This document shows, one piece after another, positions 1-64,000 of a stretch of DNA of 64,000 nucleotides; within the stretch, counting starts at the first letter, position 1; each line of letters opens with the position of its first letter. The notes beneath the pieces were generated by a model. That model did not search any database, was not told the DNA's origin, and saw only the letters and a program-made list of their open reading frames with translations. The position numbers were made by a program, and so were the translations under genes. This stretch comes from an uncultured Dehalococcoidia bacterium (GTDB lineage: Bacteria; Chloroflexota; Dehalococcoidia; Lucifugimonadales; JADFKI01), in contig CAZWDM010000002.1 in assembly GCA_964632415.1 (NCBI GenBank), forward strand, positions 3,039 to 67,038. Direction: 5' to 3'.

Positions 1-21
1 GCACTTCCGAGTTCCAAGGGC

Positions 22-2427
22 TTGCAGGGGGCATTGATGATCAGTTACGACGAACTGGAACGGGAGAACCAGACGCTGCGAGACCAGCTTTCCCGGCTGA
101 GCGAAGCGAGCCTCCGGATCAACCAGAACCTCGATCTCGACACGGTGCTGCAAGGCGTGCTGGACTCCGCCCGCTCCCTTACCGGCGCCAGGTACGGGGT
201 GATCACCCTAAACGACGAAGGGGAACGGGTACAGGACTTCCTCTCCTCCGGCATGAGCGCAGAGGAGGCTCGGAAGATCTGGGACACTCCCGATGGGATG
301 CGCATATTCCAGTACCTCGACAACCTCTCGGAACCGCTCAGGTTCCCGGACCTGCTAGGAAGTCTGCGGTCCCTGGGCCTTCCCGAGCTCTCCCCGCCGG
401 CGTCGGTGGGCGAAACCCTGTCCTGCCTGGCCGCTCCTGTCCTCCACCGGGGAGAGCGCGTCGGGAACGTATTCGTCGCCGACAAGAAGGCTGGCAGCGA
501 GTTCTCACAGGAAGACGAGGAGACCCTGGTCAGGTTCGCGTCCCAAGCGGCGCTGGTCATAGCCAACGCCCGCCGCTACAACCGGGAGCAGCGGGCAAGA
601 ATCGATCTGGAGACTCTGATAAACACTTCGCCGGTAGGCGTCGTGATATTCGACGCGATGACTTGCGCACCGGTATCCGTCAACCAGGAGGCGAGACGTC
701 TCGTCGAAGGCCTTAGAGACCGCGACCAGTCCGTTGATCTGATGGAGATCATCACCGTGGAGCGGGAGGACGGACGAAATGTGGCTCTGGACGAGTTGTC
801 TTTGGCGCAGGTGCTGGGCGAGGCGGAAACTGTGCGTGCCGAGGAGGTCGTCATGCGCGTTCCCGACGGTCGGAGCGTCACCGTGCTGGTCAACGCCACG
901 CCGATCCTTAACGGGGACGGCTGCGTCGAGTCCTTTGTCGTGACACTGCAGGACATGACCCACGTGGAGGAGATGGGACGGATGCGCGCCGAATTCCTGG
1001 CCATGGTCAGCCACGAACTGCGCATGCCCCTGGCCACCATCAAAGGTTCCGCCGCCACGGTGCTAGGCGCCCCCGCCTCGATGGGATGGTCCGAGATCGT
1101 CCAGTTTTTCAAGATCATCGACCAGCAGGCCGACCGCGTGCACGACCTCATAGGCGGCCTGCTGGACATAGGGCGCATCAAGTCGGGAACATTGTCGGTC
1201 AACCCCGAACCCACGGATCTGGCCCTCCTGGCTGATGGTGCAAAGAAGGCGTTCGTGAGCGCGGGCGGCAGGAACAGCTTGGAGATCGAGCTGCCTGCCG
1301 ACCTGCCGTGGGTTATGGCAGACCGGGGCCGGATCGTCCAAGTGATGAGCAATCTGCTCTCCGACGCGGCCAGACGCTCGCGCGAAGATCTCCCCATACG
1401 CGTTGCCGCCGTCCGGGAAGACCTTTTCGTCGCGGTCTCCGTGTCGGACGGAAGCGATGAATTGCCGACACGCCTCGTGCCGCAACTGTTCGAGAATTTC
1501 CCCCGTGTCGATGACGGGAACGGGGAAGGCGGTATCGGAGGATCGGGCCTGGTTCTCGCCATCTGCAAGGGGATCGTGGAGGCACACGGGGGACGCATCA
1601 GCGTCGAAAACGACGGACCTGCGTCGCGGTGCACCTTCACACTGCCTGCCGCGGAGGTGCGAGAGGTCGGCGAGACCCCTCCTTCCGGTGTCCAGTTGCG
1701 TCCGTCATCGCAGGAGCAAGTGCGTATACTCGTTGTGGGTGGCGATCCCGAGACGCTCAGGTTCGTGCGCGACACCCTGACGAGGGCGGGATACTCTCTG
1801 ACGGTAACGGGAGATTCGAACGAGGTGCCACGCCTCATGGAGGAGCGTAATCCTCACTTGGTACTGTCGGACGTGTTGCGGCCGGGGGCCGGCGGCATCG
1901 AGTTTATGGACACGATTCTGTCGACGCTCGATGTGCCGGTGATTTTCCTGTCGGCGTACGGGGAAGAGGGACTGATCGCCCGGGCCTTCGACATGGGAGC
2001 CACCGACTATATCGACAAGCCCTTCTCACCGACTGAGCTTTTGGCGAGGATCAGGGTAGCCCTGAGGAGCCAGTCGACGCCCCCTTGGGCCGTATCACCC
2101 CCTCCCTACTCAATCGGAGATCTGACCATCGACTACGCAGAGCGCCGGGTAACGGTTGCCGGGCGTCTCGTGCAGCTCACCGCCACCGAGTACGAGGTTC
2201 TCCAGCTGCTCTCGACGATGTCCGGGCGGGTATTGACCCACGACCAACTGTTGCAACGGGTGTGGAGCCCGGACAGGAAGGGCGAACCCTGGCTGGTGCG
2301 CAACGTGGTGAAAAGGTTGCGGCGCAAGCTGGGCGACGACGCGGGCAACCCCATCTACATCTTCACCGAGCCACGAGTCGGCTACCGCATCGCCAAAGGC
2401 GAGGAACCGGGAGAGACGAGGCCGTGA
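22..2427 (+). CDS. Hybrid sensor histidine kinase fused to a receiver and an OmpR-type winged-helix DNA-binding output
   Basis: 801-aa ORF. H-box MVSHELRMPLATIKGS. ATPase region GIGGSGLVLAICKGIVEAHGGRISVEN. Receiver RILVVGGD...LVLSDV...IDKPF. C-terminal wHTH LTATEYEVLQLL...VKRLRRKL...RVGYRI. The frame is open to the window edge, so the 5' end may be truncated. Confidence 0.85.
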   Translation: MQGALMISYDELERENQTLRDQLSRLSEASLRINQNLDLDTVLQGVLDSARSLTGARYGVITLNDEGERVQDFLSSGMSAEEARKIWDTPDGMRIFQYLDNLSEPLRFPDLLGSLRSLGLPELSPPASVGETLSCLAAPVLHRGERVGNVFVADKKAGSEFSQEDEETLVRFASQAALVIANARRYNREQRARIDLETLINTSPVGVVIFDAMTCAPVSVNQEARRLVEGLRDRDQSVDLMEIITVEREDGRNVALDELSLAQVLGEAETVRAEEVVMRVPDGRSVTVLVNATPILNGDGCVESFVVTLQDMTHVEEMGRMRAEFLAMVSHELRMPLATIKGSAATVLGAPASMGWSEIVQFFKIIDQQADRVHDLIGGLLDIGRIKSGTLSVNPEPTDLALLADGAKKAFVSAGGRNSLEIELPADLPWVMADRGRIVQVMSNLLSDAARRSREDLPIRVAAVREDLFVAVSVSDGSDELPTRLVPQLFENFPRVDDGNGEGGIGGSGLVLAICKGIVEAHGGRISVENDGPASRCTFTLPAAEVREVGETPPSGVQLRPSSQEQVRILVVGGDPETLRFVRDTLTRAGYSLTVTGDSNEVPRLMEERNPHLVLSDVLRPGAGGIEFMDTILSTLDVPVIFLSAYGEEGLIARAFDMGATDYIDKPFSPTELLARIRVALRSQSTPPWAVSPPPYSIGDLTIDYAERRVTVAGRLVQLTATEYEVLQLLSTMSGRVLTHDQLLQRVWSPDRKGEPWLVRNVVKRLRRKLGDDAGNPIYIFTEPRVGYRIAKGEEPGETRP

Positions 2428-2527
2428 AACACTTGACGAAGCTCGAGGATCTGGGCGGGCGGCCACTCTCGTCACTGTGAACAGACTTGCAACGCGGGGA
2501 AGGTGCATGGATGCGATACCGTCGGCC

Positions 2528-2971
2528 CTAGCGCGTTAATCGGGTAGACGCTTCACGGCAGCCCACCAGCCCGTTTGGTCTGGACGGCTCGAATGAGGAG
2601 ATCGGTGCAGCGACAAACGGCCTAAGACGGTTCGGAGGCATTCGGGCATCGCGTTCCGCCCGACCGGACCACTCTGCAACGGCGGCCGGAACGTGGAGTA
2701 GATTCCAGCCGTCTGCCCTCGGATAGAGCCGGGTTCCATAGGTGCGCAAACGCATGACCTCTCCGTCGGAACGGCGCAGACGCTTTCGGGAGACATATTT
2801 CTTGCGACGCCAGGTCACGATGTAGTATCGGAAATCCTGACCCGATCGCGCATTCAAGCGATGCGGACCCGAAGCGTGATGGTGCATAAAACGTCGCTGG
2901 ACGGCATTGCGAGTCGCTTTACGTTCCTCGAGCCATCCCGATCTGACTGGTCGCGTTCCTCGCCGCTGCAA
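2528..2971 (-). CDS. Hypothetical Arg-rich protein (weak call)
   Basis: 147-aa ORF with no recognisable motif and a very basic composition. It may be a high-GC artefact or a gene remnant. Confidence 0.2.
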   Translation of the reverse strand: MQRRGTRPVRSGWLEERKATRNAVQRRFMHHHASGPHRLNARSGQDFRYYIVTWRRKKYVSRKRLRRSDGEVMRLRTYGTRLYPRADGWNLLHVPAAVAEWSGRAERDARMPPNRLRPFVAAPISSFEPSRPNGLVGCREASTRLTR

Positions 2972-3039
2972 CTCTGGCGGGGTGCATCAACGCCTCGGTA
3001 GGTCGCGCAATCAATCTCCGTTCGCTGCACGATACGTTC

Positions 3040-3068
3040 TTGACATGCTGACGTCTCATTTTTATATC
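3040..3068 (+). promoter_or_regulatory. Sigma70-like promoter candidate
   Basis: TTGACA (3040-3045), 17-nt spacer, TATATC (3063-3068) in a local AT-rich patch. There is no convincing downstream plus-strand ORF, and it points antisense to the 3355-3708 gene. Confidence 0.25.
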
Positions 3069-3354
3069 TTCAACATCATGAACAGGTCTGCTTGTTTCAA
3101 TCGTCGTCACGGCAATAGGCGCACGAAAATCGTGGTCCGAAGCGCTTGTCCCCTCGATCGCCGCGGCAACGGCGGCCGCCTCGCGACCAAGCTGTACGGC
3201 AAGCGGCAGAGAGCGTTGCAATGTTGGCCTGCATCGGCGGACGCACACCGAACGCCCAGATGCAGAAGATCGCGTTGAAGTTGGACAAGCTCGAACGCGC
3301 AGGTTGGCGACACGCCGGCGGAGATGACGGAAACCCGTCGGCGCGGTTCCGGCG

Positions 3355-3708
3355 CTATGGTTGCGCCGCACGCACGTGCCGTGGCGTCTCCTCCTGCCCT
3401 TCCGACTTTTCGCTGGTCGATGTCGTCGAAGAAGCCTCGGCGGCATCGTCAGCGTCCTCAGCGACGGGCATCATGTGATTGAGCAGGTCCATGCGCGCCG
3501 CTAGTTCGAAGAGAGCGTACAAGTGTCCGGAACCAGGTTTCGTTCCGTTGCGCCAACGGTTAACGCTTCGGACGTTGACGCGCAGCTCCCTGGCCAGGCC
3601 GCGCCAGGACAGTCCGGCTGCGGTCTTCAAGCTCTCGAGCATTTCGGGAAACTCCGTTGGAAACGATGACGGTTCGACACGGTACACCCACTGCTGGCGT
3701 CGTCCCAC
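3355..3708 (-). CDS. HTH DNA-binding protein, paralog of 3712-4011
   Basis: 117 aa. LKTAAGLSWRGLARELRVNVRSVNRWRNGTKPGSGHLYALFELA aligns with the neighbouring ORF. Acidic Ser/Thr-rich tail. Confidence 0.55.
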   Translation of the reverse strand: MGRRQQWVYRVEPSSFPTEFPEMLESLKTAAGLSWRGLARELRVNVRSVNRWRNGTKPGSGHLYALFELAARMDLLNHMMPVAEDADDAAEASSTTSTSEKSEGQEETPRHVRAAQP

Positions 3709-3711
3709 TCC

Positions 3712-4011
3712 TCATCTCCGTCGCCGCCGGAGCAGGGCCGGTTCATCCTCGAGCAGCAGGTCCAGCCCTCCGGGAACGTGCCGCGCCAAACGGACGAGCG
3801 ACAGCATCGCGCCTCCGTTCGGCGCGCCGCCTTTGCGCCACCTGTGCAGCTGACGGCTGTCCACTCCCATGCACACGGCCATGCCCTCCCAAGAAAGTCC
3901 GGTCATCTCCTTGAGGACGTCTAGCCTTTCGACGAAATCCTGCGGGATCAATGCGACCCCGAAGGGTATCGGGAAAGGGTTGGCCCTACGCCTGCGCCGG
4001 TTCATCCACAT
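3712..4011 (-). CDS. HTH DNA-binding protein, paralog of 3355-3708
   Basis: 99 aa. LKEMTGLSWEGMAVCMGVDSRQLHRWRKGGAPNGGAMLSLVRLA shares the GLSW-G-A...R-RWR-G-P pattern with the downstream paralog. Confidence 0.55.
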   Translation of the reverse strand: MWMNRRRRRANPFPIPFGVALIPQDFVERLDVLKEMTGLSWEGMAVCMGVDSRQLHRWRKGGAPNGGAMLSLVRLARHVPGGLDLLLEDEPALLRRRRR

Positions 4012-4240
4012 TCTCCAATACGAAAAGGTCTTCGAAATCCGAGACGCCCAGCGCCCTCATCAATCGTCTGCGGGTGTCCGGCGAGGGACATCGTGTGCCG
4101 GTCATGAGCTGCGACAGGTAGCCCGAAGAGATCCCGGACATGCGCGCCAGCTCGTTCTGCGCGATGTTCAGACGGTTGAGAAGCACCCACACTTTGTAGG
4201 GATCCAGTCTCGATCTGCACGAGGGTTTTCTGCGTGTCAC
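3986..4240 (-). CDS. XRE-family HTH transcriptional regulator
   Basis: 84 aa. LNRLNIAQNELARMSGISSGYLSQLMTGTRCPSPDTRRRLMRALGV is a typical Cro/C1 HTH. It overlaps both neighbours, which suggests an operon. Confidence 0.7.
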   Translation of the reverse strand: MTRRKPSCRSRLDPYKVWVLLNRLNIAQNELARMSGISSGYLSQLMTGTRCPSPDTRRRLMRALGVSDFEDLFVLENVDEPAQA

Positions 4241-4563
4241 TCGACGCTCTCCTTGGGCTCGGTCGACGAGCCGCGCCTGGTTGGAAAAGCTCGGCTCGTT
4301 CCTGATCGGTCTCCAAAACTGCCGGGATCGGCCAAGAGTCGGCGCGCGATGATTCGAGCCAGTATCCGTAGGCCGTGCAGCCGAAGCTCGTCCTGTTCGG
4401 GCGTGAGACCCGAGGGTTCGTTGGACAACCCGTTCAGTTCGGTTTCGTCTTCTGGTACGCGTAGCGACATGCTAGAAGGAAAGGTCGTGTCGAATCTGTG
4501 TCGTGCCACAAATCGTAACACTTTGAATGTCGTTCGCAATGATTGCATCTGCATTATTGACAA
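4237..4563 (-). CDS. Hypothetical protein, first gene of the small-regulator operon
   Basis: 108-aa ORF whose stop overlaps the XRE start (ATGA-type junction at 4237-4240). No motif recognised and the start is uncertain. Confidence 0.35.
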   Translation of the reverse strand: MSIMQMQSLRTTFKVLRFVARHRFDTTFPSSMSLRVPEDETELNGLSNEPSGLTPEQDELRLHGLRILARIIARRLLADPGSFGDRSGTSRAFPTRRGSSTEPKESVE

Positions 4564-4570
4564 AGTGTTT
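4516..4570. promoter_or_regulatory. AT-rich divergent control region with an inverted repeat
   Basis: TAACACTTTG (4516-4525) and CAAAGTGTTT (4561-4570) form a 9/10 inverted repeat around TTGACA (4557-4562). GTAACA and TGCAT motifs are repeated. It lies between divergent regulator genes. Confidence 0.3.
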
Positions 4571-4596
4571 GCTAATATGTAACAATAAAATCGCGC

Positions 4597-5043
4597 TTGG
4601 ATACCAAAACCTGCATTGAGTTATTTCGGGCTTGCAGCATATCGATGGACGGACTGGACGAAAACCTTCAACTCGAAATCGGGCCCTTGCTCCGAAGGCT
4701 TCGAGGCGACCTGACCCTGCGCGACGTCAATCGGCGGGCCGGCGTCTCCAGCTCGTATCTCTCGTCCATCGAGCGCGGCGAGCGGCGTCCCGGAAGAAAC
4801 ATCATCCGGAGGCTGGCGGCGGCGTACGGGGTCGACCCTGCCCCCCTGCTCGAACGCGCCGGACACGTTGGCGCCAGACCCGTCGCCGCCGACGAAGATC
4901 CGAATGTCGAGCGCGCCTACCAGTACGTTCTTTCAGACCCGAAGTTCCGATTCGGGACCCGGCCGGAAGGCCCGCTCTCCACAAGCGCGAAGCAGTTCAT
5001 CGTCGAAATGTACGAGAGTCTCACGGGTAAAAGGCTTTTGTGA
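4597..5043 (+). CDS. XRE-family HTH regulator, partner of the downstream ImmA/IrrE-like protein
   Basis: LRRLRGDLTLRDVNRRAGVSSSYLSSIERGERRPGRNIIRRLAAAYGV. The ORF track starts at TTG 4597 and ATG 4645 is a more likely start. The stop overlaps the next gene (ATGA-type junction at 5040-5043). Confidence 0.7.
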   Translation: MDTKTCIELFRACSISMDGLDENLQLEIGPLLRRLRGDLTLRDVNRRAGVSSSYLSSIERGERRPGRNIIRRLAAAYGVDPAPLLERAGHVGARPVAADEDPNVERAYQYVLSDPKFRFGTRPEGPLSTSAKQFIVEMYESLTGKRLL

Positions 5044-6185
5044 CGGGCTGCTTGTTGCATGACTTTTGCCGCGAACTGCTCGCGGACCGGTCATTCGACG
5101 GGACGCTGGAGCCGGAGGGACTGGCCGCCAAGTTCGTCGACCGGTTCCGCGTTTCACGGCGTCCCTCGCTCGAAGAGTTGAAACGTCTGATGCATCAGAC
5201 AGGATTCGGCAGAGTCGAATCCCGCGCGATGGACGCCGCGCTCCGGGGCGCGCATTTCGCGGTCTCGGGGAGCAGCTACCTCATCTGCTATCGCGAAGGC
5301 CTGTGGCGCGGCGCGGCCGAGCACACGGTGCTCCACGAAGCGTTCGAGATCGTCTATGAAACTCTGCTCGACATGCAGGACCGACCGCCTGAGCCCCCGA
5401 CCAAGGCGACCTGCAGGAGAGCGGACCGATTCGCGGCGGCGGTGCTGATGCAGCCCGAAGTCTTCGCGGCCCGTGCGAAAGGCTGCGGATTCGATGTGAT
5501 CGCGCTGCATCGTGAGTTCGGCCGTTCGTTCGCGTCGATCACGATGCGCCTGGCGGAGGTTTTGGACGACCCGGCGTTCATGGCCGTCCTGTACGAGACC
5601 AGATACGGTCGGCTCCACAGGGACCGGAAGGAGCGGCGGGGCGACGGCGCGCTGCGCGCTTCGGTGGTCTGTCGCAAGCCGGAGTTCGAAGATCGGGCAT
5701 CGCATTCGTCGCAACTCCTGCGCGGATGCGGGTCGATGCGGGGCATGACGCCCAAGAACGGCTCGTTGGCGGCGAGGGCCGCGCGAACCGGCAGGTCGCT
5801 GTACGCCGAGTCGGAACGGAACGCCTCCGATGAAAACGGCTTTGCAGCAGTCGCGCGCCCGGTGATCTGGCGAAGAAGGCTCACCAAGGTCATCGTCGTA
5901 GCAGTGCCGTACGAGCAACGCGAATGTCTCGCGCCCCAGCTGTCGGCTTCCAGATTCGAGCGACTGCGAATCGGGTTGGCCCGTTCGGACTCGCGCGGCG
6001 GACGTCGATGCCGTCCTCGGCGGTGGGACGAGACGTTCATCGTCGGCGCTTTGCGCGAGTCCGTGCTTCCGTCCAAGCGCCTCGCAGATCCGGCCGGGCG
6101 AGGCGGCCGACGGACTCCCGCACGCCGAGCGTCCCTCTCTTCGCCAGTCGAAACCGCTCAATGGGCGATTGGTGCTAATCTGTAG
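5040..6185 (+). CDS. ImmA/IrrE-like (DUF955-type) protein with a variant metal motif
   Basis: The layout TVLHEAFEIVYE...RADRFAAAVLMQPEVF...FGRSFASITMRLAEV matches the ImmA/IrrE fold. The canonical HEXXH reads HEAFE, with the second His replaced by Glu. The C-terminal third is Arg-rich and may be frame-corrupted. Confidence 0.55.
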   Translation: MTGCLLHDFCRELLADRSFDGTLEPEGLAAKFVDRFRVSRRPSLEELKRLMHQTGFGRVESRAMDAALRGAHFAVSGSSYLICYREGLWRGAAEHTVLHEAFEIVYETLLDMQDRPPEPPTKATCRRADRFAAAVLMQPEVFAARAKGCGFDVIALHREFGRSFASITMRLAEVLDDPAFMAVLYETRYGRLHRDRKERRGDGALRASVVCRKPEFEDRASHSSQLLRGCGSMRGMTPKNGSLAARAARTGRSLYAESERNASDENGFAAVARPVIWRRRLTKVIVVAVPYEQRECLAPQLSASRFERLRIGLARSDSRGGRRCRPRRWDETFIVGALRESVLPSKRLADPAGRGGRRTPARRASLSSPVETAQWAIGANL

Positions 6186-6235
6186 CGACATCCCTCCCGA
6201 TGGGAGCAATTGCAGACGACTGGGGCGCCGGCGCG

Positions 6236-6919
6236 ATGTGCGGACGTTTCGGACTTTACACAGACTTGGCGGAGCTTGTTGAGATCCTCGGCTTCGAGCT
6301 GCCTATGCCGATGGAAGTTTACGGTCCGCGCTGGAACATCGCGCCGACATCCGACGTGCTGACCATCATCGATGGCGACGGTGCGCGTGAAGGAGCGATG
6401 ATGCGCTGGGGTTTGGTACCCGTCTGGGCGAAACCCGAGACTGCTTTCAAGCGTCCCATGTTCAACGCTCGATCGGAGACCGTCGCAGAACGCCCCATGT
6501 TCCGCAGCTCGTTCAACCGGCATCGCTGCCTGGTTCCCGCCAACGGTTTCTTCGAGTGGCGACGTGAAGAAACGGGCGGCAAGACGCCGATGTGGATCTA
6601 CGACGCCGAGACGCCCGTCGTCACTTTCGCAGCGATATCGAGCACCTGGCAGGGCCCCGACGGCGTTGTGAAGTCCTGCGCGATCCTGACGACGTCGCCG
6701 AACTCGTTGATGTATCCAATCCATGATCGGATGCCGGTGATTCTGGACCGCGAATGGGCGGATGTATGGCTGGACGATGCCGCCGACAAAGCGGTGTTGA
6801 TGGAGGCTCTGAAGCCGCGCGAGTGGGAATCCATGCAGGCTCTTGAGGTCGATCCGGCGGTCGGTTCGACGCGCAACGACGGGCCGCATCTCATCAGACC
6901 ACGGGCGTCGCTGCTTTAG
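6236..6919 (+). CDS. SOS response-associated peptidase (SRAP / YedK / HMCES family)
   Basis: MCGRFGLY...WNIAPTS...MRWGLVPVWAK...FNARSETV...RCLVPANGFFEW. The family needs Cys2 as the N-terminal nucleophile, so ATG 6236 is preferred over the track start at 6200. Confidence 0.85.
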   Translation: MCGRFGLYTDLAELVEILGFELPMPMEVYGPRWNIAPTSDVLTIIDGDGAREGAMMRWGLVPVWAKPETAFKRPMFNARSETVAERPMFRSSFNRHRCLVPANGFFEWRREETGGKTPMWIYDAETPVVTFAAISSTWQGPDGVVKSCAILTTSPNSLMYPIHDRMPVILDREWADVWLDDAADKAVLMEALKPREWESMQALEVDPAVGSTRNDGPHLIRPRASLL

Positions 6920-6935
6920 CAACAAACCTGCCAAG

Positions 6936-6963
6936 TTGCATTTTAGCATTTTTATGCTATATT
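6936..6963 (+). promoter_or_regulatory. Promoter with an embedded palindromic operator upstream of imuB
   Basis: TTGCAT (6936-6941), 16-nt spacer, TATATT (6958-6963). The spacer contains TAGCAT-TTTT-ATGCTA (6944-6959), a perfect 6-4-6 inverted repeat. The imuB ATG is at 6980. Confidence 0.4.
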
Positions 6964-6979
6964 AGACGCGCACAGAACC

Positions 6980-8185
6980 ATGTTTATCGCTTGCGTCAAG
7001 ATCCCGCATCTGCCGATTCAGTGCGAAGCTGCCAGATCTCCCGATCTGCGCGGAAAGACCGTGATCGTCTATCACGGCGAGGAATCGCGCCCAGTCGTTC
7101 TCGACGCCTCTTCGAAGGCGAATATCCGACGCGGAACATCTCTCGTCAGAGTGATGTCTCAGATTCCCGATGCGGCGGTCATCCGTGCCGATAAAGATCT
7201 TTACGACGCGAGCTGGAACGAAGTTGTCAAAAGCCTGCTCGACATCAGCGATCGCGTCGAAGACGCGGCGCGGGGCACCGCGTTCGTAGCCATCGACGGG
7301 CTGTACGACCTTTACGGCGGTCGAGACCAGACCTTGGATACGATTTCCAAAGCGATGACCGAACACGGTTTGGACGCTCTGATCGGCGTCGCTCCCGGGC
7401 GGTTTCCCGCGTACTGCGCCGCGATCGGAGCACGCCCCTCCGAGCCGCTTAGACTGCCCGGCAGCCGAAGCGAGGTCAAGGAGTTCCTGGCCCCGATGCC
7501 GGTCGATCTCCTGCCGCTCGACAGTCGCGCCATCGACCTTTTGCACGACTTCGCGCTGGACACGATGGGAGATCTGGCGATGCAGTCCGTTTCGGCTTTG
7601 CAGGCGCAGCTCGGACCCGACGGACGGCGCGCCTGGGAACTGGTGAACGGCGTCGACCGGACAAGGCTCGACACCATCGAAAGATCGGAGAAGGTGGTCG
7701 ATTCGTTCGAGTTCGCCTGGCCGGCCTCCAGCATGGACGCCATTTCGTTCGGCGTGCGAACGCTCCTCGACCGTGCATTTGCCTCCGTGGAAAGCATCGG
7801 CAAGGCTGCCGGCCGAATGGACCTCACCTGCGAGATGTCCGACTCCGAGCGGTGGAGCTACGCGCACACCTTCAAAGAACCTACCGATTCCGCCATGCTC
7901 GCCCACAGCGTCGTGATGACACGCGTGGAAACGATAACGCAGAGCGATGCATCCCCGATACGAAGCCCTATAGAGAACATCTCGGTCGAATTGTCACGTC
8001 TCGGGCAGGCACGAGCCGAGCAGTCCGGACTTTGGAGAGAACACAGATCGGGCGATCTGGATACCGCTTTCCGTCAATTGACGGCAAAGACGGGATCGTC
8101 CCCGATCAAGAAGATAGTGGAGGTGGAGCCATGGTCTCGAATACCAGAAAGACGTCTGGCGTTCGCGGAAGTTACGAGCCCCTGA
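6980..8185 (+). CDS. imuB: ImuB-like catalytically inactive Y-family polymerase paralog
   Basis: 401 aa in a Y-family polymerase context. The N-terminus FIACVKIPHLPIQ lacks the DxD acidic pair, and VAIDGL replaces SIDE. It lies immediately upstream of dnaE2. Confidence 0.8.
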   Translation: MFIACVKIPHLPIQCEAARSPDLRGKTVIVYHGEESRPVVLDASSKANIRRGTSLVRVMSQIPDAAVIRADKDLYDASWNEVVKSLLDISDRVEDAARGTAFVAIDGLYDLYGGRDQTLDTISKAMTEHGLDALIGVAPGRFPAYCAAIGARPSEPLRLPGSRSEVKEFLAPMPVDLLPLDSRAIDLLHDFALDTMGDLAMQSVSALQAQLGPDGRRAWELVNGVDRTRLDTIERSEKVVDSFEFAWPASSMDAISFGVRTLLDRAFASVESIGKAAGRMDLTCEMSDSERWSYAHTFKEPTDSAMLAHSVVMTRVETITQSDASPIRSPIENISVELSRLGQARAEQSGLWREHRSGDLDTAFRQLTAKTGSSPIKKIVEVEPWSRIPERRLAFAEVTSP

Positions 8186-8433
8186 ACCTGCCGGTGCCGG
8201 TGCAGGTCGTCGTCACGCTGGACGGAAAACTGGCAAGAATCGTCGAAACGCGCAAAGGCCGTCCTGTTCGGTCGCAGGTGGACCGCGTCATGGAGATATG
8301 GGAGCTGGACGACGAGTGGTGGCGAACGAGACCGATCAAGCGGCGCTACTGCAAACTGCTCACGGACTCCGGGCGTGTCCTGACGGTCTTCAAAGACCTG
8401 ACCAGCGACGAATGGTTCCGTCAAGAATACTGA
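8131..8433 (+). CDS. Small conserved-looking protein between imuB and dnaE2
   Basis: ATG 8131 is preceded by GGAGGTGGAG and overlaps the imuB 3' end in another frame. 100 aa with VMEIWELDDEWWRTRPIKRRYCKLLTDSGRVLTVFKDL. It ends 3 nt before the dnaE2 start. Confidence 0.5.
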   Translation: MVSNTRKTSGVRGSYEPLNLPVPVQVVVTLDGKLARIVETRKGRPVRSQVDRVMEIWELDDEWWRTRPIKRRYCKLLTDSGRVLTVFKDLTSDEWFRQEY

Positions 8434-8436
8434 GCC

Positions 8437-11400
8437 ATGACGCGATACGTCGAACTGCGAGCTATGAGCTGGTACTCCTTCATGGAGGGAGCGTCGTCCA
8501 CCGACGAGATGCTCGCACGCGCACATGAACTCGGCTACGACGCGTTGGCCCTGGTCGACCGCAACAATGTCACCGGCGCTCTAGAGTTCGCGGAAGCCGC
8601 GGACGAGCTGGGGATCAAGCCCATCATCGGCGTCGCCCTGAAGCTCCGCGACGAAGACGGCGATGACGATGAGACTCTGCCCGTCACGTTGCTGGCCGAG
8701 AACCAAGAAGGCTACGCCAACATGTGCAACCTGATATCCTTCGCGCACGTCGGTTCGGGTCGCGTCGATCCTGTGCTTTCTTCTCGCCACTTGCAGAACC
8801 GCACCGACGGTATGATCGCCTTGATCGGAGAACCGGAGAGCCGCATCGCGGATCTCGCCGTCGACGGCGCGATGTCCCATGCCGACGGAATCGTCCAACG
8901 CTTCATCGAATGGTTCGGCGAACAAAACTTGTTCATCGAGCTGCAGCGCCATTGGGTGCACGGCGACTTGGAACGCAACCGCGCGCTCGCCGCACTCGCG
9001 GAGCGCAACGATGTCGGCGTAGTCGCCACCGGCGGAGTCTGCTACCACGAACGGGGACGCAGCCGCCTGCACGACGTCTTGACCGCCATTCGTCACAACC
9101 TCACGCTCGAAACCTCCCATCGCCAGCGCAAGGCCAACTCGCACTACGAGCTGAAATCCCCCGAACGCATGGAGAAGATTTTCCGAGAGTGGCCCGAGGC
9201 GGTCGAGAATTCGCGCCGCATAGCCGACCGTTGCGAGGCTTTCAGCGTCGAACAGATAAACTACCGGTTCCCCCGCGAATCCGTTCCAGACGAGTTTTCA
9301 GATGAGCAGGAGTACCTCGAACACGTCTGCAACGAGGCCGCGAGACGCCGCTACGGACGCATCACCGACAAGGTCCGGGAACGCTTGGACCGCGAGTTCA
9401 GACTCATCGAAAAGCACGGTCTGGCCGGATTCTTCCTGCTCTACAGACGCGTCATCTCGCTGGCGCAAGACGTGGCGGTCGAACTCGGACATTCCTCGGT
9501 CGAGATCCCCATCGAAGAACAACCGCCGGGACGCGGACGAGGGTCGTCCGTCGCCATGCTGGTCGGAACCCTCATCGGGCTCTCCCACATCGACCCCCTC
9601 GAATACGACCTTCCGCTGGAACGCTTCATCTCCGACGACGAGCTGGTGAACGCGCCGGACATCGACCTGGACTTCCCGCGCGACATCCGCGAAGCGCTGA
9701 TACTCCGCGTCTTCGAAGAGTTCGGCTGGGACCACGCGGCCCTGACCGCGATGCTCCCCACCTACAGGCTGAAAGGCGCGGTGCGCGACGTCGGCAAGGT
9801 TCTCGGGCTCCCTCCCCTCGAACTCGACATGCTGGCCAAAAGAGCGGAATCGCGCGACGCCGCCGATCTCGCCTCCGAGATGGAACGCATACCAGAGCTT
9901 GAAGACAAGATCAATCTGCCGGGATGGCGCGACCTCGTCAAGATCGGAGCGCAGCTGCAAGGCTTTCCCAAAGGACTGGCTCAACATCCCGGAGGCATGA
10001 TCATAAGTTCGACGCCGCTCATCGACATCACGCCGGTCCAGCCCAGCGCAAAAGAGGGACGATACATCTGCCAGTGGGACAAGCACGGAGCCGACAGCGC
10101 CGGATTCCTCAAAATCGACTTCCTGTCTCTGGGCGCTCTGTCGCAGATGCAGGAATGCCTGCAACTCATCGAGAAGCGCACCGGATCGCGCATCGATCTC
10201 ACCCGCATCGACTTGGACGACGAAGCGGTCTACGACGATCTTTGTCGCGGAGACACGGTCGGTGTGTTCCAAGTCGAGTCCGCGGCGCAGATGCAGACCA
10301 TCACACGCCTGCAGCCGCGCAACCTCTACGACTTGGCGCTGGAAGTCGCGGCTGTGCGTCCTGGCGTTGGCGCCAACGGCGGCGTGTCGGAATTCATCCG
10401 CAGACGCAACGGCAAAGATTGGGAATACGATCATCCGCTCGAAAAGCGCGCGCTCGAAAAGTCCCTTGGCATCATCCTGTTCCAAGACCAGGTGGTGACT
10501 CTGGGCATCGACGTCGGCGGCATGACCGCGTCGGAATCCGACCAGATGAGGCGCGCCTTCCAGCGCCGCAACAACGAAGCCCTGATTAGGCGCTACTGGG
10601 ATCGTTTCCGCGACGGCGCGGCCGAACGCGGGGTGCCGGAGAACATCGCCGACAAGATCTTCCTCAAGTTCAATCCCCACTACATGTTCCCGGAGGGTCA
10701 CGCGCTCGCGTTCGGCGTAACCGCCTACCACATGGCATGGCTTCGACTTCACTATCCCACCGAGTTCTACACCGCGATCTTTAACGCGCAGCCCATGGGA
10801 TTCTGGCCGCCGGAGACGCTGAAGCAGGACGCGAAGCGTAGAGGCGTCGCCATATTCAACCCGGACGTGAATCTCAGCCAGGACAAATGCACCCCTCTGG
10901 GAGAAAACGCCTTCAGACTCGGCCTGACATCCGTGCGTGGCATCAACGAACAATCCGCGAGAACCATCATCAAAAACCGCGATTGGAACGGGCTGTACGA
11001 GTCGTTCTCTGATCTCGTTTCGCGCTCAGGCATGGAGCGCAAGGCGCTCCAAAACCTCGTCAAAGCAGGAGCATGCGACGATTTGCAGGGAATCGACGAA
11101 AGAAGATTCGCTCTGTGGGAAGTCGGTCTCCGCTACCAGCCCAGCGGTTCGCAGGGACGGCTCCAACTCGATGTCATCCAAGACATGGCTGCTCTCAAAC
11201 CCGCTGGTCCAATCGACCTCATGACGTACGAATACGAAACCCTGGGCCTGTGGACGAAGGGACACATCATGTCTACCATGCGCGACATGCTGGCCGAACA
11301 CCACATCTTGAGCAGCAAGCAGCTGGACGACAAATCGGATGGAGAGCGCGTAGCCGTAGCCGGCAAGGTGCTCAGACGCCAGCAGCCTCTCGGCAGGATG

Positions 11401-11625
11401 GTCTTCATGACTCTCGAAGACGAGTTCGACATGATACCCCTCGCTGTACCACCCGCAACTTGGAAGAAACACCGCGACGCTCTGCTGATGCCCATCATCA
11501 TCGCCGAGGGCGAAGTATCACGCAAAGACGGCACCATGAACATCACGGTCCACCGAGCATCGCCGCTCATACCTCCCTATGCCTCACGCGCCGAAATACC
11601 AGACATCAGCCACAACTTCAGGTGA
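8437..11625 (+). CDS. dnaE2: Error-prone DNA polymerase III alpha subunit DnaE2
   Basis: 1062 aa. N-terminal PHP domain (YVELRAMSWYSFMEGASS), a polIII alpha core (GFLKIDFLSLGALS, VFQVESAAQM), and the typical position after imuB. Confidence 0.95.
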   Translation: MTRYVELRAMSWYSFMEGASSTDEMLARAHELGYDALALVDRNNVTGALEFAEAADELGIKPIIGVALKLRDEDGDDDETLPVTLLAENQEGYANMCNLISFAHVGSGRVDPVLSSRHLQNRTDGMIALIGEPESRIADLAVDGAMSHADGIVQRFIEWFGEQNLFIELQRHWVHGDLERNRALAALAERNDVGVVATGGVCYHERGRSRLHDVLTAIRHNLTLETSHRQRKANSHYELKSPERMEKIFREWPEAVENSRRIADRCEAFSVEQINYRFPRESVPDEFSDEQEYLEHVCNEAARRRYGRITDKVRERLDREFRLIEKHGLAGFFLLYRRVISLAQDVAVELGHSSVEIPIEEQPPGRGRGSSVAMLVGTLIGLSHIDPLEYDLPLERFISDDELVNAPDIDLDFPRDIREALILRVFEEFGWDHAALTAMLPTYRLKGAVRDVGKVLGLPPLELDMLAKRAESRDAADLASEMERIPELEDKINLPGWRDLVKIGAQLQGFPKGLAQHPGGMIISSTPLIDITPVQPSAKEGRYICQWDKHGADSAGFLKIDFLSLGALSQMQECLQLIEKRTGSRIDLTRIDLDDEAVYDDLCRGDTVGVFQVESAAQMQTITRLQPRNLYDLALEVAAVRPGVGANGGVSEFIRRRNGKDWEYDHPLEKRALEKSLGIILFQDQVVTLGIDVGGMTASESDQMRRAFQRRNNEALIRRYWDRFRDGAAERGVPENIADKIFLKFNPHYMFPEGHALAFGVTAYHMAWLRLHYPTEFYTAIFNAQPMGFWPPETLKQDAKRRGVAIFNPDVNLSQDKCTPLGENAFRLGLTSVRGINEQSARTIIKNRDWNGLYESFSDLVSRSGMERKALQNLVKAGACDDLQGIDERRFALWEVGLRYQPSGSQGRLQLDVIQDMAALKPAGPIDLMTYEYETLGLWTKGHIMSTMRDMLAEHHILSSKQLDDKSDGERVAVAGKVLRRQQPLGRMVFMTLEDEFDMIPLAVPPATWKKHRDALLMPIIIAEGEVSRKDGTMNITVHRASPLIPPYASRAEIPDISHNFR

Positions 11626-11764
11626 CTCGGCATATTCGAATCAGATCCTGATCTGAGACACGTGAGAATCATTCGACGCATACGGATGGTTGGTTCATAT
11701 AGACGGAAACGCGTCAACCTGCACGCTGAACCATTGGCAGAACGCGCAACGAGTGAACCTGTGG

Positions 11765-13315
11765 TTATGCCGGACCACGAACAACTCGTCCAGCACGGTC
11801 GAAAGGAGGGTTTGACAACGGCCTGTAGACGTCGATGATTTCATCATCGAACTCGTGCCGTTCCAACAGCGCGTCGATCGCGACTTGGGCGATCAGCGCC
11901 GCGCACGCAGCCACCGAAGCAGGGGGCGCGTTGTTCGCCGGTGCTGAACATCCGAGATGAGGTTCTGCAAACTCCTCAGCATCGTTTCCGGCTGGAATGA
12001 GAGGATAACGATCCGAATGTTCGCGCTGGTTGATCGGCACGTCCGACGACAAGTCTTGACGTTGGACGCGAGCAATGGATCCGCCTCGATAGAGCGCTCC
12101 GGAGACATACGGGAACTTCGAATGAACCGCCAGTTGCGAGATGGAGTAAACCAGAGCTTCGTTGCCTGTTGTGTCGACGACGATGTCTGAGTCAGCGATG
12201 GGCTGGAGAATCTCATCTGGAGTGCGGCACAGCATAGCGGAGGCTTTGACAAGACACCATGGCGCGTGATTTGCGACCTCGGACTTGACCGCTTCCGCCT
12301 TGAGGGCGCCCACCTGATCGTGACCGGCTACGTGCCTCACGACGTTTTCAGGCAGCAAGACGTCTGGGTCGACGATGTGGAGGGACCCGACACCGCTCTC
12401 CGCGAGCAAAGTCGAAGTGTGCCCGCCCAAAGCGCCCGCACCGAAAACGACCGCCTTGGATCGGCGAAGCGCGCGGGCGTCCGGTCCAGCACGCATGATG
12501 AGGCTTTTTTCGTCTTTCGGTCCCGGTTGCAAAGCGACCGCCTCCATTCCGTTGGGTGTGTCCTGAAACGCCAAGACGAGAAGGTGTGTTCGGTTGCGAC
12601 GCTGCCAGCCGAAGAGCACAAGGTCCAAACCGCCGCTCGGCGCCAGTGAACCAGTCGATTTTCGTTTGGACTGCTCGCGTTTCAGCGTTCTGCGTGAAGG
12701 TCTGGGCAAAAGATTCTCGACTTCGGCTAGGTTGCGCGGCGGTGTTCTGCTGAGACTACCCACGTGGAACCACATTCCTCGGAGCTGATCCGACGACCGT
12801 CTGGTGCCGGCCTCGATGTCCACCCGCTGGCGGTCGAGGGGGATCGAACCGTAGAATTCGCCTCGACCGCCGCTCCGGATCCCGAGCGAATCCAGATCGA
12901 AAGTGGCCACGATCCGGCTTCGCCGCTGGAAGTTCAACAGTGCGTCCTGTGCCAGATCGTCGTTCCTCCATCGGTTGATCGCCTCGTCGCACCATTCTTG
13001 AATCCTCCGGTTCAACCCGTCGAGCGTCGTCCATTCCAGAGAGAAGTCTCCATCTTGCCACAAACAGACGAAACCGTCCGCCGTCGAATGGCTCGTGTCG
13101 AGACCCGGCACCAGCAGCACCGGCGGTTGGAACGGCCAACCGGGCTGGATGACGATGAGCATCGTGTCCGCATCGGTCAACGACTCGAAGGCGGGGTGGA
13201 TCCTGCCGATCCAACGGTGAGGCCGGGAATCAGGTACGAACGTGAACCCGGCCTGCGCCAGTTCGGAGGTGAAGCTCTGGAAGGAATCCAGATCAAAGTG
13301 TTCGCTTTGCGACAC
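11765..13315 (-). CDS. cap2: CBASS Cap2-like E2-E1 fusion protein
   Basis: The N-terminal UBC-like region has a candidate Cys (ADGFVCLWQDGD). The C-terminal ThiF/E1 Rossmann region reads VVFGAGALGGHTSTLLAESGVGSLHIVDPD. It follows the CD-NTase with a 2-nt gap. Confidence 0.85.
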   Translation of the reverse strand: MSQSEHFDLDSFQSFTSELAQAGFTFVPDSRPHRWIGRIHPAFESLTDADTMLIVIQPGWPFQPPVLLVPGLDTSHSTADGFVCLWQDGDFSLEWTTLDGLNRRIQEWCDEAINRWRNDDLAQDALLNFQRRSRIVATFDLDSLGIRSGGRGEFYGSIPLDRQRVDIEAGTRRSSDQLRGMWFHVGSLSRTPPRNLAEVENLLPRPSRRTLKREQSKRKSTGSLAPSGGLDLVLFGWQRRNRTHLLVLAFQDTPNGMEAVALQPGPKDEKSLIMRAGPDARALRRSKAVVFGAGALGGHTSTLLAESGVGSLHIVDPDVLLPENVVRHVAGHDQVGALKAEAVKSEVANHAPWCLVKASAMLCRTPDEILQPIADSDIVVDTTGNEALVYSISQLAVHSKFPYVSGALYRGGSIARVQRQDLSSDVPINQREHSDRYPLIPAGNDAEEFAEPHLGCSAPANNAPPASVAACAALIAQVAIDALLERHEFDDEIIDVYRPLSNPPFDRAGRVVRGPA

Positions 13316-13317
13316 GG

Positions 13318-14415
13318 CTAACCGAATCTTCTAGCCTCGTTGCGACGCGCTGCCGGAACCGCTGCCGTGGAGACACCTTTGCGTGCCAGACCCGAGAATC
13401 TCGTGGTCGAAGCATCGGCGCCCGGGACAGGTGATCTTCCGTCGGAACTGTTTTCGGTGTCGATCCCTTTGCCGAACTTATCGCCAAACAGTTCTCTCCA
13501 CGTTTTTACCGATTTTCCGGTAGACGATTCATCTTTGGCTTTCGCGGCGGTCTGCGCGTGCGAGTGGACTCTGTTCCTGAAATTCGCATACTTGGTCTGG
13601 TCCCAATGACGGTTGAAAGTTTCGGTCGACAGGACCGGGTTCCTGATCTCCGGCATGTCCGGATGCTCCTGGAGGTATTCGTCCATTCGAGTCAAGACGG
13701 TCACCAAGGTGTCCGCAACAGTTCGGACGGCCTCTGTCCCTTCGTCTTCAGGTTCGATGGCGTTACCAGCCAGCGTGGTCAGCAGAATCGACTTGACCGA
13801 GTAATTGTTCTTGTGGTCCCGCAGGAATTTGAGCAGTCTGACGACGCGCCTGAGGTTGCCGTCGGTGATCCGGTTCTTCTCGTTGAACCATTCACGGTAT
13901 CCCGTCCCGTCCGTTTCTTCGAATTCGTTTTCGATCCGATTGCAGACGTGGTGCTGACCATCCTCCGTGACACGCGGCACCACGTCCAGGTGAAAGTCGC
14001 CTGCGTAGTCCACTGTCGCGCAGCGGGTTTTCCGCCTCACTTTGTCGGCGTAGGTGTCGTTGTCCTTGAGCGTGCCGTGAACCTCGTTGACGTAGTCTTT
14101 CGGGTCCCAGTCGTCGTTGGGATTCATCACGATCTGTATGTCGGCGTCGTACTCGTCGTTGTCGTCCACCGGCTTGATCAGCGTTCCCAGGGCGTACGAG
14201 CCTTGGGGCTCCATCTTTTGATAGCCGGTCAGGTTGTCCCCTAGGTACTTGTCAACCGCTCCGACGCTCGTCTTCAAACGCTCGCGTCGGTCTTTGTTCA
14301 GGTTGACCTCTTCTCTGAGGAAGTCTTTGAACTCTTGGATGTTCTTTGTCAATGCTTGCTCCTTGCGAAGTCGTGTAATTTGTTCATCGTCGGTCTGCGA
14401 TGTTTCGGTCTCCAA
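13318..14415 (-). CDS. CD-NTase (cGAS/DncV-like nucleotidyltransferase, SMODS type)
   Basis: QGSYALGT (GS motif), EYDADIQIV (DxD) and GDFHLDVVP (third Asp). The C-terminus ends ...EARRFG. Confidence 0.85.
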   Translation of the reverse strand: METETSQTDDEQITRLRKEQALTKNIQEFKDFLREEVNLNKDRRERLKTSVGAVDKYLGDNLTGYQKMEPQGSYALGTLIKPVDDNDEYDADIQIVMNPNDDWDPKDYVNEVHGTLKDNDTYADKVRRKTRCATVDYAGDFHLDVVPRVTEDGQHHVCNRIENEFEETDGTGYREWFNEKNRITDGNLRRVVRLLKFLRDHKNNYSVKSILLTTLAGNAIEPEDEGTEAVRTVADTLVTVLTRMDEYLQEHPDMPEIRNPVLSTETFNRHWDQTKYANFRNRVHSHAQTAAKAKDESSTGKSVKTWRELFGDKFGKGIDTENSSDGRSPVPGADASTTRFSGLARKGVSTAAVPAARRNEARRFG

Positions 14416-14422
14416 CTGGCAC

Positions 14423-15337
14423 TTATTCCGTCCTTCGGACGCTGTTCATGATGTCCGCGCCATGCAGCGCGAAGTCCCTCATCGCCATCGCTTTGAGGTT
14501 TTCCAGGTGCGTAACATCGTCCAAATCCCAAGCCTCGATCTCGGGGTCCATGCGCAGAAACCGCTCGCCCAGCAGCAGCTTGGCGATGTTGGAAGCAGAT
14601 TGAGATTGCAGGCTCAGGAAGTACGAGACCAGCTTCCGCCGTCCCCATCCGGTCAGCAGTCCCCAAGACCTGTGGCTCGAATACAAGGTCGCGGATCGTC
14701 CCGTGCCTATGGAAAGGACCGAGAGCCGGTCGATGGGAATCCGAAACTTTGAAACCGCCTCGGTTATGGCGATCGCGGACGGATTGTTCGCCCACAGGCC
14801 GCCGTCGGCGAGAGTGAAATCACCGACCGTCACAGGATCGAAGAATGTAGGTGCCGCGCACGACGCGAGAATCGCGTCTGCCAAGGCAACGCCCGCGTCC
14901 CTGACGTAAGGCTCGCCCAAATCCTTCAGGTAGCCGGATTTGAACACATGCACGCTGCCGGTGGTGATGTCCGAACTCGTGATCATCAGCGGCGTCGGGA
15001 CCTCTCCCATCGTAACGTCGCCGACGCACCCCCGGATCACATCACCCAGAGGATTTGTCGGATACTTGCTTCTGACATTCAACCAGCTGAAAGGCCTCCT
15101 GCGGAAGATCAGAGGCGAATCGGTTGTGAACAGTTTCGCCACTTCCGCCAAAGGCACGTCGGCCGCCGCGGCTCCCGCGATGATGGATCCGGTGCTGGTG
15201 CCGGCGATCAGGTCGAAATGTTCTCGCAACGGCGCGTCGCTCTCGCGCTCTATCAACGCGAGAAGCTGCGCCGTGTATATGCCTCTGGCCCCGCCTCCGT
15301 CCAGGCTGAGAATCTTGAATGTCGCTTCTGACTTCAT
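14423..15337 (-). CDS. capV: Patatin-like phospholipase CBASS effector (CapV-like)
   Basis: ILSLDGGGARG oxyanion motif, IAGTSTGS (GxSxG), LADGGLWANNP (DG dyad). Confidence 0.9.
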   Translation of the reverse strand: MKSEATFKILSLDGGGARGIYTAQLLALIERESDAPLREHFDLIAGTSTGSIIAGAAAADVPLAEVAKLFTTDSPLIFRRRPFSWLNVRSKYPTNPLGDVIRGCVGDVTMGEVPTPLMITSSDITTGSVHVFKSGYLKDLGEPYVRDAGVALADAILASCAAPTFFDPVTVGDFTLADGGLWANNPSAIAITEAVSKFRIPIDRLSVLSIGTGRSATLYSSHRSWGLLTGWGRRKLVSYFLSLQSQSASNIAKLLLGERFLRMDPEIEAWDLDDVTHLENLKAMAMRDFALHGADIMNSVRRTE

Positions 15338-15371
15338 GGTCGTTTCGATAACGAATCGTTGTCCGATATGC

Positions 15372-15388
15372 GTTGAAATTCAACTCAA
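15372..15388 (-). promoter_or_regulatory. Candidate CapH operator between capP and capV
   Basis: GTTGAAATTCAACTCAA on the plus strand is the reverse complement of the 17-mer at 16446-16462. It contains the palindrome TTGAA-N-TTCAA and sits in the 74-nt capP-capV spacer. Confidence 0.5.
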
Positions 15389-15411
15389 CATATGACTCTA
15401 TCACAACGAAT

Positions 15412-16056
15412 TTACTCGATGCGCAGCTGACCCTCGTACTCCTCCCTAGACGGATACAATTCGCCGTTCTCGGTGACGTGGAGGAGTCCCAGTCTCTCCA
15501 GCCTCACCGTAAGCGCGGTTATCGTCACTTGGAACTCGTCCCGCAAACGGTACAGGGTCGGCCAATTCGTCAGATCTTTGCCGCGAACCGATTGAAGGAG
15601 CATGGCTGTCGGCATCAGCAGGAACCCCATGAATCGATGGGCTTGGCGTTCGCGGAGACTCTGTCCGGGACCCGATCCTCTGAACAGGCAGTTCGCGCCG
15701 GGGTCCAGATGCGGCAGATGCCGTTGAGTTTGCAGACCCGGGTCGACGTGAAGCTCCCAGTGCCCCGCTTCGTGAGCGAGAACTGTGTGGTAGAGGCCAC
15801 GCGTGTCGGTAATAAGTTCGCGTCGGGATTCGTTGAACACCACCATCTTCGCACTCGGATGCAGAGCCGCCAGGATGGATTGGCCTTCAGGCTCGGGTAC
15901 TGAATCCCACAATATGGAAAGATCGAGAACATCCTCCAAGATACGTTCCACAGGGATCGGGGGGGCGGTGAGCGCGCCGTACCCCGCCTCGTAGCGGCCG
16001 AGCAATCGGCTCGCAGCGCGCTCAAGCGACTTGTCCGTGCGAAACCGCGTCGTCAT
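15412..16056 (-). CDS. capP: ImmA/IrrE-family metallopeptidase (CapP-like CBASS regulator)
   Basis: TVLAHEAGHWELH carries a canonical HEXXH. ATG 16056 overlaps the capH stop (ATGA). The track start at 16095 would overlap capH by 43 nt. Confidence 0.8.
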   Translation of the reverse strand: MTTRFRTDKSLERAASRLLGRYEAGYGALTAPPIPVERILEDVLDLSILWDSVPEPEGQSILAALHPSAKMVVFNESRRELITDTRGLYHTVLAHEAGHWELHVDPGLQTQRHLPHLDPGANCLFRGSGPGQSLRERQAHRFMGFLLMPTAMLLQSVRGKDLTNWPTLYRLRDEFQVTITALTVRLERLGLLHVTENGELYPSREEYEGQLRIE

Positions 16057-16415
16057 CTCGGGTTCGACCGCCTGCCGCGCATGAGCCGGCGCCACTCGTC
16101 GGGAGATCTCACATCGTCCCCGATGGATCTCAAAAACCGGACCGCGTCGGGGTTTCTAGACAACGTCTCCGCGATATCCGAAGGAACCTTCCCGGCCATC
16201 GTTATCAGTTCGTCGGCCAGTTCAGTTTCGTCCCGCCCCAACGCCCTCGCCAACTCGGCAGACATCTTCTTCAAGACCCCTTCGCTCGGAGGTTCGACCC
16301 TCCTGTTCTCGATTTTGCTGAGGTACGTGAAATCGACACCGATGGCCTCGGCCAGTTCGCGTTGGCTCAACCGGGCCTCTTTCCGCAGGGAACGTAGACG
16401 ATCAGAAAATTCCAT
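16053..16415 (-). CDS. capH: XRE-family HTH repressor (CapH-like CBASS regulator)
   Basis: LRSLRKEARLSQRELAEAIGVDFTYLSKIENRRVEP. AGGAG lies 6 nt upstream of the ATG. It is translationally coupled to the metallopeptidase. Confidence 0.8.
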   Translation of the reverse strand: MEFSDRLRSLRKEARLSQRELAEAIGVDFTYLSKIENRRVEPPSEGVLKKMSAELARALGRDETELADELITMAGKVPSDIAETLSRNPDAVRFLRSIGDDVRSPDEWRRLMRGRRSNPR

Positions 16416-16445
16416 GACTGCTCCTGTTTGGCACCTTACTTGAAA

Positions 16446-16462
16446 TTGAGTTGAATTTCAAC
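16446..16462 (+). promoter_or_regulatory. Candidate CapH operator upstream of capH
   Basis: TTGAGTTGAATTTCAAC is identical, in inverted orientation, to 15372-15388. It lies inside the longer inverted repeat TTGAAATT-N6-AATTTCAA (16440-16461) and overlaps a plausible TTGAAA-17-TAAGGT minus-strand promoter. Confidence 0.5.
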
Positions 16463-16786
16463 ATCAACATGAGATTAGCCCGTTGCCGCAGGAGTATGTT
16501 CGAGGACCTGTCGAGGACGATGACGAACGAGATTTTTCGAAGAATCTGCGCAGTCCGGGGTCCTGTTGGCGTTAGGCGCGCTTGGATCCGAAGTGGATTT
16601 CTCGCAGTCTCGCTGGTTTCCGATTCGAACGCGATTTTCGGCGGTTAATCGGCTCTTAACAGCCGTTGTCGCGTCTAATGAGTTTGGGAACCCTGTAAGA
16701 ACCTGCATGGGAACATAACTTCGACGACGAGCCAGTGAACCAAGGCGACTCGATCAGGTCTCGAACCGACAATGATACTTCATATG

Positions 16787-16810
16787 TCAGAATATATAAT
16801 ATATTTCTGA
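16787..16810 (+). promoter_or_regulatory. AT-rich imperfect palindrome and -10 box upstream of abiEi
   Basis: TCAGAATATATAATATATTTCTGA has TCAGAA/TTCTGA arms and includes TATAAT (16795-16800). It lies 18 nt upstream of the abiEi GTG start. Confidence 0.4.
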
Positions 16811-16827
16811 CGAAAAGGAGAATTAAA

Positions 16828-17424
16828 GTGTCCAGCATCCCGGAACGGATCATGGAGCGCGCCGGAAATCTGCCGGAAGGAGCGCCGTTGTGTCCGAACG
16901 CGTTCCTAGACTTCGGAAAACGAGCGGCCATCGACAAGGCTTTCTCACGGCTCGCCCGCGCGGGAAGGTTGATGAGGATTTGCCAGGGGGTTTATGTGCT
17001 GCCTGTACAGACTCGTTTCGGCGACCGGCCTCCGTCGCTGCAAAAGGTCGTTGATTCTTGGACCGAGCTTTTCGAGGAAACGATAGTGCCGTCTGGCGGC
17101 TCAGCGGCTAACGCCTTCGGATTGACGACCCAGGTGCCGGTCAAGCAGATTTATCTCACTTCGGGACCGAACCGGGAGCTGTCGCTGGGCGAATTGAAAG
17201 TGACGCTGCGCCACGCCCCGCGTTGGCAGTTGACGGCGCCGCGACGACCGGCCGGCGACGCCGTGCGAGCAATGTCGTGGATCGGACGGGCCGAGGCGAG
17301 CGAAGCCCTCGAGAAGATCGGGAAACGACTCTCGCGCGAAGATTTGAGCGAACTGGCCGACAAGCGCGCCGTGATGCCCGACTGGATGGCGGAAACTGTG
17401 AGCGAGATGATCGCCCGTGCATGA
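16828..17424 (+). CDS. abiEi: AbiEi-family type IV antitoxin / transcriptional regulator (DUF6088-like)
   Basis: FLDFGKRAAIDKAFSRLARAGRLMRICQGVYVLP...SGGSAANAFGLTTQVPVKQIYLTSG. GTG 16828 is preceded by AAAAGGAG. The track start at 16735 is probably too far upstream. Confidence 0.8.
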   Translation: MSSIPERIMERAGNLPEGAPLCPNAFLDFGKRAAIDKAFSRLARAGRLMRICQGVYVLPVQTRFGDRPPSLQKVVDSWTELFEETIVPSGGSAANAFGLTTQVPVKQIYLTSGPNRELSLGELKVTLRHAPRWQLTAPRRPAGDAVRAMSWIGRAEASEALEKIGKRLSREDLSELADKRAVMPDWMAETVSEMIARA

Positions 17425-17500
17425 AGCTCCGTACCAGTCGCTGTCCCTCGACGATCGTCGCGAAGCCCTCGAAGTCGCATCCGCCTGAACAGGACGACGC

Positions 17501-18457
17501 GTGCAGCTGCTCGAGAAAGACGTGTGGGTCGTCGCTACGCTGGAAGCACTGTTCGGCTGTCATTTCGGAGGAGGTCTCACGTTCAAGGGAGGCACTTCGC
17601 TGTCCAAGGCGTACAACGCCATAAACCGGTTCTCGGAAGACCTCGACATCACGTACGACATACGTCGCATCGCCCATGATTTCGCAGGGATCGACGCTCC
17701 GGAAGCATTGCCCGTCAGTCGAAGCCAAGAAAACAGATGGACCAGCGTTATTAGGAGACGTCTCGCCGAATGGGTCGAAACCTGCGCTAGAGGTGCTGTC
17801 GAAACGAAATTGACGGAGCTGGGCCAACCTGTGCAGGTGCGTTCCACTCGAGCGAACATGTTCGTGGAATACGAGCCGCTGTTCGACGGTTACGATTATG
17901 TCCGGCCCCATGTGCTGGTGGAATTCGGGGCGCGTGCCACGGGAGAGCCCCGGAAGGAGTTTCAGCTTGAGTGCGATGCGGCGCAAGCCTTGCCCGAAGT
18001 CGGTTTCCCGACGGCTCGCGCGTGGGTCATGACGGCCGAGCGCACGTTCTGGGAAAAGGCCACGGCCATGCACGTCCATTGCCTCCAGCATCGGGACAGA
18101 GGCGAGCGGTTTTCCCGTCACTGGTACGACCTTTTCCGTCTCGACGCGGCAGGCGTTGCAAACAGCGCGATCATCGACCGCGCTCTGGCAGAGTCGGTCG
18201 CTAGGCACAAATCGATGTTCTTCCGCGAAAGGGACGCTTCCGGTGATTGGATCGACTATTTGACCGCGGTGCGCGGAGACTTGGAGCTCGTGCCCGGCGG
18301 TTCGACGTACGACGCATTGGCAGAAGACTACGAGAGGATGCTCGACGACGGCATGCTGTTCGATGGCGAGAGTTTCGAGGAAGTGATGGCCGGGTGCGCG
18401 GCCATACAAGGCAAGGCGAATCGGTTAGGGTCGCAGCACGATCCATCGGCGGTTTGA
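17501..18457 (+). CDS. abiEii: AbiEii/AbiGii-family nucleotidyltransferase toxin (DUF1814), N-terminally interrupted
   Basis: LLEKDVWVVATLEALF...GGLTFKGGTSLSKAY...RFSEDLDITYD. The same frame is also coding-like from GTG 17417, which overlaps the abiEi stop, but it is broken by TGA at 17486-17488. Confidence 0.75.
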   Translation: MQLLEKDVWVVATLEALFGCHFGGGLTFKGGTSLSKAYNAINRFSEDLDITYDIRRIAHDFAGIDAPEALPVSRSQENRWTSVIRRRLAEWVETCARGAVETKLTELGQPVQVRSTRANMFVEYEPLFDGYDYVRPHVLVEFGARATGEPRKEFQLECDAAQALPEVGFPTARAWVMTAERTFWEKATAMHVHCLQHRDRGERFSRHWYDLFRLDAAGVANSAIIDRALAESVARHKSMFFRERDASGDWIDYLTAVRGDLELVPGGSTYDALAEDYERMLDDGMLFDGESFEEVMAGCAAIQGKANRLGSQHDPSAV

Positions 18458-18679
18458 CTTGTGATGTTCGCGCACGCCATCAACGTCCGCGATAGGGAAG
18501 TCAGGTGTTTTCGCCGCATCGGACGCGGCAGGCACGTGCCGGCGATACTGTGACATACTTCGAATGCGGCGACAAGACGAACCTGTCGTATGATGCATCA
18601 TCCCTGGCTCCGGCGAAGGACGACCTCCATCAAGCCGCAAGTGCATCGGCGACGGTAACGCATTGCAGCGGAGAAGCCG

Positions 18680-18772
18680 ATGAGCAGCTGGGCGAACAAC
18701 GGACTCGTAATCGGTCTGGTCGTAGGACTCGTGGCAGGGCTGGCTGCGGAGTCCGAGGTCAGTTTCACATGA
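18680..18772 (+). CDS. Possible 30-aa hydrophobic peptide
   Basis: ATG 18680 follows GGAGAAG. It encodes MSSWANNGLVIGLVVGLVAGLAAESEVSFT, which would be a single TM helix. It is too short for the ORF track, and I translated it by hand. Confidence 0.2.
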   Translation: MSSWANNGLVIGLVVGLVAGLAAESEVSFT

Positions 18773-18785
18773 CACGGATAATCAG

Positions 18786-19559
18786 TTGAGGCAATCAGCT
18801 AAAGTGACGACCGACACGCCGAACAAAAGCGTTCAGATCGTCGTTTGCGCGTTGAACAACTGGCGGATGCATGTGAATTGCAAAGGGCTGGACGAGCCGT
18901 TGGACACGTCGAAATTCGAAGCGCTCCAACGAATCATGAACGAGTTCGGCAGGGAATGTCATTTGACGTTCATCTGGGTCGCCGGGTTCATCGGCAGCCT
19001 CGAAACCGTCCGGCGCCAGTTGGAGATCAACGTTGAACCAGACGGGTGGATAGGTGTGGCGAGCGAACGCTTGGACGGCTACGCCCGGAGCTTGCCCACA
19101 CGCATCAGGCGAGAAGAGGCGTTGCAGGCTTTCGCGGACGGCGACCGCTTCGAAGCTTTTTGCACCCGGTCTTTCGTGACGCTCGTTTCGACGCACTGGA
19201 ACGATGTGGCACGGCTTAGGATAGCCGAAACGCTCAGAGTGGAACCCGATACCGTCCGCTCGCAGGTCATGCACGAGTGGCGACTGTTGCGGAACTGGTT
19301 GACACACCGCAGCAGACGGGGCGAGGATCAGTATTTCAACGATGCCGTGATCCTTCCCGGCCTCGTGGATTCGCAAAGAGGGAATCCCGAAATTTCGGCG
19401 GCGGCGATTCCGCATTTGATGGACGAGATCAATGTGCTCAACATCAACGTCGACCCGCTGAATCTTGGATTGCCGGACCATGCGACCTCTAGGGCGGACC
19501 GGGAATCGGCGACACCCGGGCAGACTGCGCAATATCCGATGCAGCAGCCACAGCTTTGA
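18786..19559 (+). CDS. Hypothetical protein with a HEPN-like Rx4H motif
   Basis: 257 aa with protein-like composition. HEWRLLRNWLTHRS contains RNWLTH (R-N-x3-H), as seen in many HEPN RNases. The start is uncertain. Confidence 0.4.
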   Translation: MRQSAKVTTDTPNKSVQIVVCALNNWRMHVNCKGLDEPLDTSKFEALQRIMNEFGRECHLTFIWVAGFIGSLETVRRQLEINVEPDGWIGVASERLDGYARSLPTRIRREEALQAFADGDRFEAFCTRSFVTLVSTHWNDVARLRIAETLRVEPDTVRSQVMHEWRLLRNWLTHRSRRGEDQYFNDAVILPGLVDSQRGNPEISAAAIPHLMDEINVLNINVDPLNLGLPDHATSRADRESATPGQTAQYPMQQPQL

Positions 19560-19785
19560 CTTCGTCGGTCTCGACCTGCTTCGACGAATCGTCGCCCCCG
19601 TAGACGACCGGGGACGCGTTGGTCGACATGAGGCTCGGCATTCACGCACTCGTCAAAGCGAATTCCGCGGATTGAAACGGGCGCACATGTATCGCGCCGT
19701 TGTCAAGGCGTCGCAACTCTCGATCCGGTCGCCGGCGTTTCCCGAGACCATGTTGACGCGGATGCAGATCAGGGCATGTGTACAT

Positions 19786-20727
19786 TCACAGCTCGTTCAT
19801 CTCATCGGGATAGTCGGAGTCCACGTGCCGCGAAGCGTTGAAACGTGACATGACAAGGCGATATCCCAACCATGTCATTGCTCCTGCGATTCCAACCAGA
19901 CCGCAGGTCATCGAAAAATTCAGGAGCCTCGCCAAATATTTCGACACACCCCAGTTTTCTTGAATCCACCAGCCACGGTAGAAATAATCAGCAGGAATTC
20001 CGAAAGCAATTTCGATGATTTGCGACAACACGCCAGCGACCAAAACCGTGATGCCGGCAATCACACAAATTGCTCTGTTGGAATTTGTCGCGCCTTGAGG
20101 GTCAGACCTGTCGCGATACGCCCATATCATGGCACCAACTGTAGCCACCCACAGAAATAAGAAGAGCGGCCAGTAGTCAACGAAATTGCCGATGTTCAAT
20201 AGAAGCACAGCGATTGCAGATGATTGCGCTGCCAATCCGGCCACCGTGAACAAGAAGTATTTCAAGCACCTGATGCGGCGGGACGCCTCGTCGAGAGCAG
20301 CAACTGCATGTTCGGCAACGATAAAACCCATCCACGCAAGTGCGATCCAAACAACTCCGATCATCCCTACATCCCATAAACCCATCACCCATCCCGAACT
20401 GAACAAAACCACCAGCGAGCGACGAAGCCATTTCGCTCCGGACCTTTCCGAAAAGAATGAGAACATACAAGCCAACATCCAGATCCCTAGCAGCAAATCG
20501 ATGACGGTATCTCCTGCGCCCAGGGTTTGATATTCGGCCAGAAACCGCTCCTTGGTCGTTTGGTGCGACAGGAAAACATATACGGAAAGCCATAGGCCGA
20601 TCATCCCGTAGTTCAGGCGGGCAGGATTACGCTTCACCCATTCGACAGGGCCGATCCAGTCGGAGAACTCGGAACGAAAGGCGTTGCTCGCGAAACCTGA
20701 GACAGCGGCCACGGCTTTTGTCAACAT
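19786..20727 (-). CDS. Polytopic membrane protein, unknown function
   Basis: 313 aa with about 8 hydrophobic segments (for example GMIGLWLSVYVFL, LLGIWMLACMFSFF, VAGLAAQSSAIAVLLL, LFLFLWVATVGAMIWAY). Confidence 0.6.
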   Translation of the reverse strand: MLTKAVAAVSGFASNAFRSEFSDWIGPVEWVKRNPARLNYGMIGLWLSVYVFLSHQTTKERFLAEYQTLGAGDTVIDLLLGIWMLACMFSFFSERSGAKWLRRSLVVLFSSGWVMGLWDVGMIGVVWIALAWMGFIVAEHAVAALDEASRRIRCLKYFLFTVAGLAAQSSAIAVLLLNIGNFVDYWPLFLFLWVATVGAMIWAYRDRSDPQGATNSNRAICVIAGITVLVAGVLSQIIEIAFGIPADYFYRGWWIQENWGVSKYLARLLNFSMTCGLVGIAGAMTWLGYRLVMSRFNASRHVDSDYPDEMNEL

Positions 20728-20745
20728 GATTGTCAGATTCCCTCT

Positions 20746-21079
20746 CTACGGCAGTTTGTCGAAATGGACGGCGTTGCACTCGGCGGTTGACAACCCGTAG
20801 CACGAGTTCGGATCGATGTCGCGCGTCGGGATCGGCGTGGGGGCCACGAAGAAGCACCGATACCCCTCGATTCCGAAAACGACGATCCAAGCCACCACGA
20901 TTGCGACCAAGGCGATCCCAGCCAAGACCGCCATGAGCACGAAGCCCCACTGCGATCATCATCGCGCCCGCGCAAATTTTCAGGGAATTATATTGCCAAT
21001 TACCCATAAACTGCTTGAAGCTGCTTTGCGGATCAGTTTCGATCCGGGGCGCGACATCGGTTGAGGTAGTCCCACTCAT
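20746..21079 (-). pseudogene. Small membrane protein split by a frameshift at a homopolymer run
   Basis: ATG 21079 gives MSGTTS...KICAGAMMIAVG. It continues sensibly only in the +1 frame, as (F)VLMAVLAGIALVAIVVAWIVVFGIEGYRCFF to the stop at 20746. The junction is the C4/G4 run at 20945-20948, and the span of 334 nt is not divisible by 3. Confidence 0.35.
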
Positions 21080-21290
21080 CGTCTTTTCGGAGTGGATGGG
21101 CCGCGTCCGTGACGTGTTGGAATCCAAATGAGATGCATACATTGGTTGAAGCGGCCAACCCACCCACTTTCATCGGTCCGGAAACGCAAAAAACGCTACA
21201 TATATGGAGAGGCAGGAACAGGCCGCCACATTAATGGCGACCTATCCTGTATCAGCGAACTAGAGTCGTGCGCTGACCGGTTCCGTCCTC

Positions 21291-21752
21291 CTAGAACAGC
21301 CTCGGCGCCTGTTGTTCCTCCTGCGCTGTCACCTGCTGACGCTGGTTGCGGCGCCGGGCCGGCGGAGCGGGCCGCTCGTAGGCGGGATGCTTCGGCGTCT
21401 CCTCCCACCTCGCCTTCGCTCTGTCGGCCACCGCCGCGACTGCCTGCGCCAGCTCAGCCAATTCCGCGTCGTCGAAGGCCTCGATGTGCGGGTCCGACGA
21501 GGGCTGTTGCACTCCGACGGTGGCCCTTCTCCCATTGATCGAGACGACGACCTTCAGTTCTTCCGCTGCGTCGGTCTGGGTCTCGTCGCCAGCAGTTTCA
21601 GGGGCATCGTCCGAGCCCTGGGAGGCTTTCGCCGTCTCCTCTTCCAGTCCCTGCTCCTCGACGACCGTTGCGTCCGGGCGGGTTGTTGCCGTTCCGTTTT
21701 CGTCCGGCATCGATCTTCTCCTTTCGTTGGTCTTACCTTCGGCTGCGTCCAC
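21291..21752 (-). CDS. Hypothetical acidic protein on the element backbone
   Basis: 153-aa ORF starting 12 nt after the DUF2958 gene. The N-terminal half is acidic and low-complexity. No motif recognised. Confidence 0.45.
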   Translation of the reverse strand: MDAAEGKTNERRRSMPDENGTATTRPDATVVEEQGLEEETAKASQGSDDAPETAGDETQTDAAEELKVVVSINGRRATVGVQQPSSDPHIEAFDDAELAELAQAVAAVADRAKARWEETPKHPAYERPAPPARRRNQRQQVTAQEEQQAPRLF

Positions 21753-21764
21753 ACGCGCCGTCGG

Positions 21765-22151
21765 CTAGGCCGCCAATCTCGACGACTCTCTCGTGATTTC
21801 GCCGATGGTCTTCGGCTCCCAGTAGAGGTCGCGCTCGATGGCGGGGACGCCGCCGAACACCGTCGTCTGCGCGAGCTCCTCGAGCCCGAAGTAGCCCCAC
21901 TCCGTGTCGAAACCCTCGACTAGCCCGAAGCAGAGGCCGGTCTCGGCCTCCCATTCCGTGACGTACCAGGTCCAGCTGCTGAAGGGGCTGAACAGCTTCA
22001 CGTTCGCAATGACGCTCTCGCCGTCCTCGACGTTCTGCGTGGCGCCGAGGGCGGGAATCTTCTTCCCGATCTCCTCTGTCACCAGTTCGTGCCCGCGCAA
22101 CCCGCTGAGGTTGTCGTGCCATGTGGTCGTGGTTTTCTTTTCGTCTGCCAT
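21765..22151 (-). CDS. DUF2958-like protein (common on ICEs and plasmids)
   Basis: VKLFSPFSSWTWYVTEWEAETGLCFGLVEGFDTEWGYFGLEELAQ...IERDLYWEP matches my memory of the DUF2958 signature. Confidence 0.65.
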   Translation of the reverse strand: MADEKKTTTTWHDNLSGLRGHELVTEEIGKKIPALGATQNVEDGESVIANVKLFSPFSSWTWYVTEWEAETGLCFGLVEGFDTEWGYFGLEELAQTTVFGGVPAIERDLYWEPKTIGEITRESSRLAA

Positions 22152-22230
22152 GGTTTCTCCTTTTTCGTTTCTCGTACGTTGGGGTCACGCGCGCCCTTCT
22201 AAGGGGCGTCGGCGCCCCGCCGCGCGCCGG

Positions 22231-23052
22231 CTACGCCCGGTTTTCCGGGTTTGCGTCCGCCCCGACCAGCCGCTCCACGGCTTCGGGAGTGACGTATGTC
22301 GGGTTGATCGTGCCCCGGTCCATGTCCAGGTAGAGGCTCATGAACGGGCAGGTTCCGGCAACCATGCGGCGCACCACCTGCAGGACCAGCGATGCCATCA
22401 TCTGGTTGATGGTCGGGTCCTGGTCGACGAGGTCGAGCGCCGCCGCGCAGTCCACGTCCGGCGGCCTGGCCGACACGGCGGTCAGCAGGTCGGGCCGTTG
22501 CAGCGTGGGCGCGGGAGCCAGGTGGCAGGTCTCCCCGGTGAAGGGAGTTTCCTCCAGGAACAGCCTCTCGGCGACGTTGCCGATCAGGACCTGCCCCCAG
22601 TTGTCGTCGTTGCCCGCGTCGATCAGCCAGCGTCGCGGGTCGCCCGGCAGACACTCGGCCATCGCCCTGCGCGCGGCGGCGTTGTCGACGCAGCCGATCA
22701 CGAGGCTGTCGCGGCACGCGGGCAGGCCGGGGTAGCCGTGCCCGTGGGGCCGGAAGTCCCGGTCGTACTCCCGGAAGGGGTAGACCGAGTAGCCGACCGG
22801 ACGCCCGAAGGTTTTCGCGAGCCGGTCGGCCAGGGCCTTGCTCTTGAACTGTCCGACGTCTTCCGGATGGAAGTTCTGGCGCAGCAGGTTGTGCGGCTCC
22901 ACCCGGTCGTGGTCGACCAGGACTATCGTGGCCTGCCTGCCCTGGAAGAGTCTGCAGAGACCCTCGGCGACGAATCCTCCGGTGCCGCCGCAGCCGACCA
23001 CCGTGATCCAGGGATCGTCCAGCAGGAACGCGTTGTCCAGGTGGTAGGGCAT
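22231..23052 (-). CDS. ThiF-family E1-like adenylating enzyme (PRTRC ThiF type)
   Basis: ITVVGCGGTGGFVAEGLCRL (GxGxxG) and VLVDHDRVEPHNLLRQNF. AAGGAGG lies upstream of the ATG. Confidence 0.85.
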   Translation of the reverse strand: MPYHLDNAFLLDDPWITVVGCGGTGGFVAEGLCRLFQGRQATIVLVDHDRVEPHNLLRQNFHPEDVGQFKSKALADRLAKTFGRPVGYSVYPFREYDRDFRPHGHGYPGLPACRDSLVIGCVDNAAARRAMAECLPGDPRRWLIDAGNDDNWGQVLIGNVAERLFLEETPFTGETCHLAPAPTLQRPDLLTAVSARPPDVDCAAALDLVDQDPTINQMMASLVLQVVRRMVAGTCPFMSLYLDMDRGTINPTYVTPEAVERLVGADANPENRA

Positions 23053-23058
23053 TCTTGT

Positions 23059-23802
23059 TCACCTCCTTGTTCCTGGTTGTCTGTCTCGTGCCGTATCCGG
23101 CTTTTCGGCGATCAGCCGGACGCCCGGCGGCGGCCCGTCGAACACCTGCGTCCACTTTGCCGGGGCGAAGTGTCCGTAGACGCCGACCCGGAGGCTCAGT
23201 TCCGGCTCGGGGGCGTCGAGGTGTCCGGCGACGCCGTAGATGCGGAACCCCTGCTCGTCCTCGTCGTCGGTCTTCGAGAAGAAGGCGGGGAAGGTTCCGT
23301 GCGAGTGGAACTCGGCCACCGCTCCGGCGAGCGGCTCGTACTCGAGGGACGAAGCCGTCCCTTGCTGCAGGGGCACCGCCGGGCGGTAGGCGTTCCCGTC
23401 CCAGCGCACGGCGAAGAACCGCTCGGTGCGCGGATCGTCCATGAACCAGCGCAGGCCCGCCTCGAACAGGCGCGCCGGGATCGGGCCGTGGACGAGTTCC
23501 ACCTTTTCCTCGACGGGAGCGAGTCCCCGCACCTCGCACCGGGCGACCAGCACCCGCGCGGCGAGGTGCGCGCTCTCGGACTGGACGTGCAGGCCGCCCG
23601 ATCCGAGCACGTAGTCGTATCCGATCCCTTGATCACCGGAGAGTCCGGTCGGGTGGTTGACGAGGTGCCCCACCGGTCTTTGCCGGCGATCGGCGGCGGC
23701 ATCGTCACCAGCGGCGGCCCGGTCTCCCTTCCGACACCGCGATCGCATGGGCCACGGTGCACTGGGGGACGAGGTCCTCTGTCGGGTACTCTTTCTTTCC
23801 AT
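23059..23802 (-). CDS. JAB/MPN (JAMM) metallopeptidase (PRTRC protein A type)
   Basis: EFHSHGTFPAFFSKTDDED is an exact HxHx7Sx2D JAMM motif. The true start is probably internal (for example GTG 23673), because the upstream gene ends at 23705. Confidence 0.8.
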   Translation of the reverse strand: MERKSTRQRTSSPSAPWPMRSRCRKGDRAAAGDDAAADRRQRPVGHLVNHPTGLSGDQGIGYDYVLGSGGLHVQSESAHLAARVLVARCEVRGLAPVEEKVELVHGPIPARLFEAGLRWFMDDPRTERFFAVRWDGNAYRPAVPLQQGTASSLEYEPLAGAVAEFHSHGTFPAFFSKTDDEDEQGFRIYGVAGHLDAPEPELSLRVGVYGHFAPAKWTQVFDGPPPGVRLIAEKPDTARDRQPGTRR

Positions 23803-24412
23803 CTATCTCCTCCCATAGCGCCAGAAGGTCGTCGGGATGCTTCTGCGAGCGGTTCTTCGAATCTCCCGTGAGGGAGAAGAAGGACCGGAAGAACGACTCG
23901 GGGATCTCCCTCGCGTCGTCGGGGAACTTGTGGCTTCCCGGGCAGACCCGTCCGTCGCCGAAGACGTTGAAGGCGGGCATGCGGTAGAGCGTCTGCTCAG
24001 GGTCGACGGGCCTCCTCTGCGCGGCGTAGACCCGCGGCGCACGGCCCGGCGAGCAGACGAAGACCAGCCCCGGCATCGGGAGGCGGAGCCGCGCGGGCGG
24101 CTCGAACGCCTCCCGCTGCAGGGCGACGGGCCAGACCTGAGGGGCTCGCCAAAGGCCGACTGTCATCCCGGTCTCGCCCTGCCCCCACCAGACGGTGTTC
24201 TCCGGGAGCAGCCCGGAGGAGAAGCCGATGTGCCGGGTGAACACGTTGGCGATCTCGTCGGCGGAGACGGTCCTGACCCAGTCGGCCTCGCGCTCGAAGC
24301 CGCGCAGCAGGATCGTCTCCCCGTAGACTTCCAGCTGCGCCTTCAAGACGTCTCTGGGCGCGTCCGACGCGCCCGGCAGGGACCACTCGGTCCTTTCGGC
24401 GTCACTGTCCAT
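23705..24412 (-). CDS. E2/UBC-like protein (PRTRC protein B type)
   Basis: 235 aa. LYRMPAFNVFGDGRVCPGSHKFP resembles the E2 HPN...C active-site stretch. It overlaps both neighbours. Confidence 0.6.
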   Translation of the reverse strand: MDSDAERTEWSLPGASDAPRDVLKAQLEVYGETILLRGFEREADWVRTVSADEIANVFTRHIGFSSGLLPENTVWWGQGETGMTVGLWRAPQVWPVALQREAFEPPARLRLPMPGLVFVCSPGRAPRVYAAQRRPVDPEQTLYRMPAFNVFGDGRVCPGSHKFPDDAREIPESFFRSFFSLTGDSKNRSQKHPDDLLALWEEIDGKKEYPTEDLVPQCTVAHAIAVSEGRPGRRW

Positions 24413-25262
24413 GGTCGTCGTCCTCTTGTTCGTGTTCGTGTCCGTGTTCGTTTGCGGGCAGCCGGGGCAGGACGAAGTCCAGCACTTCGGCGAAGCGTCC
24501 GGGCAGGTCCTCCTCCAGCCAGTCGGCCATCCGGCCCACCGAGTCCATCTGGGCGCTCGCCCTGCGCCACTCCGCAGCGCCCTCGGCGATGACGTCGTCC
24601 TCCCAAGGGTCGGAAAAGCCTTCGTACCACCCGTCGTCGTAGCTGTGGTCGAGGAAGAAGTTCCCGGTCTCGGCGAATACCCAGGAGCAGGCCATCGCGG
24701 CCCCCTCGAACCGGGTCCCTTCGACCGCGTTCTTCAAGTCGTCGATGGGCGCGCCGTCCCGAGGGATCCTAAGCAGCGTCTCCCGCGGTATGCGCTCCGC
24801 GGCCGACTCCAGCCAGGCCGTGCGGATCTCGTCCGCGCCGCACAAGAGGGCTTCGTGGGGCTTGACCAGCAGGGCGAGCGCCGAGATCCCGTCGCGGCAG
24901 CAGTCCCACAGCTCGTGGAGGGCGTCGTATCCGAATCCCATGAGGTCGAAGGGGATGCCCCGCCTGAGCCATGTCCACGGAGGTTCGTCCGGATCGGAAT
25001 CGATCCAGTACTCCATGAAGGGCGCGTGGAGCGGGAAGTGGCGCTCCGCGAAGAGTTCGGCGAACCGCGCCACCCTCGTGCGCACGGCGGGGGCCGACAG
25101 CACTTCCTCCGATTCTTCGGGAAAGAGGCGGCGCACCAGCCCGGCGAACCATGCGTAGTCGTCGGCGTGTCCGACGATGACGACCAGCTCCCGCAGCGAC
25201 GGCGGACGCTGCAGGAGTTTCTCGCCGAGGCCGCTCAGGAGCGGCGGCCGCGCAGCTTCCAT
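24402..25262 (-). CDS. Helical protein of the Ubl cassette, unknown function (possibly PRTRC protein F type)
   Basis: 286-aa acidic Trp-rich ORF (WTWLRRGIPFDLMGFGYDALHELWDCC) with a His/Asp/Glu-rich tail. It overlaps the genes on both sides. Confidence 0.5.
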   Translation of the reverse strand: MEAARPPLLSGLGEKLLQRPPSLRELVVIVGHADDYAWFAGLVRRLFPEESEEVLSAPAVRTRVARFAELFAERHFPLHAPFMEYWIDSDPDEPPWTWLRRGIPFDLMGFGYDALHELWDCCRDGISALALLVKPHEALLCGADEIRTAWLESAAERIPRETLLRIPRDGAPIDDLKNAVEGTRFEGAAMACSWVFAETGNFFLDHSYDDGWYEGFSDPWEDDVIAEGAAEWRRASAQMDSVGRMADWLEEDLPGRFAEVLDFVLPRLPANEHGHEHEQEDDDHGQ

Positions 25263-25465
25263 CGCATCGCCTCCAGAAGTCTCGCCGTGCCCGAGGCGTG
25301 GTCCTGCGCCTGGACGCAGGCGGCCTCCACCTCCGGCTGCCGTGCGGCCGCGGCGTCCAGGTCGATGGTGCCGTCGGGCCGTTCGAGCTCCGCCGCGAGC
25401 TCGATTATGCGCAGGTTTACCGGCGGCACGGCCGCCAGCAGTTCCGCGAGTTGGTTGCTGTCCAT
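25235..25465 (-). CDS. Small acidic protein of the Ubl cassette
   Basis: 76-aa ORF between the Ubl gene and the 286-aa gene, overlapping the latter by 28 nt. No motif recognised. Confidence 0.4.
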   Translation of the reverse strand: MDSNQLAELLAAVPPVNLRIIELAAELERPDGTIDLDAAAARQPEVEAACVQAQDHASGTARLLEAMRWKLRGRRS

Positions 25466-25479
25466 CGCTTCGCCCTCCT

Positions 25480-25686
25480 CTAGTTCGGGACGCGGGTCGG
25501 GGCGCCCTTGGTGCCCACCCTGCGCTCGAACTCGTAGATGGTGTCGAAGCCTCTTATCGTCTCCTTGACCGAGGCGTTGGCGATCTCGCCGTAGAAGTCG
25601 GCCAGCGTGGCCTTAACCTGGTCGACGCTCATCTCGGGGTCGGGGTCCGGGAACTCCCGGTCGTCGTACACGAAGATCCTTGCCAT
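25480..25686 (-). CDS. Ubiquitin-like beta-grasp protein candidate (PRTRC protein C type)
   Basis: 68 aa. MARIFVYDDREFPDPDPEMSVDQVKATLADFYGEIANASVKE...YEFERRVGTKGAPTRVPN. Size, position and the DPdP...GTKG pattern fit my memory of the PRTRC-C family. Confidence 0.6.
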   Translation of the reverse strand: MARIFVYDDREFPDPDPEMSVDQVKATLADFYGEIANASVKETIRGFDTIYEFERRVGTKGAPTRVPN

Positions 25687-25781
25687 GGTTCTTCTCCTTC
25701 GCGTGTCGTGTTTCTCGGTTCGTTTCTGCGCGGGGAGGGACGCCGCCGATCAAGCGGCGTCTCCTCACCGTGGTTCGCGGT

Positions 25782-28118
25782 CTAGCGTCCCGCGCCGACC
25801 AGCTCCCTTTCCTGCTCCATCGCCCACTCGAACATCGAGAGGCTGGCGGGTCGGGGCTTGCGGTTCCGGCGCTTCGGCTCGACAGGCTCCGCCATGAACT
25901 CGGCCCATGAGAACAGCGACCGCTGCTCCTCGTCGACCCCGTCGTGGCTGCCGTCGCCGTCCGGGCGTGTGCCCCCGTCGGTCGGGACTGCCTCCACCGC
26001 CGGTTCGGCGATGAATGGAACGTGGCTACCGTCGGGGCGGTGGCCGTTTCCGCCGACCGGCGCGGTTTCCGGCTCGATTTCGACGGCCTTCCAATCGGCG
26101 TCCACGAGCAGCTCCTCGGCCTCGTCTTCGGCGTCCCTGGCCTTGGCGAAGACCTCTTCGATGGTCTCCGCGCCGTCCTCCTCGCCGTCGACGATCCGCT
26201 TGGCCAGCGCCATCATCAGGTCGTCGCCGTCGTCGCCGAAAGCCGCGAGGCCCTCCTTGGGGAGCTCCCCCTCGACGGCGAGCGAGCTCTGGAGCTTCTG
26301 CGCCACCAGCTTCAGGGCGTCGGCCTGCAGCGTGTTCCGGTAGGCCATGAAGACCACCTTCACCGGCCGCGTCTGCCCGATCCGCCACGAGCGTCTCGAG
26401 GCCTGCCGCATGACGTAGACCGAGTAGTCGGTCTCGTACCAGCAGATCGTCGGGAAGTCGATCAGGTCGAGCCCCGTCTGCACCAGCCTGGGGTGGCAGA
26501 TCAGGACGTCGATCCCCTGCTCCACCTTCTCGGCGACCCATTTCTCCCTGCGGTCCGGAGCGACGGCCCCGGCCTTCATCACCGCGGCGCGGAAGCCGTG
26601 CCGCTCGAGCATCTCCCGCATCCGGACGGTGATGTCGCGGGTGCCGGTGTGCGTGGCGTAGACCAGCACGCGCCGTCCCGCCATGCGTTCGGCGGCGACG
26701 AGGTCGACCAGCGCCTTCTCCTTCGGGTAGAGCCGATCCTCCGAGAGCGGCGGGACCTGCACCAGAACGTCCCCGGTGTCGGGGTCGAACGCCGTCTCGC
26801 CCCTGGTGCATCCGTCGGGGTAAGCCAGCAGGGTCTGCAGGTAGGTGGCGAGCAGCCTCTTGGAGCCCGACTGCAGAGCCTTTTTCAGCGCCTTCCTCAG
26901 CTCCTCGAACACGTGGCCGTAGGCGCTGCGCTGCGAGAAGCCCGTGGCGTCCTCCCGCGCGTCCATCGAGGACAGCAGGATCTGCTCGTCGTAGGCTGGC
27001 AGCCCCGACGCGACGTCCGAGAGGCGCAGGAACACCGTGTTCCCGATGATGTGGAAGAGCGCCGAGGGCACCAGCCCCGGCCGCTCCCTCACCACCTTCC
27101 GGTAGCTCCGGCGCCGGCTGACCCGCCCGTCCTCGAGGGCCTCGTCGTCGGGCTTGCCTATCGAGTGCTCCTCGAAGCCGTAGCGCTGCACCCAGCGGCG
27201 CTCGTCCGAGCGTGCGAACTCGTCCCTGATCTCCGGGCTGAACCTGTAGAGGAGGTGGAACAGCGTCGAGCTGTACCCTCCCATCAGCGTGCCGGAGAGG
27301 CTGAGCGACTTTCCGCAGGCGTCGGCGAGGACGCCCGCGGCGACTCCCTGCGCCGATCCCCGGCCCTTGTACTCGTGCACCTCGTCGCCGATCAGCAGGT
27401 CGAAGAAGCCCTTCATCCTGTGCTTGACGTACTCGGCCAGCGGATAGCGCCTGGGACCCGAGTTGTCGGCCTGCCACAGGCCGGAGCCGCATCTCGCGCA
27501 GACGCGTCTGCGCCGTTTGAGCTCTTTCAGGGTCAGGGGAACTCCGTCCTTGTCCACGACCTGGGCGGAGCAGGTCGGGCAGGTCGGCAGGCGCACCGGT
27601 TCGCCGGTGTCCTCGTCGCGCACGAGCCGCCCGTTCGCCACGGCCCATCGGTCGACGACCGCGGGCTTCCAGCGGTACGAGAGCTTGGCGCGCTCGCGCG
27701 ACATCACCGCGAAGAGGGGACCGACGCCGGTCGAGAGGCGGAGCCGCTCGAGGTCGGTGATCGACTTGACGACCGACGCGCGTGCGAACGGAACCGTCTC
27801 CTCGACCTCCCTCTTCCACTTGTTGACGAGGTGCGGCGGGCAGAGCACCAGCACGCGTCCGAAACCCGCCGCGTGGGCCGCGGCTGCGGCGATGAAGGTC
27901 TTGCCGGTGCCCATCTCGCCGACCACGGTGGTGCCTCGCCTCGCCTCGAGCGAGAGAGCCGCTCCGCGGATCGCGTCCGCCTGCGCCCCCAGGGGCGTCC
28001 TGAGCAACCGCGGAAGCCCGCGGCCGTTCTCGGAGGGACGGTAGAGCGGCGGGTACGATTCCACGACCCGCCGCGCTATCGCGTCCCTGTAGGTGTCGAT
28101 GAACTCTCCGAGGTCCAT
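25782..28118 (-). CDS. SNF2/DEAD-like helicase with an inserted zinc ribbon
   Basis: VVGEMGTGKTF (motif I), LIGDEVHEYKG (motif II), RASRRSWRIGQTRPV (motif VI). CPTCSAQ...CARCGS lies between motifs I and II. Confidence 0.9.
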   Translation of the reverse strand: MDLGEFIDTYRDAIARRVVESYPPLYRPSENGRGLPRLLRTPLGAQADAIRGAALSLEARRGTTVVGEMGTGKTFIAAAAAHAAGFGRVLVLCPPHLVNKWKREVEETVPFARASVVKSITDLERLRLSTGVGPLFAVMSRERAKLSYRWKPAVVDRWAVANGRLVRDEDTGEPVRLPTCPTCSAQVVDKDGVPLTLKELKRRRRVCARCGSGLWQADNSGPRRYPLAEYVKHRMKGFFDLLIGDEVHEYKGRGSAQGVAAGVLADACGKSLSLSGTLMGGYSSTLFHLLYRFSPEIRDEFARSDERRWVQRYGFEEHSIGKPDDEALEDGRVSRRRSYRKVVRERPGLVPSALFHIIGNTVFLRLSDVASGLPAYDEQILLSSMDAREDATGFSQRSAYGHVFEELRKALKKALQSGSKRLLATYLQTLLAYPDGCTRGETAFDPDTGDVLVQVPPLSEDRLYPKEKALVDLVAAERMAGRRVLVYATHTGTRDITVRMREMLERHGFRAAVMKAGAVAPDRREKWVAEKVEQGIDVLICHPRLVQTGLDLIDFPTICWYETDYSVYVMRQASRRSWRIGQTRPVKVVFMAYRNTLQADALKLVAQKLQSSLAVEGELPKEGLAAFGDDGDDLMMALAKRIVDGEEDGAETIEEVFAKARDAEDEAEELLVDADWKAVEIEPETAPVGGNGHRPDGSHVPFIAEPAVEAVPTDGGTRPDGDGSHDGVDEEQRSLFSWAEFMAEPVEPKRRNRKPRPASLSMFEWAMEQERELVGAGR

Positions 28119-28139
28119 CTCGTCCTCCTTTCCCGGCCC

Positions 28140-29180
28140 TCAGGCCGCTATGTCCTCGATCGCGCCGCTCCCCAGGTCGAGCGCGACCACCGTCGTGGTG
28201 AGCTGCTCGCGGTAGACCTCCTTCTCGGGCCGGTCCTCGGCGAGGGTCATCTGCTTGGACGTGCGCCCCTTCACCAGGACGCGTCGATCGTCCGACGCGA
28301 GCACCAGGTTGTCGAGGAACCCGGCGGCGACCAGCATCGCCATGTGGCCCCTCCGGAGCGGCATCAGCGGACGTTCCCGCCTGTCCTCGGCGGGCCAGAG
28401 CGAGTCGGTGACGTCCGGGTTCGTCCAGAGCCCCGAGCGGCGCGCCTCGGACGCCGCCGCGGCCGGATCGACCGTGCGGGTCGCGAACAGCACGTCTCCC
28501 GCCGGAGCCGCCGGGGCCCGGAACTCCGGGTACCGCGCCGGGGCGAGAGTCTCCGGTTCGCCCGACGACCATTCGAGCACCTGCCGCTCGGCTCCCGCGT
28601 CGGCGAACGGCTCCGGCTTTCGCCGGGCGATCAGCACGACCTGGTCGAACACCTCGCGCTCCGGGTCGGGGAACGACCGGCAGGTCATCCGCCAGTAGTG
28701 CGACGAGAGGTAGCGCGCCGACACCGCGAGGCGCCGCCTCGGCACCACGAACACGAGCAGCCCGCCGTCCGAGAGGTATCGCGTGCACTGCGTCAGGAAG
28801 GCGTGCTCGACCCTCCGCTTGTCGTCCGAGTCCCAGTCGTACGGCGGGTTCAGGTAGCAGAGCCCGAAGGCCCCGTTCGCCATCGAGACCCTGAAGAGGT
28901 CCGAGGCCAGGACGTGGTCGAGGCGGCGCTCGGCCTCCTCCGCCCTCTCGCCGTGCAGCTCGACGCCGTAGGTCTCGACCGGGATACGCGAGGTTTCCTG
29001 GAGCCGCTCGGCGAGCCGCTCCGCCGCCAGACCCTCGCCGCAGCAGGGGTCCAGCAGCCGGAGCGTGCCGGTTCCGCGCCGGCCGGGGCCGGCGTCCGCG
29101 CGGATCAGGTCCGCGATCATCTCCACCACCCGCACAGGGGCGGGGTAGTATCCTCCTTTGGCCTGCGCGGCAAGCCTCAT
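28140..29180 (-). CDS. N6-adenine-type DNA methyltransferase (NPPY)
   Basis: LDPCCGEGLAAERL (SAM motif I) and CYLNPPYDWD (motif IV). ATG 29180 is preceded by AAAGGAGA. The track start at 29300 looks too long. Confidence 0.8.
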   Translation of the reverse strand: MRLAAQAKGGYYPAPVRVVEMIADLIRADAGPGRRGTGTLRLLDPCCGEGLAAERLAERLQETSRIPVETYGVELHGERAEEAERRLDHVLASDLFRVSMANGAFGLCYLNPPYDWDSDDKRRVEHAFLTQCTRYLSDGGLLVFVVPRRRLAVSARYLSSHYWRMTCRSFPDPEREVFDQVVLIARRKPEPFADAGAERQVLEWSSGEPETLAPARYPEFRAPAAPAGDVLFATRTVDPAAAASEARRSGLWTNPDVTDSLWPAEDRRERPLMPLRRGHMAMLVAAGFLDNLVLASDDRRVLVKGRTSKQMTLAEDRPEKEVYREQLTTTVVALDLGSGAIEDIAA

Positions 29181-29286
29181 GGCGGGTCTCCTTTCTTCTC
29201 GCCGTCGTCGTTCGTCGCGGGAGCGCCGCCCCCGCCGACAGCTTCGGGGGCGCGTCGGCGCGGAGGTCCCACGAGGGACTTCCGCG

Positions 29287-29919
29287 TCACCTCTCCTCAC
29301 CGCCTCCGTCGGGAAGCGTCAGCCTCCCCGACGCCACCGCGTGCGACAGGTCGTCTCGGAGCCTGTCCGCGTTCGGCGCGCACCTGTAGGCGGAGAGGCC
29401 CTCCGATTCCAGCGGCGTGATCTCGCCGTTCGCCAGCCCCCGGTCCCACAGCCATCCCGACCACGACCCGTGGAGCGGCAGCGGGCAGCGCCGGTCGAGG
29501 AACCGACGGTGCAGCGCGGGTGCGTCGTCCCCTTCCCGGGCCAGCAGCAGGAACGAGTCCCGCTCGAAGCCCAGCTCCGCGGTCTTCGTGTAGACCAGCG
29601 CGTGCCATCCGCCCGACATGGGCAGCTTGGCGATCCTGGTCGTCCACGTCCCGACCGTCTCGTGCGGCACCGCGCATCTGCGGTAGCCGCCCGAAAGCGC
29701 CTCGCCGTCGGCGCCTCTGATCACGTGCGCCTCGTCTGGCGGCTGCTTGAGCAGCGAAGCCCAGATCGCCTTCAGCGCCGTCTGCGACCCCACCATCGAG
29801 AGGAACCACAGCGTGTCGTCCCTCGCGTCCCTTGCGAACGCGTCCGCGGTCGCCGAGAATCCCCCGGCCGTCACCGTCCACAGCTCGTCGGCGCGTGCGA
29901 CGTTTTCCGTCTCGCCCAT
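29287..29919 (-). CDS. Hypothetical protein on the element backbone
   Basis: 210 aa from ATG 29919, which follows AAGGAGG. The longer track ORF (to 30249) overlaps ssb and has an Arg/Gly-rich artefactual N-terminus. Confidence 0.5.
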   Translation of the reverse strand: MGETENVARADELWTVTAGGFSATADAFARDARDDTLWFLSMVGSQTALKAIWASLLKQPPDEAHVIRGADGEALSGGYRRCAVPHETVGTWTTRIAKLPMSGGWHALVYTKTAELGFERDSFLLLAREGDDAPALHRRFLDRRCPLPLHGSWSGWLWDRGLANGEITPLESEGLSAYRCAPNADRLRDDLSHAVASGRLTLPDGGGEER

Positions 29920-30017
29920 CGACGCCTCCTTTCTTCGAGTTCCGTAGTCCGGCGCGGGCTCGCGGCCCGCGTGGAGCCCGTCGGACGTGCCTCCGGGTCG
30001 TGCGGATCGTGCCCCGC

Positions 30018-30407
30018 CTAGAACGGGGACGCCGCATCGTAAGCAGCGTGGCCGCGGCCATGGCCGTTGCCGTGTCCGTTGCCGTTCCTCGAGTCGAGGA
30101 ACACCACCTCCGAGGCGTGCACCTCCGCCTTGTGCCTGACCTGGCCGTCGGAGCCCTCCCAGGTGCTGTATCCCAGTCGGCCCGAGACGTAGACCCGGTC
30201 GCCCTTTCCCAGGTACCTGCCCACGGCCTCGGCCTGGCCGGCCCAGCACACCACCGTGTGCCAGTCCGTCTCGGGCTCGCCGTCCCTCACCCGGCGTTCC
30301 GTCGCCAGCCGCAGGTTCGCGACCGACGTTCCGCCGTTGGTCGTCCTCACGTCCGGGTCCGCGCCCAGGCGGCCCAGAAGCTCGATCTTGTTGACTGTCC
30401 TCGACAT
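30018..30407 (-). CDS. ssb: Single-stranded DNA-binding protein
   Basis: MSRTVNKIELLGRLGADPDVR...WHTVVCWAGQAEAVGRYLGKGDRVYVSGRL is an OB fold. The tail is Gly/His/Asn-rich and ends in PF. ATG 30407 follows GAAGGAGAA. Confidence 0.85.
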   Translation of the reverse strand: MSRTVNKIELLGRLGADPDVRTTNGGTSVANLRLATERRVRDGEPETDWHTVVCWAGQAEAVGRYLGKGDRVYVSGRLGYSTWEGSDGQVRHKAEVHASEVVFLDSRNGNGHGNGHGRGHAAYDAASPF

Positions 30408-30537
30408 CGCGTTCTCCTTCTGTCGTGGATGCGGCGCGGCGTTAGAGCCGCGCCTTGGTTGTTCGTCGCGGGGCTCCACCCTCTCAGGGATGTCCCCGCT
30501 CGAGCACCCCCGTCCGGGGGCGACCGGCGGATCCCGT

Positions 30538-31647
30538 CTAGGTCACGCGCACGTGTTCGGAGACGGTCTCCGAGACGATGCGGCTCCGTGCGTCCGGATC
30601 CAGCATCTCGTTGAGCCTCCGGTGGTCGACCGAGAACCTCCTCGTCGACACCAGGCTCACCTTGCGCCCGTCGAGCGTCGCCTTGCGGTCCCCGCGTCCG
30701 CGCATCCACGCCTTGAGCGTGTCCAGGGCGGACCGGCGGGCGCCGTCCGGCTTCTTCAGGGCGCTCCGCGCTCCGTCGTACGACGCGATGGCCTCGCGGG
30801 CGTCGGCGTCCGTGACGGGGCGTCGACCTTCGTCGTCGTCGTCCGCCCCCGTCGAAGCCTCGCCGGGCAGGCAGGCCGTCAGCCATGGGCAGCGGCGGCA
30901 CCGCCAGTCGCCCCCGCCGAAGTCGCGGTCCGGTGGAGCATCCGGGTCCGGCCCGTTGAGGGCCAGATGCCTTCCCAGCTCCGCCACCCGCTCGCAGGCG
31001 TCCCGAAAGGCCCGCGCGACTCGGTTGGCGGGGATCACCTCGTAGTCCCAGCGGCGGGACCCGGTGTCCATGGTCGCGATCACCGCGTCGCGCGCCTCGC
31101 CGTACGTCCCGTAGGTGTAGAAGGCCGCCTGCGCGACCGATTCGGGGTGGCTGCGCTCCGCCCCGAGCGTCTTCCATCTCCGGAAGGCGTCTGGGCCGCG
31201 GGTCTTGACCTCGACGATCGTCTCGCCGCCGAGGCGGCGGATCTCCGGCGCGTCGCCGAACAGGAGCCGCCCCACCCGCGTCGCCTCCGCGGAGGCGGTA
31301 TCGGGCGTAAGCGGCATGCGTCCTGTGGCGTCTGGATGGCCGACCACCCGGACGTTAGTCGCGGCCTCGACGGTGACCTCCTTCGGCGCCGCCGGATCGG
31401 CGGGAGAGACCTCCCAGCCCGCGCGCTCCATCGCGCGCATCACCACCGGCTCGAGCGCCGCGCCCGACTCCATGACGGTGAGCGCCGCGTCGTCAGCCGG
31501 ATCCGTTTCTTCGCGTCCGGTGGCCGAGTACCACAGCGCCCTGCGGCAGCCCGCGGCGGCCGACGCCCGGACCTCGAGACCCCCGTCCCCGGTCAGCGCC
31601 GCCGACGGTCTGGAGTAGACTTCGGGGCGCTCCTGCGTCGCGTTCAT
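30538..31647 (-). CDS. PD-(D/E)xK exonuclease with a Cas4/AddB-like Cys cluster
   Basis: VVGHPDATG...IVEVKTRG is a D...ExK motif. The N-terminal Cys (AAGCRRALWY) plus the C-terminal CRRCPWLTAC (CX2CX5C) resembles the 4Fe-4S signature. ATG 31647 overlaps the upstream stop (ATGA). Confidence 0.7.
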   Translation of the reverse strand: MNATQERPEVYSRPSAALTGDGGLEVRASAAAGCRRALWYSATGREETDPADDAALTVMESGAALEPVVMRAMERAGWEVSPADPAAPKEVTVEAATNVRVVGHPDATGRMPLTPDTASAEATRVGRLLFGDAPEIRRLGGETIVEVKTRGPDAFRRWKTLGAERSHPESVAQAAFYTYGTYGEARDAVIATMDTGSRRWDYEVIPANRVARAFRDACERVAELGRHLALNGPDPDAPPDRDFGGGDWRCRRCPWLTACLPGEASTGADDDDEGRRPVTDADAREAIASYDGARSALKKPDGARRSALDTLKAWMRGRGDRKATLDGRKVSLVSTRRFSVDHRRLNEMLDPDARSRIVSETVSEHVRVT

Positions 31648-32060
31648 CGCTTCGAGTCTCCTTTCTCCTGGTCTTCGCAGTCTTCGCTCCCGCCGGCCTC
31701 CGCGGCCTCGACGCAGCTCCGAAGCACGTGGGCGATCCCGTCGCCCAGGCCGTGCACCATCACCGCGCCCGCGCCGCCGATCCGGTTCGGGAACGGCTGC
31801 ATCTCCGAGATGCCCTGGCACTCGGAGACGATTTCCCGCGCTGGCGCCCCGCTCCGGAGCGCCAGCGTCGCCAGCCGGCAGGCGAGCTCGGCCACGCCGT
31901 GCTCGAAGCTGCCGGCCTTCCCCATCCTCCCGAACACCTCGACCGGGGAACCGCTCCGGTCCTTGGAGACCGTCACGATTAGCTCCCCGCGCTCGGTGTT
32001 GAGCCGCGTCGTGACGCCCTCGAGGACGTCGGGGCGACGCGGCGGCGCGTTCGTCGGCAT
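31644..32060 (-). CDS. TSCPD-domain-like small protein
   Basis: GELIVTVSKDRSGSPVEVFGRMGKAGSFEHGVAELACRLATLALRSGAPAREIVSECQGIS resembles the domain at the C-terminus of class II ribonucleotide reductases. Confidence 0.5.
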   Translation of the reverse strand: MPTNAPPRRPDVLEGVTTRLNTERGELIVTVSKDRSGSPVEVFGRMGKAGSFEHGVAELACRLATLALRSGAPAREIVSECQGISEMQPFPNRIGGAGAVMVHGLGDGIAHVLRSCVEAAEAGGSEDCEDQEKGDSKR

Positions 32061-32109
32061 TCGTCCGCCTCCTTTCCGTCGCTGCCGGTCGCGTCGCGGC
32101 GGCGACTGA

Positions 32110-32913
32110 TCACTCCGCCCTCATCTGCCGCACCTTGGCGTACGCGGCGTCGACCAGCTCCTCCAACTCCGGGGCCGGCAGATCCTCGAGGTCGCGCCCC
32201 GTCCGGGCGCGCACCGCAGCTCGCACTGCGGCCTCGTCGAACCCCTGCTCGTCGCCGAGGTCCAGCAGCCGGCCTCTCAGCCTGCCGAGATCCGCCCGCG
32301 ACGAACGGATCCTCGGACCAGTCGCCGAAGAAGAGCCGCTTTGCGGCCCGCCCTGTGGCCCGGCTTGCGGCCCGTAGAGGCCGTTGCCGAAGCGGTCGCC
32401 GAAGCTGCGCAGCGCGCGTTTCATGCCGTCGGTGACCGCCCCTTTGCACGCGGTCTCGTGGCCCTCGGCCGACTCGTCCGCGACGGCGTGGAAGCCGACG
32501 TCGGTGCGCGCCGGCGCTCCTGGCACCGTCACCCGGACCGGGGCGCTGTAGGCGCGGATCGTTGTCAGCTCGCCGGTCTCGGCGTCGACCGTCTCCATCT
32601 CTCTGAGCGCGACTTCGCCGACGACCTCGTACCCCCAGCCGCCGTGGCCGAAGATGCGGTTCGCCTCGGCGATGGCCACGTGGCCCTCGATGTAGTCGTA
32701 GGTCCGGCCGCCGCGCCCTCGGCGCCGCGACACCAGATCTGGGTCGATGGAGCCTTGCAGCTCCAGAACCGTCGCCGGCGGCAGGGTGTCCCACGTCAGC
32801 GCGTCCGAGGACGCGGCGGGTGGTTCCGTCCGGGCGTGCCCGTTCCTGTAGGCGGCGGGGGCGACAACCCCGTTGGAGGCCGCGCTTCCGCGGGCGTGTC
32901 CGTTGTTCGCCAT
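32110..32913 (-). CDS. Rad52/Rad22-family single-strand annealing protein
   Basis: TYDYIEGHVAIAEANRIFGHGGWGYEV...ACKGAVTDGMKRALRSFGDRFGNGLYG. Confidence 0.75.
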   Translation of the reverse strand: MANNGHARGSAASNGVVAPAAYRNGHARTEPPAASSDALTWDTLPPATVLELQGSIDPDLVSRRRGRGGRTYDYIEGHVAIAEANRIFGHGGWGYEVVGEVALREMETVDAETGELTTIRAYSAPVRVTVPGAPARTDVGFHAVADESAEGHETACKGAVTDGMKRALRSFGDRFGNGLYGPQAGPQGGPQSGSSSATGPRIRSSRADLGRLRGRLLDLGDEQGFDEAAVRAAVRARTGRDLEDLPAPELEELVDAAYAKVRQMRAE

Positions 32914-33076
32914 AGTTCTTTCTCCTTTGTTTTCGCTTGCATGCTTGCAATGTCGGATGCGGACGAACCGTCGTCCGTGGAAAGGCGCGGCCCGCCGAGG
33001 GACGCGCCGAAAACCCGCTCCTCGAAAGGAGCGGGATGATGAGCGTCTGAGCGGCGCACGTCCCGCGCGTCGCTAG

Positions 33077-34180
33077 TTACGCCCGCGTCGTTCGAGCGTG
33101 CCGCTTCCGGGCCGCTGCCCGGCGCAGCAGCCTCGTGAAGGTTTCGCGCCCGCCGGGAAGCCGGGCCAGGTCCCCGACGTCGCCGATCCCCTCGGGGAGC
33201 TCGACGACCGCCGCTCTTTCTGCCAGGAGGTCTTGGAGACGCCGTGCCGCCTCGCGGCCCGCGTCGTCGGCGTCGAACGCCGCAAACACCCGCGGCACGC
33301 CCCGGAGCACCTTCGCGATCCGGTCGACGCCCTGGGTGCCGAGAGCAGCGCAGGCCGGGAATCTCCAGGCCGCCAGCGCCAGCCAGTCGACCAGACCCTC
33401 GGCGACGACGACGCTTGGCGGCGTCGCGCCGAGGCGCCCGAGCCCCAGCACGGGTTTCGGACCGGGCAGGGCCTGAAAACGGGGCTTGGCGGACGGGTCG
33501 ATGGCCCGCCCCGCGAGCCATCCGACCCGGCCCGAGAAGTCGGTCTCGGGGACGACGACCATCCCGGCGAAACGTTCGCCGCCGTCCGCGGCGAACAATC
33601 CCGAGGCGGCGATCCTGCCGTCCGTGAATCCGGCGGTTCGAAGCGCCTCGCGCAGGCCGCCGCCGGGGGCGAAGCCGGTCCCGATCCGGAGCGCCGACCG
33701 TGGCGCGATCCCGCGCGACGCTATGTAGCTTTTCGCACGGGCGTTGCGTCGGAACTCGCCGACGTAGAAGCGCGCCGCCGCCGTCAGCAGCGGCGGATCG
33801 CGCGGAGGGGGAGGCGGAATCCGGGGACGCCGTCTCCGGGCGGGACTGCGGGCCCCGGGCGAGGCCCTCGGCGAACCCGGCGCGGGCCGATGCGGTCCCC
33901 CGCCGAGGAGCGAGAGGGCCTCCGGCAGGCCGATCCCGTCGCGTCTCTGCACGAAGTCCAGAACGTCGCCCCCGGCTCCGCAGCCGAAGCAGTACCAGCG
34001 CTCCGTGTCGGCGTAGACGGTGAAGCTGCCCTCCCGCTCCTCGTGGAACGGGCACAGCCCCTGCCGCACCCGGCGGCCCTCGCCGCCCAGGCGCACCCCC
34101 GACGCTTCGACCAGATCGCCCAGCGGGTTGAGCAATTTCAGCTCCGCGATGTCGACGCGGCCGTTGCCGCTGAAGGTCAT
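33077..34180 (-). CDS. DNA primase (CHC2 zinc finger plus Toprim)
   Basis: CPFHEEREGSFTVYADTERWYCFGCGAGGDVLDF, then VVVAEGLVDWLAL and FAAFDADDAGREAA. ATG 34180 overlaps the upstream stop. The 592-aa track ORF has an Arg-rich artefactual N-terminus. Confidence 0.8.
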   Translation of the reverse strand: MTFSGNGRVDIAELKLLNPLGDLVEASGVRLGGEGRRVRQGLCPFHEEREGSFTVYADTERWYCFGCGAGGDVLDFVQRRDGIGLPEALSLLGGGPHRPAPGSPRASPGARSPARRRRPRIPPPPPRDPPLLTAAARFYVGEFRRNARAKSYIASRGIAPRSALRIGTGFAPGGGLREALRTAGFTDGRIAASGLFAADGGERFAGMVVVPETDFSGRVGWLAGRAIDPSAKPRFQALPGPKPVLGLGRLGATPPSVVVAEGLVDWLALAAWRFPACAALGTQGVDRIAKVLRGVPRVFAAFDADDAGREAARRLQDLLAERAAVVELPEGIGDVGDLARLPGGRETFTRLLRRAAARKRHARTTRA

Positions 34181-34674
34181 CGGCGACCTCCCCTGAGCGG
34201 CTTCAGCCCGCGCAGGCTCCGCCGCGACACCACCGTCCCGGGCCGCCATCGCATGTTCAGCACCGCGAGCGCCGCGAGCGTCTTCCCGTCGCCGACGGGC
34301 GCCATGGCGGCGGCTCTCCCGGCGCCCTGGCTGTACAGCAGCACCTCCCGGCCGGCGAACCTTCGGCGGACGATGTCCGTCCACTCCGCGTGGGCCCACC
34401 GGGCCTCGTCGGCGTCGGCTTCCGCGAGGTCCAGACCCTCGAGCACGGCGAGCGCGCCGTCGAGGTCGCCCCTGCGGCGCATGCGCCGGGCGTCGTGGAT
34501 GCCTCGCCTCACGCTCAGCTCCCACGAAACCGGCCCCGGCCCGAACAGCGTCGCGACCAGGTTCCGCGCCAGATCCTCGAGCGAAGGTCGGCCGTGCCGC
34601 TTTTCGTTTCTTCGGTTTCGACCGTTCTCCATCGGTCCCGTTGCGGCGATGCCGCTCAACGTTGCAGTAGTCAT
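34177..34674 (-). CDS. Hypothetical protein coupled to the primase
   Basis: 165-aa ORF with an ATGA overlap onto the primase start. No motif recognised. Confidence 0.4.
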   Translation of the reverse strand: MTTATLSGIAATGPMENGRNRRNEKRHGRPSLEDLARNLVATLFGPGPVSWELSVRRGIHDARRMRRRGDLDGALAVLEGLDLAEADADEARWAHAEWTDIVRRRFAGREVLLYSQGAGRAAAMAPVGDGKTLAALAVLNMRWRPGTVVSRRSLRGLKPLRGGRR

Positions 34675-35723
34675 CTTTTTCTCCCGATTCGTTCCCGGCC
34701 GCGCGGCATCCCCGGCGCGCGCCGGTCGTTTCAGCTTGTGGTTCGTTTCGAGTGCTGTCGGGCGGTATGGGACGCTCTCCGACCACCGGGGGGATGCGGG
34801 CCGACGTGCGGAGAGCAGCCGGTCGAGAAGACGCGTCCATTCCGCATGCGAACATCAGGTTCAGCTCGGGTCTGGAGGCGTCTGAAGGAGGTTCCGCAAC
34901 GCTCGGACGAGCCGGGCGCAGGGACCTTGGGACGTCTGCGGAAGGCGTTCGAACGCCGTCTCTCAGACGCGTTGAAGCGGCCGAGGCGCGGATGCGCTTC
35001 GAACCGTGTGATTCGCAGCGGGGTCGTCGACAGACTCGCCCGCCGTTGGGTTCCCGGCTTCCGAGGCGTCGGGGAGTTTGACTCGACCGATTCGACGTCT
35101 CGCGCCGCGGGAAAGCGGTGGTCCCTGTTCTGCGGACGTTCGAAGAGCGTAGCTCGATCCGAAACGTCGACCCGGGAGCGGGACCGCACCCTCCGGATTT
35201 CTATGGCGGGAAACCCGGAAAAAGCCAGACAGCACCCGCGATTATGGACGCGGAATCGTCGGGAATGGCCGTTCCAAGGCGAATCGCTTGCGGCGTTGTG
35301 GCTCCTAATAAGCACCGATGTAGCAGGAGCGTCGAAAACGGCAGACGGCTTGTATAACGCCGCGACGGGTTGAATTCCGACGCCAACCCCTGCTCCTCGA
35401 TTGATCTGACCTATCGACCGTGCACCAGCCAACTCTCCCAGTCGTGCACCGTACTCGAGGCAACCGTTGCTTCTATGTCGGCCGGTCGGGACGACGACGG
35501 TTGACAGTCCCGTGGATATCGCGACTCGCCGGAAAATCGAGAAAACCATCGGAGGCCGCGCGGCCATGATGGACCGCCCGAAACTTGGCACCCTCGAGAA
35601 CCCTGTGGCCGAATCCTGGTACGGTGACGGCAGAGGATTCGACATCGAAAACTCGCAAGCCGGATTGCGTCCGTCGACGCGTGGACCAGTCCAATAGGCC
35701 GGCGTGCCTGCGTAGGGGGAAGA

Positions 35724-36884
35724 ATGACGTTCAAGATCGTCCACGGCGGATGGAAGCAAGAGTTCGAGGAGGCGCTGCAGACCGACGGGAGCGCGCTTCG
35801 CATCATCTGCCCGTTCATCAAAACGAACGCCCTAGAGAATCTGCTGCCTCCTAGAGAAACGCCGATCCAGGTGATCACGCGGTTCAATCTCTCTGACTTC
35901 GCCGACCGGGTGAGCGACGTGCGCGCGTTGAGAAAGCTGCTGGAGGTCGGCGCCCGCGTGCGCGGCGTGAGGAATCTGCACGCCAAGCTCTACATGTTCG
36001 GCTCCTCCAGGGCGATGGTCACATCTGCGAATATCACCGAAACGGCCATGCGCCGGAACCACGAATTCGGAGTCGTCGCCTCGGACCCGGCCGCGGTCGA
36101 TCGCTGCCTGTCGTATTTCGACGAGTTGTGGGAACGTGCCGGGGAAGATCTCCGGCCCGAACAACTTGACGCCTGGGCCCAGACAGTCGCCGACCATCGC
36201 CACATGGGTGGTCGTCTGGCCGGACGTCCCGACCTGCGCGACTTCGGCGCCGATGCCGAGTTTATGGAGCATTCCCCCGTGCCGACGCCGTTCTCGATAC
36301 ACGACGCGCCACAGGCGTTCGTCAAGTTTTCCGGTAGGAGCAACGACCGTGTGCCGCTCTCGCTCCCGGTGATCGAGGAGCTGGGAGGGTCGGCCTTCCA
36401 CCGTGTGGCCTGCTACCCGACGAGCAGGCGGCCTCGCAGCGTCACGGACGGTGCTGTCATGTTCACGGGACGATTCGTCGAAGGGCCGGACATACGCGTG
36501 TTCGGCAGGGGCATCGGATCCGAGCACGTCCCGGGACGTGACGAGGCGACGCCCGAGGATTTGGATCTCCGGCCGTGGAAAAAGGAGTGGTCGAAATACG
36601 TCCGCCTCGACCGCGTGGAGTTCGTCGACGGGACGTTGGCCGACGGCGTGTCGCTGTACGAGATGATGGGCGATCTCGGACACGATTCATTTGCGTCCAC
36701 CCAGTGGAACCACGCCCGCGGCGAGGGCAACACAGACCCGCGACTTGCATACCTTCAGCAACCCGCCGTCAAACTCTCGCCCGAAGGATTCAAGTGGCTG
36801 ACCGAGAGATTCGAGCGTGCTCTCCAGCGTCATGGGAGAGTTCCCGATAGCATGCTCGCCGCCCTCGACTGGCCCGACGCATGA
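35724..36884 (+). CDS. PLD/Nuc-like nuclease fused to an uncharacterised C-terminal domain
   Basis: The single HKD-type motif NLHAKLYMFGSSRAMVTSANIT sits in the N-terminal third or so. About 200 C-terminal residues (FVKFSGRSND...VACYPTSRRP...VMFTGRFVEG) have no motif that I recognise. Confidence 0.7.
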   Translation: MTFKIVHGGWKQEFEEALQTDGSALRIICPFIKTNALENLLPPRETPIQVITRFNLSDFADRVSDVRALRKLLEVGARVRGVRNLHAKLYMFGSSRAMVTSANITETAMRRNHEFGVVASDPAAVDRCLSYFDELWERAGEDLRPEQLDAWAQTVADHRHMGGRLAGRPDLRDFGADAEFMEHSPVPTPFSIHDAPQAFVKFSGRSNDRVPLSLPVIEELGGSAFHRVACYPTSRRPRSVTDGAVMFTGRFVEGPDIRVFGRGIGSEHVPGRDEATPEDLDLRPWKKEWSKYVRLDRVEFVDGTLADGVSLYEMMGDLGHDSFASTQWNHARGEGNTDPRLAYLQQPAVKLSPEGFKWLTERFERALQRHGRVPDSMLAALDWPDA

Positions 36885-37170
36885 CCCGGATACGCCGCGA
36901 CTGGTCGCGGATTGGTTCGGTGAAGCATCGCCTCCCTTGACGGGCCGTCAACGAACCCCAAGCGACCAGTGTCGCCGCTCGACGATGTGCGTCTTCGCCC
37001 CGCACCGTTGTTCGCGCCAGCACCACCCGATGGCTCGCCGCGCTCCGAGCGTTTTCGCCGCCCTAGCCAGACGCCGCGGACACGTGTGGCGGAACGCAGT
37101 TGCAATGCTGCATTTCCGCCGATGCTCGTCGTACCGTCGTGAAGTCGTAGGTTCGATTGCGTTTCATCAA

Positions 37171-37394
37171 CTGCAAAGCGGGACGCGTCCTGTAGGGGTG
37201 GAACGTGGTATGGACTTCGGTCGCTTGCTGGGATTGCACTGCTTTCGTCGCGTCTTGCCATGACTGGCTTGGTTTCCGTTAGGGAAATGACTCCTTCGCG
37301 TTTTCGCGAACATAACCGATTCCTTGTACACGGCTGCGACACTTCGATCATCGTCGAAGACGCCTGACCATATAAGGGGGGACGCGCGTGACTC
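37171..37394 (+). repeat. Copy A of a ~225-nt structured repeat
   Basis: Aligns end to end with 40737-40960 at roughly 80 percent identity by eye. It contains the conserved hairpin TTCGCG-TTTT-CGCGAA (37295-37310), a covarying hairpin (37273-37287), and ends in ATAAGGGGGGACGCGCG (37372-37388). Confidence 0.8.
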
Positions 37395-37913
37395 TGCCTC
37401 GCACGAAACGTCCCCTTGGACCGACCGTCGAATTGTGCTGTCAAAACGAAAACGCCCCAAAGCCAAAAATCTTCGTTCCACTATGGTTCGCGACCGCCGA
37501 AGCGCGATCCAAAGCGTCGTGGAGTGCCGGGGAGCGACGGTTATTTGCGTGACGAACGGCTCTCAACGCTCGCGGATCCTGAGATCGGGGCCAATTGATC
37601 GGTTTCTGCGGAAATGTTCGAGCCAATGTGGCGGCTGTTTCGAACCGGAACGCAACTACCCTTGCAAATCGTTTCGAACCCACATTCAACCCCCTTGCGG
37701 CGGCTGATTTAAACGTCGATCAGTAACTAGAGCGTTCTGTAAAGGAAAAACCAAATGTTGAACCCCGGATTTGGCATCGATTTCGCGTTCGAGTGACCCA
37801 ATCCCCAGTCATTGGCGATTGGGCCGGTAGGTTTGTCAAGCGCCTCCTCATCGTCGCAGAAGCGATCTGGTAAATTATCAATTTCTGACGATGCTTGAAT
37901 TCGGAGTCAAGGG

Positions 37914-38702
37914 ATGCTAAAGGTTGTGGCAGCGCTTGTCGGCGCTGTTTTCGTGTTGCTGTTCGCGTCGCAGTCTGGGTTGACGGGGTTGAACTCGACG
38001 GACGACTACAACGTGGGTTTGGATCTGGCCACCGCTACTGAACTCGTGTCAGCACAGGTCGGCGACGTCGCCGATTCTCTAGGGGATGTCTCTCCGGTCA
38101 AAACCGCTGAGACGAGTTCGCCTGTCGATCTTCTAGACTTCGCGTCAGATCCGACCTCCGAGCGGACGATCGAGAAAGTCGAGGTGTACGAGCGCACTCC
38201 CGTCGGCATGGCCCTCGCCCGTCTCGCATCGCTGGATTCGCCTGGTCGCCGCGACCCTGAGGCATTCATAACGGCGGTGAACGATCTGCAGTCCGAGTGG
38301 GATCCTCGATATGAAACGGCGAAATCCGACCACGGAAGGCTTCTGAATCGGATTGCGACCGTAGAGGCGACTGCATCCCAGTATTTCCTTCGGCAAGGGG
38401 AACTGACCGCGACGATCCACGACCCGGATCTACGCGCAGACGCGGCTGTCGGAGATGCCGAGGAGTACCGCATATATGAAGAATGGCTCAGCGCGTCGAG
38501 AGACTTGAAGGAGCGTGTCGACGAAATCGTCCTGGATCTCGACGATATGGATGTGATCATCAAGAAGCTCAATCTATCTGCGAACTTCTCGGCGTTGCAC
38601 ACCAATTTCGAAGCGCTGACGCTGTCGATCACGGGTCTCCATCGCGACCTGGAGGGTTTCAGGCTGAAGTCCGAAGAAATTGCCCGAACGTTCTCGAATT
38701 GA
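37914..38702 (+). CDS. Membrane-anchored helical protein, unknown function
   Basis: 262 aa. N-terminal anchor MLKVVAALVGAVFVLLFASQSG, then an acidic helical region. Confidence 0.5.
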   Translation: MLKVVAALVGAVFVLLFASQSGLTGLNSTDDYNVGLDLATATELVSAQVGDVADSLGDVSPVKTAETSSPVDLLDFASDPTSERTIEKVEVYERTPVGMALARLASLDSPGRRDPEAFITAVNDLQSEWDPRYETAKSDHGRLLNRIATVEATASQYFLRQGELTATIHDPDLRADAAVGDAEEYRIYEEWLSASRDLKERVDEIVLDLDDMDVIIKKLNLSANFSALHTNFEALTLSITGLHRDLEGFRLKSEEIARTFSN

Positions 38703-38723
38703 AACATGTAACGAGGTCCGAAG

Positions 38724-39206
38724 ATGGAAACACAGCATGACCTACGAGGACGTTTCACCCGAAACTGGCCTGAAGCGCTAGCGACTGCGGCGCGCCTCGC
38801 CGCGTTGGTCGGCGTCTTCCTCCCTTGGGCGTTGCTGGACGATGCATCCAAGGCGGCGAATGGACCCGAACTGGCCGCATACTTTTGGGAAGGGGCCGAC
38901 CGGGATTTTCTGAGATCGACGGATCTGATCAAGTTTCTGGGGTTCTGCGCCGCGCCTTGGGTGGTGTCGACTGCAGTGTTGATCGCGGCGCTCAAGCCTA
39001 TAGTGACGAAGAATCAAAGCTTGTTCGCCCATGTGGCGTCTTTTGCGGCGATTCTCGTTTTCATCTACTGCGGTACCGGCGCCGTGGACGATTGGCACGC
39101 CGAGTTCTTCGGCCTGTTGGTGCCGTTGATCGGACTCTGGGTCGTCACGTTGGGCACGGTAGTTTCTGCTACGATCGCGGGTATGCGGGGACAGTTCGAC
39201 CAATAA
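38724..39206 (+). CDS. Small polytopic membrane protein, unknown function
   Basis: 160 aa with about 4 hydrophobic segments. It starts 21 nt after the preceding gene. Confidence 0.5.
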   Translation: METQHDLRGRFTRNWPEALATAARLAALVGVFLPWALLDDASKAANGPELAAYFWEGADRDFLRSTDLIKFLGFCAAPWVVSTAVLIAALKPIVTKNQSLFAHVASFAAILVFIYCGTGAVDDWHAEFFGLLVPLIGLWVVTLGTVVSATIAGMRGQFDQ

Positions 39207-39587
39207 CACAGGTGGTCGCGTTGACCGACGCCATCGAAGCGTAGCGAACGCGAACTCAAAGAAGGTTTTACGTAACGTCAGATTTGGCCCCAGATCGACG
39301 CTGCGAACATTCTCGAGTACTCGCGTCGCATTGAGTCTGGATCCGTGAAACCTGCCACGAGCCGACCGACGATCACACCAATGTGAACCGGCGCGCACCT
39401 CGGGCGCGGTGCCCTTCGAGTTGCGGAGGATAAGGAAGTTGCCAGCCGTTGGGATCGCCGAGTTTCAGACCGGTAAGGATGTCGAGTTCAGATGGCGAGG
39501 GTGCGGGTTCGTCTCGATGTTTTCGACATCCGAACGTCCCAAGTTCTAGGTTTAGGCAGTTCGAAAATCGAGATTATCCGCTGAAAA

Positions 39588-40659
39588 TCAGGCCACCACC
39601 CCACTCCCGTGTCGCACTTGGATGTTACGAATCTTCTTTTTTGGTTCCGAGCTGATTTCCGACGTCAGCAACGCTTTGAACACGGGTTCCGTGTCGTACC
39701 AGTCCCAAGAGCTAGTTTCTGATCTGTCCAGGTAATCAATCAACTTGGCGGATCCGACTGGGAAATCTCGCGCCAAGTGTTCGTCGACGACGAATTTGGA
39801 TATGCCTAAGTGCTCGAAGGTTGTTGTTGGCATCTCAACTGCAAACCTGACGGCTTGATCGAATACGACGATCAGATCGCGCGGCCAGCGAATCATCCGT
39901 TCGATTTCCTTTTGCGACAACGTTGCGGGTTTGCCGACCAAGCGGTTTTGCCAATACTGATTCAACCAACGATCCCACAGTTCGACTTTCTGAGGATCGG
40001 CCATGTTTTCGAGTATTCTGCCAGTTTCCGACGCGAAACTGTAGCGATCATCTTCTTCTGAATTGGCGACCAACAATGGGGTCCAACTTTCCAGCAGTTG
40101 ATCCACGGCGTACAACATCATCATTGCGTAACGGCGTATGAATTCGCTTCTCTATACTCGGGCACGCCGGCCCTGCCCAACTTATCGATATGCTCAACGG
40201 CTTTCGGGAAATTCGGCTGCATCAACTCGGCGACATCAGATCGCAGATTGGATCACGTAAACCCGTGCCACGCCGGCACGAAAGAAGGTTGATCGGGATC
40301 AAACAGCTGCAACAACCGCTCAACGGACCACGAGTGGTCGATTGACAACATCTGACCCAAGCGCGAGGTCAACATCGCCGTGCCAAGTTTTCCACGCATA
40401 CCAGTATCTTCGACTACTAGATCGAAAATTCCTGATCTTCGCGACCGAAGCCGCTGGTGCTGATTTTGCCACGATCGCTTGCGACCCATGTCGCCGAGAG
40501 CCAAAAAAGCACCAACATCCCCGCGTTTGAATCCAACGACAGCGTCAACCAATCGTTTAGGCCCCCGATGCTTGGCCGATCATCTTCCGAATTTTGCCGG
40601 ATCGAAACAGCCAACTGTTTAGCTTGTGGCAGAACATCGGCAGCAAAATGGCTTGCCAC
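39588..40659 (-). pseudogene. Decayed 3' remnant of a larger gene (DUF4020-like C-terminal region?)
   Basis: Three consecutive minus-strand ORF pieces in different frames (40659-40417, 40552-40253, 40124-39588). The last piece carries ELWDRWLNQYWQNRLVGKPATLSQKEIERMIRW. The 5' side abuts repeat copy B. Confidence 0.45.
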
Positions 40660-40736
40660 CGTCTACTACCAAACTGTTGAGAAAGTTAGTGATGGATCGG
40701 TCATGGGCAACCATCAGTCTCTCGTCCGCCAGTCAT

Positions 40737-40960
40737 TTGCGAAGCGGGGCGCGTCCTGTAGGAGTGGAACGTGGTCTGGACGTCGGTCGCTTGCTGGGCA
40801 TTGCGCTGCTTCGTCGCGTTGTCCTACATCACGCTTGGATTCCGTTACGGAATCGAATGGTTCGCGTTTTCGCGAACATGCCCGATTCCTTGTACACGGT
40901 TGCGACGCTTCGATCATCGCCGTCGACCCCCAACCACAAAAGGGAGGACGCGCGTGTCTG
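40737..40960 (+). repeat. Copy B of the ~225-nt structured repeat
   Basis: Same order of conserved blocks as copy A. Hairpin TTCGCG-TTTT-CGCGAA at 40861-40876 and hairpin ATTCCG-TTA-CGGAAT at 40839-40853. Confidence 0.8.
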
Positions 40961-41593
40961 GTCACAGAACGAGATAACGATGTTGACTGACCTTAGTTGC
41001 GTCGTGCCCCGGTATCTCGAAGAGACCGTACGCCGACGATAAACCCTCGCTTCCCTTTCGAGCAAGACCGTCGCCCCGTAATCCGACAGCGCCACCACTT
41101 GTCGCAACCGGATCCGGACATAAACTCGCGCACCACGCCTTCGATCGCGTCGCAAACCACCGAGAAACTCGACTCCTGTGGCATGCTGCCCGACGATCAT
41201 AACGCCGACATGCTTCTGTCAGCCCGAATCTTCACTCATCCAGAGCTAGTCATATGACGAATCGATAGTGCCACGCATTGGCCGATCTTCGCCTCTTTCC
41301 TCCGCCTAACATGGGCAACCGTCCGGGAGGTCGAAATCTGTCCGTTACCGCATCCCCTCCGAGCGGGAGGTTACTCATTCGGGCGAGAAATTTCACGGTC
41401 TCGCTAGTGGGGGACGCATGGCTGATGCATGATGAACGCCTGCAGGCATCGCCCCTCCCTTGGTATGGCCGAATCGTGGACGAACCTGCGGATTCGAGTG
41501 GGTCAACCGTGGGTTCATCGCGGTCGAAGCGTTTTTGATGGGGAGTTGACAATTGCGACAACTCGGCAACTGAGACTACCCACGGAGCAAGAA

Positions 41594-41827
41594 ATGAACA
41601 TACGACTGATTGGATTGGCAATGTTGGCGATCATGGTGGTCGGTGCGGCGTCGATGTTTTTGATCGGCCGGTCGCTGACCGAAAGAGATTACGACGCGGT
41701 GATGCTGTGGGCCGCTGTACTCAACGCATTCTCCACGTTGGTGTTGGCCGCCGCGGTAGTCGTCGAAGGGGAAAGAGTCGTCAACATCGTGAAGGGCAAC
41801 AAGGATGATGACGACGAAGACGCTTGA
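41594..41827 (+). CDS. Small two-TM protein with an acidic tail
   Basis: ATG 41594 follows GGAG. MNIRLIGLAMLAIMVVGAASMFLIG...LNAFSTLVLAAAVVVEG...KDDDDEDA. Confidence 0.35.
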   Translation: MNIRLIGLAMLAIMVVGAASMFLIGRSLTERDYDAVMLWAAVLNAFSTLVLAAAVVVEGERVVNIVKGNKDDDDEDA

Positions 41828-42281
41828 CCGTTCGGGATTCTGAGTAGTCGTGTTGCTCCATGAGGCAAGACAGGAAGCATCGCGGTTGTGATGAGTAGGA
41901 CGCAGCAGCAGGTGTTGGTCGACTTGAGTAAATCGTGTACACGCATCGCCGCCTACATCGTTGTTTCAAACCGCCAAACATCGTCAAGAAACGCATTCAA
42001 TGCTGAAATTCATCAAGCTTAGATCTCTTGGAGTACAGGCAGCACCCGCCTGGGCCTCGGCAGATGCCCAATCGCTTCTTCGTCCTCACTAGAGAAACAG
42101 TGCTGGAACCGCCCACATCGGAGCGCGTAGGTACACGCGATGGGCCGGAAGTGACAACAGCGGACGCCTTGGCTATCATAATGGACATCGCACTTCAATC
42201 GGGCTTGAAATCGATTTAACAAGCCACCTGGGTCGGAGCGAGAAACAATCCTTTAGGGTCAGCGATCAACCAGATTGCAAG

Positions 42282-43103
42282 TCAATCGCTCGCATCCTTC
42301 GCTTCCGCTGTCATGTCGTATTGAACTGGCTTGGATCCAAGCTTGATTTGGACACCCAAATCTTTAAGGATTGGCCACAAATTGTTTTTGAACTCGGCTC
42401 CGAACTGCGCGCCAGCGGCACGTGACATGGGGTGGTCCGGCCAATGTTTCGCCAACACTGATTGGCAATCTGTACTTTTGAACGGGCCAATAGGGATTTC
42501 CTTGACAATTCGGCGCGCGATTGAACCCCATTCGGAAGCGTGGTTCTGGGGATTGGCGCTGTTTGGTCTAACGCATCCGTTACTGACGACATGCAGTTTG
42601 TTCGCGGGAAAGAACTTCTTAATGTTTGTCGACAATGAACGTTGTCGGCCTGTCACCACCCACAGGAAAGGCACTCCGGTGTCAGGAATGTTGATGCCCG
42701 GATCGTCGCGGATCGTCGAGTAGAGCGAGATGAAGTCGCTATCGTCACTGAACATCACGACATGGGATATCCGCCCGAACGCCAGATCGACGATTGCGTT
42801 AGTCGCCATGGCAATATCGGCGGAGTTTTTCGTCGAGGACATGCTGAAGTGTTGAGTCCCGTTGACGACGATGTCCACACTACCAAAAGTATCGCGTGCC
42901 CATAAACGCCACAACTCAACTTGATCCGCTTTCACGTAGAGTTTCATAGTCGTTAGTGCCGGAACGTGTTGCGGCCAGTTTTCGACCAAATTCACGATCA
43001 GATGTTGGGCATCATCGAGCAAGTTTTCGACGTCTACGAATAACCCAGATCCCGCGACTTTTCGCTCACCTATCGGGTCATCTGACACATGCTCGTCTTG
43101 CAC
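42282..43103 (-). CDS. NYN/LabA-like (PIN-related) domain protein with a C-terminal extension
   Basis: GLFVDVENLL, KNSADIAMATNAIVDL, VVMFSDDSDFISL. The C-terminal ~100 aa (IARRIVKEIPIGPFKSTDCQSVLAKHW) could be an OST-HTH-like module. Confidence 0.7.
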   Translation of the reverse strand: MQDEHVSDDPIGERKVAGSGLFVDVENLLDDAQHLIVNLVENWPQHVPALTTMKLYVKADQVELWRLWARDTFGSVDIVVNGTQHFSMSSTKNSADIAMATNAIVDLAFGRISHVVMFSDDSDFISLYSTIRDDPGINIPDTGVPFLWVVTGRQRSLSTNIKKFFPANKLHVVSNGCVRPNSANPQNHASEWGSIARRIVKEIPIGPFKSTDCQSVLAKHWPDHPMSRAAGAQFGAEFKNNLWPILKDLGVQIKLGSKPVQYDMTAEAKDASD

Positions 43104-43146
43104 CGTATCCTCCTTTTTCAGGTCAAGTTATGCGTGAATTGCACGG

Positions 43147-43563
43147 TTAATCGAAACGGCGTTTTACGGGATTTGATGCCGCCCATTGTCCGGCATCATC
43201 GCAGTATAGAACGAAAATTGCCCCGTATTCGTTCAACTCCTCTGCGTGTGACGTCGGCAAGTACTGGGTTCGCTGTTCTGATGATCGGCTTCGAGGAGTC
43301 CAATCCTCATTGTGAACGGTGTTGCCAGGCCAGAGACTGGGTGCCCACATACCCTTACAAGCTCTCGCCCTTTCGATGGTTCGCACAACGGCGACTCGGT
43401 GCATTCCATATGCGAAACCGGCAGAACCGAACCATGGGTCGTCGGCATCGAATGAGTAACGCAAAACCTGAATATACGCCACTTTTCGGATCGCTGATCT
43501 CCGTGACTTCGCACCGTTCGGCTTTCGTGTGATCATCACTGAATCTTCGATTTTCAGCAACAC
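43147..43563 (-). CDS. Hypothetical protein upstream of the NYN gene
   Basis: 138-aa ORF ending 43 nt before the NYN start. No motif recognised. Confidence 0.3.
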   Translation of the reverse strand: MLLKIEDSVMITRKPNGAKSRRSAIRKVAYIQVLRYSFDADDPWFGSAGFAYGMHRVAVVRTIERARACKGMWAPSLWPGNTVHNEDWTPRSRSSEQRTQYLPTSHAEELNEYGAIFVLYCDDAGQWAASNPVKRRFD

Positions 43564-43707
43564 TGCTCGATGTCATCGTTGGTATCGCCGCACCTGTTTC
43601 CCTTCGGAGGACGAGAGTGAGCATTAAGTACGACGAAGTGTCCCGAACGACGAGGGCCGTTCACGCCGAAACATTGGCATAAACGTTACCTATATAATCG
43701 CAAATGC

Positions 43708-44580
43708 GTGTATCTCGCCCGATCAGGATTGACCTCGATCATCGGCTGCAAGCCGATTTATTTCTTGCCCGAAGACCCATTTGTCGAGGAAGTTCTGATA
43801 CCGTGTTTCGCGGCCGCCTCAGACGTCGACTGCATGGTCGGGTTCTTTTCGAGCGAAGCGCTTGTTTCGTTGGCTCCTGGTCTCGCGACCTTCATAAACC
43901 AATCGGATGGCCAATTTCGGTTGATTATCAGCCCAGTCATTAGTGCAGCGGACTGGGAAGCAATTGAAGCAGGTGTTGTGTCGCCCGAAACCGTAGCTGA
44001 GGACTTCCTTGACGGATTGGTGATCACAGAGAACGCAATCCAACGCTTTACGCTAGAGTGCCTCACGTGGATGATCCGAGCAGGTCGAATCAAAATCCAG
44101 ATCGCTTTGGTGAAGAACGGCATTTTCCACCCGAAAGTATGGCTTTTCCACGGCGATGACGGTCTGATGGTAACTGCGCATGGATCAAGCAATCTGACAG
44201 ACGCGGGCATCCGAAAAAACGTCGAGCAAGTCGCCGTGGCGAAATCGTGGGACGCGCTCAACGACGCATACACAGCCAACGCGTTGGATCGGCAGTTCAA
44301 CGATCTTTGGGAGCATTCAACCGATGGATGCATCGTATTGGATTTGCCGGACGCGGTTCGCGAGCGTTTGGTTCAGACATACGATTCCAATTCGCCTCCC
44401 CAAGAATCTGGCTTGAATTCCCCTTTTCAACGCGCTTCGGCGATTCATTCACCTAATGGTGAAGCTGCGCTTCAACCTGATTCGGCGGATTTCGTGATTC
44501 CTGCAGGATTACGCCATCAGGATGGGCCATTTGCGCACCAAGATCAGGCTGCCATACTTGGGAATGCGCGGGTTATGTGA
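43708..44580 (+). pseudogene. Truncated PLD-domain N-terminus of a PLD-helicase type defence protein
   Basis: HKD motif FHPKVWLFHGDDGLMVTAHGSSNLT. The ORF stops just after a helicase Q-motif-like stretch (GPFAHQDQAAI), and no Walker A follows. About 500 nt of non-coding-looking DNA lies downstream. Confidence 0.5.
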
Positions 44581-45066
44581 TCGTCCATCGGTTGGTCACG
44601 AGATCACGTAAGACGATTACCGCCAAGATATGCGCGCACCTTTTGTTGAACGGATAGATCTGTTGTTGATCGTCGTGTCGTCACCTTACAACCCGTTGGT
44701 GCAGCAGTTATGTGATCAGATCTTCCCCTTCAGCATAGACACGTCAAACTTACGGCGGCTAAGGGATATAGAGGAAGGGTCTGGATTCTAGACCCAATAC
44801 AACCGGGAAGAGTCACGTCTCGACCCTTATTTTGGTTCCGATCAGGGAGCACGGCGACTCGAAGATGTTAACTGCCTTTTGAACGCAATTGGATTTTACT
44901 TTCGTAGATCGAGTTGTTTCTTGAACTGCAATTCAGGTACCACAACCCTGGTTGTAAACGTCTGACGACGGTCTAGCATCAACGCCAAGTCGACGTTTTA
45001 TCTCACCAGCGAGTTCGTGTGCCTCGCCGCGCTCGTCGATGAACTGGCGACGGGCGATTTCCAAGG

Positions 45067-45087
45067 AAGCCCAGGCCGCTCGGGCTT
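45067..45087 (-). terminator. Weak hairpin at the end of the ssp-linked operon
   Basis: AAGCCC-N9-GGGCTT overlaps the SNF2 stop codon. There is no U-tract, so this is low confidence. Confidence 0.2.
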
Positions 45088-46819
45088 ATACCTGAGTGCC
45101 GTTGATGTGTTGGCTGCTGACCGGAGTCACCTCCTTAATCACCTCACTAAGCAATATCGCAGAATCCGTCTCGCTCAATTGAGTTCCACTGGCTAGAGCA
45201 TCCACAATGTTGGCGAAATCCTCGCTTTTTCGAGTCAGGATTTGGTCAAGGACCTCTTCTATGGTTTCCTGGCACCTGAACCTATGGACATGAACTATTC
45301 GTTGTTGTCCCAAACGTACCACTCTGTCTCTCGCTTGAGCATTTGCTGACGGGTTCCACCATTCGTTGATGAACACAACATGGTTTGCTTCCGTGAGTGT
45401 CAAGCCCTCTCCGCCTACCCTGCTTGAGCACAGGAGAGCGACGATGTCGATAGCAGACTTGAATTTTCGAATGGCACGGGTCCTCTCCATAGTTGTCAAC
45501 TTGCCCGTCAAGGTTACGGCGCCCAAGGGCGGTCGTTCTCGGGCCATGCGATCTAGGAGGATTTCCAACGGCCGTAATGTGTAAGAGAAGACCACCGCCT
45601 TTTCTCCAGCGTCGTGAACTGTTTGGAGGATCTCCAGAACTCGATCTATCTTTGCGCTCGCACCGCTTGATGGTTCAGCGTCGCAGATGGACCTCAGTAT
45701 CGTTAGTCGTTGAAGCACTTCGCCGGATTCCTTTGCAAGCGGCTGAGAACGAGCCGTAAAATAGGCTCGCTTTTGGCGAGGAGTTAGTTCAACTACTTCT
45801 GTGGTGTCAATCACCTCGGGAAGTTCGTGCAGGACATCGGATTTTAGCCTCCGGAGCAAATATGGCTGCGCCAAGGCTCTAAGGCCTGCGTCAATATCGC
45901 TCGATTTTGCCGAGAATCTGGTTGGTTCCAGTAATGACAAGAGCGTAGCGAGGTCCACGGGATGGCGCTCCATGGGTGTTCCGGTCAACGCCCACATTCT
46001 CTCGGCTTTCATAAGTCGGAATTCGCGAACGAGTTTGGACTGAGATCTTCTGAGCCTATGCGCTTCGTCGGCCACGACCAACTCCACATGCTTAGACATA
46101 AAGGGCGACGGTAGCGGCCTTAGCTGCTCATAACTAGTAACAATGATGTGAACTCTGCCGAGCAATGCGGACCAAACCCTGTCTGATTCGTCTTTGGCCG
46201 GAACTGACCGTACAGCGGTCAGCCGCGGTACCCATCGCTCACATTCAGATTCCCAATTAGCCAGAAGCGATTTGGGACATACAACCACAGCACTCTGAAT
46301 GGCTGCCTCGTCTACGAGCCTCTCTAAGGCCCGAAGGGCTTGGGCAGTCTTGCCGAGGCCCATGTCATCGGCGAGTATGCCATTGCGGTGTTGCATGAGC
46401 CACTGTACACCGACTTCCTGAAATGGGCGCAACGGTGCTCGCACATCGGAATCGAAAACCAAAGGTGCGATGAACTGTTCAACTGAGGGGCGCAGAGCAA
46501 GTGCCTCGTCTGTTGTTTGAAGCCTCGGCACTTGTCGGTGCCGCGGACGCTTGACTTCAAGCCATGCCGTACGTCCACTGCGGACTAACCGCGAAAGGGA
46601 GGTGTCAAGGTCAAGAGCGATGTTGGCTGCTCGACGAAGGCGCACGCCGTCAGTACCTGCAGGAAATGCCTCTTGAGGAACTTCACCATCCAACGGAGCG
46701 ATTTCGATTAGACGTGAACCTCTATTCTCGACTACCTTGACTTCGACCGGGTATCCTCGCCACACGTGTGAAGCAATTGGGCTACGTCGACTACGATTAA
46801 TTTGACTGAGAGGAGACAT
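45086..46819 (-). CDS. SNF2-family helicase, last gene of the ssp operon
   Basis: LADDMGLGKTAQAL (motif I), VVADEAHRLRR (DEAH), VRLGQQRIVHVHR (motif VI). ATG 46819 is preferred. The 668-aa track ORF would overlap the DGQHR gene by about 300 nt. Confidence 0.85.
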   Translation of the reverse strand: MSPLSQINRSRRSPIASHVWRGYPVEVKVVENRGSRLIEIAPLDGEVPQEAFPAGTDGVRLRRAANIALDLDTSLSRLVRSGRTAWLEVKRPRHRQVPRLQTTDEALALRPSVEQFIAPLVFDSDVRAPLRPFQEVGVQWLMQHRNGILADDMGLGKTAQALRALERLVDEAAIQSAVVVCPKSLLANWESECERWVPRLTAVRSVPAKDESDRVWSALLGRVHIIVTSYEQLRPLPSPFMSKHVELVVADEAHRLRRSQSKLVREFRLMKAERMWALTGTPMERHPVDLATLLSLLEPTRFSAKSSDIDAGLRALAQPYLLRRLKSDVLHELPEVIDTTEVVELTPRQKRAYFTARSQPLAKESGEVLQRLTILRSICDAEPSSGASAKIDRVLEILQTVHDAGEKAVVFSYTLRPLEILLDRMARERPPLGAVTLTGKLTTMERTRAIRKFKSAIDIVALLCSSRVGGEGLTLTEANHVVFINEWWNPSANAQARDRVVRLGQQRIVHVHRFRCQETIEEVLDQILTRKSEDFANIVDALASGTQLSETDSAILLSEVIKEVTPVSSQHINGTQV

Positions 46820-48230
46820 GATCTCGCATTTCGCGGACCTTATCCCACAGGCCCGCGGAGCTCTCATCAGGAGGGAGCAGAAGTTGCTCCTCCCATTCGT
46901 TCCGCAGCTCTTGTTCTTCCCGTTCGTTTGTCTGATAATATCCTGTGATCCAACGCAGGACCCGCTTCGCCGTATCGGTTGCCTGTTTTCGGCCTTCACT
47001 CCGCATGGCCCATCTCCTACTGTTGGTCCGGCGGTTGAAGGTCGACACGAGCAACAAGCCTCGCCACGGGAGGTGATGAAGTCCCCAATCAATCCTCCCC
47101 AGCGGACTCAGCGCCGTGACGGCTTGGTCGAGCGTCGGGGCATTGGGATCATCTAGTCCTCTATCGAGCAAGGCCCTAGCCACGCTAACCATCACATCTT
47201 GCCCAATGGGCCAGAAGAGAACGTTATCTGCGGTTTCACCGTCGGCCCCATCAGCTTGGTGATTCCTGACATCGCTGGGATTCAGTGCGAGATCCGGGAT
47301 CGCTTCGCGGAGGGCATCCCAGTAGAGTCTCAACTCGTCGAACAACCCTTCGACGTAGTCATCCGGAGGGCGAAAGCGCTTGAATTGTTTCACATCGTTG
47401 GGCCTCTCTGCCTCCGGGCCTGTGCCCCACCCGATGTTCACTCTGAAAGGGGTTGTTAGCAGAATCTCGTTGAGATCATAGAGCTGCTGAAGGCTCGTGA
47501 AGTGGGAGGTCCCTTCCTTCAGTGGTCTTCCCTTAGTCTGCACTCTAAGCGACTCAATATGACGTCCCGGAGCCATGAAAAAGTCGTGTGTTGCGATGAG
47601 GCGCCGGGTCAGAATTGCAAATACGTCATCTTCGTCCATGATGATGTTGGTATCACTGTCGGTCGGCTTGGCATACCGATTGAGGCTAGAGAACAAACGA
47701 CGATACGACTCGAGCCAATCGTCCTCACTCGACTCAGGCGGGCGGATCACCATTAAAACGGAGATCTCTTCGTTCGCAAATCCACTGGGAGGTTCGATCC
47801 TCTCCCTCTCGTCTTCGGGTTGCAGCAGCGTCTTGATGGCCTTCAACCTGTGTTGGCCGTCTAAAGCATAGTAGTTTTGGTCTCCTGAAAAGCGTAGGAC
47901 GCCGAAGGACTGTTCGATGCTCTCTTCATCTGCGAAGATCTCGAATTGCGGGTCATCTGAAACGCTAACGGGGTAGAACTTGGGCGAGCCTCCAACTGCA
48001 GCCACAACCATGGACGCAAAGAAACGATCTGTCCTTCCTGTCAAGTAAGTCACAATTTCCTTCTTAACTCGACTCTCTCTGATGGTGCGTTGTATAGCCT
48101 CATCAAGCGTGAAGTCCTCGAGGACCTCAGAACCGAACTTTACCTCTGCGGCAACTTCCCGCATCCGCATTTTCACAATGTAGTAAGTCCAGTCTCCCAT
48201 GGATGCCTTAAGGGCTGGGTACAGTTGCAT
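46797..48230 (-). CDS. DGQHR-domain (DndB-like) protein
   Basis: NYYALDGQHRLKAIKTLL is the family-defining DGQHR motif. 477 aa. Confidence 0.85.
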   Translation of the reverse strand: MQLYPALKASMGDWTYYIVKMRMREVAAEVKFGSEVLEDFTLDEAIQRTIRESRVKKEIVTYLTGRTDRFFASMVVAAVGGSPKFYPVSVSDDPQFEIFADEESIEQSFGVLRFSGDQNYYALDGQHRLKAIKTLLQPEDERERIEPPSGFANEEISVLMVIRPPESSEDDWLESYRRLFSSLNRYAKPTDSDTNIIMDEDDVFAILTRRLIATHDFFMAPGRHIESLRVQTKGRPLKEGTSHFTSLQQLYDLNEILLTTPFRVNIGWGTGPEAERPNDVKQFKRFRPPDDYVEGLFDELRLYWDALREAIPDLALNPSDVRNHQADGADGETADNVLFWPIGQDVMVSVARALLDRGLDDPNAPTLDQAVTALSPLGRIDWGLHHLPWRGLLLVSTFNRRTNSRRWAMRSEGRKQATDTAKRVLRWITGYYQTNEREEQELRNEWEEQLLLPPDESSAGLWDKVREMRDHVSSQSN

Positions 48231-48247
48231 AGCGTGAATTTCCTCCT

Positions 48248-48700
48248 CTAGGCGTCAATTGGCGGTCGTAGGGTTCCAGTAATAGTACCGGCGCGCTTGT
48301 TCGCTGGTGGGCCAAAGCACCGGATCAACCAAGCTTCGGCGTCCTTGACAACACCAACCGGTAGCTCAACGAACCAAAATGTCAGCGATACTGTTTGGTA
48401 GCAGCGCTTGGCTCGTCGGAGTTCGGGGTCGTCGGACCTGCAATGGGCAAGGAATCTTGATTGGATGTTGGTCTCTGATCTGCCGACGTACAAAGGACTC
48501 GCCAAATTGTGAAACAATGTAGCCTGGTCTGCCCCGACTGCGTTCGGAGGTGGGGCGCAAATCGCGTACACACCTGGTCGTGTTGGCACCATCGCTTCGT
48601 CGTTAGTCGTGAGAATCGCCGATCTCCATGAGCCGGAGTCGCTTAGCGCCTGCTCCAAGCCTCTCCAGTCAGTCGACTCTATTGACCAGCCTCGGTTCAT
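48248..48700 (-). CDS. GIY-YIG-like nuclease domain protein
   Basis: PGVYAICAPP...PLYVGRSETNIQSRFLAH...AEAWLIRCFGPPANKR fits the GIY...YIG...R...E...N order. Confidence 0.5.
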   Translation of the reverse strand: MNRGWSIESTDWRGLEQALSDSGSWRSAILTTNDEAMVPTRPGVYAICAPPPNAVGADQATLFHNLASPLYVGRSETNIQSRFLAHCRSDDPELRRAKRCYQTVSLTFWFVELPVGVVKDAEAWLIRCFGPPANKRAGTITGTLRPPIDA

Positions 48701-48729
48701 CTGTGCTATAGCCTCGATTCACGAGTCCA

Positions 48730-49566
48730 CTATTTGTGGCACGCCAAACACACCTTAGTTTGACCGTACAGGTCATCGATATCCAATGGTTCGGCGCCGG
48801 GCCTCAGTGGATTAGAGTGCACCTGCTCACGCGTCCGTTGCAACCGACGCCGATGGTCCATCTCAATCTGTGCTACCCGTTCGGGTTCCTCTAGTTCGTT
48901 CAGTGATTCGCCTTCGCTCCAAGTGAAGGGCGCCCCATGGTCAATGGCGTTTTTTTCATAACTCTTAGCTTCTTCAAAGAACTCGGGGTGCCTCTCCTTC
49001 AACCTTACCCATTCGATCTTCTGCTGGAAGAAACAGAACGTACAACCACTTCGGCTACGCCACTCGTAATATGCTGGCAATCCGATGCCGGTTCCGTCAA
49101 GTAACTCCAAGACGCCGGCCTTGTCGATGCCGGCATCTTTGAGGGGTAATCGGACTATCAAACGATCATGCTTAGATGAATAGCCTTCTCGGAATTCTTC
49201 GTCGGCACGTATGGCTACGTAGCTGTACACAGTCCTCCCATCTTCCAGCATCGGCTTAACCCACTGCTCGAACGGCCTGAGTTTGAGCTGACGTGTGCAC
49301 CAACGCGTCTGAGCTGATGGAAGGAAATTGTTGTATCGCTTCAACCAGAAGTCGAAATCTCGGTCCGGGTTGAGGCGGAGGATGGGTTTTCCCAAAAAAC
49401 CCTCCAACTTCACGAGGAATTCGTAAACCTCAGGCAACTCTTTGCCTGTGTCAGTAAAGAAGTAGGTGATATCCAATTCGGGATGGTTCTCACGCATGAA
49501 GATCGCCAGCGCGGCGCTGTCTCGTCCGCCCGACAATCCCAGGACGTGTCGTTCTTTGTCAACCAT
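48730..49566 (-). CDS. sspD: PAPS-reductase-like ATP pyrophosphatase (SspD type)
   Basis: PP-loop LGLSGGRDSAALA. 278 aa. The start codon overlaps the sspC stop. Confidence 0.85.
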   Translation of the reverse strand: MVDKERHVLGLSGGRDSAALAIFMRENHPELDITYFFTDTGKELPEVYEFLVKLEGFLGKPILRLNPDRDFDFWLKRYNNFLPSAQTRWCTRQLKLRPFEQWVKPMLEDGRTVYSYVAIRADEEFREGYSSKHDRLIVRLPLKDAGIDKAGVLELLDGTGIGLPAYYEWRSRSGCTFCFFQQKIEWVRLKERHPEFFEEAKSYEKNAIDHGAPFTWSEGESLNELEEPERVAQIEMDHRRRLQRTREQVHSNPLRPGAEPLDIDDLYGQTKVCLACHK

Positions 49567-52500
49567 CAGGCAACTGAACCTTCGTTGTGGTTACTCGAAG
49601 CAGATCCACGAGCTCCAAGGTACTCGGCGGCGACCCGGGCAAGAGCCGCGAGAATCACATCTTGAGCGTGATCACCGCTTTCATCCAATGTTTGGCGGAC
49701 CTGGCCCATCAGTTCATTGACTTGATCTTGCTGATTGTCGGCGATTTCGAAATCATCATGGATCGGTTCACCGCTCAAACCCACCACCACCGCCATCGCT
49801 TCTCGGCGATCCTGCCGACCTTTGACATGAGCGAACGCCTCTAACCGCGTGAAACGCCTCGCCAAGTCGGCTAGTTCGATGGTCGACCGATCGATATCCG
49901 AATCGACCCATTGATTCGGCGGTTTGTTGGAAGCGAGACTTGCCAAAGATTCCATGTCGGCTTCGGTGCCTTGGAACCGAGAAAGGCGAACCACGAAAGC
50001 CTCTAGCCGGTGATCACCGCTGATTGTTCGGATATTGTCGGCTCGATCTCTGAGTTCGGATAACGCGTCGGAGGATGTGCTGGGGATACCCAATTCAGTT
50101 AGCAATGTTTCCCGCATTCGATTGAGCATTTGGTCATACGCTTCGTCAAGTTCGGCTAAACCTGCCCGTACATGGCGGGTAATTTCGACTACCCCGGTCC
50201 CAGCATGCGGATTGTTGGTAGGCAGTTTTGGGATGTCGTCGAAAATGAACCGATTAGGATCATTGGCTTGCTTGAACAGTTGTCTGATCCTTTTGGCGTT
50301 GTTGGATAGCCTCTGTGTTCGTCCTACCCAATCCGGCAGCCGATCATATATCGCAACTAATCCGCGGGCTACATCAATGGGTTCAAGCTCAGGGAGATCG
50401 TTGGATGGATCCATGTCTCGAACGATCGAGGCCATTTCGGACAGCAGGTCGCGCGAAAAATCTGACAGTTCCATCCAACGGAGTTGAATATCCGATGGAT
50501 CAGACGCCAAGATTTCCACGTCCAGGTCTGTCAACCAGGGTTGGAAGATGCGTTCCCGGTAGAGAGTCGTGTGACTTCGACGTGATTGGATATACGCGGT
50601 CGCCAATACTGGCAACAAACCATCTCGGATACCGAACGGTGGGCGGCGCCAAATATCATAAACCTCCTCGATGGATATAGTCCTTTGTGCATTTGTTCGC
50701 AGAAACTCGTCGGCTGCGTCCCACACCACACCGAGGTTGTTGGAAGAGTCATCGGATTCCGGTGGTACGAACCGCCAACCTTCGTCCGTTTCTCGATATA
50801 GGTTGTTTGGCGCCAAGATGGAATCGAATAGACCACCTTCCGGAGGGTAACCCTCGATCCCCAATCTCTCCTCGCCGACGGAAGTCGCCATGTGACGCAA
50901 CAGAGCATTTCGGGCGCCTACGGCATTCCCTGAAGGTCTGATCCTGTTCAGCAACTCGTTGTGGATTTTTGGTGCACTAGCAAACCTAGCGTCTGCAAGA
51001 TCCGACGCCAAGGAATTTAGTCCCGTCCTGTCGAGGCGTTGTGCAGGCTCATTATGCAAAAACCAAGTTGCGTCATCTAATGCCCGATTTAACTCTCCCT
51101 CTATCCGGCTTTGCAGGTCTGCGATACGTGAAAAAACCTCCGCCCGAGCGACGCGGTCGCCTCGCAATTCCGGTGTTTCATCCCTAACTCGTTCCAGTGC
51201 TGCCAAGTCCCTGAAAAGCGCCGAAATTGACCAGGAATTTCTTTGCGGGATACCCACAACAACGTCGAATGATTCGTTGGTGTTGGCCGTGCGCTTTGCC
51301 GAATTATTGACTTCTTCGGCGTTGTCCCCCTGCATTGGCAATGCCAAAACGAATGCACCTAAAGCGCCGGACGTAGCCGTGTAATCGGGTACGAAATCTT
51401 CCAATGCGTTGAGGTCGACCACTGCTGTATCGAACCACCGCATGGACCCGGTTTCGTGATAATGGCGTTTGGCGACCACGGGTTGAAACCCGGAAAGTTC
51501 GGTGATCTGGGAATAGTCAGGGGCAACTGCGTTTCGGCTCGCATTTTCGATGGCTTTCTCGATGTCGAAATCGCTGCCTTCAAACACGCTGTAAGAATCA
51601 TTGAATCGACGGTGAACGACCAACGACCACTTTTCAAGATCGGCGAAGGTTTCGGCGAGTTCGCCCTCTGATTCGCACGCCCACTCGAGCGTGCGTGGAT
51701 TTGCGGTTAACCCAGTACGTTCCTTGAAGAGTTCAATCAGCCCTACCGCTTTCAAAAGTCGTAGGTGGGCATCCTCGCCTCCTGCGCTATAGCACCTGCC
51801 CAATGCGTCAGCAACCATCGCCCAACGATGACCGTCAGGAGACGCCATGATCGAAGGTTCAAGATTCAATTGAAGGTAGTCCCAGAGCCGGTCGATGGTG
51901 TACACGTCGTCGATGCCAGAGTCTTTCAGGAACTCTTGAAAACCCCTCGGTTCTGATGAATTTAGAAACCCAAATACGCTTCGCTGGTTTTGTCCGAATC
52001 GTCGACGCGAAATTGGGCCAAGCAGCAAAGCTACCATCGGGTGTAGCGGCCAACATGCCTGGAGAGACTGAGTCATTCCGGTTTCGGAGTCTACCCCCAG
52101 GGATTCAGCGATTGTTTTGCATGTTTCGCCAAATCCTTGAGGAACTAGATCGCATTCAATGGCGCGTCCCAAGACATCCAATTGCTCGTCGCCGGTTGAA
52201 TTGACAACCAGATCCACGAAACGCCCCTGAATTTTCGCCCACTCGTCACGGGTTTCGCGGGCCAAACGGTGAGCATGTTCAGCGAACCCTTGATGGAGTA
52301 TTCCGATGAATATCAGTCGACGGTCGCTGCGCGACGCAATTTCGGCGAGTTCCTGGAAAAAGTAGATGTCACTGCCTTCATATGCCGCATGCTCCAAGAA
52401 CTTTCCCATTTCATCCACGATCACCACCAAACCGCCGCGGGATTTGGGATCTTCGGAAGCGAGCTTTGCCAACGTGTCAAGGACGGTACGTTCATCCCAA

Positions 52501-52970
52501 ACACCAACTGAACCAGGAGCAACTAGACCAGAAGACTCCAGCGATTCTCCCAAGACCTTGGCCGGATCACCGCGGCGTCCCACTACGGGCAGCATTAACC
52601 ATCCTCGGCGGCGCGGCGGGAGCGCCTTTGACACAATCGAAGCTGTGTTCTCTCCAAGGGCGTCTCTCGCGATCCGCTTCAGCGAATACTTGGAACTCAA
52701 CAAGGCTCCCAGCATGACAGCGAGACTTGATTTGCCACTGCCGTAAGGCCCTGTCCAAGTGAACGCACCCTGACGGCTCGTCGAGATGTGGTGAGCCATG
52801 TTTTCCAACAGAAACGCTGACGAACGCGGACACACAAAACCTTCTAGCGCCTCTGGTTCGTCCATATCGGAATCGATGCGGATTGACCGTTGAAACCTGC
52901 GCGAAACTCTGACTCGGTCAGCTAAAGCAGTCAAGCGTAAACTCCAGTTCGGTTCGGATGGTAATCCCAT
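49566..52970 (-). CDS. sspC: Large P-loop ATPase (SspC type)
   Basis: Walker A TGPYGSGKSSLAV and Walker B-like LVVIVDEMGKF. 1134 aa. It sits between the DUF4007 and PAPS-reductase genes. The start may be internal (Met36). Confidence 0.75.
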   Translation of the reverse strand: MGLPSEPNWSLRLTALADRVRVSRRFQRSIRIDSDMDEPEALEGFVCPRSSAFLLENMAHHISTSRQGAFTWTGPYGSGKSSLAVMLGALLSSKYSLKRIARDALGENTASIVSKALPPRRRGWLMLPVVGRRGDPAKVLGESLESSGLVAPGSVGVWDERTVLDTLAKLASEDPKSRGGLVVIVDEMGKFLEHAAYEGSDIYFFQELAEIASRSDRRLIFIGILHQGFAEHAHRLARETRDEWAKIQGRFVDLVVNSTGDEQLDVLGRAIECDLVPQGFGETCKTIAESLGVDSETGMTQSLQACWPLHPMVALLLGPISRRRFGQNQRSVFGFLNSSEPRGFQEFLKDSGIDDVYTIDRLWDYLQLNLEPSIMASPDGHRWAMVADALGRCYSAGGEDAHLRLLKAVGLIELFKERTGLTANPRTLEWACESEGELAETFADLEKWSLVVHRRFNDSYSVFEGSDFDIEKAIENASRNAVAPDYSQITELSGFQPVVAKRHYHETGSMRWFDTAVVDLNALEDFVPDYTATSGALGAFVLALPMQGDNAEEVNNSAKRTANTNESFDVVVGIPQRNSWSISALFRDLAALERVRDETPELRGDRVARAEVFSRIADLQSRIEGELNRALDDATWFLHNEPAQRLDRTGLNSLASDLADARFASAPKIHNELLNRIRPSGNAVGARNALLRHMATSVGEERLGIEGYPPEGGLFDSILAPNNLYRETDEGWRFVPPESDDSSNNLGVVWDAADEFLRTNAQRTISIEEVYDIWRRPPFGIRDGLLPVLATAYIQSRRSHTTLYRERIFQPWLTDLDVEILASDPSDIQLRWMELSDFSRDLLSEMASIVRDMDPSNDLPELEPIDVARGLVAIYDRLPDWVGRTQRLSNNAKRIRQLFKQANDPNRFIFDDIPKLPTNNPHAGTGVVEITRHVRAGLAELDEAYDQMLNRMRETLLTELGIPSTSSDALSELRDRADNIRTISGDHRLEAFVVRLSRFQGTEADMESLASLASNKPPNQWVDSDIDRSTIELADLARRFTRLEAFAHVKGRQDRREAMAVVVGLSGEPIHDDFEIADNQQDQVNELMGQVRQTLDESGDHAQDVILAALARVAAEYLGARGSASSNHNEGSVA

Positions 52971-53902
52971 TCAATCAAAGCGAACTGTCGGTCGTCGTCG
53001 ATTGCGTTCCTTCTAACCAATCGCTTCAAACCGGCGGTTTCAGACCAGACGTATTCCCCATTTGTGACGTCTTCCAATCCCGTCAACAAGCCCACCATTT
53101 CGTTTTCTTCGAGCAGAAATACCTGACCTGGCGACCCAGGTTCGTGGACCAAGGCTTCAAACGACAACGTGTTCGAATTGGCAAACGACCGGCGCCAAAA
53201 GTCGGTGACCGCATAGCTGAGCACACCTAAACCCAGCGACGGCTTCGGGCCGCGGACGAACCGGAAACCGTCTTTAGTACCTAAAGATTTAATGAGGCCC
53301 AACTCGGTCAACGGTGATTCCAACCTGTCTTCATGACCTGTGAGCGATGACCGAGTTGTTTGCGGGACATATGTGCGTATCAGGCACGCAACGTCTCGTT
53401 TGATTGTTGCATGCGCTATCCGCGGCCAACGTCGTTCTTCCGCAAATCTAGCGATTGCCCGCGCCAAACCCTCTCTTTCGAAGTCGATTCCGGAGTAATA
53501 GTTGAAGGCCCAAAACCAAGTCGTAGATCGTGCGCCCCAACCCGCGAGCTGCCAATGCACCAACCATGAGGTTGTGATGTTTTCCATATAAGGATCGAGG
53601 CCATTTGACCCAAAAATCATGTTTCCCAAAGTAGTCGTCGTGATCCGGTTGGAACGGCTTCCGTCTTCAATGATGCGCGTAGCGGCCGCCCAATGTCGGA
53701 TCGAAGCCACCATGTTTTTCCCCACTCCCAACCTCGCGATTGCATCAGGACCGGAAAAAACTGACCGATCGCCCTTTCCTGTACCGTCAGTGGCGTATAC
53801 TGCGTCGAACGCTTTCTTCAACCACCCGTATCGTAGCGGAAAAGTTTCGTGCCCCGACAAGCGCGGCTTGAAACTGACAGAGTATGCGGGTCCTCTAGAC
53901 AT
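52931..53902 (-). CDS. sspB: DUF4007-family protein (SspB type)
   Basis: FKPRLSGHETFPLRYGWLKKAF...VGKNMVASIRHWAAATRII is the DUF4007 signature as I remember it. Confidence 0.8.
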   Translation of the reverse strand: MSRGPAYSVSFKPRLSGHETFPLRYGWLKKAFDAVYATDGTGKGDRSVFSGPDAIARLGVGKNMVASIRHWAAATRIIEDGSRSNRITTTTLGNMIFGSNGLDPYMENITTSWLVHWQLAGWGARSTTWFWAFNYYSGIDFEREGLARAIARFAEERRWPRIAHATIKRDVACLIRTYVPQTTRSSLTGHEDRLESPLTELGLIKSLGTKDGFRFVRGPKPSLGLGVLSYAVTDFWRRSFANSNTLSFEALVHEPGSPGQVFLLEENEMVGLLTGLEDVTNGEYVWSETAGLKRLVRRNAIDDDRQFALIEWDYHPNRTGVYA

Positions 53903-53994
53903 TCACACGGTAGCTGGATGACGCGTCCAGTAAGATTAACATATCTCATTAGATGATCCTCGGTCTTCGTCTTCGCAGCCAACATCGAACATCA

Positions 53995-55176
53995 ATGTCA
54001 ATAAACTATGCGGCGATCGACATGACAATCGATGAAAACCAGGTGATCTACGCGGATTACCAAGCAACGACACCTGTCGACCCACGAGTATTGCGGGTCA
54101 TGGAACCGCATTGGAACATTCGGTTCGGAAACCCGCATTCCAGCGAACACGCCGTTGGTTGGCGGGCAGCAGAATCCGTCAGGACCTCCGCCTCGAAGAT
54201 CGCAGCGCTGATTGGAAGCGATCCCGACGAAATAGTCTTTACTTCCGGCGCAACGGAAGCCAACAATCTCGCCATCATCGGTGTGGCTCATGCGTCATCG
54301 TCGAACCGTAGACGGATCTTAGTGAGTGCAATTGAACACAAATGTGTGTTGGCTTCAGCACGCTATCTCGCGGAGCGCGAAGGCTTCGTCGTCGAGGTTG
54401 TACCGGTCGACGAACGTGGCGTCATCGACATCGATGCGTTGACGGCAGCCTTGGACGATGATGTGTTGATGTGTTCTGTGATGGCAGTGAACAATGAAAT
54501 CGGCACGATCCAAGACGTCGCTCTCATCGGGGAAATGCTCCGAGAACAAGAGGTGATATTCCATTGCGACGCGGCGCAGGCACCGTGTGCAATGGACGTC
54601 GACGAACTCGCGCTGCACGCTGACTTGATCAGTCTGTCAGGGCACAAGATGTACGGTCCTCCTGGTATCGGTGCCTTGTACGTGCGGCGAGATCTGCACG
54701 ACAGCATCGGACCGATTATGCACGGCGGCGGTCAACAGGGAGGATTGCGATCCGGGACTTTGCCAATGCCGTTGTGCGTAGGATTTGCCGCCGCTGCCGA
54801 GATCATGATGACGGCCGAAACCCGGAACGAGCGACGACGTTTAGGCCAACAGCGAGACGCCTTCGTTCAGCAACTGAAATCGAATGGATTGCCGGTAGTC
54901 ATCAATGGCCCACCAAGCGCATCGCGTCATCCTGGCAATGCGAACATCAGATTCGAAGGACAGGACGCACAAGATCTTTTGTCAGCCCTTCAACCCTCTG
55001 TGGCCGCATCAAGCGGTTCGGCCTGCACCTCTGGCATTCCCGAACCGTCGCATGTCCTACGTGCGATTGGATTGACCGACGATCAAGTTGAATCATCGTT
55101 GCGTTTCAGCTTCGGAAGATTTACGAATGACGACGAAATCGAAAGCGCTGCGCAAAGGTGCATTGAGGTCCTTTGA
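53995..55176 (+). CDS. sspA: Cysteine desulfurase (IscS/NifS class, SspA/DndA type)
   Basis: YADYQATTPVD, FTSGATEANNLAI, SLSGHKMYGPPGIGALYVR (PLP Lys), SSGSACTSG (active Cys). ATG 53995 is preferred over the track start at 53953. It is divergent from sspB. Confidence 0.9.
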   Translation: MSINYAAIDMTIDENQVIYADYQATTPVDPRVLRVMEPHWNIRFGNPHSSEHAVGWRAAESVRTSASKIAALIGSDPDEIVFTSGATEANNLAIIGVAHASSSNRRRILVSAIEHKCVLASARYLAEREGFVVEVVPVDERGVIDIDALTAALDDDVLMCSVMAVNNEIGTIQDVALIGEMLREQEVIFHCDAAQAPCAMDVDELALHADLISLSGHKMYGPPGIGALYVRRDLHDSIGPIMHGGGQQGGLRSGTLPMPLCVGFAAAAEIMMTAETRNERRRLGQQRDAFVQQLKSNGLPVVINGPPSASRHPGNANIRFEGQDAQDLLSALQPSVAASSGSACTSGIPEPSHVLRAIGLTDDQVESSLRFSFGRFTNDDEIESAAQRCIEVL

Positions 55177-55247
55177 ACTAGCCGATCGCCGATTGGGACC
55201 TGTTTTTTCGTCCGATTGAAACGGAACGTGGATTGGATATTGCGCCA

Positions 55248-55658
55248 TCAAAACCAGCGTTGCACCGCAGGGACTCTAGGGTAATCGTCCAACATACCCC
55301 TGTCGCCGGATTGGATCACGAAATCGCGGCGGTCTCGGTATAACTGTGCGCGATTCAGTACGTAGTCGACGCCCGGTTTCAGATTGTCCCAGTGGGTCAT
55401 CAACCAATACTTGTATTCTCCGATGAACAGATAAGTATTTTTCCTACGAAAAAACCAACATGTCACACCCTCGCCATTTCGGAAACGCTCGCAAATCAGT
55501 TCGACCAGCTCTCGTTGACAATCGGTTTCAGATAAAACATATTCGTGCGGCCACGTGTCCCGGTAAGTGACCGCTTCTCGCCATGGAGCGCGAGTGATGA
55601 GTTCCGTCAAAGTCGGTTGCATATTTCGATTTCGTCTCGGGTCGTGATTTCGAATCAA
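55248..55658 (-). CDS. Hypothetical protein
   Basis: 136-aa ORF with protein-like composition (TYRDTWPHEYVLSE...YLFIGEYKYWLMTHWD). No family recognised. Confidence 0.45.
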   Translation of the reverse strand: MIRNHDPRRNRNMQPTLTELITRAPWREAVTYRDTWPHEYVLSETDCQRELVELICERFRNGEGVTCWFFRRKNTYLFIGEYKYWLMTHWDNLKPGVDYVLNRAQLYRDRRDFVIQSGDRGMLDDYPRVPAVQRWF

Positions 55659-55923
55659 CCACGCTGACCTAGGGTTGACCGGCTAGGAACTGAATTCTCG
55701 ACGGAATGATATCGGATCCTAAGGATGACGCTCGAATTGGTCTCCCGTTGAAGAATTACGGCGAAAACCTCGTAATTTCAGCTCGGCTCTGGGTCTGGCG
55801 GACAGGCCGCCCGCCATCGGTACGCCCACATCCGGCACCGGCGATTGCATTTCACGCCCGCCCCCCACCAGCCCTAACCAGACTTCAATCAGAACACGTC
55901 TTGCCGATGCGATGATTGAATCG

Positions 55924-56730
55924 TCACCGCCAGATGCCTAAAGTGCAAACCCGGCGCAAGAACTTACTCACCAGCGCTCTTCGCCGCACAACGTGCGCGA
56001 CCGCCATTCTACGCTCGCGGCGTAGCTTCTCGTCTTCGAGATCGAATTTGTCCCACGGGTAGTCCGCCGGCGGCAACGTCAGTCCGTACGTCCCGATCAG
56101 CTCGATCTCGATCTCCAGCAGACGCAGTTCGGCCTCGACTCTCGGCAATCGTTCCTCCGTCGCTCGGAAAACCTCCCTCGCCGCCCGCCACTCGCGCACC
56201 AACGGCGCGGCAGGGCCGAAAAGCTGCTCGTCGCCCTGATCCGAGGCGAGCACAACCATCTTCTCCTGCATTGCCCGGGGTAGCGGCGACGGAAGGTCAA
56301 GCTCTGTTTCCAGCGGTGCGGCAGCGCGTTTCGATTCAAACGCTGCGGTCCGCCGTTCCTCAGATTCGAGAGCGTCGGCGACATCGGTGCGCAGCGCCTC
56401 CATCTCCGATCGAAGCGATTCGTTCATCCCAGAAACTTCTCGTCCGAGCGCCTCGACGCGCTGCTCCAACTCGGCGGCGCGCGAATCCCATTCCTTGCCG
56501 GATGGGCCGACCTCTCTGAGGAGATGGTTTTCCAGCGCGTCCGCCATGCGCCGGGTGAGACGGCCGGCGTTCGCGGCCCTCGCCAACGTCCGGTAGCTGA
56601 CTCCCAGAATCTCCGCCGCCTTGACCCGGCCGTTGCTTTCCACCAGATCGCGGAGCAGAGCCAGCAACCGCAGATGACGCAGATTGTCGACGCTCGGGCT
56701 CCGGGCCGGTCTTTTTGATCCGTCTTTCAT
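55924..56730 (-). CDS. HTH plus coiled-coil regulator, divergent from the T4SS operon
   Basis: NGRVKAAEILGVSYRTLARAANAGRL, then a long Glu/Arg/Leu-rich helical region. Confidence 0.55.
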   Translation of the reverse strand: MKDGSKRPARSPSVDNLRHLRLLALLRDLVESNGRVKAAEILGVSYRTLARAANAGRLTRRMADALENHLLREVGPSGKEWDSRAAELEQRVEALGREVSGMNESLRSEMEALRTDVADALESEERRTAAFESKRAAAPLETELDLPSPLPRAMQEKMVVLASDQGDEQLFGPAAPLVREWRAAREVFRATEERLPRVEAELRLLEIEIELIGTYGLTLPPADYPWDKFDLEDEKLRRERRMAVAHVVRRRALVSKFLRRVCTLGIWR

Positions 56731-56986
56731 CGTTTCGTCCTTCCAGTCGCGTTTCGGCGTTTTCGGCGCGATTCACTCGGTTCACCCAATCGACTCGCCG
56801 AAGCAACTTCTGCAATCCGCGGAGGTGCGACACGCGATCCGTGGAACCAGGGCTGGAGCCAGATGGCTCGAGCTCGTCGATCTGGACGTCGTCAGATCTG
56901 TTCCCGGCAAACCGGATTCCGCTTTGAAACGCCGCCGATCGCGCATCTGCAATGCCGGGCGCAGACGCGCGCACTCTCATGACATC

Positions 56987-57047
56987 ACACGCCTGCGACT
57001 CTTGACAATCCCTCATAAGGGGGGACGCGCGCGTCCCCCCTTATGAG
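56987..57047 (+). repeat. Truncated copy C of the repeat, ending in a 36-bp perfect palindrome
   Basis: ACACGCCTGCGACTCTTGACAATC resembles the 3' part of copies A and B. CTCATAAGGGGGGACGCG|CGCGTCCCCCCTTATGAG (57012-57047) is a perfect palindrome and shares the 17-mer ATAAGGGGGGACGCGCG with copy A. Confidence 0.7.
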
Positions 57048-57124
57048 TCGTTGCGCTCCGGCGCCTCTTCGCCCCACACTGTCTCGGAGCACGTTCACTC
57101 CCCGTCCAAAAGGAGGCGAAGAGG

Positions 57125-57724
57125 ATGAAATTCCTAAACCCGAAAACGAATTTGAAAGCTGCCGCTCTGGTTGCGGTCGCCATCGTGGCGGCCGTCGGCG
57201 TCGGAGAATTCGCGTCGGGCCAGGCGCCGCCGTCCGGCTTGACCCTGGTCAACGCCGACCGTGAATTCGTCGAACGCAAGAAGGAGGGCGAGTTCATCGC
57301 CCGCCCCGTGTTCAACGCTCAGCTCGACATCCTCTTCTACGGCCTGCGGGACGGGGAGACGGGCGACTGGCTGACCGAGATGTACCGGGTCCAGGACGGC
57401 GAGAAGCGTCTGGCGCACGGCTGGGAATACTCCTTCGAGTATCCCGCCCTCGACGATCACCCGGTACTGGATCCGGAACGCGTCTACCTGATGGTGATGC
57501 TCGCCGCTGCGCCCGGTGCGGGGGATCCGACCGATTTCTACACGGTGGTGCCCGTGCACCAGCCGACGGGCCTTTGGGACCGCGTGCTGGGGGCGCTGGA
57601 GCCGGAGAGGTGGGCGAGGGCGTTCGCCGGCTGGATCGTGCAGGCCGCCCACGGTTTCCTGTGCGGGGTGGTCGACCGCGCCGGCGGCGGAGGCGCCGCG
57701 TGCCGAAGGGGGGTCCCGGCGTGA
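57125..57724 (+). CDS. Secreted/exported protein, first gene of the T4SS block
   Basis: Signal-like N-terminus MKFLNPKTNLKAAALVAVAIVAAVGVGEFASGQA with AAGGAGG upstream. The stop overlaps the next start (GTGA). Confidence 0.55.
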   Translation: MKFLNPKTNLKAAALVAVAIVAAVGVGEFASGQAPPSGLTLVNADREFVERKKEGEFIARPVFNAQLDILFYGLRDGETGDWLTEMYRVQDGEKRLAHGWEYSFEYPALDDHPVLDPERVYLMVMLAAAPGAGDPTDFYTVVPVHQPTGLWDRVLGALEPERWARAFAGWIVQAAHGFLCGVVDRAGGGGAACRRGVPA

Positions 57725-58689
57725 GCGACATCATCACCGGAACGCCTCCCGGACTCACCTACGACCACCCGCTCGTGCGCGAGGCATGGACCGTGTCGTG
57801 GATCATCGCGACGGGCGCGCTCGCCGCGATAATCGGCTGGGCCGGTCTGAGCATGATCGTCCAGGAGCATCTGGGACAGATGCGGACCGGCTGGCGCGAG
57901 ATCGTCCCGCGTCTGGTGCTCGGGACAGTGGCGGCCGCGTCGTCGCTGTGGTGGTGCGCGCTCGTGATCGACATCGCCGACGCCGCGTCGGGGTTCATCG
58001 CCGCGTCGCTCGGAGTCACCGTCGGCGATCTCCTGCGAGCGAACGTGGCGACCCTGATGACCGCCGTCGAGGCGGGCACTGTGGGAGTCGCGATCCTCGT
58101 CGCCGTCCTCTATCTCATCTACTGCCTGTTCGTCGTCTACGTGCTGGTGCAGATGGTGGTTCGACTCGCTCTCGTCGACGTGCTGCTCGCCATCGCCCCC
58201 ATCGCGCTCGGCCTCTGGATCCTGCCGCACACGGCCGGATGGGGCCGCCACTGGCTGCGGCTGTTCACTTCCGCCGTGTTCCAGCAGGCGGTCCAGCTCG
58301 TCGCGCTCGCGCTCGGGTTCGGCTTTCTCTCCGAATTCGCGGGCATCGCCACTTTCGAGCCCGTCCGCGACCTCATATGGAAACTGCTCCTGTCGCTCGG
58401 CTTCATCGTCGTGGCGAGCCGAATCCCCTCGATGATGGGCGGCCACAGCACGTTCGACGCGTGGCTGCACACCATCCATTTTGGCGCTTCGCTCCCGACC
58501 ACCGCGTATCGATCCGCCCGATCTTTCGGGCTCATCGCCGGAGGAGCAGCGGGAGGACCGGTCGGCGTAGCAGCCGCGACGGCCGGAGCGGCGGCGGCGA
58601 AGGGGGCGGCATCTGCGGCAGCCGGTTCCTTGGGACCCGCGCCCGGAGCCGCCAACGCAGGGGGAACGCCGCGAAGCAGCGGCGAATGA
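57721..58689 (+). CDS. VirB6/TrbL-like polytopic membrane protein
   Basis: About 6 TM segments and a Gly/Ala-rich tail. The GTG 57721 start is coupled to the upstream stop. The track ORF from 57574 overlaps the previous gene. Confidence 0.55.
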   Translation: MSDIITGTPPGLTYDHPLVREAWTVSWIIATGALAAIIGWAGLSMIVQEHLGQMRTGWREIVPRLVLGTVAAASSLWWCALVIDIADAASGFIAASLGVTVGDLLRANVATLMTAVEAGTVGVAILVAVLYLIYCLFVVYVLVQMVVRLALVDVLLAIAPIALGLWILPHTAGWGRHWLRLFTSAVFQQAVQLVALALGFGFLSEFAGIATFEPVRDLIWKLLLSLGFIVVASRIPSMMGGHSTFDAWLHTIHFGASLPTTAYRSARSFGLIAGGAAGGPVGVAAATAGAAAAKGAASAAAGSLGPAPGAANAGGTPRSSGE

Positions 58690-58764
58690 ATTTTTGATGC
58701 GGGCCGAAGCCCGACAAACAACATGATCCGGGCGAAGGCCCGGGAAAGGAACGGAGATCCAAAA

Positions 58765-59109
58765 ATGGCAGACCTTACACAGACAGTCTCGAACCTGGTG
58801 GGCATCCTCATAGGAATCGTCGGCGTGGTCGGCGCCGGTTTCTTCATATACGGCGCCTACCTCTACCTGACCGCCAGCGGCGCGCCCCACCAGATGGAGC
58901 GCGGGAAGAGCGCGATGATGACCGCGCTCGCCGGCATCGTGCTGGCCCTGGTCGCGTTCGGCGTCGTCGAACTCGTGATGAACGCCGTGGTGGGCGCGCC
59001 GGTGGACGTCCCGCAGCTGCCGGATCCCGACTCCGTCGGCGGAAACGGCGGTGACGGAAACGGCGGTGGCGACGGAACCGGAACCGGCGGTGACGGAGGC
59101 GGCGGTTAA
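58765..59109 (+). CDS. VirB2/TrbC-like pilin candidate
   Basis: MADLTQTVSNLVGILIGIVGVVGAGFFIYGAYLYL...MTALAGIVLALVAFGVVELV gives two TM helices, followed by a Gly/Asp/Asn-rich tail. Confidence 0.45.
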   Translation: MADLTQTVSNLVGILIGIVGVVGAGFFIYGAYLYLTASGAPHQMERGKSAMMTALAGIVLALVAFGVVELVMNAVVGAPVDVPQLPDPDSVGGNGGDGNGGGDGTGTGGDGGGG

Positions 59110-59133
59110 CCCCGGCCGTGAAAGGAGAAACAC

Positions 59134-60888
59134 ATGCAAGAACATGAAGTTCCGACCCATCTGCAGGCCGAGGACAAGCTGCTTCTGGGTCTCACGTTCC
59201 CGCAGATCGTGGCGGCCTGCGCCGTGTGCGCCGTCGCGTACGGAATCTACAGCTACGCGCCGTTCGGACCCGCCGCGGCCCGGATCGCGGTCGCGGTGCT
59301 TTTCGCAGTCATCGGAATCGCCGTCATAGCCGGCAGGCTCGGCGGGCGCAGGCTGCCGCTCGTGGCGGCCGACCTGCTCAAGTACAGATTGGGGGCGAGA
59401 CGCTACGTCGGGGCCCCTGCCGATCTGGTGCGGGAAGTCGACCCGGCGCCGCCGGGCGGCGAATCGAATCTCGCGAAAAGTTTCGGACGAACCGCCCGCA
59501 GGACACGCGTCGCGTTGCGTCGGCGCAGACGACGCTCGAGGAACGGGAGAAGAGCGGTTTTCCGGCCCAGGGAATGGTTCCGTCGGCGCCGGACACGTCC
59601 GGCCGATGGAAGGGGAGGCGCGTCGAGAACATCCCCTGCGGATGGACTCGAAAGGAGACGGAGACGCGCGCCGTGGCGAGGTTTTCTCGGCATCCTGGCC
59701 GCGCTCGTCCTCGCCTCCGCGTCGGCTTTGCCGACTGCGCTCGCCGACGGATCCGGAGAGGGCGAGGAAGACGCGTCGGAGCCGCAGGGCTGGACGTCGC
59801 CCGAGATCGACTTCCAGCCGCCGATTCCCGTCGAAGGGCGGCGCATCTTCGTGGAGCGGCTCGAGGTGTTCGAGGACCGCGCGGTCGTGGACCTGCGCGC
59901 CGCCGCCGGAGTCGAGTTCGCGGCGCGCACATTCACCGGGACGGAGCGCTCTCTGCCCGTCCACCATGCTGCTGCCCGTCTGGAACAGGGCGCGACCGTC
60001 ACGTACGAGACGCCCGTCGGAGGTCCGTCGCCCTCGCTCGTCTTCTCGTGGAAGGACGACTTGGGCTTTTCAGGCGCCGTGGCGCTGAAAGACCGTCAAG
60101 TGCCGCATCCGCTGCCCCAGATCGAGGGCGAGCTGTGCGATCTGCGGCTCCTGTGGGTCAGATGGACCCCGGGCAAAATCGAGGGGTCGGTCGAATCCAG
60201 CTGCGTCCAGCGCATCGAGGAGACGTTCGACATCACCGTCGTGACCGGGCACGCGAGGGTCGATCTGGAAGCAGTGATGCCCGCCGCCGTCGACGCCGTC
60301 GTCGGCAAGCTCAACGTCGAAGGCGGCGGTTCGCACGAACGCTTCCCGTTCATCGCCGACGGCGAAACCGTGTTCGAACTGCCTGCATCGTCCGAAGCGG
60401 GATCGCTGGATCTGACGATAGAGGCGGTCCTTCGGGCGGCACTCACCGTCCCAATGCCGCCGTCCGTGCACCTCACCCACCATCCGGAACGGATCGAACT
60501 GATCACCGGCACTGTTCCCGTCGTATGCCCCGGAACTTCCAAAATCGTCGAAGAAACGGTGGAGATCAAGCTGCCCGACGGCAAGACCCTAAAGCGCGAA
60601 CTGTCCGCCACCCTCACGATCCCTGAATCGGAGCGCGAGGAGACGGTGACCCTCGAGTACCTCCGCGAGGAGCACATCCGAGCCGTTGTTAGAGAAAGGA
60701 CGCCCCAGCCGCGGACGAGGGACGAGGAGATCGTGGCGGAGTTCTCGATCGGAACCGATGATCCGTTCGAAGTCTTCGCTCCCCCGCCCCCGCCTCCGCC
60801 GCCCCAGATCTCGCGCCAGTCCGTCGGGAGTTCCGGCGTTCTGGGAAGGTGGTTCGGAGCGCTCGGCTGGGAATGGCCCTGGCGATGA
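59134..60888 (+). CDS. PrgI/VirB3-like N-terminal domain fused to a large extracytoplasmic region
   Basis: EVPTHLQAEDKLLLGLTFPQIVAACAVCAVAYGIY matches the PrgI/TcpE-like start. An Arg-rich linker, a third TM, ~330 aa of unknown domain and a poly-Pro stretch follow. Confidence 0.55.
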   Translation: MQEHEVPTHLQAEDKLLLGLTFPQIVAACAVCAVAYGIYSYAPFGPAAARIAVAVLFAVIGIAVIAGRLGGRRLPLVAADLLKYRLGARRYVGAPADLVREVDPAPPGGESNLAKSFGRTARRTRVALRRRRRRSRNGRRAVFRPREWFRRRRTRPADGRGGASRTSPADGLERRRRRAPWRGFLGILAALVLASASALPTALADGSGEGEEDASEPQGWTSPEIDFQPPIPVEGRRIFVERLEVFEDRAVVDLRAAAGVEFAARTFTGTERSLPVHHAAARLEQGATVTYETPVGGPSPSLVFSWKDDLGFSGAVALKDRQVPHPLPQIEGELCDLRLLWVRWTPGKIEGSVESSCVQRIEETFDITVVTGHARVDLEAVMPAAVDAVVGKLNVEGGGSHERFPFIADGETVFELPASSEAGSLDLTIEAVLRAALTVPMPPSVHLTHHPERIELITGTVPVVCPGTSKIVEETVEIKLPDGKTLKRELSATLTIPESEREETVTLEYLREEHIRAVVRERTPQPRTRDEEIVAEFSIGTDDPFEVFAPPPPPPPPQISRQSVGSSGVLGRWFGALGWEWPWR

Positions 60889-61196
60889 CAGTCGCACGTT
60901 TGGCAGTCGCCGCTGCGGCTGCCCTGTCCGCGGTCGCCGCGGCGCCGGGCGAGGAGAGGCAGATGCTCGAAGCGTTCGAGAACGCGCTCGAAGCCATGAC
61001 CGGCGTCGCGGGCGCGCTGTGCGTGTTCGCCCTGGTCTGGGCCGGTTTCACGGCGATGGCCGACGGCGCCGATGCCAGGGGAGGCCGCGCCCGAAACGCG
61101 GCGGTGCTCGCGATCGTGGGACTCGCGCTGGTCCTGTCGGCCCGGGGCGTGGCGGCTCTCATCAGCGCAGGTGCGGTGCCCGTCCCGCCCGCCTAG
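60873..61196 (+). CDS. Second small two-TM pilin-like protein
   Basis: Signal/TM ALAMTVARLAVAAAAALSAVAAAPG, then GALCVFALVWAGFTAM and AVLAIVGLALVL. The start is ambiguous (60849, 60873 or 60885). Confidence 0.4.
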   Translation: MALAMTVARLAVAAAAALSAVAAAPGEERQMLEAFENALEAMTGVAGALCVFALVWAGFTAMADGADARGGRARNAAVLAIVGLALVLSARGVAALISAGAVPVPPA

Positions 61197-61212
61197 AAAA
61201 CAGGAGAAAGCA

Positions 61213-63429
61213 GTGTTTGAAAAACTCGTCGAAAAAATCAAGGATCGTCTTCCCGACCGTGGGACCGAAAAGGAGCCCGAACCGCCGCCGACTCTGCCCC
61301 CGCTGTTCATGATCTCCTGCGTCGAGGACGACGGGGCGGTGCGCGCCGACGGCCGGAAGCTGGCGATCTGCGAGGTCCTCGGCCTCGAGATCGACGAGCC
61401 AGGGATCGGCGCGTTCGCAGGCGCGCTCAACGCCTGCGACTTTCCGGTGCAGATGCTGGTCCGGCAGCACCCGCCCCGCCTCGAGGGCCTGCGGGCCGAA
61501 CTCGAGCGCGCCCAGCCCGACCGGCTGTCGAAGCGCGCCGTCGCAGCCGCCGCGTCCACGCGTCGGCTGCTCGCGGATCTCGAGACCCGCGACGGCATCC
61601 TGGACCGGAGGTTCTACGCCGTGTGCGATTTCGACAACGCCGAAACGCTGCGCGGCCTGCTCGTGAGGGCCGGGCTGACGGTCCATTCCCTCGAGGGCCG
61701 GACGCTTCGCATGCTGGTTCTCGCCGCCGCTCTGGGCGGTGCGCCGGGTGACAGAGACGCGGACGCGCCGGTCGAAGCCGTCCTCGGGCGGCGCGACCTG
61801 ATGATCGACGGACGGCTCGCCCGATCGCTGCACCTCGGGCGCTGGCCGCGCAACCTGGCGCCGGGCTTCCTGCAGGGACTGATGGCCGCCGGCGCGCCCA
61901 TGGACCTCGCCGTCCACCTCGGACCCATTCCGGCCGAGCAGGCCGCCCGGACCCTCGAATGGCAGAAGGTGCGCTTCGAGTCGGCGCGATCCATGACCTC
62001 CCGACGCGGACGCAGTCCGTCGCCCGAAACCGAGATCGCGCTCGAGGACGTCGACCGCCTGCGCGACGAGGTCCAGCGGGGCAGGGAACGGCTCTTCCAC
62101 GCCTCGCTCTCGGTCACCCTCCACGCCAACGACCGGGAGACGCTCGACGAGATGACGCGGCGCGCGACCGCGCATTTCGCCGCCGCGCTCGGAAAACTCG
62201 ACGCCTTGGCATTCCGGCAACGGGAAGGCGTGCTGTCGACGATGCCGCTGGCCCTCAACGCCGTGGCCGTGTGGCGGACGCTGGACACCTCCAGCGTCGC
62301 CAGGCTGTTCCCCTTCTCGCCGCCCGATCTCGACACCAGGAGCGGGACGCTGCAGGGCATCGACCTGCGGGCGCGCGCCCCGATCGTGTACGACCCGTGG
62401 GACGGGACCCATCTCAACGCGAACACCGCGGTGCTCGCCCGGTCCGGATCCGGTAAGTCGTTCGCGACCAAGCTCGGCGTCCTGCGCGGCCTCTGCCGCG
62501 GGGTGGTGTGCTACGTGATCGACCCCGAAGGCGAGTACGCGGCCATGGCCCGCGACGCGGGCGGGAGAGTAGTCTCCCCGGGAGTGCCCGGGGAGGGGCT
62601 CAACCCCTTCGTCATAGACCACCGCGATCCGGAGGAGCTTCTCCAAAGGATCGGAAGCCTCAGACGGCTGGTCGAAGTCATGGTCGGGGAACGTCTTGGC
62701 GCCGAAACCCGCGCCTCGCTCGACCACGCCCTCGCCGGATACTACGCGAAGACTGAGGGACGCACCGGGTTCCAAGGGTTCTACGCGCATCTCGAGGAGG
62801 AGAGCGATCCCACCATCGCGAGGCTGCTCAGGCCGTTCGCGACGGGAAGCCTCCGGCATCTCCTCTCCGACGAGGGCGGCGACCTTCTCGCGGACGAGGC
62901 GCCGGTGACCGTCTTCGATCTCAAGCTGCTAGAGCCCGAGCTGCGGCCGGCGGCCGCCATGGTGTGCACAGAGACCGTCTGGGCCGCGGCAGCGGGAAAC
63001 CCCAAGCCCAGGCTGCTGGTCGTCGACGAGGTGTGGAGCATCATGCAGCATCCGGAGGGCGCGGCGTTCATGGTCAGCATGGCCAAGCGCGCCCGCAAGC
63101 ACCGGCTCGGCCTTCAGTTCATCACCCAGGACGTGCAGGACCTCCTTTCCGAGGACACCTCGCGCACCATCACCGGGCACTCCGGGCGCGCGCTTCTTCA
63201 GAACGCCGCCTTCAAGCTGCTGCTCCAGCAAGACGCCGCGGCCGTCTCAACGGTGGGAGACGCGTTCGATCTGCCCGAGGAGCTTCAGAGGTGGCTGCTT
63301 TCCTGCCCGCGCGGCGACGGCCTGCTCCTCGCCCGCGGCAGCCGTTTCCCGGTGCGCATCGAAGCCTCGCCGGAAGAGGCGAGCGTCGTCGACTACCAGC
63401 CGGGAAGGCGCGGCGGCGACGAGGACTAG
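61213..63429 (+). CDS. virB4: VirB4-family T4SS ATPase
   Basis: Walker A LARSGSGKSFATK and Walker B PRLLVVDEVWSIM. GTG 61213 follows AGGAGAAAG. Confidence 0.85.
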   Translation: MFEKLVEKIKDRLPDRGTEKEPEPPPTLPPLFMISCVEDDGAVRADGRKLAICEVLGLEIDEPGIGAFAGALNACDFPVQMLVRQHPPRLEGLRAELERAQPDRLSKRAVAAAASTRRLLADLETRDGILDRRFYAVCDFDNAETLRGLLVRAGLTVHSLEGRTLRMLVLAAALGGAPGDRDADAPVEAVLGRRDLMIDGRLARSLHLGRWPRNLAPGFLQGLMAAGAPMDLAVHLGPIPAEQAARTLEWQKVRFESARSMTSRRGRSPSPETEIALEDVDRLRDEVQRGRERLFHASLSVTLHANDRETLDEMTRRATAHFAAALGKLDALAFRQREGVLSTMPLALNAVAVWRTLDTSSVARLFPFSPPDLDTRSGTLQGIDLRARAPIVYDPWDGTHLNANTAVLARSGSGKSFATKLGVLRGLCRGVVCYVIDPEGEYAAMARDAGGRVVSPGVPGEGLNPFVIDHRDPEELLQRIGSLRRLVEVMVGERLGAETRASLDHALAGYYAKTEGRTGFQGFYAHLEEESDPTIARLLRPFATGSLRHLLSDEGGDLLADEAPVTVFDLKLLEPELRPAAAMVCTETVWAAAAGNPKPRLLVVDEVWSIMQHPEGAAFMVSMAKRARKHRLGLQFITQDVQDLLSEDTSRTITGHSGRALLQNAAFKLLLQQDAAAVSTVGDAFDLPEELQRWLLSCPRGDGLLLARGSRFPVRIEASPEEASVVDYQPGRRGGDED

Positions 63430-63463
63430 CCACGTTCGGAAACGCAGCCCGAGGACATGCCAA

Positions 63464-64000
63464 ATGAGATTCGACGCGTTCAAGCTCTCGGACCCACGAC
63501 CTGAACCCGCGCCGTGCTCCCTCTTGTCGGTAACGCCGCCCCGGTCCGGTGAGCGCACGCTCGTCGGCGTCGAGAACATGCTCCAGTCGATCTCTTCGCC
63601 GGAGCCGTTCTCCCTCGACGTGGCGGCCGACGCGGACGGAGCGACCCTCATGGTCAGGTGCACCGCGAAGGAGGTGGTGCGCGGCCAGATCGCCGCCCAC
63701 TACCCGCAGGCGATCGTGGAGGACGTCGAGCGCAGGGGCGACCCGCTGCGCGTCCGGGCCGACGAGAGGGCCGCGAGCGTGTCGCTGAGGTCCGGCGGAC
63801 CCGAGCACGCCCCGCTGCGGACCTTCCGGGACCGCGACCTGCTCGATCCCGGCTCCGACCCGTTCATCGGAGTCCTCGGCGCGATGTCGCCGCTCGCCCC
63901 GGGCGAACGCATCGTCGCTCAGCTCCTGCTCCGGCCGCTCCCGCCCGACTGGTCCTTCAGGCACGTCGGGGAAGCGCACGAGACGCCCGCGTCCAAGACC
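63464..64000 (+). CDS. T4SS-associated protein, 5' part only (possible coupling-protein N-terminus)
   Basis: I hand-translated from ATG 63464, and the frame is open to the window end (MRFDAFKLSDPRPEP...VENMLQSISSPEPFSLDV...AAHYPQAIVEDV). It is not in the ORF track because no stop is reached. Confidence 0.45.
   Translation, partial: MRFDAFKLSDPRPEPAPCSLLSVTPPRSGERTLVGVENMLQSISSPEPFSLDVAADADGATLMVRCTAKEVVRGQIAAHYPQAIVEDVERRGDPLRVRADERAASVSLRSGGPEHAPLRTFRDRDLLDPGSDPFIGVLGAMSPLAPGERIVAQLLLRPLPPDWSFRHVGEAHETPASKT

Follow-up and report, generated by a model that had tools for sequence, protein, structure and literature searches.

Few damage responses are known that do not depend on LexA: IrrE/DdrO, PafBC, DriD, and DdiA. 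The first of these, IrrE (PprI) with DdrO, is a two-protein system that senses damage independently of LexA. In Deinococcus it is encoded on the chromosome and acts globally, through an RDRM regulon. The immR-immA-int operon of ICEBs1 is autoregulated and roughly constitutive (PMC5812530). Note that the Deinococcus imuY-imuB-C-dnaE2 cassette is controlled by LexA, not by DdrO (PMC8072749). According to the sections of the DdiA report on which we draw, this Myxococcus xanthus protein belongs to the XRE family, is tied to LexA-independent DnaE2 expression, and has an activating role, direct or indirect; those sections do not mention a partner protease (PMC12288472). Aravind, Anand and Iyer (2013) proposed that DUF955 provides a further SOS-linked proteolytic step (PMC3765255).

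The locus described here lies in a 64,000-nucleotide stretch of DNA from an uncultured Dehalococcoidia bacterium, referred to as the window. As in ICEBs1, an XRE repressor gene overlaps a gene for a COG2856/M78-fold protein, is divergent from small element genes, and forms part of a module located at one end of an integrated element, usually with a co-directional integrase gene after the pair (76 of 80 family members). Unlike ICEBs1, which has a tyrosine integrase, the family uses a large serine recombinase at tRNA ends. Its protease-like protein has the size of IrrE and a GAF-like domain at the C-terminus, but carries HExxE in place of HExxH, and the window's integrase slot is filled by SRAP and a mutasome. 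IrrE/PprI is the best structural match of the 381-amino-acid protease-like protein and DdrO has the same length as the XRE protein, whereas two of the three predicted metal ligands have changed. The polymerase genes resemble the split imuY/imuB-C/dnaE2 cassettes, with a Y-family protein of ~400 amino acids, an ImuB-C protein of ~80–100, and DnaE2, in the same order and without imuA. In the Deinococcus form lexA is first in the operon, whereas none is present here (window and contig searched). A further difference is that SRAP lies upstream and that the window's copy is carried by a mobile accessory block, where it follows the XRE/ImmA module. The likeness to DdiA is an XRE-family protein linked to DnaE2, although regulation is putative in our case. 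Similarly, a zincin-like M78/DUF955 gene neighbours the ImuB-C- and SRAP-containing SOS modules of the 2013 survey (PMC3765255). An HTH partner and a mobile-element origin are not mentioned there; here, the neighbourhood is traced to a predicted immunity module of integrative elements.

Genes of the locus

The genes named in the earlier note, encoding XRE, ImmA/IrrE-like, SRAP, ImuB, small ORF, and DnaE2 products, are all present on the forward strand, in that order and at the places given. The XRE-family repressor gene (4645–5043) starts at ATG 4645 rather than TTG 4597, and the resulting length of 132 amino acids, DdrO-sized, matches all relatives. The protein has an HTH_31 domain (E = 5e-14). 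Its best sequence matches among solved structures are DdrO (6jq1 and 6rnx), with the match spanning the HTH only. The next gene (5040–6185) overlaps it by 4 nucleotides. The earlier note had read the junction as ATGA; it is GTGA, with GTG 5040 over TGA 5041–5043.

The 381-amino-acid product of this second gene scores poorly against Pfam M78 (E = 0.0055, below the cut-off), although PF06114 is found on its homologues. An AlphaFold2 model (pLDDT 77) has a disordered, arginine-rich tail from around residue 313. Foldseek matched the model to PprI/IrrE structures 8sln, 8slm, 3dte, and 3dti (TM 0.62–0.65 on the target, E 2e-9 to 2e-7) and also to PrpR, 6cyj (E 1e-7 to 2e-9 across 8sln, 3dte, and 6cyj). 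The model is consistent with the three-part IrrE fold of peptidase-like domain, linker, and GAF-like domain. With the HTH_31 hit, the DdrO matches, and the Foldseek results, the pair is confirmed as an XRE repressor and an IrrE/ImmA-fold protein. The active site differs from that expected. In an alignment of 58 family members H99-E100-x-x-E103 is invariant and the HEXXH zinc-binding motif is absent. Cysteine 125, also invariant, occupies the position expected for the third metal ligand, a glutamate. CapP, encoded in the same window, has HEAGH. Since the 381-amino-acid protein carries HExxE, not HExxH, its proteolytic activity is putative.

Downstream, the SRAP gene (YedK/HMCES-like; PF02586, E = 1e-62) ends at 6919 and opens at 6200 or 6236. 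The functional start is probably ATG 6236, giving Met-Cys; gene calls in relatives are 227–228 amino acids. It is the sole gene between the ImmA-like and Y-family genes, and no imuA-like ORF was found. The gene called imuB in the earlier note and its small neighbour are both real, but together they are a split gene. The first part, imuY (6980–8185), encodes a 401-amino-acid Y-family polymerase-like protein with IMS (5e-12) and IMS_C domains but no ImuB-C domain. The second (8131–8433, 100 amino acids) overlaps the 3' end of imuY. By BLASTP, its product matches the last 85 residues of two fused ImuB proteins of the same genome, on contigs C30 and C7 (E = 1e-12 and 7e-8). Hence, the small ORF encodes ImuB-C as a separate protein and the cassette is of the split imuY/imuB-C/dnaE2 kind. 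The DnaE2 gene (8437–11625; 1062 amino acids; NF004225, E = 1.4e-247) encodes PHP, DNA_pol3_alpha, finger, and HHH_6 domains. A single frameshifted imuB was considered and ruled out; over 10 independent assemblies have the same 401- plus 100-amino-acid layout.

ImuY is 31% identical to the fused ImuB proteins of this genome and 59–79% identical to its 401-amino-acid relatives; scanning metagenomes with ImuY found distant relatives only. Nine relatives have the same imuY, imuB-C, and dnaE2 trio, and the 100-amino-acid gene is called in all. To the left of the XRE gene, and divergent from it, are four small genes on the reverse strand (3355–4563), for proteins of 108 amino acids, 84 amino acids (Cro-like; 3986–4240, Pfam HTH_3 E = 5e-10), 99 amino acids, and 117 amino acids (HTH-like). 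Between the genes of the block, terminator-like sites were no more frequent than expected by chance. In transcriptional terms, the XRE/ImmA-like pair, SRAP, and the mutasome are contiguous.

A predicted immunity module and a travelling cassette

The earlier note had suggested that the pair may switch on the mutasome, a view that checking co-occurrence with imuB-dnaE2 does not uphold. The XRE gene is upstream of the ImmA-like gene in all 80 related loci, and 75 of these have the divergent HTH gene or leftward block. A co-directional large serine recombinase gene lies within 6 kb downstream in 76, and within 700 bp in 62 of those. The mutasome is next to the pair in just one of the 80. Hence, the pair is no dedicated regulator of the mutasome. 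Where checked, the 3' end of the recombinase gene abuts a tRNA gene in 14 of 25 loci, and the tRNAs are of many different kinds. We conclude from this synteny that the pair is a predicted immunity module of Dehalococcoidia mobile elements that insert at tRNA genes. SRAP-imuY-imuB-C-dnaE2 takes the place of the integrase in a single sublineage only. No integrase adjoins the window's pair, the nearest being 85 kb downstream on the contig, and none was found at the far end of the homologous element in genome G001 (545–585 kb).

Within this sublineage, the genes are unequally constrained. The ImmA-like gene has a dN/dS of 0.34–0.36, compared with 0.11–0.18 for XRE, which is retained with the cassette in five loci, and 0.07–0.11 for SRAP. 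It is the least constrained gene of the block. XRE, SRAP, and ImuY are under purifying selection, while relatives have deletions or frameshifts in ImmA. The protease-like gene is internally deleted at loci L135 and L136, the latter with an intact cassette. In G001, a second copy of the module, one without a mutasome, carries a frameshift in this gene. Because of these lesions and the higher dN/dS, the protease-like protein is apparently dispensable in the mutasome-linked lineage. Separately, the XRE gene stays intact and constrained beside SRAP and the mutasome even in an otherwise decayed element, as would fit co-option.

The cassette also exists without the pair. Among the closest cassettes, relatives with 66–77% ImuY identity occur at ordinary chromosomal sites, in aro-thiS, hemA, or opuA contexts lacking XRE and ImmA, and the G176 cassette is likewise in a chromosomal context without either. 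In the ImuY tree, the SRAP-linked but XRE-less L161 clade is sister to the window and L135 (support 100/99). The window's cassette is part of a 21-kb accessory block that also carries CBASS and AbiE. This block is 96–97% identical to its counterpart in G001, compared with 78–86% for neighbouring syntenic DNA, and is absent from 12 same-genus genomes. It appears to have been exchanged recently between genomes. A low-GC island at 1–22 kb (58–62% GC) was ruled out, since the genome mean is 59% and the unusual stretch is the one at 68–73%. A damage-sensing logic shared with the window's CBASS pair had also been suggested. CapP is unrelated in sequence to the 381-amino-acid protein (E = 0.58), so that any shared logic is analogy only.

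Predicted promoters and the LexA question

Two promoters are predicted. The first, P1 (4500–4594, forward strand), precedes XRE and was identified from a promoter scan, an inverted repeat, and conserved blocks. It comprises TTGACA (4557–4562), an 18-nucleotide spacer, and TG-n-AACAAT, ending at 4586. The blocks ATCGTAACA, TGTTTGC, and ATGTAACAAT are invariant across 7 loci, the inverted repeat AACACTTTG/CAAAGTGTT is at 4517–4525 and 4561–4569, and the same promoter core recurs in 74 related loci. No promoter of its own was recognisable for SRAP in XRE-linked loci; SRAP therefore most likely depends on P1. The second, P2 (6936–6963, forward strand), precedes imuY and consists of TTGCAT, 16 nucleotides, and TATATT. 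In its spacer lies a perfect 16-bp palindrome, TAGCAT-N4-ATGCTA (6944–6959). All 11 cassette loci, including 6 that lack XRE and ImmA, have the box TAG[CT]A[CT]-N4-[AT]T[GA]CTA or one closely similar. Hence, the operator travels with the cassette. The P1 blocks are absent from the P2 palindrome region, and inspection by eye gave no RDRM-like 17-bp palindrome at either promoter. A weight matrix for the XRE promoter motif, run over the window, placed sites near P2 7th and 19th among 128,000 positions, with low scores and in AT-rich DNA. We discarded these matches as evidence for XRE sites.

Searching the window's own assembly and 30 relatives for lexA gave a mixed outcome for the claim that LexA is missing. 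There is no lexA in the window, on the contig, or in the whole assembly (92.6% complete). As a trait of the lineage the absence does not hold, since 29 of 31 genomes have the gene. These are 29 of the 30 relatives, among them all 18 of the same genus. The genome with a copy of the block at 96–98% identity also has lexA. The failure to recognise a known LexA box was correct: the canonical box is absent from the block, while the genome's two other imuB-dnaE2 promoters have Cheo-like boxes. Against TAG[AC]AC-N4-GT[GT]CTA, a putative LexA-type consensus for the lineage, the P2 palindrome matches at 10 of 12 defined positions and misses both core positions (AT...AT for AC...GT). With both changed, LexA may bind poorly or not at all. 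The palindrome looks like a weakened operator of the LexA type (GnAC-N4-GTnC).

Boxes fitting the consensus occur elsewhere in cassette-bearing genomes, TAnnAC-N4-GTnnnA boxes are found at lexA promoters, and some look-alikes precede phage-like terminase and prohead-protease genes. A genome-wide search of G000 for the P2 palindrome returned one other perfect copy only, in an uninformative context, and the recA promoters of four related genomes have no box in common with P2. The box at the G001 lexA promoter, TACTAC-N4-GTAGTA, was tried as a guide to LexA sites and set aside, because its look-alikes fall within a repeated, apparently non-coding promoter element.

Control of the mutasome and its meaning

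On balance, we favour two-tier control, in which an immunity module of integrative elements and a cassette with its own promoter have been brought together. The normal layout of the elements is small divergent HTH genes, XRE, the ImmA-like gene, a large serine recombinase, and a tRNA gene; in one sublineage, a unit of SRAP, split imuB, and dnaE2 occupies the usual integrase position. P1, which we infer to be bound by XRE, would drive XRE, the ImmA-like gene, and SRAP. Read-through from P1 into imuY is conceivable because no terminator intervenes. [quoted passage not shown] Gene content, synteny across the family, protease loss in relatives, and conservation of P1 and P2 are shown, whereas the proteins that bind the two promoters, and any damage response, are putative. 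The earlier proposal of LexA-independent damage induction by the pair thus stands in part. The two proteins, the contiguity of the genes, and the lack of a canonical LexA box hold; a dedicated mutasome regulator, an indispensable protease, and an imuY gene without its own promoter do not.

It is possible that the pair has rewired mutagenesis independently of LexA. In its full form, the pair would be the main damage switch: the IrrE-like protease is activated and cleaves XRE, P1 (possibly also P2) is derepressed, and SRAP-imuY-imuB-C-dnaE2 is induced without LexA. We consider this rather unlikely. A DdrO-like XRE with an IrrE-fold partner suits a damage-responsive pair, the downstream genes are co-directional and contiguous with no terminator, and XRE is kept under constraint at the five cassette loci. 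However, the presumed protease, with its HExxE motif and putative activity, is the gene lost at L135 and L136. The LexA-like box is altered at both core positions in the mobile copies, which speaks for the switch, but the same altered box is found at L144 and L161, both without XRE, and P2 lacks the P1 blocks. Precedents also point both ways. [quoted passage not shown] A variant, that the mobile mutasome passed control from host LexA to the element's IrrE/DdrO-like switch, with the P2 core lost and P1 supplying damage induction, strikes us as improbable.

Equally improbable, in our estimation, is that P2 answers to a host factor other than LexA or XRE, recognising TAGCAY-N4-RTGCTA, with the pair irrelevant to imuY-dnaE2. 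A perfect TAGCAC-N4-GTGCTA does precede the phage-like terminase/prohead-protease genes in G001, G002, and G176, the lexA promoter boxes of the same genomes differ at positions 3–4, and recA promoters have no such box. Yet LexA control of phage-like clusters is also common. In addition, the Cheo-like boxes at the C7 and C30 imuB promoters have the same GnAC-N4-GTnC core, and the lexA promoter of G176 has a half-site of it. Very unlikely, finally, is that the pair is a relic of a decayed element, heading for loss and with no regulatory effect on any downstream gene. The missing integrase, the truncated leftward block, the broken ImmA genes of related copies, and locus L009, where SRAP is reduced to fragments, are all signs of decay. 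Nevertheless, dN/dS is near 0.1 for both XRE and the divergent HTH gene, P1 is invariant across loci, and the strongly constrained SRAP gene most likely needs it.

More modestly, the data show that a SRAP and error-prone polymerase cassette moves among Dehalococcoidia genomes on accessory DNA, beside defence systems, and that it occupies the usual place of the integrase in a tRNA-targeting element that has decayed. A large HExxE-variant family of IrrE-like proteins is now defined by sequence, with putative peptidase activity. At least in this lineage, the metallopeptidase-ImuB-C neighbourhood described in 2013 may have its origin in mobile elements. If control was handed from LexA to the element's switch, mutagenesis would be in the hands of a damage-inducible module that is self-contained, transferable, and indifferent to host LexA specificity. 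If the pair does control the polymerases, it would be a portable LexA-independent mutagenesis switch, adding to the few non-LexA responses.

A split mutasome cassette within an accessory block

The genes of the region are co-directional on the + strand, in the order described by an earlier note: an XRE-family gene (4645-5043; HTH_31, 5e-14), a gene for a 381-amino-acid ImmA/IrrE-like protein (5040-6185), SRAP (6200/6236-6919; 1e-62), a gene for a 401-amino-acid Y-family protein (imuY; 6980-8185), a small ORF (8131-8433) and dnaE2 (8437-11625; NF004225, 1e-247). While this arrangement is real, two details in the note were amended: the XRE and ImmA-like genes overlap at GTGA, not ATGA, and imuB is split. 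Briefly, the small ORF product aligned with the C-terminal 85 residues of each of the two fused ImuB proteins of the same assembly (E = 1e-12 and 7e-8). This match to fused C-termini indicates a stand-alone ImuB-C and, by sequence, a cassette of the split imuY/imuB-C/dnaE2 kind. Such cassettes are known from Deinococcus (PMC8072749) and also appear in a 2026 polymerase survey (PMC12926913). A type II CBASS operon, encoding Cap2 E1/E2, a CD-NTase, a patatin, CapP and CapH, is convergent with dnaE2 (11765-16415, - strand). The related locus L004 has a different CBASS, with a Cap15 effector, at the same position.

All of these genes fall in a block of ~21 kb (C2:166-21150; window 1-18112) that is 96-97% identical to G001:C1:2541129-2562089, in a complete Dehalococcoidia MAG chromosome. 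The block holds two hybrid sensor kinase-regulator genes, the XRE/ImmA-like module, the mutasome, CBASS and AbiE. Syntenic DNA next to it is only 78-86% identical to G001, and twelve same-genus genomes lack the block. The high identity compared with neighbouring DNA, and the absence from congeners, point to an accessory block, exchanged recently. Mis-binning of the contig, instead of recent transfer, is possible given the 7.9% contamination of the bin.

The XRE/ImmA-like pair and its relatives

One genome per species was scanned for relatives of the 381-amino-acid protein. This identified 188, nearly all in Dehalococcoidia, and the best 80 were used for locus counts. An XRE gene was immediately upstream in 80/80 and a divergent small HTH gene was present in 75. 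The mutasome follows the pair in only one of these 80 loci, the G001 copy, and SRAP fragments alone do so in one other. As many as 76 have a large serine recombinase gene downstream, in the same direction and no more than 6 kb away (within 700 bp in 62). A tRNA gene, varying among loci, sits precisely at the recombinase 3' end in 14 of 25 examined cases. The recombinases and tRNA ends argue that the pair forms the terminal module in a family of integrative elements with serine integrases that target tRNA genes. The layout is that of ICEBs1 immR-immA-int, where ImmR autoregulates an operon also holding immA and int, with roughly constitutive expression (PMC5812530).

Often, a second, convergent serine recombinase gene (~55% identity) is directly behind the first (e.g. 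L011, L014, L034, L045, L066), which suggests tandem or nested elements at one tRNA site. Outside the window, the 101-kb contig ends with a further large serine recombinase gene (G000:C2:99440-101008), which is on the same strand, shows 56% identity to the recombinases of the family, and may be the integrase of a large element that takes in the window.

The Peptidase_M78 match of the 381-amino-acid protein is weak (E = 0.0055), and its homologues carry PF06114. Modelled with AlphaFold2 from 58 relatives (pLDDT 77; disordered tail from about residue 313), the protein matched Deinococcus IrrE/PprI and M. tuberculosis PrpR in Foldseek (E 2e-9 to 2e-7). H-E-x-x-E (H99, E100, E103) occurs in 58/58 aligned family members (alignment A3), and Cys10, His72 and Cys125 are invariant across the window protein and 58 relatives. 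M78 proteases have an HExxH...E zinc site; here, E103 and Cys125 replace the second His and third-ligand Glu. Hence, proteolytic competence is in doubt, and the family may be non-proteolytic. Note that PrpR, among the best fold matches, is a non-protease sensor-regulator. Among solved structures, DdrO is nearest to the XRE protein and equals it in length. The damage-sensing logic that the earlier note suggested for both the pair and CBASS is only an analogy: CapP and the 381-amino-acid protein are unrelated by sequence (E = 0.58). CapP has a canonical HEAGH motif.

Contexts were compared for ImuY relatives at 59-79% identity. L004 has XRE, ImmA, SRAP and cassette. L135 and L136 keep XRE, SRAP and cassette, with ImmA reduced to a ~230-nt remnant of its two ends. 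L161, beside an opuA operon, has SRAP and cassette but neither XRE nor ImmA, and not even a vestige of the ImmA 3' end. Elsewhere the cassette is alone, behind aro genes and thiS (L137, L145, L146, L147), hemA/hemL (L144) or an Fe-S protein gene (G176). The ImuY tree places the XRE-less L161 clade as sister to the window and L135 (100/99 support), with L004 and L136 in a clade of their own. A second module in G001, 81% identical, has a frameshifted ImmA and no mutasome behind it. This copy is at L097:9972-10995 (G001:C1 about 469,970-470,990), with its ImmA-like gene in three frames. Between the window and relatives, dN/dS was 0.11-0.18 for XRE, 0.34-0.36 for ImmA, 0.07-0.11 for SRAP and 0.17-0.19 for ImuY. 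The highest dN/dS, with the deletions and frameshift, indicates that the protease-like gene is the least constrained and was lost repeatedly while XRE was retained. The gap before SRAP (6186-6236), holding an 8-bp palindrome, GCAATTGC, is strongly conserved among XRE-linked loci and missing from L161.

Promoters, operators and LexA

The XRE promoter, P1 (4557-4586), comprises TTGACA, 18 nt and TG-n-AACAAT. Three blocks, ATCGTAACA, TGTTTGC and ATGTAACAAT, are invariant in seven diverged loci, the region also has a 9-bp inverted repeat, and the P1 core recurs in 74 related loci. None of the conserved blocks is present in the imuY promoter, P2 (6936-6963; TTGCAT, 16 nt, TATATT). P2 has a perfect palindrome, TAGCAT-N4-ATGCTA, in its spacer. 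Slightly varied, this 16-bp box has the same place in 11/11 cassette loci, six without XRE (variants TAGAAC-AAAT-ATACTA, TAGCAC-AATA-ATGCTA, TAGCAA-ATTT-GTGCTA and TAGCAT-GTTG-TTGCTA). Its presence in the XRE-less six ties this operator to the cassette and not to the pair.

The window's assembly has two further cassettes, with fused imuB-dnaE2, outside the window (C7:41390-47422 and C30:18767-23402). Their ImuB proteins have 483-499 residues, their DnaE2 is ~46% identical to the window's, and SRAP is downstream in C7. In the promoters of these cassettes, Cheo-like LexA boxes, CGTACATCCGTTCG and CGCACAAGTGTTCG, follow a perfect TTGACA and precede the -10 element. In chromosomal P2-type boxes, one half-site fits GnAC/GTnC. 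This core is common to the C7 and C30 boxes, to those in the lexA promoter in four related genomes, and to perfect TAG[AC]AC-N4-GT[GT]CTA palindromes elsewhere in the related genomes. At both core positions, the box in the window reads AT...AT. We infer that P2 descends from a LexA-type operator and may have been weakened. Another factor could bind P2 instead: some of the look-alikes are found ahead of phage-like terminase and protease genes, and the box is missing from recA promoters.

Perfect TAGCAC-N4-GTGCTA palindromes closely precede a terminase large-subunit gene in G001 and G002, and a prohead protease gene in G176 (L153, L156 and L157). A tubulin/FtsZ-like gene is separated from an MmcB-like gene by DNA with a related box (L154, L159). 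Such sites may mark a common damage regulon to which phage-like clusters also belong. A promoter-like element, with TTGACT/TTGACA, a spacer containing GACAACATTTGTAGTA or TACAACATCTGTTGTA, and a -10, is repeated at four places in G001 (L148-L151), once near a terminase-like gene; the DNA behind had no convincing ORF.

The earlier note reported no lexA-like gene. This holds for the window and, by domain search, for its whole assembly, a MAG that is 92.6% complete in 207 contigs. The lineage, however, has lexA: 29/31 genomes exceed the curated cut-off, comprising 29/30 relatives and not the window's own assembly, with 18/18 same-genus relatives positive. G001, carrier of the 96-98% identical block copy, also has lexA. 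Hence, the missing gene is an assembly gap, not biology.

Proposed control of the mutasome

From the gene arrangement, the earlier note suggested that the pair may rewire mutasome control away from LexA. There are parallels: DUF955 metallopeptidases are linked to ImuB-C/DinB neighbourhoods, with extra SOS-linked proteolysis proposed (Aravind et al. 2013, PMC3765255), and in Myxococcus, DdiA provides a published example of XRE-dependent, LexA-independent dnaE2 expression (PMC12288472). The arrangement is real, and rewiring is a possible but unlikely reading. In our model, P1, controlled by XRE, would transcribe XRE, the ImmA-like gene and SRAP, for which no separate promoter is recognisable in XRE-linked loci. 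Damage signals might reach P1 by way of XRE cleavage. A scan of the region found no terminators above chance between genes, so some read-through from P1 into imuY is likely. P2, with the operator inherited by the cassette, would be the main source of imuY, imuB-C and dnaE2 expression. A mobile-element immunity module, next to which the mutasome is cargo that has retained its own regulation, is better supported than rewiring.

What the first reader, a model, noticed from the sequence alone, without database searches (positions are those of the whole stretch)
21765..25686. Complete ubiquitin-like conjugation cassette (Ubl, E2-like, JAB, E1) on a conjugative-element backbone
Seen: six tightly packed or overlapping minus-strand genes. 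They are a 68-aa beta-grasp-sized protein, a 76-aa acidic protein and a 286-aa helical protein. Then come a 235-aa protein with an E2-like MPAFNVFGDGRVCPGS stretch and a JAB peptidase with an exact HxHx7Sx2D motif. Last is a ThiF E1 with GCGGTGG and DHDRVEPHNLLRQ motifs, followed by a DUF2958 gene. Established: this gene set corresponds to the PRTRC (ParB-related, ThiF-related) cassette of TIGRFAMs. It also corresponds to the mobile-element Ub-like operons predicted by Iyer, Burroughs and Aravind (2006). As far as I recall, Bil antiphage systems have the same Ubl-E2-JAB-E1 order. Inference: this is a full conjugation and deconjugation pathway whose substrate is unknown. Here it lacks the ParB and PRTRC-D partners and is flanked by an SNF2 helicase, a methyltransferase and recombination genes. 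To my knowledge the PRTRC type has not been characterised experimentally. It could modify incoming-DNA-associated or phage proteins, or element-encoded transfer proteins.
Basis: partly seen in the sequence, partly recalled or inferred. Interest (0 to 1): 0.75.

Follow-up and report, generated by a model that had tools for sequence, protein, structure and literature searches.

The report
Ubiquitin-like tagging operon on conjugative element
A mobile DNA element integrated in a Dehalococcoidia chromosome carries a compact, well conserved operon for a small ubiquitin-like protein and its activating (E1), conjugating (E2-like) and cleaving (JAB) enzymes. The operon type was predicted in 2006 and no experimental study of it turned up in the paper library searched.

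Summary
Six packed minus-strand genes (22231-25686) encode a Prok_Ub protein, a 76-aa protein, a 286-aa helical protein, a Prok-E2_D protein, a JAB peptidase and a ThiF-type E1. A DUF2958 gene and a 139-aa gene follow. The order is identical in 15 of 15 related Dehalococcoidia chromosomal loci, with dN/dS below 1 for every gene.

It fits operon type "6d" of Iyer, Burroughs and Aravind (2006). It is related to TIGRFAM PRTRC, but all four PRTRC matches fall below their cut-offs, and no ParB, D, E or F partner was found. It is not Bil, Bub or CBASS.

New here:
- The Ubl always ends RRVGTKG plus a variable 3-11-aa tail. In 25 cyanobacterial plasmids it is fused in frame to a 76-aa-like moiety, so it is made as a precursor that must be cut.
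- The E2 keeps an Asn-x7-Cys core spaced as in eukaryotic E2s.
- The cassette lies in the high-GC backbone with primase, Rad52, SSB, methyltransferase and helicase genes, not in the low-GC defence cargo.

The target and role remain unknown. Both structure predictions failed, so folds were not tested. Verdict: real, a divergent member of a known but uncharacterised kind, moderately interesting.

The parts
25480..25686 (-). Ubiquitin-like protein precursor, 68 aa. The conserved body is residues 1-61 and ends ...RRVGTKG. Residues 62-68 (APTRVPN) form a variable tail.
   Evidence: Pfam Prok_Ub at 53.2 bits. PRTRC_C at 44.1 bits, against a cut-off of 45.95. The RRVGTKG ending is invariant in 15 of 15 loci, followed by 3-11 unconserved residues. 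dN/dS is 0.06-0.19. P15, G58, K60 and G61 are invariant across phyla.
25504..25506 (-). Codon of Gly61, the predicted mature C-terminus and processing site.
   Evidence: The PRTRC_C and Prok_Ub profiles end at residues 61 and 59 of this protein respectively. The canonical Ralstonia and Pseudomonas Ubls stop exactly at this KG. Conservation ends here in all 15 loci. Cyanobacterial fusions continue in frame past GTKG.
25235..25465 (-). 76-aa protein (p76), a conserved partner. It is probably the free-standing form of the moiety fused to the Ubl in cyanobacterial plasmids.
   Evidence: No Pfam, NCBIfam, PADLOC or PHROG match. Present in 15 of 15 loci at 62-83% identity. dN/dS is 0.38-0.75. hhalign against the cyanobacterial small-protein/extension family gives score 21.9 and E 1.1e-3, and 0 of 100 column shuffles reach that score. 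It sits in the same position as the 75-83-aa genes of Ralstonia, Pseudanabaena and Oscillatoria.
24402..25262 (-). 286-aa mostly helical protein (hel286), the 'novel alpha-helical protein' of operon type 6d. Its function is unknown; it could be an adaptor, an E3-like factor or an enzyme.
   Evidence: No Pfam or NCBIfam match, even for 60 diverse relatives. The family has 498 representatives at the 50% identity level. The family profile hits the gene just upstream of the E2 in Chlorohelix (9e-15), Nostoc (1.6e-11) and Pseudanabaena (4.9e-16). It does not hit the Ralstonia or Pseudomonas counterparts. The AlphaFold2 model has pLDDT 44.9 and shows 15 helices. dN/dS is 0.29-0.48.
23705..24412 (-). 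E2-like conjugating enzyme, 235 aa, with the predicted active-site core P146-x2-N149-x7-C157.
   Evidence: Pfam Prok-E2_D at 62.8 bits. PRTRC_B at 62.1 bits, against a cut-off of 131.45. P146, N149, C157 and G159 are invariant from Chloroflexota to Cyanobacteria and Proteobacteria. hhalign pairs N149 and C157 with N77 and C85 of UBE2D2, with probability 28% and E 6e-4. dN/dS is 0.16-0.32.
23059..23802 (-). JAB/JAMM metallopeptidase with an N-terminal extra domain. It is the predicted Ubl-processing and deconjugating enzyme. The start is uncertain: ATG at 23802 or GTG at 23673.
   Evidence: Pfam Prok-JAB at 26.6 bits. PRTRC_A at 52.1 bits, against a cut-off of 101.8. E127 and H166-x-H168 are invariant across phyla. 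S176 is conservatively replaced only in Nostoc, and D179 lies in a conserved acidic stretch. The ATG at 23802 with GGGAGGAG upstream is kept in 14 of 15 loci.
22231..23052 (-). Compact ThiF/MoeB/UBA5-like E1 adenylating enzyme, 273 aa, with a single adenylation domain.
   Evidence: Pfam ThiF at 50.4 bits. PRTRC_ThiF at 102.2 bits, against a cut-off of 144.75. The best solved relative is UBA5, E 3e-5. Residues invariant in the cross-phylum alignment include the glycines of the G20-x-G-G-x-G nucleotide loop, N55, R58-Q59, D123 and Cys202; Cys176 is not invariant. There is no CxxC pair and no rhodanese domain. dN/dS is 0.12-0.23.
21765..22151 (-). DUF2958 protein, 128 aa, always directly downstream of the E1 in this clade.
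   Evidence: Pfam DUF2958 at 37.1 bits. Present in 15 of 15 loci. dN/dS is 0.28-0.61. It was not found after the E1 in the Ralstonia, Nostoc, Pseudanabaena or Chlorohelix loci.
21291..21710 (-). 139-aa protein. It has an acidic low-complexity N-terminal half and a conserved C-terminal domain (LKVVVSI.G.RATIGVQQPSSDPHIE...WEE.PKHP...RRRN). It is the last gene of the conserved block.
   Evidence: Present in all loci. No family match. dN/dS is 0.24-0.34. Homology with the closest relative (L002) ends at window position 21136.
25782..29300 (-). Upstream neighbours: a DUF6094 methyltransferase (28140-29300) and a ResIII/Helicase_C helicase (25782-28118). They form a separate two-gene module.
   Evidence: Pfam matches. 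Conserved upstream of the Ubl in most of the 15 loci. The same pair occurs, without a Ubl cassette, on pKLC102 and on a Thermus plasmid.
30021..34855 (-). Rest of the co-directional backbone block: SSB (30021-30407), an unknown gene (30541-31647), TSCPD (31647-32060), Rad52-like (32110-32913) and a DnaG-like primase (33077-34855).
   Evidence: Pfam matches. Mapping of the L001 genes onto the window. The block is 91% identical to L002 over 34441-21136.

Best explanation
This is a divergent member of the mobile-element ubiquitin-like conjugation operons called type "6d" by Iyer, Burroughs and Aravind (2006) and PRTRC-like in TIGRFAM terms. It is carried in the conserved backbone of an integrative conjugative element of a Dehalococcoidia bacterium.

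Proposed mechanism. Only the motifs and their conservation are shown here; every biochemical step is inferred.
1. The Ubl is made as a precursor whose invariant ...GTKG is followed by a disposable tail.
2. The JAB metallopeptidase cuts after Gly61 and exposes the C-terminal glycine.
3. The compact ThiF/UBA5-like E1, probably a homodimer, adenylates Gly61. It probably then holds the Ubl as a thioester on the family-invariant Cys202.
4. The Ubl passes to Cys157 of the E2-like protein. Asn149, eight residues upstream, sits where the oxyanion-hole Asn of the eukaryotic HPN motif sits.
5. The Ubl is transferred to lysines of target proteins. The 286-aa helical protein and the 76-aa protein, both always present, are the candidates for choosing or regulating targets.
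6. The JAB enzyme can also reverse the modification.

Most likely role (inference from context): the system serves the element's own establishment, replication or maintenance in a host, possibly including protection against host defences. It is less likely to be a host anti-phage cargo system.
For: Identity:
- Four Pfam families pass their gathering scores.
- The best NCBIfam hits are the four PRTRC models.
- The gene set and order match row 6d of Iyer et al.. They also match the Ralstonia PRTRC order C, 75-aa protein, 315-aa protein, B, A, ThiF.

Evidence that the genes are functional:
- 15 of 15 loci are syntenic.
- dN/dS is 0.06-0.75.
- Every start has a Shine-Dalgarno sequence, and genes overlap in a way that suggests translational coupling.

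Catalytic residues kept across three phyla:
- E2: P146, N149, C157 and G159.
- JAB: E127 and H166-x-H168; S176 and D179 are kept in most.
- E1: the nucleotide loop, N55, R58-Q59, D123 and Cys202.
- The E2 Asn-x7-Cys spacing equals that of UBE2D2, and hhalign pairs the two motifs.

Precursor processing:
- The tail after GTKG is variable in length and sequence in 15 of 15 loci.
- Canonical PRTRC_C proteins end at KG.
- In 25 cyanobacterial plasmids the Ubl continues in frame into a moiety of about 78 aa. This moiety is a separate downstream gene in Oscillatoria, Planktothrix and Pseudanabaena.
- The window's p76 is weakly but colinearly similar to that moiety, and 0 of 100 shuffles reach the observed score.
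- The one relative examined without a JAB gene, a Pseudomonas plasmid, has a tail-less Ubl.

Role:
- The cassette lies in the 68-73% GC block conserved with relatives. That block also holds primase, Rad52, TSCPD, SSB, methyltransferase and helicase genes.
- The recognised defence systems sit in the variable 52-58% GC parts.
- PADLOC and PHROGs match only the Rossmann part of the E1.
- Relatives in other phyla sit beside ParB, RepA, SSB with CyRepA1, or a primase-polymerase on plasmids. Among the plasmids that match, 24 of 44 and 22 of 29 are typed conjugative.
- Orphan methyltransferases and SSBs are the gene classes reported as enriched in plasmid leading regions (PMC11541004).
Against: - No fold was verified. 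The AlphaFold2 models of the E2 (pLDDT 38.1) and of the helical protein (44.9) were unusable, and the Ubl was not modelled.
- Neither the Ubl nor the E2 has a detectable solved relative.
- The p76-to-fusion homology is weak, at 21% probability.
- The His four residues after Cys157 is invariant only within the clade.
- No target, E3 or regulator is identified.
- The origin of transfer and the relaxase are not in the window, so 'leading region' cannot be tested.
- The element also carries CBASS, AbiE and Ssp, so a defence role by association cannot be excluded.
- The characterised sister families are linked to phage defence: CBASS (6b) and Bil (6c) were shown to act in anti-phage defence, and Bub (6e) is suspected to.
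Confidence: 0.5

Rival explanations
1. The cassette is an anti-phage, or more broadly anti-invader, defence system carried as cargo. Like Bil, it would conjugate its Ubl to phage proteins, for example virion components, and block assembly or infectivity. The JAB enzyme would mature the Ubl and limit self-damage.
For: - Sister operon families from the same 2006 classification are defence or suspected defence systems. 6b is type II CBASS, 6c is Bil, and 6e is Bub, which sits in defence loci. NCBIfam now names a '6A-MBL anti-phage system'.
- The same element carries CBASS, AbiE and Ssp.
- The region just downstream of the cassette is a variable cargo site that holds CBASS here, and a Cap2-like gene in L004.
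- Oscillatoria has a cGAS/DncV-like gene next to its cassette, and Chroococcidiopsis has an AbiEi gene nearby.
- Iyer et al. themselves proposed protection against invasive replicons as one option.
Against: - No PADLOC model matches the Ubl, E2, JAB, p76 or helical protein.
- The cassette is part of the conserved high-GC backbone and is co-directional with replication and recombination genes in 15 of 15 loci. It does not lie in the variable low-GC islands.
- In other phyla it sits next to ParB, Rep, SSB or primase genes.
- None of the loci examined shows a CapW/BrxR or CapH/CapP-type regulator.
- The E1 is a minimal single domain, unlike BilD.
Confidence: 0.27
2. The cassette is an addiction or stability module. 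Opposing E1/E2 conjugation and JAB deconjugation would act on a host protein, so that loss of the element is harmful. This would be a toxin-antitoxin-like maintenance device.
For: - Iyer et al. 2006 suggested this.
- The cassette is always on plasmids or integrative conjugative elements and lies beside partition and replication genes.
- The opposing activities are encoded together.
Against: - No evidence of toxicity exists.
- The system has six to eight genes, far more than needed for addiction.
- The element already carries AbiE, a toxin-antitoxin type system.
- Nothing in the sequences points to differential stability of the components.
Confidence: 0.1
3. The cassette is not a protein-conjugation system at all. 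The E1 would adenylate the small protein for sulfur transfer, as in ThiS/MoaD/CysO-type thiocarboxylate formation. Alternatively it would carry out a C-terminal peptide-nucleotide modification like MccB. The E2-like protein would be an inactive scaffold.
For: - The E1 is a compact ThiF/MoeB-like enzyme, and MccB is among its best solved matches.
- JAB, ThiS-like and E1 trios do occur in sulfur pathways (Iyer 2006).
- The Ubl ends in a single Gly (KG), not GG.
Against: - The E2-like protein keeps an invariant Cys with an Asn at eukaryotic E2 spacing across three phyla, and it evolves under purifying selection.
- No rhodanese, sulfurtransferase or biosynthetic gene lies in the conserved block.
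- The only sulfur genes, the Ssp system, are 20 kb away in unrelated low-GC cargo. They are absent from the stretches of the related loci that were fetched.
- The E1 has no CxxC zinc motif or rhodanese domain.
Confidence: 0.06

Closest known systems
Operon type 6d of Iyer, Burroughs and Aravind 2006 (Genome Biol 7:R60), especially the cyanobacterial plasmid versions such as pCC7120beta
   Same: - The gene set is the same: small Ubl with a conserved C-terminal Gly, a rapidly diverging alpha-helical protein, an E2-like protein with a conserved Cys and no HPN His, a JAB with an N-terminal extra domain, and an E1-like protein.
- The order helical, E2, JAB, E1 is the same.
- The helical protein is detectably homologous to the cyanobacterial and Chlorohelix ones.
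- These operons also sit on conjugative elements.
   Different: - The host phylum, Chloroflexota (Dehalococcoidia), is not in the 2006 list.
- Here the Ubl has a short tail and p76 is a separate gene. In many cyanobacteria the two are one 140-145-aa fusion.
- DUF2958 and the 139-aa gene are appended in this clade only.
- Protein identity to the nearest plasmid relatives is only 26-35%.
TIGRFAM/NCBIfam PRTRC system (ParB-related, ThiF-related cassette) of proteobacterial plasmids and conjugative elements
   Same: - The best NCBIfam hits of the Ubl, E2, JAB and E1 are PRTRC_C, B, A and ThiF.
- The order is identical to Ralstonia pB1902: C, 75-aa protein, 315-aa protein, B, A, ThiF.
[quoted passage not shown]
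   Different: - All four scores are below the curated cut-offs.
- There is no ParB and no PRTRC D, E or F.
- The helical protein belongs to a family that the profile does not connect to the Ralstonia or Pseudomonas counterparts.
- Canonical Ubls end at KG with no tail.
Bil (BilABCD, type 6c) anti-phage ubiquitination system
   Same: The four components are the same, Ubl, E2, JAB and E1, in the same A-B-C-D order. A JAB enzyme is presumed to mature and remove the Ubl. No E3 is encoded.
   Different: - BilD is a multidomain E1 with inactive and active adenylation domains and a mobile Cys domain (IAD-AAD-CYS). Here the E1 is a single 273-aa domain.
- BilB is the CEHH-type E2. Here the E2 is Prok-E2_D.
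- Bil has no p76 or helical partners.
- No defence-HMM match was found beyond the E1 Rossmann part.
- Bil's anti-phage role is shown experimentally. Nothing is shown for this cassette.
Eukaryotic ubiquitin precursors (ubiquitin-ribosomal protein fusions, polyubiquitin with an extra C-terminal residue) and the UBA5-UFC1 minimal E1/E2 pair
   Same: - The Ubl is made with a C-terminal extension, or fused to another protein, and must be cut to expose Gly.
- The E2 has an Asn-x7-Cys core.
- The best solved E1 relative is UBA5. From my own knowledge, UBA5 is a compact homodimeric E1.
   Different: - There is no detectable sequence homology of the Ubl to ubiquitin.
- The mature end is KG, not GG.
- The processing enzyme is a JAB metalloprotease encoded in the same operon.
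- The comparison with ubiquitin precursors rests on my own knowledge, not on a test made here.
Type II CBASS Cap2/Cap3 (type 6b) and Bub (type 6e)
   Same: These are bacterial E1/E2-type conjugation machineries on mobile DNA. A genuine type II CBASS lies 8 kb away in this same window.
   Different: - Cap2 is an E1-E2 fusion that conjugates the cyclase itself, with no separate Ubl.
- Bub uses Ser/Tyr oxyester chemistry and a DUF6527 serine protease.
- Here E1 and E2 are separate proteins, the catalytic residues are Cys, and no DUF6527 protein is present.

Membership tests
Iyer-Burroughs-Aravind 2006 operon type 6d | [quoted passage not shown] | tested here: met
   Prok_Ub at 53.2 bits. G61 is invariant in 15 of 15 loci and in the Ralstonia, Pseudomonas and Pseudanabaena Ubls. 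Here it is followed by a 3-11-aa tail, so it becomes terminal only after processing.
Iyer-Burroughs-Aravind 2006 operon type 6d | A largely alpha-helical, rapidly diverging protein encoded in the operon | tested here: met
   The 286-aa gene lies between the Ubl and the E2 in 15 of 15 loci. It is homologous to the equivalent gene in the Nostoc, Pseudanabaena and Chlorohelix operons. The helical content comes only from a low-confidence model. Conserved polar residues exist, for example H116, but most near-invariant positions are aromatic, Pro or Gly.
Iyer-Burroughs-Aravind 2006 operon type 6d | An E2-like protein with a conserved Cys, without the classical HPN His, and with a conserved His C-terminal to the Cys | tested here: inconclusive
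   C157 is invariant across phyla, and P146-x2-N149 replaces HPN. H161 and H192 are invariant within the clade. In my alignment neither is invariant in the Ralstonia or Pseudomonas proteins, and the alignment there is uncertain.
Iyer-Burroughs-Aravind 2006 operon type 6d | A JAB peptidase with an N-terminal alpha+beta domain carrying a conserved Arg and Trp | tested here: inconclusive
   The JAMM motif E127...H166xH168x7S176x2D179 is present. About 100 residues precede it, with R (VRGL) and W (RWF) conserved in the clade. These two residues are not invariant in the cross-phylum alignment.
Iyer-Burroughs-Aravind 2006 operon type 6d | An E1-like ThiF-family adenylating enzyme in the same operon | tested here: met
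   Pfam ThiF at 50.4 bits. The nucleotide loop, N55, R58-Q59 and D123 are invariant.
NCBIfam/TIGRFAM PRTRC system | PRTRC_C, B, A and ThiF equivalog scores at or above their curated cut-offs | tested here: not met
   The scores are 44.1 against 45.95, 62.1 against 131.45, 52.1 against 101.8, and 102.2 against 144.75 bits.
NCBIfam/TIGRFAM PRTRC system | An associated ParB-family protein and PRTRC proteins D, E and F | tested here: not met
   p76, hel286, DUF2958 and the 139-aa protein give no such hit, even at E up to 10 for p76 and the 139-aa protein, and for 60 hel286 relatives. No ParB domain appears among the genes of the conserved block. Not every small ORF of the window was scanned.
Bil (BilABCD) | A multidomain E1 (inactive adenylation domain, active adenylation domain, mobile Cys domain) | tested here: not met
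   The E1 is 273 aa with one ThiF domain. The definition comes from PMC11601596.
Bil (BilABCD) | A demonstrated anti-phage function through Ubl conjugation to phage proteins | not testable with these tools
   This needs phage challenge and proteomics. PADLOC gives no match except to the E1 Rossmann region.
Bub (type 6e) | A DUF6527 serine protease and Ser/Tyr oxyester chemistry | tested here: not met
   There is no DUF6527 hit. The E2 and E1 candidate catalytic residues are Cys.
Type II CBASS Cap2/Cap3 | An E1-E2 fusion next to a CD-NTase and an effector | tested here: not met
   In the cassette, E1 and E2 are separate genes with no cyclase. A true Cap2, cyclase and patatin set is at 11765-15337.
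ThiS/MoaD-ThiF/MoeB sulfur-carrier systems | No E2; a rhodanese or sulfurtransferase and cofactor-biosynthesis genes in the neighbourhood; a GG C-terminus | tested here: not met
   An E2-like protein with an invariant Cys is present. There are no rhodanese or biosynthetic genes in the block. ThiF, MoeB and related equivalog scores are far below their cut-offs. The Ubl ends KG.
Ubiquitin-like beta-grasp fold / UBC fold (structural membership) | A beta-grasp fold for the 68-aa protein and a UBC-like fold for the 235-aa protein | tested here: inconclusive
   The E2 model has pLDDT 38.1 and is unusable. There are no solved relatives by sequence or profile. Support is indirect: Pfam family membership, the Asn-x7-Cys match to UBE2D2, and the secondary-structure and threading arguments of Iyer et al..

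The most novel reading that the evidence does not exclude
A conjugative element uses its own ubiquitin-like conjugation system offensively or for its own management. The Ubl would be released from a precursor by the JAB enzyme and attached to recipient-cell defence proteins, or to the element's own DNA-processing proteins (SSB, Rad52, primase, helicase), during establishment after transfer. That would be the first bacterial ubiquitin-like system shown to work for a mobile element rather than for host immunity. The Ubl-p76 fusion and split would be a prokaryotic counterpart of eukaryotic ubiquitin-fusion precursors.
Probability: 0.25. Interest if true: 0.85.

Novelty: new member of a known kind. 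Interest (0 to 1): 0.5.

Why it matters
Of the E1/E2/JAB operon families catalogued in 2006, type 6b became type II CBASS, 6c became Bil and 6e became Bub. Each revealed unexpected chemistry or immune logic. I found no experimental study of type 6d (PRTRC-like), although it is widespread on plasmids and integrative conjugative elements.

This locus adds three things that make the family easier to attack:
- A clear processing prediction: cleavage after GTKG. It is supported by natural Ubl fusions in culturable cyanobacteria such as Nostoc PCC 7120.
- A short list of residues to mutate: E2 N149 and C157, E1 C202, and JAB H166 and H168.
- The observation that two further proteins, p76 and the helical protein, belong to the system.

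If the role proves to be element establishment or anti-defence rather than host immunity, it would change how bacterial ubiquitin-like systems are viewed. It would also bear on how conjugative elements spread. If the role proves to be another defence system, it would still be a new branch with a minimal UBA5-like E1.

Tried and rejected
- **AlphaFold2 of the helical protein.** The 59-sequence alignment gave pLDDT 44.9. The alignment holds only 66-92% identical homologues and is too shallow. No fold search was run, because it would be meaningless.
- **AlphaFold2 of the E2.** The 61-sequence alignment gave pLDDT 38.1.
- **Searches against solved structures.** The Ubl, the E2 and a cross-phylum Ubl profile gave nothing significant.
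- **Linking p76, the 139-aa protein and hel286 to PRTRC D, E or F.** No NCBIfam hits appeared even at loose thresholds. Local profiles did not hit the Ralstonia or Pseudomonas proteins. I had the impression that the 139-aa protein resembles PRTRC_E (a hairpin-like LKVVVSI.G..ATIGV stretch). This is unsupported and I dropped it.
- **Chlorohelix plasmid.** An IS21 element sits where the Ubl should be, so the locus is uninformative.
- **Homology between the large helicases.** The helicases beside the cassettes of Nostoc, Chlorohelix and the window show none. The recurring 'helicase nearby' is only a class-level association.
- **Programmed frameshift joining the Ubl and p76.** I rejected this. p76 is in another frame, and tail lengths vary from 3 to 11 aa among the loci, so no conserved shift site is possible.
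- **Other scans.** The promoter scan found nothing in 20.5-36.5 kb, and the one minus-strand terminator-like site lies upstream of the block. No tRNA or Rfam feature was found in the window.
- **Literature.** Searches for PRTRC, DUF2958 and recent work on bacterial ubiquitination found no functional study. One preprint misreads PRTRC as 'Pilus Retraction/Contraction'.

Full report
**Observation**

The minus strand between 21291 and 25686 holds eight tightly packed genes. In order of transcription they are:
- a 68-aa protein (25480-25686);
- a 76-aa protein (25235-25465);
- a 286-aa protein (24402-25262);
- a 235-aa protein (23705-24412);
- a 247-aa protein (23059-23802);
- a 273-aa protein (22231-23052);
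- a 128-aa protein (21765-22151);
- a last gene whose most likely start is 21710 (139 aa).

Pfam assigns five of them above the gathering score: Prok_Ub (53.2 bits), Prok-E2_D (62.8), Prok-JAB (26.6), ThiF (50.4) and DUF2958 (37.1). Gaps between the first six genes are 14, -28, -11, -98 and 6 nt. Each start is preceded by a GGAGG-like Shine-Dalgarno sequence.

**Host and conservation**

The closest relatives of the E2 gene in a species-level genome collection are 14 loci on chromosomes of Dehalococcoidia metagenome-assembled genomes, at 73-93% identity.
- The E2-like protein has 1154 homologues in the large protein collection, and the helical protein has 839.
- In all 15 loci fetched, the order Ubl, p76, hel286, E2, JAB, E1, DUF2958, 139-aa gene is identical. 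In most of them the DUF6094 methyltransferase and the helicase come first.
- Pairwise dN/dS against six relatives is below 1 for every gene: Ubl 0.06-0.19, E1 0.12-0.23, E2 0.16-0.32, hel286 0.29-0.48, JAB 0.37-0.57, p76 0.38-0.75, DUF2958 0.28-0.61, and the 139-aa gene 0.24-0.34.

These are working genes, not a remnant.

**Which family**

NCBIfam's best hits are the PRTRC models, but all lie below the curated cut-offs:

| Model | Score (bits) | Cut-off (bits) |
|---|---|---|
| PRTRC_C | 44.1 | 45.95 |
| PRTRC_B | 62.1 | 131.45 |
| PRTRC_A | 52.1 | 101.8 |
| PRTRC_ThiF | 102.2 | 144.75 |

Nothing matches PRTRC D, E, F or the PRTRC ParB.

The operon matches row 6d of Table 1 of Iyer, Burroughs and Aravind 2006. 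That row lists a Ub-like protein, a JAB, an E1-like protein, an E2-like protein and a novel alpha-helical protein, with an E2 that lacks the classical His.

A canonical PRTRC locus on Ralstonia plasmid pB1902 reads ParB, E, C, a 75-aa gene, a 315-aa gene, B, A, ThiF. The order from the Ubl onward is the same as here, including a small gene and a roughly 300-aa gene between the Ubl and the E2.

The nearest plasmid relatives by sequence are cyanobacterial (Nostoc pCC7120beta and many others) and a Chlorohelix (Chloroflexota) plasmid, at 26-35% identity.
- A profile of the hel286 family (498 representatives at 50% identity, no Pfam or NCBIfam model) hits the gene just upstream of the E2 in Chlorohelix, Nostoc and Pseudanabaena, with E values of 1e-11 to 1e-16.
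- It does not hit the Ralstonia or Pseudomonas counterparts.

The window therefore belongs to a non-TIGRFAM branch of type 6d, shared by Chloroflexota and Cyanobacteria.

**Catalytic equipment**

Positions that stay invariant in alignments spanning Dehalococcoidia, Chlorohelix, Nostoc, Ralstonia and Pseudomonas:
- E2: P146, N149, C157 and G159.
- JAB: E127 and H166-x-H168. S176 and D179 are kept in most.
- E1: the G-x-G-G-x-G loop, N55, R58-Q59, D123, the D-x-G-N and G-Q-V motifs, and a single cysteine, C202. C176 is not conserved.

The E2 core P-x2-N149-x7-C157 has the same Asn-to-Cys spacing as HPN-x7-C of eukaryotic E2s. A local hhalign run pairs N149 and C157 with N77 and C85 of UBE2D2, at probability 28% and E 6e-4 for a one-to-one comparison.

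The E1 has one adenylation domain, no CxxC pair and no rhodanese domain. Its best solved relative is UBA5, at E 3e-5.

All of this fits thioester chemistry running from E1 Cys202 to E2 Cys157. That remains an inference.

**The Ubl is made as a precursor**

In all 15 Dehalococcoidia loci the Ubl is invariant up to ...RRVGTKG (Gly61). It then continues for 3-11 residues that vary in both length and sequence. The PRTRC_C profile ends at residue 61 and the Prok_Ub profile at residue 59. The Ralstonia and Pseudomonas Ubls stop exactly at KG.

In Nostoc PCC 7120 the Ubl (...KKAGTKG) continues in frame for a further 78 residues, giving a 140-aa protein.
- tblastn finds this fusion as one uninterrupted piece, covering at least 91% of it, in 25 cyanobacterial plasmids. 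Identities range from 100% down to 33%.
- In Oscillatoria (65 + 82 aa), Planktothrix and Pseudanabaena (70 + 83 aa) the same two parts are adjacent separate genes.
- The window's p76 sits in exactly that position. It aligns colinearly with the fused moiety (for example RQPEVEAACVQAQ against LQPQIEAAYTNGQ). hhalign gives score 21.9, E 1.1e-3 and probability 21%. None of 100 column-shuffled controls exceeded 16.2.

I read this as a Rosetta-stone link between the Ubl and p76. It also indicates that endoproteolytic cleavage after GTKG is an obligatory step, for which the co-encoded JAB enzyme is the obvious candidate. Consistent with that, the one relative examined without a JAB gene, a Pseudomonas plasmid, has a tail-less Ubl. 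The homology of p76 to the fused moiety is only moderately supported.

**Context in the window**

GC content is mosaic: 68-73% at 22-35 kb and 66-70% at 56-64 kb, but 52-60% elsewhere.

The high-GC parts hold two sets of genes:
- One co-directional minus-strand block. It runs DnaG-like primase, Rad52-like, TSCPD, an unknown gene, SSB, an unknown gene, DUF6094 methyltransferase, helicase, the Ubl cassette, DUF2958 and the 139-aa gene.
- Type IV secretion genes: TrbL/VirB6, PrgI-like and VirB4/TraC-like.

The low-GC parts hold recognised defence systems with strong PADLOC scores: a type II CBASS (Cap2 at 535 bits, cyclase, patatin), AbiEi/AbiEii, and SspB/C/D with a cysteine desulfurase, a DndB-like gene and an SNF2 gene.

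Homology with the closest relative runs from 34441 to 21136 and stops just past the 139-aa gene. The cassette is therefore the distal end of a conserved backbone block that abuts a variable cargo site.

PADLOC and PHROGs recognise nothing in the cassette except the Rossmann part of the E1.

The methyltransferase-helicase pair is a module of its own. It also occurs on pKLC102 and on a Thermus plasmid without any Ubl genes.

**Context elsewhere**

- Related cassettes lie beside ParB (Ralstonia), replication initiator RepA (Deinococcus), SSB and CyRepA1 (Pseudanabaena), a primase-polymerase (Nostoc, Chroococcidiopsis), or siphovirus Gp157-family genes (Nostoc sp. UHCC 0926, Oscillatoria).
- Among the plasmids that match the E2, 24 of 44 are typed conjugative. 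Among those that match the Ubl fusion, 22 of 29 are.
- Orphan methyltransferases and SSBs are among the classes enriched in plasmid leading regions (PMC11541004). That paper mentions no ThiF or JAB genes.
- Some relatives do have defence genes nearby: a DncV-like gene in Oscillatoria and AbiEi in Chroococcidiopsis.

**Literature**

According to the Corbett-laboratory papers read here, 6b is type II CBASS, 6c is Bil and 6e is Bub. [quoted passage not shown] Searches for PRTRC, DUF2958 and recent work on bacterial ubiquitination found only genome-annotation mentions. [quoted passage not shown] Within this library, type 6d/PRTRC has no experimental characterisation.

**Mechanism and rivals**

The best-supported reading is a complete, reversible Ubl conjugation pathway: JAB processing of the precursor, E1 adenylation, a thioester on E2 Cys157, then transfer to target lysines. 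The pathway has two dedicated accessory proteins.

- I judge a role in the element's own establishment, replication or maintenance somewhat more likely (about 0.5 including the biochemistry) than a Bil-like anti-phage role (about 0.27). The reasons are the backbone position, the conserved linkage to replication and recombination genes, the neighbours in other phyla, and the lack of defence-model matches.
- The defence reading stays serious, because two characterised sister families are defence systems and a third is suspected to be, and because the element is rich in defence cargo.
- An addiction module (about 0.1) and a non-conjugating sulfur-transfer or peptide-modification system (about 0.06) are less likely. 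The latter is weakened by the invariant E2 Cys and Asn and by the absence of sulfur-transfer genes in the block.

**What could not be done**

The only homologues admissible for those alignments were 66-96% identical. The beta-grasp and UBC folds therefore remain supported only by family membership, by the active-site motif match and by the 2006 analysis. The origin of transfer, relaxase and integrase are outside the window, so the position relative to the leading region is unknown.

**Verdict**

This is a real, intact and strongly conserved Ubl, E2-like, JAB and E1 cassette. It is a divergent member of a kind that has been known from computation since 2006 but has not been characterised.
- The instance itself is not surprising to a specialist, and Dehalococcoidia are a poor experimental host.
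- The family is an open problem, and this analysis yields concrete, testable predictions: the precursor cleavage site, the Ubl-p76 fusion, and the residues to mutate.

Interest is 0.5.

Noticed in passing
window 11765-15337 (-): A complete-looking type II CBASS: a Cap2-like E1-E2 fusion (516 aa, PADLOC 535 bits), a CD-NTase (379 bits) and a patatin effector (269 bits). It is a second, unrelated E1/E2-type machinery in the same window. No Cap3-like JAB gene fits downstream, because the dnaE2-like gene ends at 11625.
   Followed up: partly
window 45086-55176: An Ssp-type DNA phosphorothioation system in a 52-55% GC island: SspB (DUF4007), SspC (1134 aa, 1248 bits) and SspD, with a divergently oriented cysteine desulfurase, plus a DndB-like gene and an SNF2 helicase.
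   Followed up: partly
window 15412-18457: An IrrE/M78 peptidase gene (15412-16095, -) and an AbiEi/AbiEii pair (16735-17424 and 17501-18457, +), in the variable region downstream of the cassette.
   Followed up: partly
window 5040-11625 (+): A mutasome-like cassette: an unknown 381-aa gene, an SRAP (YedK-like) peptidase, an ImuB-like Y-family polymerase and a DnaE2-like Pol III alpha. An SRAP gene also follows the canonical PRTRC cassette in Ralstonia pB1902 (L018 11595-12299). That may be coincidence.
   Followed up: no
window 57574-63429 (+): Type IV secretion genes in 66-70% GC DNA: TrbL/VirB6-like, a 584-aa protein with a PrgI-like N-terminus, and a VirB4/TraC-like ATPase. No relaxase, coupling protein or integrase was identified within the window.
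   Followed up: partly
window 23705-23802: The E2 and JAB genes overlap by 98 nt. The JAB ATG and its GGGAGGAG lie inside the conserved WEE(I/L)DG of the E2. The ATG is kept in 14 of 15 loci, although it needs a GAT Asp codon in a gene that uses GAC 13 times and GAT twice.
   Followed up: yes
window 25782-29300; L022 5424-8481; L023 5403-9202: The DUF6094 methyltransferase and helicase pair is a recurrent two-gene module on conjugative elements of distant phyla (pKLC102 of Pseudomonas, Thermus pTTJL1802). It is reminiscent of split DarB-like methyltransferase-helicase anti-restriction proteins. That comparison is from memory and was not tested.
   Followed up: partly
L017 7747-8169; L025 3501-3938; L026 3480-3917; L027 3486-3934: In many cyanobacterial plasmids the Ubl is fused in frame to the small downstream protein, giving 140-145 aa. 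In Oscillatoria, Planktothrix and Pseudanabaena the two are separate adjacent genes.
   Followed up: yes
window 1-64000; L004 16570-16757: GC content is strongly mosaic: 68-73% in the backbone and 52-60% in the cargo. The cargo site just past the 139-aa gene also holds a Cap2-like gene in relative L004, which suggests a recurrent insertion hot spot for defence genes.
   Followed up: partly
window 35724-36884 (+): A PLD-like (PLDc_2) nuclease or phospholipase-family gene lies at the edge between the high-GC backbone and the low-GC island.
   Followed up: no
L024 6031-8348: In the Chlorohelix plasmid an IS21 element (istA/istB) sits where the Ubl and small-protein genes would be expected, upstream of the helical protein gene. 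That copy may be disrupted.
   Followed up: no

Follow-up and report, generated by a model that had tools for sequence, protein, structure and literature searches.

A repeated non-coding family of uncultured Dehalococcoidia is best read as the control region of an ICE family

The question raised by this locus is what role is played by a repeat of about 225 nt that occurs as copies A and B in a 64,000-nt stretch of Dehalococcoidia DNA (the window). In the initial annotation it was taken for either a structured non-coding RNA family or a hairpin-rich miniature mobile element, present in two full copies. Both copies are real; they were aligned end to end by MAFFT with a single compensated 1-nt indel pair, copy B was recovered by BLAST in its own genome with copy A as the query (84% identity, 222 nt, E 3.9e-60), and the quoted conserved blocks and both hairpins were found in A and B as claimed. 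The count was too low, as another copy (E) lies in the window and two further copies lie 4 and 7 kb beyond its end; the covariance model search gives a contig total of five copies on one strand. The coordinates of the features are collected in Table 1.

Table 1. Positions of the repeat copies, their parts and their neighbouring genes in the window.
Feature	Position	Strand	Remarks
PLD-like gene, directly upstream of copy A	35724..36884	+	context only
Copy A, orphan	37165..37400	+	R1 241 bits; no adjoining X; 3' of PLD-like gene
Conserved blocks I and II of copy A	37187..37229	+	from family alignments
Hairpin 2 (block III) of copy A	37273..37287	+	TTYCMGCT kept family-wide; stem not
Palindrome O3 of copy A (hairpin 1, TCGCG-TTTT-CGCGA)	37296..37309	.	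~24 nt before core
Core block V of copy A	37321..37345	+	TCCTTGTACACGG..GACAC; most conserved part of the family
Left arm of terminal palindrome, copy A	37372..37390	+	ATAAGGGGGGACGCGCG then GTG
Copy B, orphan	40731..40966	+	R1 229 bits; 84% identical to A
Palindrome O3 of copy B	40862..40875	.	
Regulator gene X_E, 268 aa	55924..56730	-	divergent from copy E
Copy E, diverged canonical	56814..57043	+	between X_E and first type IV secretion gene
Complete 36-bp terminal palindrome, copy E	57012..57047	.	arms match exactly
Gene Y, first of the type IV secretion operon headed by copy E	57125..57724	+	

Two covariance models, R1 and the sequence-only R2, were built for the family. With the covariance models more than 60 copies were found in 26 of the 151 related genomes (1-8 per genome), while the 150 genomes taken from elsewhere in the phylum gave no copy; among the genomes sampled, the models match copies only in one order of uncultured Dehalococcoidia. 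Further copies, for which the initial annotation had proposed a search, are present on the contig and in relatives. Another of its proposed checks, against Rfam, gave no match at the gathering score in the window, and Rfam 15 returned nothing at E<=1 in three loci with copies A, B and C. Of the original proposal, a multi-copy conserved non-coding family has survived, whereas the free-standing structured RNA and the miniature element are not supported. The best reading of the data is that A and B are paralogous copies of a non-coding control region belonging to a family of integrative conjugative elements (ICEs) of this order.

The absence of a convincing ORF, noted earlier, was borne out by the A-B mismatches, which fall 15/10/12 over the codon positions and show no bias (p 0.60), and by stops in all three plus-strand frames of copy A. 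A 204-aa minus-strand ORF crossing the repeat has no Pfam match. A protein-coding reading was rejected, as the ORFs across the repeat are without a family match and the mismatches without codon bias. Short ORFs starting from a conserved GTG/ATG were also rejected; they range from 7 to 54 aa, their sequences differ, and the conserved block downstream of the GTG/ATG is read in differing frames among the copies. Among the genes near copies A and B no transposase, RT or Cas gene was found, as had been stated. Copy B was said to abut a truncated gene, and a partial match does lie upstream, in the minus-strand ORF 39588-40124, which covers positions 17-106 of the 182 in the DUF4020 profile (E 1.6e-7); however, the intervening ORF pieces before B are without a match, and the insertion activity suggested at this place is unsupported.

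The genomic context has highlighted the probable role of the family. Copy E, which scores 19.8 bits with R1 and 47 bits with R2 (E 4e-12), is without the CCTGTACACGG core and keeps the remaining blocks. Gene Y of its operon is followed by VirB6-like, PrgI-like and VirB4-like genes. A strong Shine-Dalgarno site and the conserved gene Y are found ~80 nt past the terminal palindrome at the G3/G4/E-type loci, with TrbL/VirB6-like, PrgI-like and VirB4-like genes next and VirD4-like and Replic_Relax genes further along. A homologue of X is located directly upstream at 30 of the 37 loci, mostly divergent and, in the G2 subfamily, co-directional; it is absent beside copies A and B. The canonical control region is a stretch of ~400 bp between divergent X and the first type IV secretion gene.

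The product of X_E has a helix-turn-helix domain, a long coiled coil and a helical C-terminal domain. It is modelled with confidence (mean pLDDT 80) as a helical domain at the N-terminus, then a helix of 58 residues, then a second helical domain at the C-terminus. The best fold matches are regulators of the XRE/Cro/cII/C-protein type and are insignificant; sequence and fold searches together returned coiled-coil matches and insignificant XRE/Cro-type matches only, with no characterised relative. The family comprises at least 176 relatives, all of them without a name or called only 'hypothetical'. X represents a new family of putative helix-turn-helix/coiled-coil regulators.

Hairpin 1 (TTCGCG-TTTT-CGCGAA), reported as identical in A and B, is indeed present and identical in both copies. 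At canonical loci it is the third of three palindromes (O1-O3) which occupy fixed sites at about -215, -155 and -24 from the core. The half-sites differ by subfamily (CGCG..CGCG, TTCC..GGAA, TCCCT..AGGGA and TGCAA..TTGCA), and the sequence switches jointly at all three positions between subfamilies, which argues for protein-binding operators and not RNA stems. Four TTCC-type loci and the TCCCT-type locus have three palindromes per 3.2 kb in comparison to 0.03-0.3 expected (P<0.004). At the four TTCC-type loci all three lie inside the ~190-bp control region, at the TCCCT-type locus they are spread across two element copies, and two other TTCC-type loci have one palindrome only. Moreover, the predicted recognition-helix region of X differs among the same subfamilies as the palindrome types. 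Two or more palindromes of one type are found together, their type changing in step with the regulator, and they may be the sites to which X binds. In DNA this rich in GC, the CGCG type, to which the subfamily of the window belongs, is common by chance (12 occurrences in the window vs 11.4 expected). Only its positional recurrence counts, and for A and B the operator reading draws on where the palindrome lies and on comparison with other subfamilies.

The second feature with a paired structure is the terminal palindrome, which in canonical form is GC-rich and lies between A and T runs. Pairing is found in 66.9% of its cells vs 42-51% for slid partners, double-change cells number 45 vs 9-28, and the observed value was reached in 0 of 500 shuffles. 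Compensatory change has taken place at this palindrome; the initial annotation was right in that palindromes of the family change in this way. It is decayed in both A and B; in copy A the right arm is missing or decayed, and homology to the other copies stops at the left arm.

The remaining parts are conserved as sequence. In copy A, blocks I and II comprise GTCCTGTAGGGG, GGAAC, 16 nt and a GCTYGC-like block. Hairpin 2, which was described as TTTCC-G-TTA-G-GGAAA in A and ATTCCG-TTA-CGGAAT in B, is present in these forms, but outside the subfamily of the window it is not a hairpin. The canonical core consensus is CCTGTACACGG-TATGACAYCAC, within which GTACAC is almost invariant in 31 sequences. 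Blocks I, II, III and V are thus sequence-conserved and could equally well be RNA motifs. A sigma-70-type promoter was not placed by consensus scans, and no -10/-35 hexamer is kept at a fixed column. The GG-N9-GC spacing in the conserved blocks does not fit a sigma-54 promoter, and neither inspection nor scanning of these blocks for sigma-54, ECF-type or sigma-70 promoters gave a consistent -10 or conserved hexamers.

Taken with its context, the element is probably the operator/promoter/leader cassette of an ICE, of which A and B would be orphan copies that are still constrained. In A and B, gene X, the upstream palindromes O1 and O2 and the right arm of the terminal one are gone; O3 and the conserved blocks are retained. 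The A-B mismatches are clustered (15 adjacent pairs vs 8.8 expected, p 0.009). They are rarer in columns conserved in other subfamilies (9.9% vs 24%, p 0.011), which shows constraint on the two copies; O3 and the conserved blocks appear to be under purifying selection. We infer promoter position, binding by X and the regulatory outcome as follows. Dimers or tetramers of X would bind the three operators, perhaps with looping, and this binding would control rightward transcription into the downstream module as well as the leftward promoter of X itself. The terminal palindrome at the head of the secretion operon may be a terminator or attenuator, or an additional protein site. The five copies of the ICE are all rightward, and most are then followed by a co-oriented gene module. 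Copies A and B would most likely couple downstream cargo in trans to the regulatory circuit of the ICE. In the ~1.3 kb 3' of copy B there is no recognisable gene. Copy A has an orthologue in another Dehalococcoidia MAG, after a PLD protein 88% identical; there the genes 3' of the element are convergent, and the element heads nothing obvious.

The conserved blocks and the palindrome can also be read at the RNA level. The element would then be a cis-acting RNA leader which attenuates or anti-terminates rightward transcription into the conjugation operon, with the terminal GC-rich hairpin as the terminator, the upstream blocks as a regulatory fold, and A and B as leaders minus the terminator; its analogue would be the zipper-type attenuator or the conAn2 RNA of pLS20. 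We regard this as unlikely, though as the most probable of the rivals. Its placement, with a divergent regulator gene on one side and the first gene for conjugation on the other, is like that of the pLS20 rco-gene 28a region (PMC13401043, PMC8191782). Compensatory change supports the terminal hairpin, whose stem is GC-rich and preceded by an A run, and which is followed by a T run in some members; the conserved blocks that have no DNA role might act as unpaired motifs in RNA, and several local stems have G-T pairs. However, the T run past the hairpin is missing in many members, and the 9 G-T pairs of well-formed hairpins do not clearly outnumber their 6 A-C mismatches. Some members are perfectly palindromic through the loop, for which an RNA hairpin has no need. 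The only family-wide long-range helix given by RNAalifold, a candidate antiterminator between the core pyrimidine tract and the G run, pairs in 77.4% vs 77.5% in shuffles and is exceeded by slid partners, which also tells against the free-standing structured RNA of the earlier proposal. Single-sequence folding is ordinary (z -0.6 to -2.0) and hairpin 1 acts like a repeated operator. One subfamily has a sigma-70-like promoter 3' of the element, which there places the element outside the leader of the gene that follows. The first six sequences had also suggested a helix that sequesters a Shine-Dalgarno site and start codon. This was rejected as a family feature, as the G run is the left arm of a palindrome in other subfamilies and the helix is without covariation support.

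A recombination site or anchor at the 3' palindrome, where cargo modules are captured or exchanged between elements, would account for the end of homology between copies at this point. Between copy A and its orthologue homology ends at 37395, the element being 83% identical and the following 46 nt at background. A/B and C-type copies likewise lose similarity shortly beyond the palindrome, which has the 12-6-12 geometry of tyrosine-recombinase core sites, and low-GC cargo sits between copy A and copy E. On the other hand, no isolated right half-sites were found at the far cargo ends, the right arm occurring only within the complete palindrome of copy E; weak homology runs ~50 nt beyond the palindrome in the subfamily of the window; and the duplication involves whole elements and not half-sites. 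A common regulatory head on differing modules yields the same sharp edge without a site-specific event. We regard the recombination reading as very improbable. Cassette insertion at the palindrome was rejected for want of orphan right arms. An integron attC-type site was likewise not recognised, with no isolated right half-sites and no integrase adjoining the copies.

There is only a slight chance that A and B are remnants of duplicated control regions that now decay without a function, or else a miniature transposable element or a piece of a degraded gene. Their loss of X, O1/O2 and the right palindrome arm, and their position among truncated genes, would fit decay; but their differences shun the family-conserved columns, the A-type copy in the other genome is 83% identical vs 67% for the first part of the adjoining spacer, and no coding signal is present. 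The miniature mobile element of the initial annotation is further unsupported, as no terminal inverted repeats or target duplications were seen on inspection of where copies A, B and C end, and the copies are not dispersed, with X upstream at most loci and the secretion operon downstream in the main subfamilies.

The least probable proposal is a transfer-related DNA site, either an origin of transfer, in which an inverted repeat is followed by an ATCCCTG-like nick region, or a Frpo-type single-strand initiation/promoter site: the inverted repeat O3 lies ~10 nt ahead of the conserved ATCYCCTG-T core, which presumably resembles MOBP-type nick regions, one copy lies 400 nt past a Replic_Relax gene and this ICE has its five copies on one strand, but five copies per element and 1-8 per genome are not expected of such an origin, other genomes have copies on both strands within a few tens of kb of each other, and a Frpo-like hairpin was rejected because, as ssDNA, both strands give branched folds of ordinary stability (z -1.0 and -0.9), with no long promoter-bearing hairpin.

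The control-region reading can be compared with known systems. In the Bacillus plasmid pLS20 family, the rco-Pc control region has a 456-nt leader with the zipper-type attenuator cATT, and conAn (PMC13401043, PMC8191782). As in pLS20, the gene for a helix-turn-helix regulator is transcribed away from a long conserved non-coding stretch, which precedes the first gene of a long conjugation operon for a secretion system of the monoderm type; operators number more than one, and a GC-rich hairpin, sometimes with A/T runs beside it, lies shortly before the ribosome-binding site of the first gene. There is no sequence or protein homology to pLS20, and X is not a relative of Rco by the searches run. 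The alternative pairing (zipper) of the element is unsupported on testing, the distance from hairpin to Shine-Dalgarno site is ~80 nt here vs 0-26 nt in pLS20, and several copies occur per element, some before cargo. A leader position between the regulator and the first conjugation gene is found at the E and G3/G4 loci and not at A and B.

The prgX-prgQ region of the Enterococcus plasmid pCF10 has divergent regulator and conjugation promoters, two operators and the leader terminator IRS1, and it is controlled through peptide pheromones together with antisense RNAs that overlap. The likeness lies in the divergent promoters, the operators and the leader terminator, whereas nothing comparable to antisense RNA or pheromone control was detected for the element. 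Temperate-phage tripartite operators and restriction-modification controller (C) proteins have several palindromic operators of the same type at fixed spacing in a divergent region. There, as here, operator specificity co-varies with the regulator; the spacing here (~57 and ~133 bp) is much wider, X has a long coiled coil and an extra domain, and the element has long conserved non-palindromic blocks. An adjacent and divergent regulator gene is found at most loci, and not at A and B. The SetCD boxes of SXT/R391 (~20 bp) define a master-activator regulon of ICEs. They resemble the present case in that a single regulatory sequence type is repeated before several operons of one ICE, whereas the unit repeated here is 230-400 bp long and often has its own regulator gene.

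The repetition of the whole unit ahead of cargo suggests that defence-type and other cargo is tied to the element's own switch. A bolder and improbable extension is that the element and X form a portable module head, the ICE being an array of units, each with a regulator gene, a three-operator region and a gene module. If true, the transfer genes and each cargo module would be wired separately, through operators and regulators of different specificity. Modules would be swapped between elements at the sharp 3' edge that the GC-rich palindrome marks, and this would be a cassette system built on regulatory regions instead of integrase sites. Almost nothing is known about the control of transfer in mobile elements of Dehalococcoidia or other uncultured Chloroflexota; in the literature searched no paper uniting 'Dehalococcoidia', 'conjugative' and 'T4SS' was found. 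The models R1 and R2 offer a sensitive marker for such ICEs in metagenomes, and the family provides a testable control module with X regulators, probable operators and strongly conserved DNA or RNA blocks.

Copies A and B of the repeat aligned over their full length with a single compensated pair of 1-nt indels and 84% identity over 222 nt (BLAST, E 3.9e-60), and the conserved blocks and both hairpins quoted in the initial annotation were present in them. The alternation of conserved and diverged stretches it had described was borne out by the clustering of A-B mismatches (15 adjacent pairs vs 8.8 expected, p 0.009). The absence of a shared ORF was also upheld, as mismatches were even over codon positions (15/10/12, p 0.60), stops occur in every + frame of copy A, the long minus-strand ORF across the repeat had no Pfam match and the ORFs starting from a conserved GTG in six copies (54, 7, 43, 54, 34 and 41 codons) were mutually unrelated. 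The A/B stretch does not look protein-coding.

Both copies are real, but the count of two full copies was too low. BLAST found a third copy, 67% identical, 7 kb past the window end, and an exact-motif scan covering a single genome for each species added three relatives on two chromosomes of Dehalococcoidia MAGs. One of the three sits behind a PLD-like protein that shares 88% identity with the PLD upstream of copy A. A covariance model, R1, built from these six sequences (A, B, the 67% copy and the three MAG relatives) found five copies on the contig, every one on the + strand, and 26 of 151 related genomes were found to carry the element, with 1-8 copies each and more than 60 in total. Copy E scored 47 bits with R2, a model that uses the sequence of the conserved 3' half without structure and which had no match among 150 genomes from the rest of the phylum. 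The Rfam search suggested in the initial annotation was run and matched the element to no known family. Mismatches between A and B fell on 9.9% of the columns conserved in other subfamilies vs 24% of variable columns (p 0.011). Between the A locus and its orthologue in another genome, identity was 92% in the PLD gene, 67% in the first part of the spacer and 83% in the element, and the sequence past 37395 was unrelated. This mismatch distribution and these identities indicate that the element is constrained and that it ends abruptly on the 3' side. The element is a real, conserved and previously undescribed non-coding family.

Element copies, conserved parts of the element and layout of the surrounding ICE
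Feature	Position	Strand	Sequence or content	Source
Copy A	37171-37394	+		R1
Copy B	40737-40960	+		R1
Copy E	56814-57043	+		weak R1 match
Copy D	contig 71119-71353	+		R1
Copy C	contig 74067-74302	+		R1
Block I			GTCCTGTAGGGG	family alignment
Block II			GGAAC, 16 nt, GCTYGC-like block	family alignment
Block III			TTYCMGCT	family alignment
Short palindrome	between block III and core			family alignment
Core			CCTGTACACGG-TATGACAYCAC; GTACAC almost invariant	family alignment
Variable stretch	between core and terminal palindrome			family alignment
Terminal palindrome			AAAGGGGGG-loop-CCCCCCTTT	family alignment
Pre-core palindrome			TCGCG..CGCGA	window's subfamily
Pre-core palindrome			CTTCC..GGAAG	subfamily G3
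Pre-core palindrome			TCCCT..AGGGA	another subfamily
Pre-core palindrome			TGCAA..TTGCA	subfamily G2
ICE layout	left		PLD gene, A, two unknown ORFs and DUF4020 fragment (other strand)	
ICE layout	next		B, ~1.3 kb without recognisable genes, low-GC cargo	
ICE layout	next		X_E (other strand), E, secretion operon	
ICE layout	next		truncated X, D, two ORFs	
ICE layout	right		X_C (other strand), C, small lipoprotein and hsdM	

Clustering of the surrounding ORFs placed gene X directly upstream in 30 of 37 element copies, mostly divergent from the element and with its start ~80-100 nt away. X has at least 176 relatives, each unnamed or named only 'hypothetical', and X itself had no relative in Pfam, NCBIfam or PDB sequences beyond coiled coils. 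In its AlphaFold model (mean pLDDT 80) the N-terminal domain has four helices, and a helix of 58 residues and a C-terminal domain, also helical, make up the rest; the fold search gave no significant match (E above 0.8 throughout), its top-ranked insignificant matches being mostly XRE, Cro, cII, Aca and C-protein regulators. In subfamilies G3 and G4 and at copy E, the element is followed ~80 nt on by a strong ribosome-binding site and the start of a conserved gene Y, and then by secretion genes. A simple promoter role is disfavoured by the convergent genes after the orthologous copy of A and by how little is recognisable after copy B.

Transfer genes were confirmed rightward of copy E: TrbL/VirB6-like, PrgI-like and VirB4/TraC-like genes, as well as those for a coupling protein of TrwB type and for a Replic_Relax protein. 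At the operon end (L060:503-4713; contig 66502-70712, just past the window) the TrwB/VirD4-like coupling protein is followed by the 548-aa Replic_Relax protein (PF13814, with a weak MarR-like match too), which is likely the relaxase of the ICE carrying the window. Copy D begins ~400 nt past this gene, and the cargo downstream of copy C holds an IS1595-family transposase gene (L060:13682-14644), then an AAA ATPase and subtilase gene pair. GC content is 68-73% at 22000-35000, 52-56% between copy A and X_E (37000-56000) and again 66-70% in the secretion operon (56000-64000), a strong mosaic compatible with low-GC cargo inserted in a high-GC ICE backbone. In another Dehalococcoidia MAG, two complete copies lie on the same strand 1.7 kb apart with a short X gene each (L005:3117-5087), so that units of regulator and control region stand in tandem with very little in between. 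At the G2 loci (L038:1501-2668 and related) the element comes after an X-like gene in the same direction and a helix-turn-helix/membrane protein of 180 aa, and is followed by a sigma-70-like promoter rated good (TTGTGT, 17 nt, TACAAT) and by genes for a 134-aa unknown protein and a PIN-like (VapC-type) protein, a call read from the sequence; the latter two look like a toxin-antitoxin pair.

The family alignment comprised 31-33 non-redundant copies, and blocks I and II are in reversed order in one subfamily. Copy E is without the CCTGTACACGG core and has in its place, at 56880-56900, its own long palindrome, GATCTGGAC-GTC-GTCAGATC, which was absent from the other copies read. Canonical loci (e.g. 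L012, L017, L022 and L036) show an extra conserved block, CASACTCGATKGCAG, ~45 nt past the terminal palindrome and before the ribosome-binding site of gene Y. The palindrome ~24 nt before the core, hairpin 1 of the initial annotation, differs in sequence by subfamily, and canonical loci have two further palindromes of its own type, one near -155 and one near -215, the second of them close to the X start. Three such palindromes per 3.2 kb were found in four TTCC-type loci and the TCCCT-type locus, vs 0.03-0.3 expected (P<0.004); in the former all three lie inside the ~190-bp control region and in the latter they are spread over two element copies, while a further two TTCC-type loci contain a single such palindrome. 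Three same-sequence stems switching together are the requirement of a dimeric DNA-binding protein and not of an RNA fold. Hairpin 1 is thus one of a set of operator-like palindromes and a putative protein site. The stretch of X aligning with helix-turn-helix models varies between the subfamilies that differ in palindrome type. CGCG-type palindromes are common by chance in the GC-rich window DNA (12 vs 11.4 expected), and so the operator argument for the window's subfamily rests on position. Hairpin 2 stood in part: the block III sequence is kept family-wide, but the stem is confined to part of the window's subfamily. In copy A (37273-37287, TTCC-GTTAG-GGAA) it happens to match the operator type seen in another subfamily, TTCC..GGAA, which could reflect a second X paralogue acting across subfamilies or could have no meaning.

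An RNA-level role may apply to part of the element. In the 31-sequence alignment 66.9% of the cells of the terminal palindrome pair vs 42-51% for slid partners, and 45 cells changed on both sides vs 9-28, values reached by none of 500 shuffles. Copies heading a secretion operon, including E (57012-57047), have this palindrome in a long and in many cases perfect form, whereas A, B and C keep just its left arm. It might serve as a terminator or an attenuator; however, T runs after it are inconsistent among members, G-T pairs (9) are not clearly above A-C mismatches (6) in its well-formed examples, and some examples stay palindromic through the loop. For the whole family, the single helix proposed by RNAalifold, pairing a pyrimidine tract before GTACA with a G run, was no better than controls (77.4% of cells vs 77.5% in shuffles and 83-88% for slid partners). 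Single-sequence folds of A were unremarkable for both strands, whether computed as RNA or as DNA (z -0.6 to -2.0). The element is unlikely to be an integron site, a Frpo-type site or an origin of transfer.

The closest analogue is in plasmids of the pLS20 family, namely the rco-Pc region with its leader. It combines a divergent regulator and operators with a long leader that ends in a terminator before the first conjugation gene (PMC13401043, PMC8191782). The architecture is alike with no sequence in common, and the element family did not show the pLS20 zipper pairing when tested for it. Unlike rco-Pc, the element family is repeated before cargo modules, often with its own regulator gene. Of the initial proposal of a structured non-coding RNA or a miniature mobile element, the conserved non-coding family remains, but a MITE is unlikely. 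The element is most likely the control region of an ICE family and would act mainly as protein-binding DNA.
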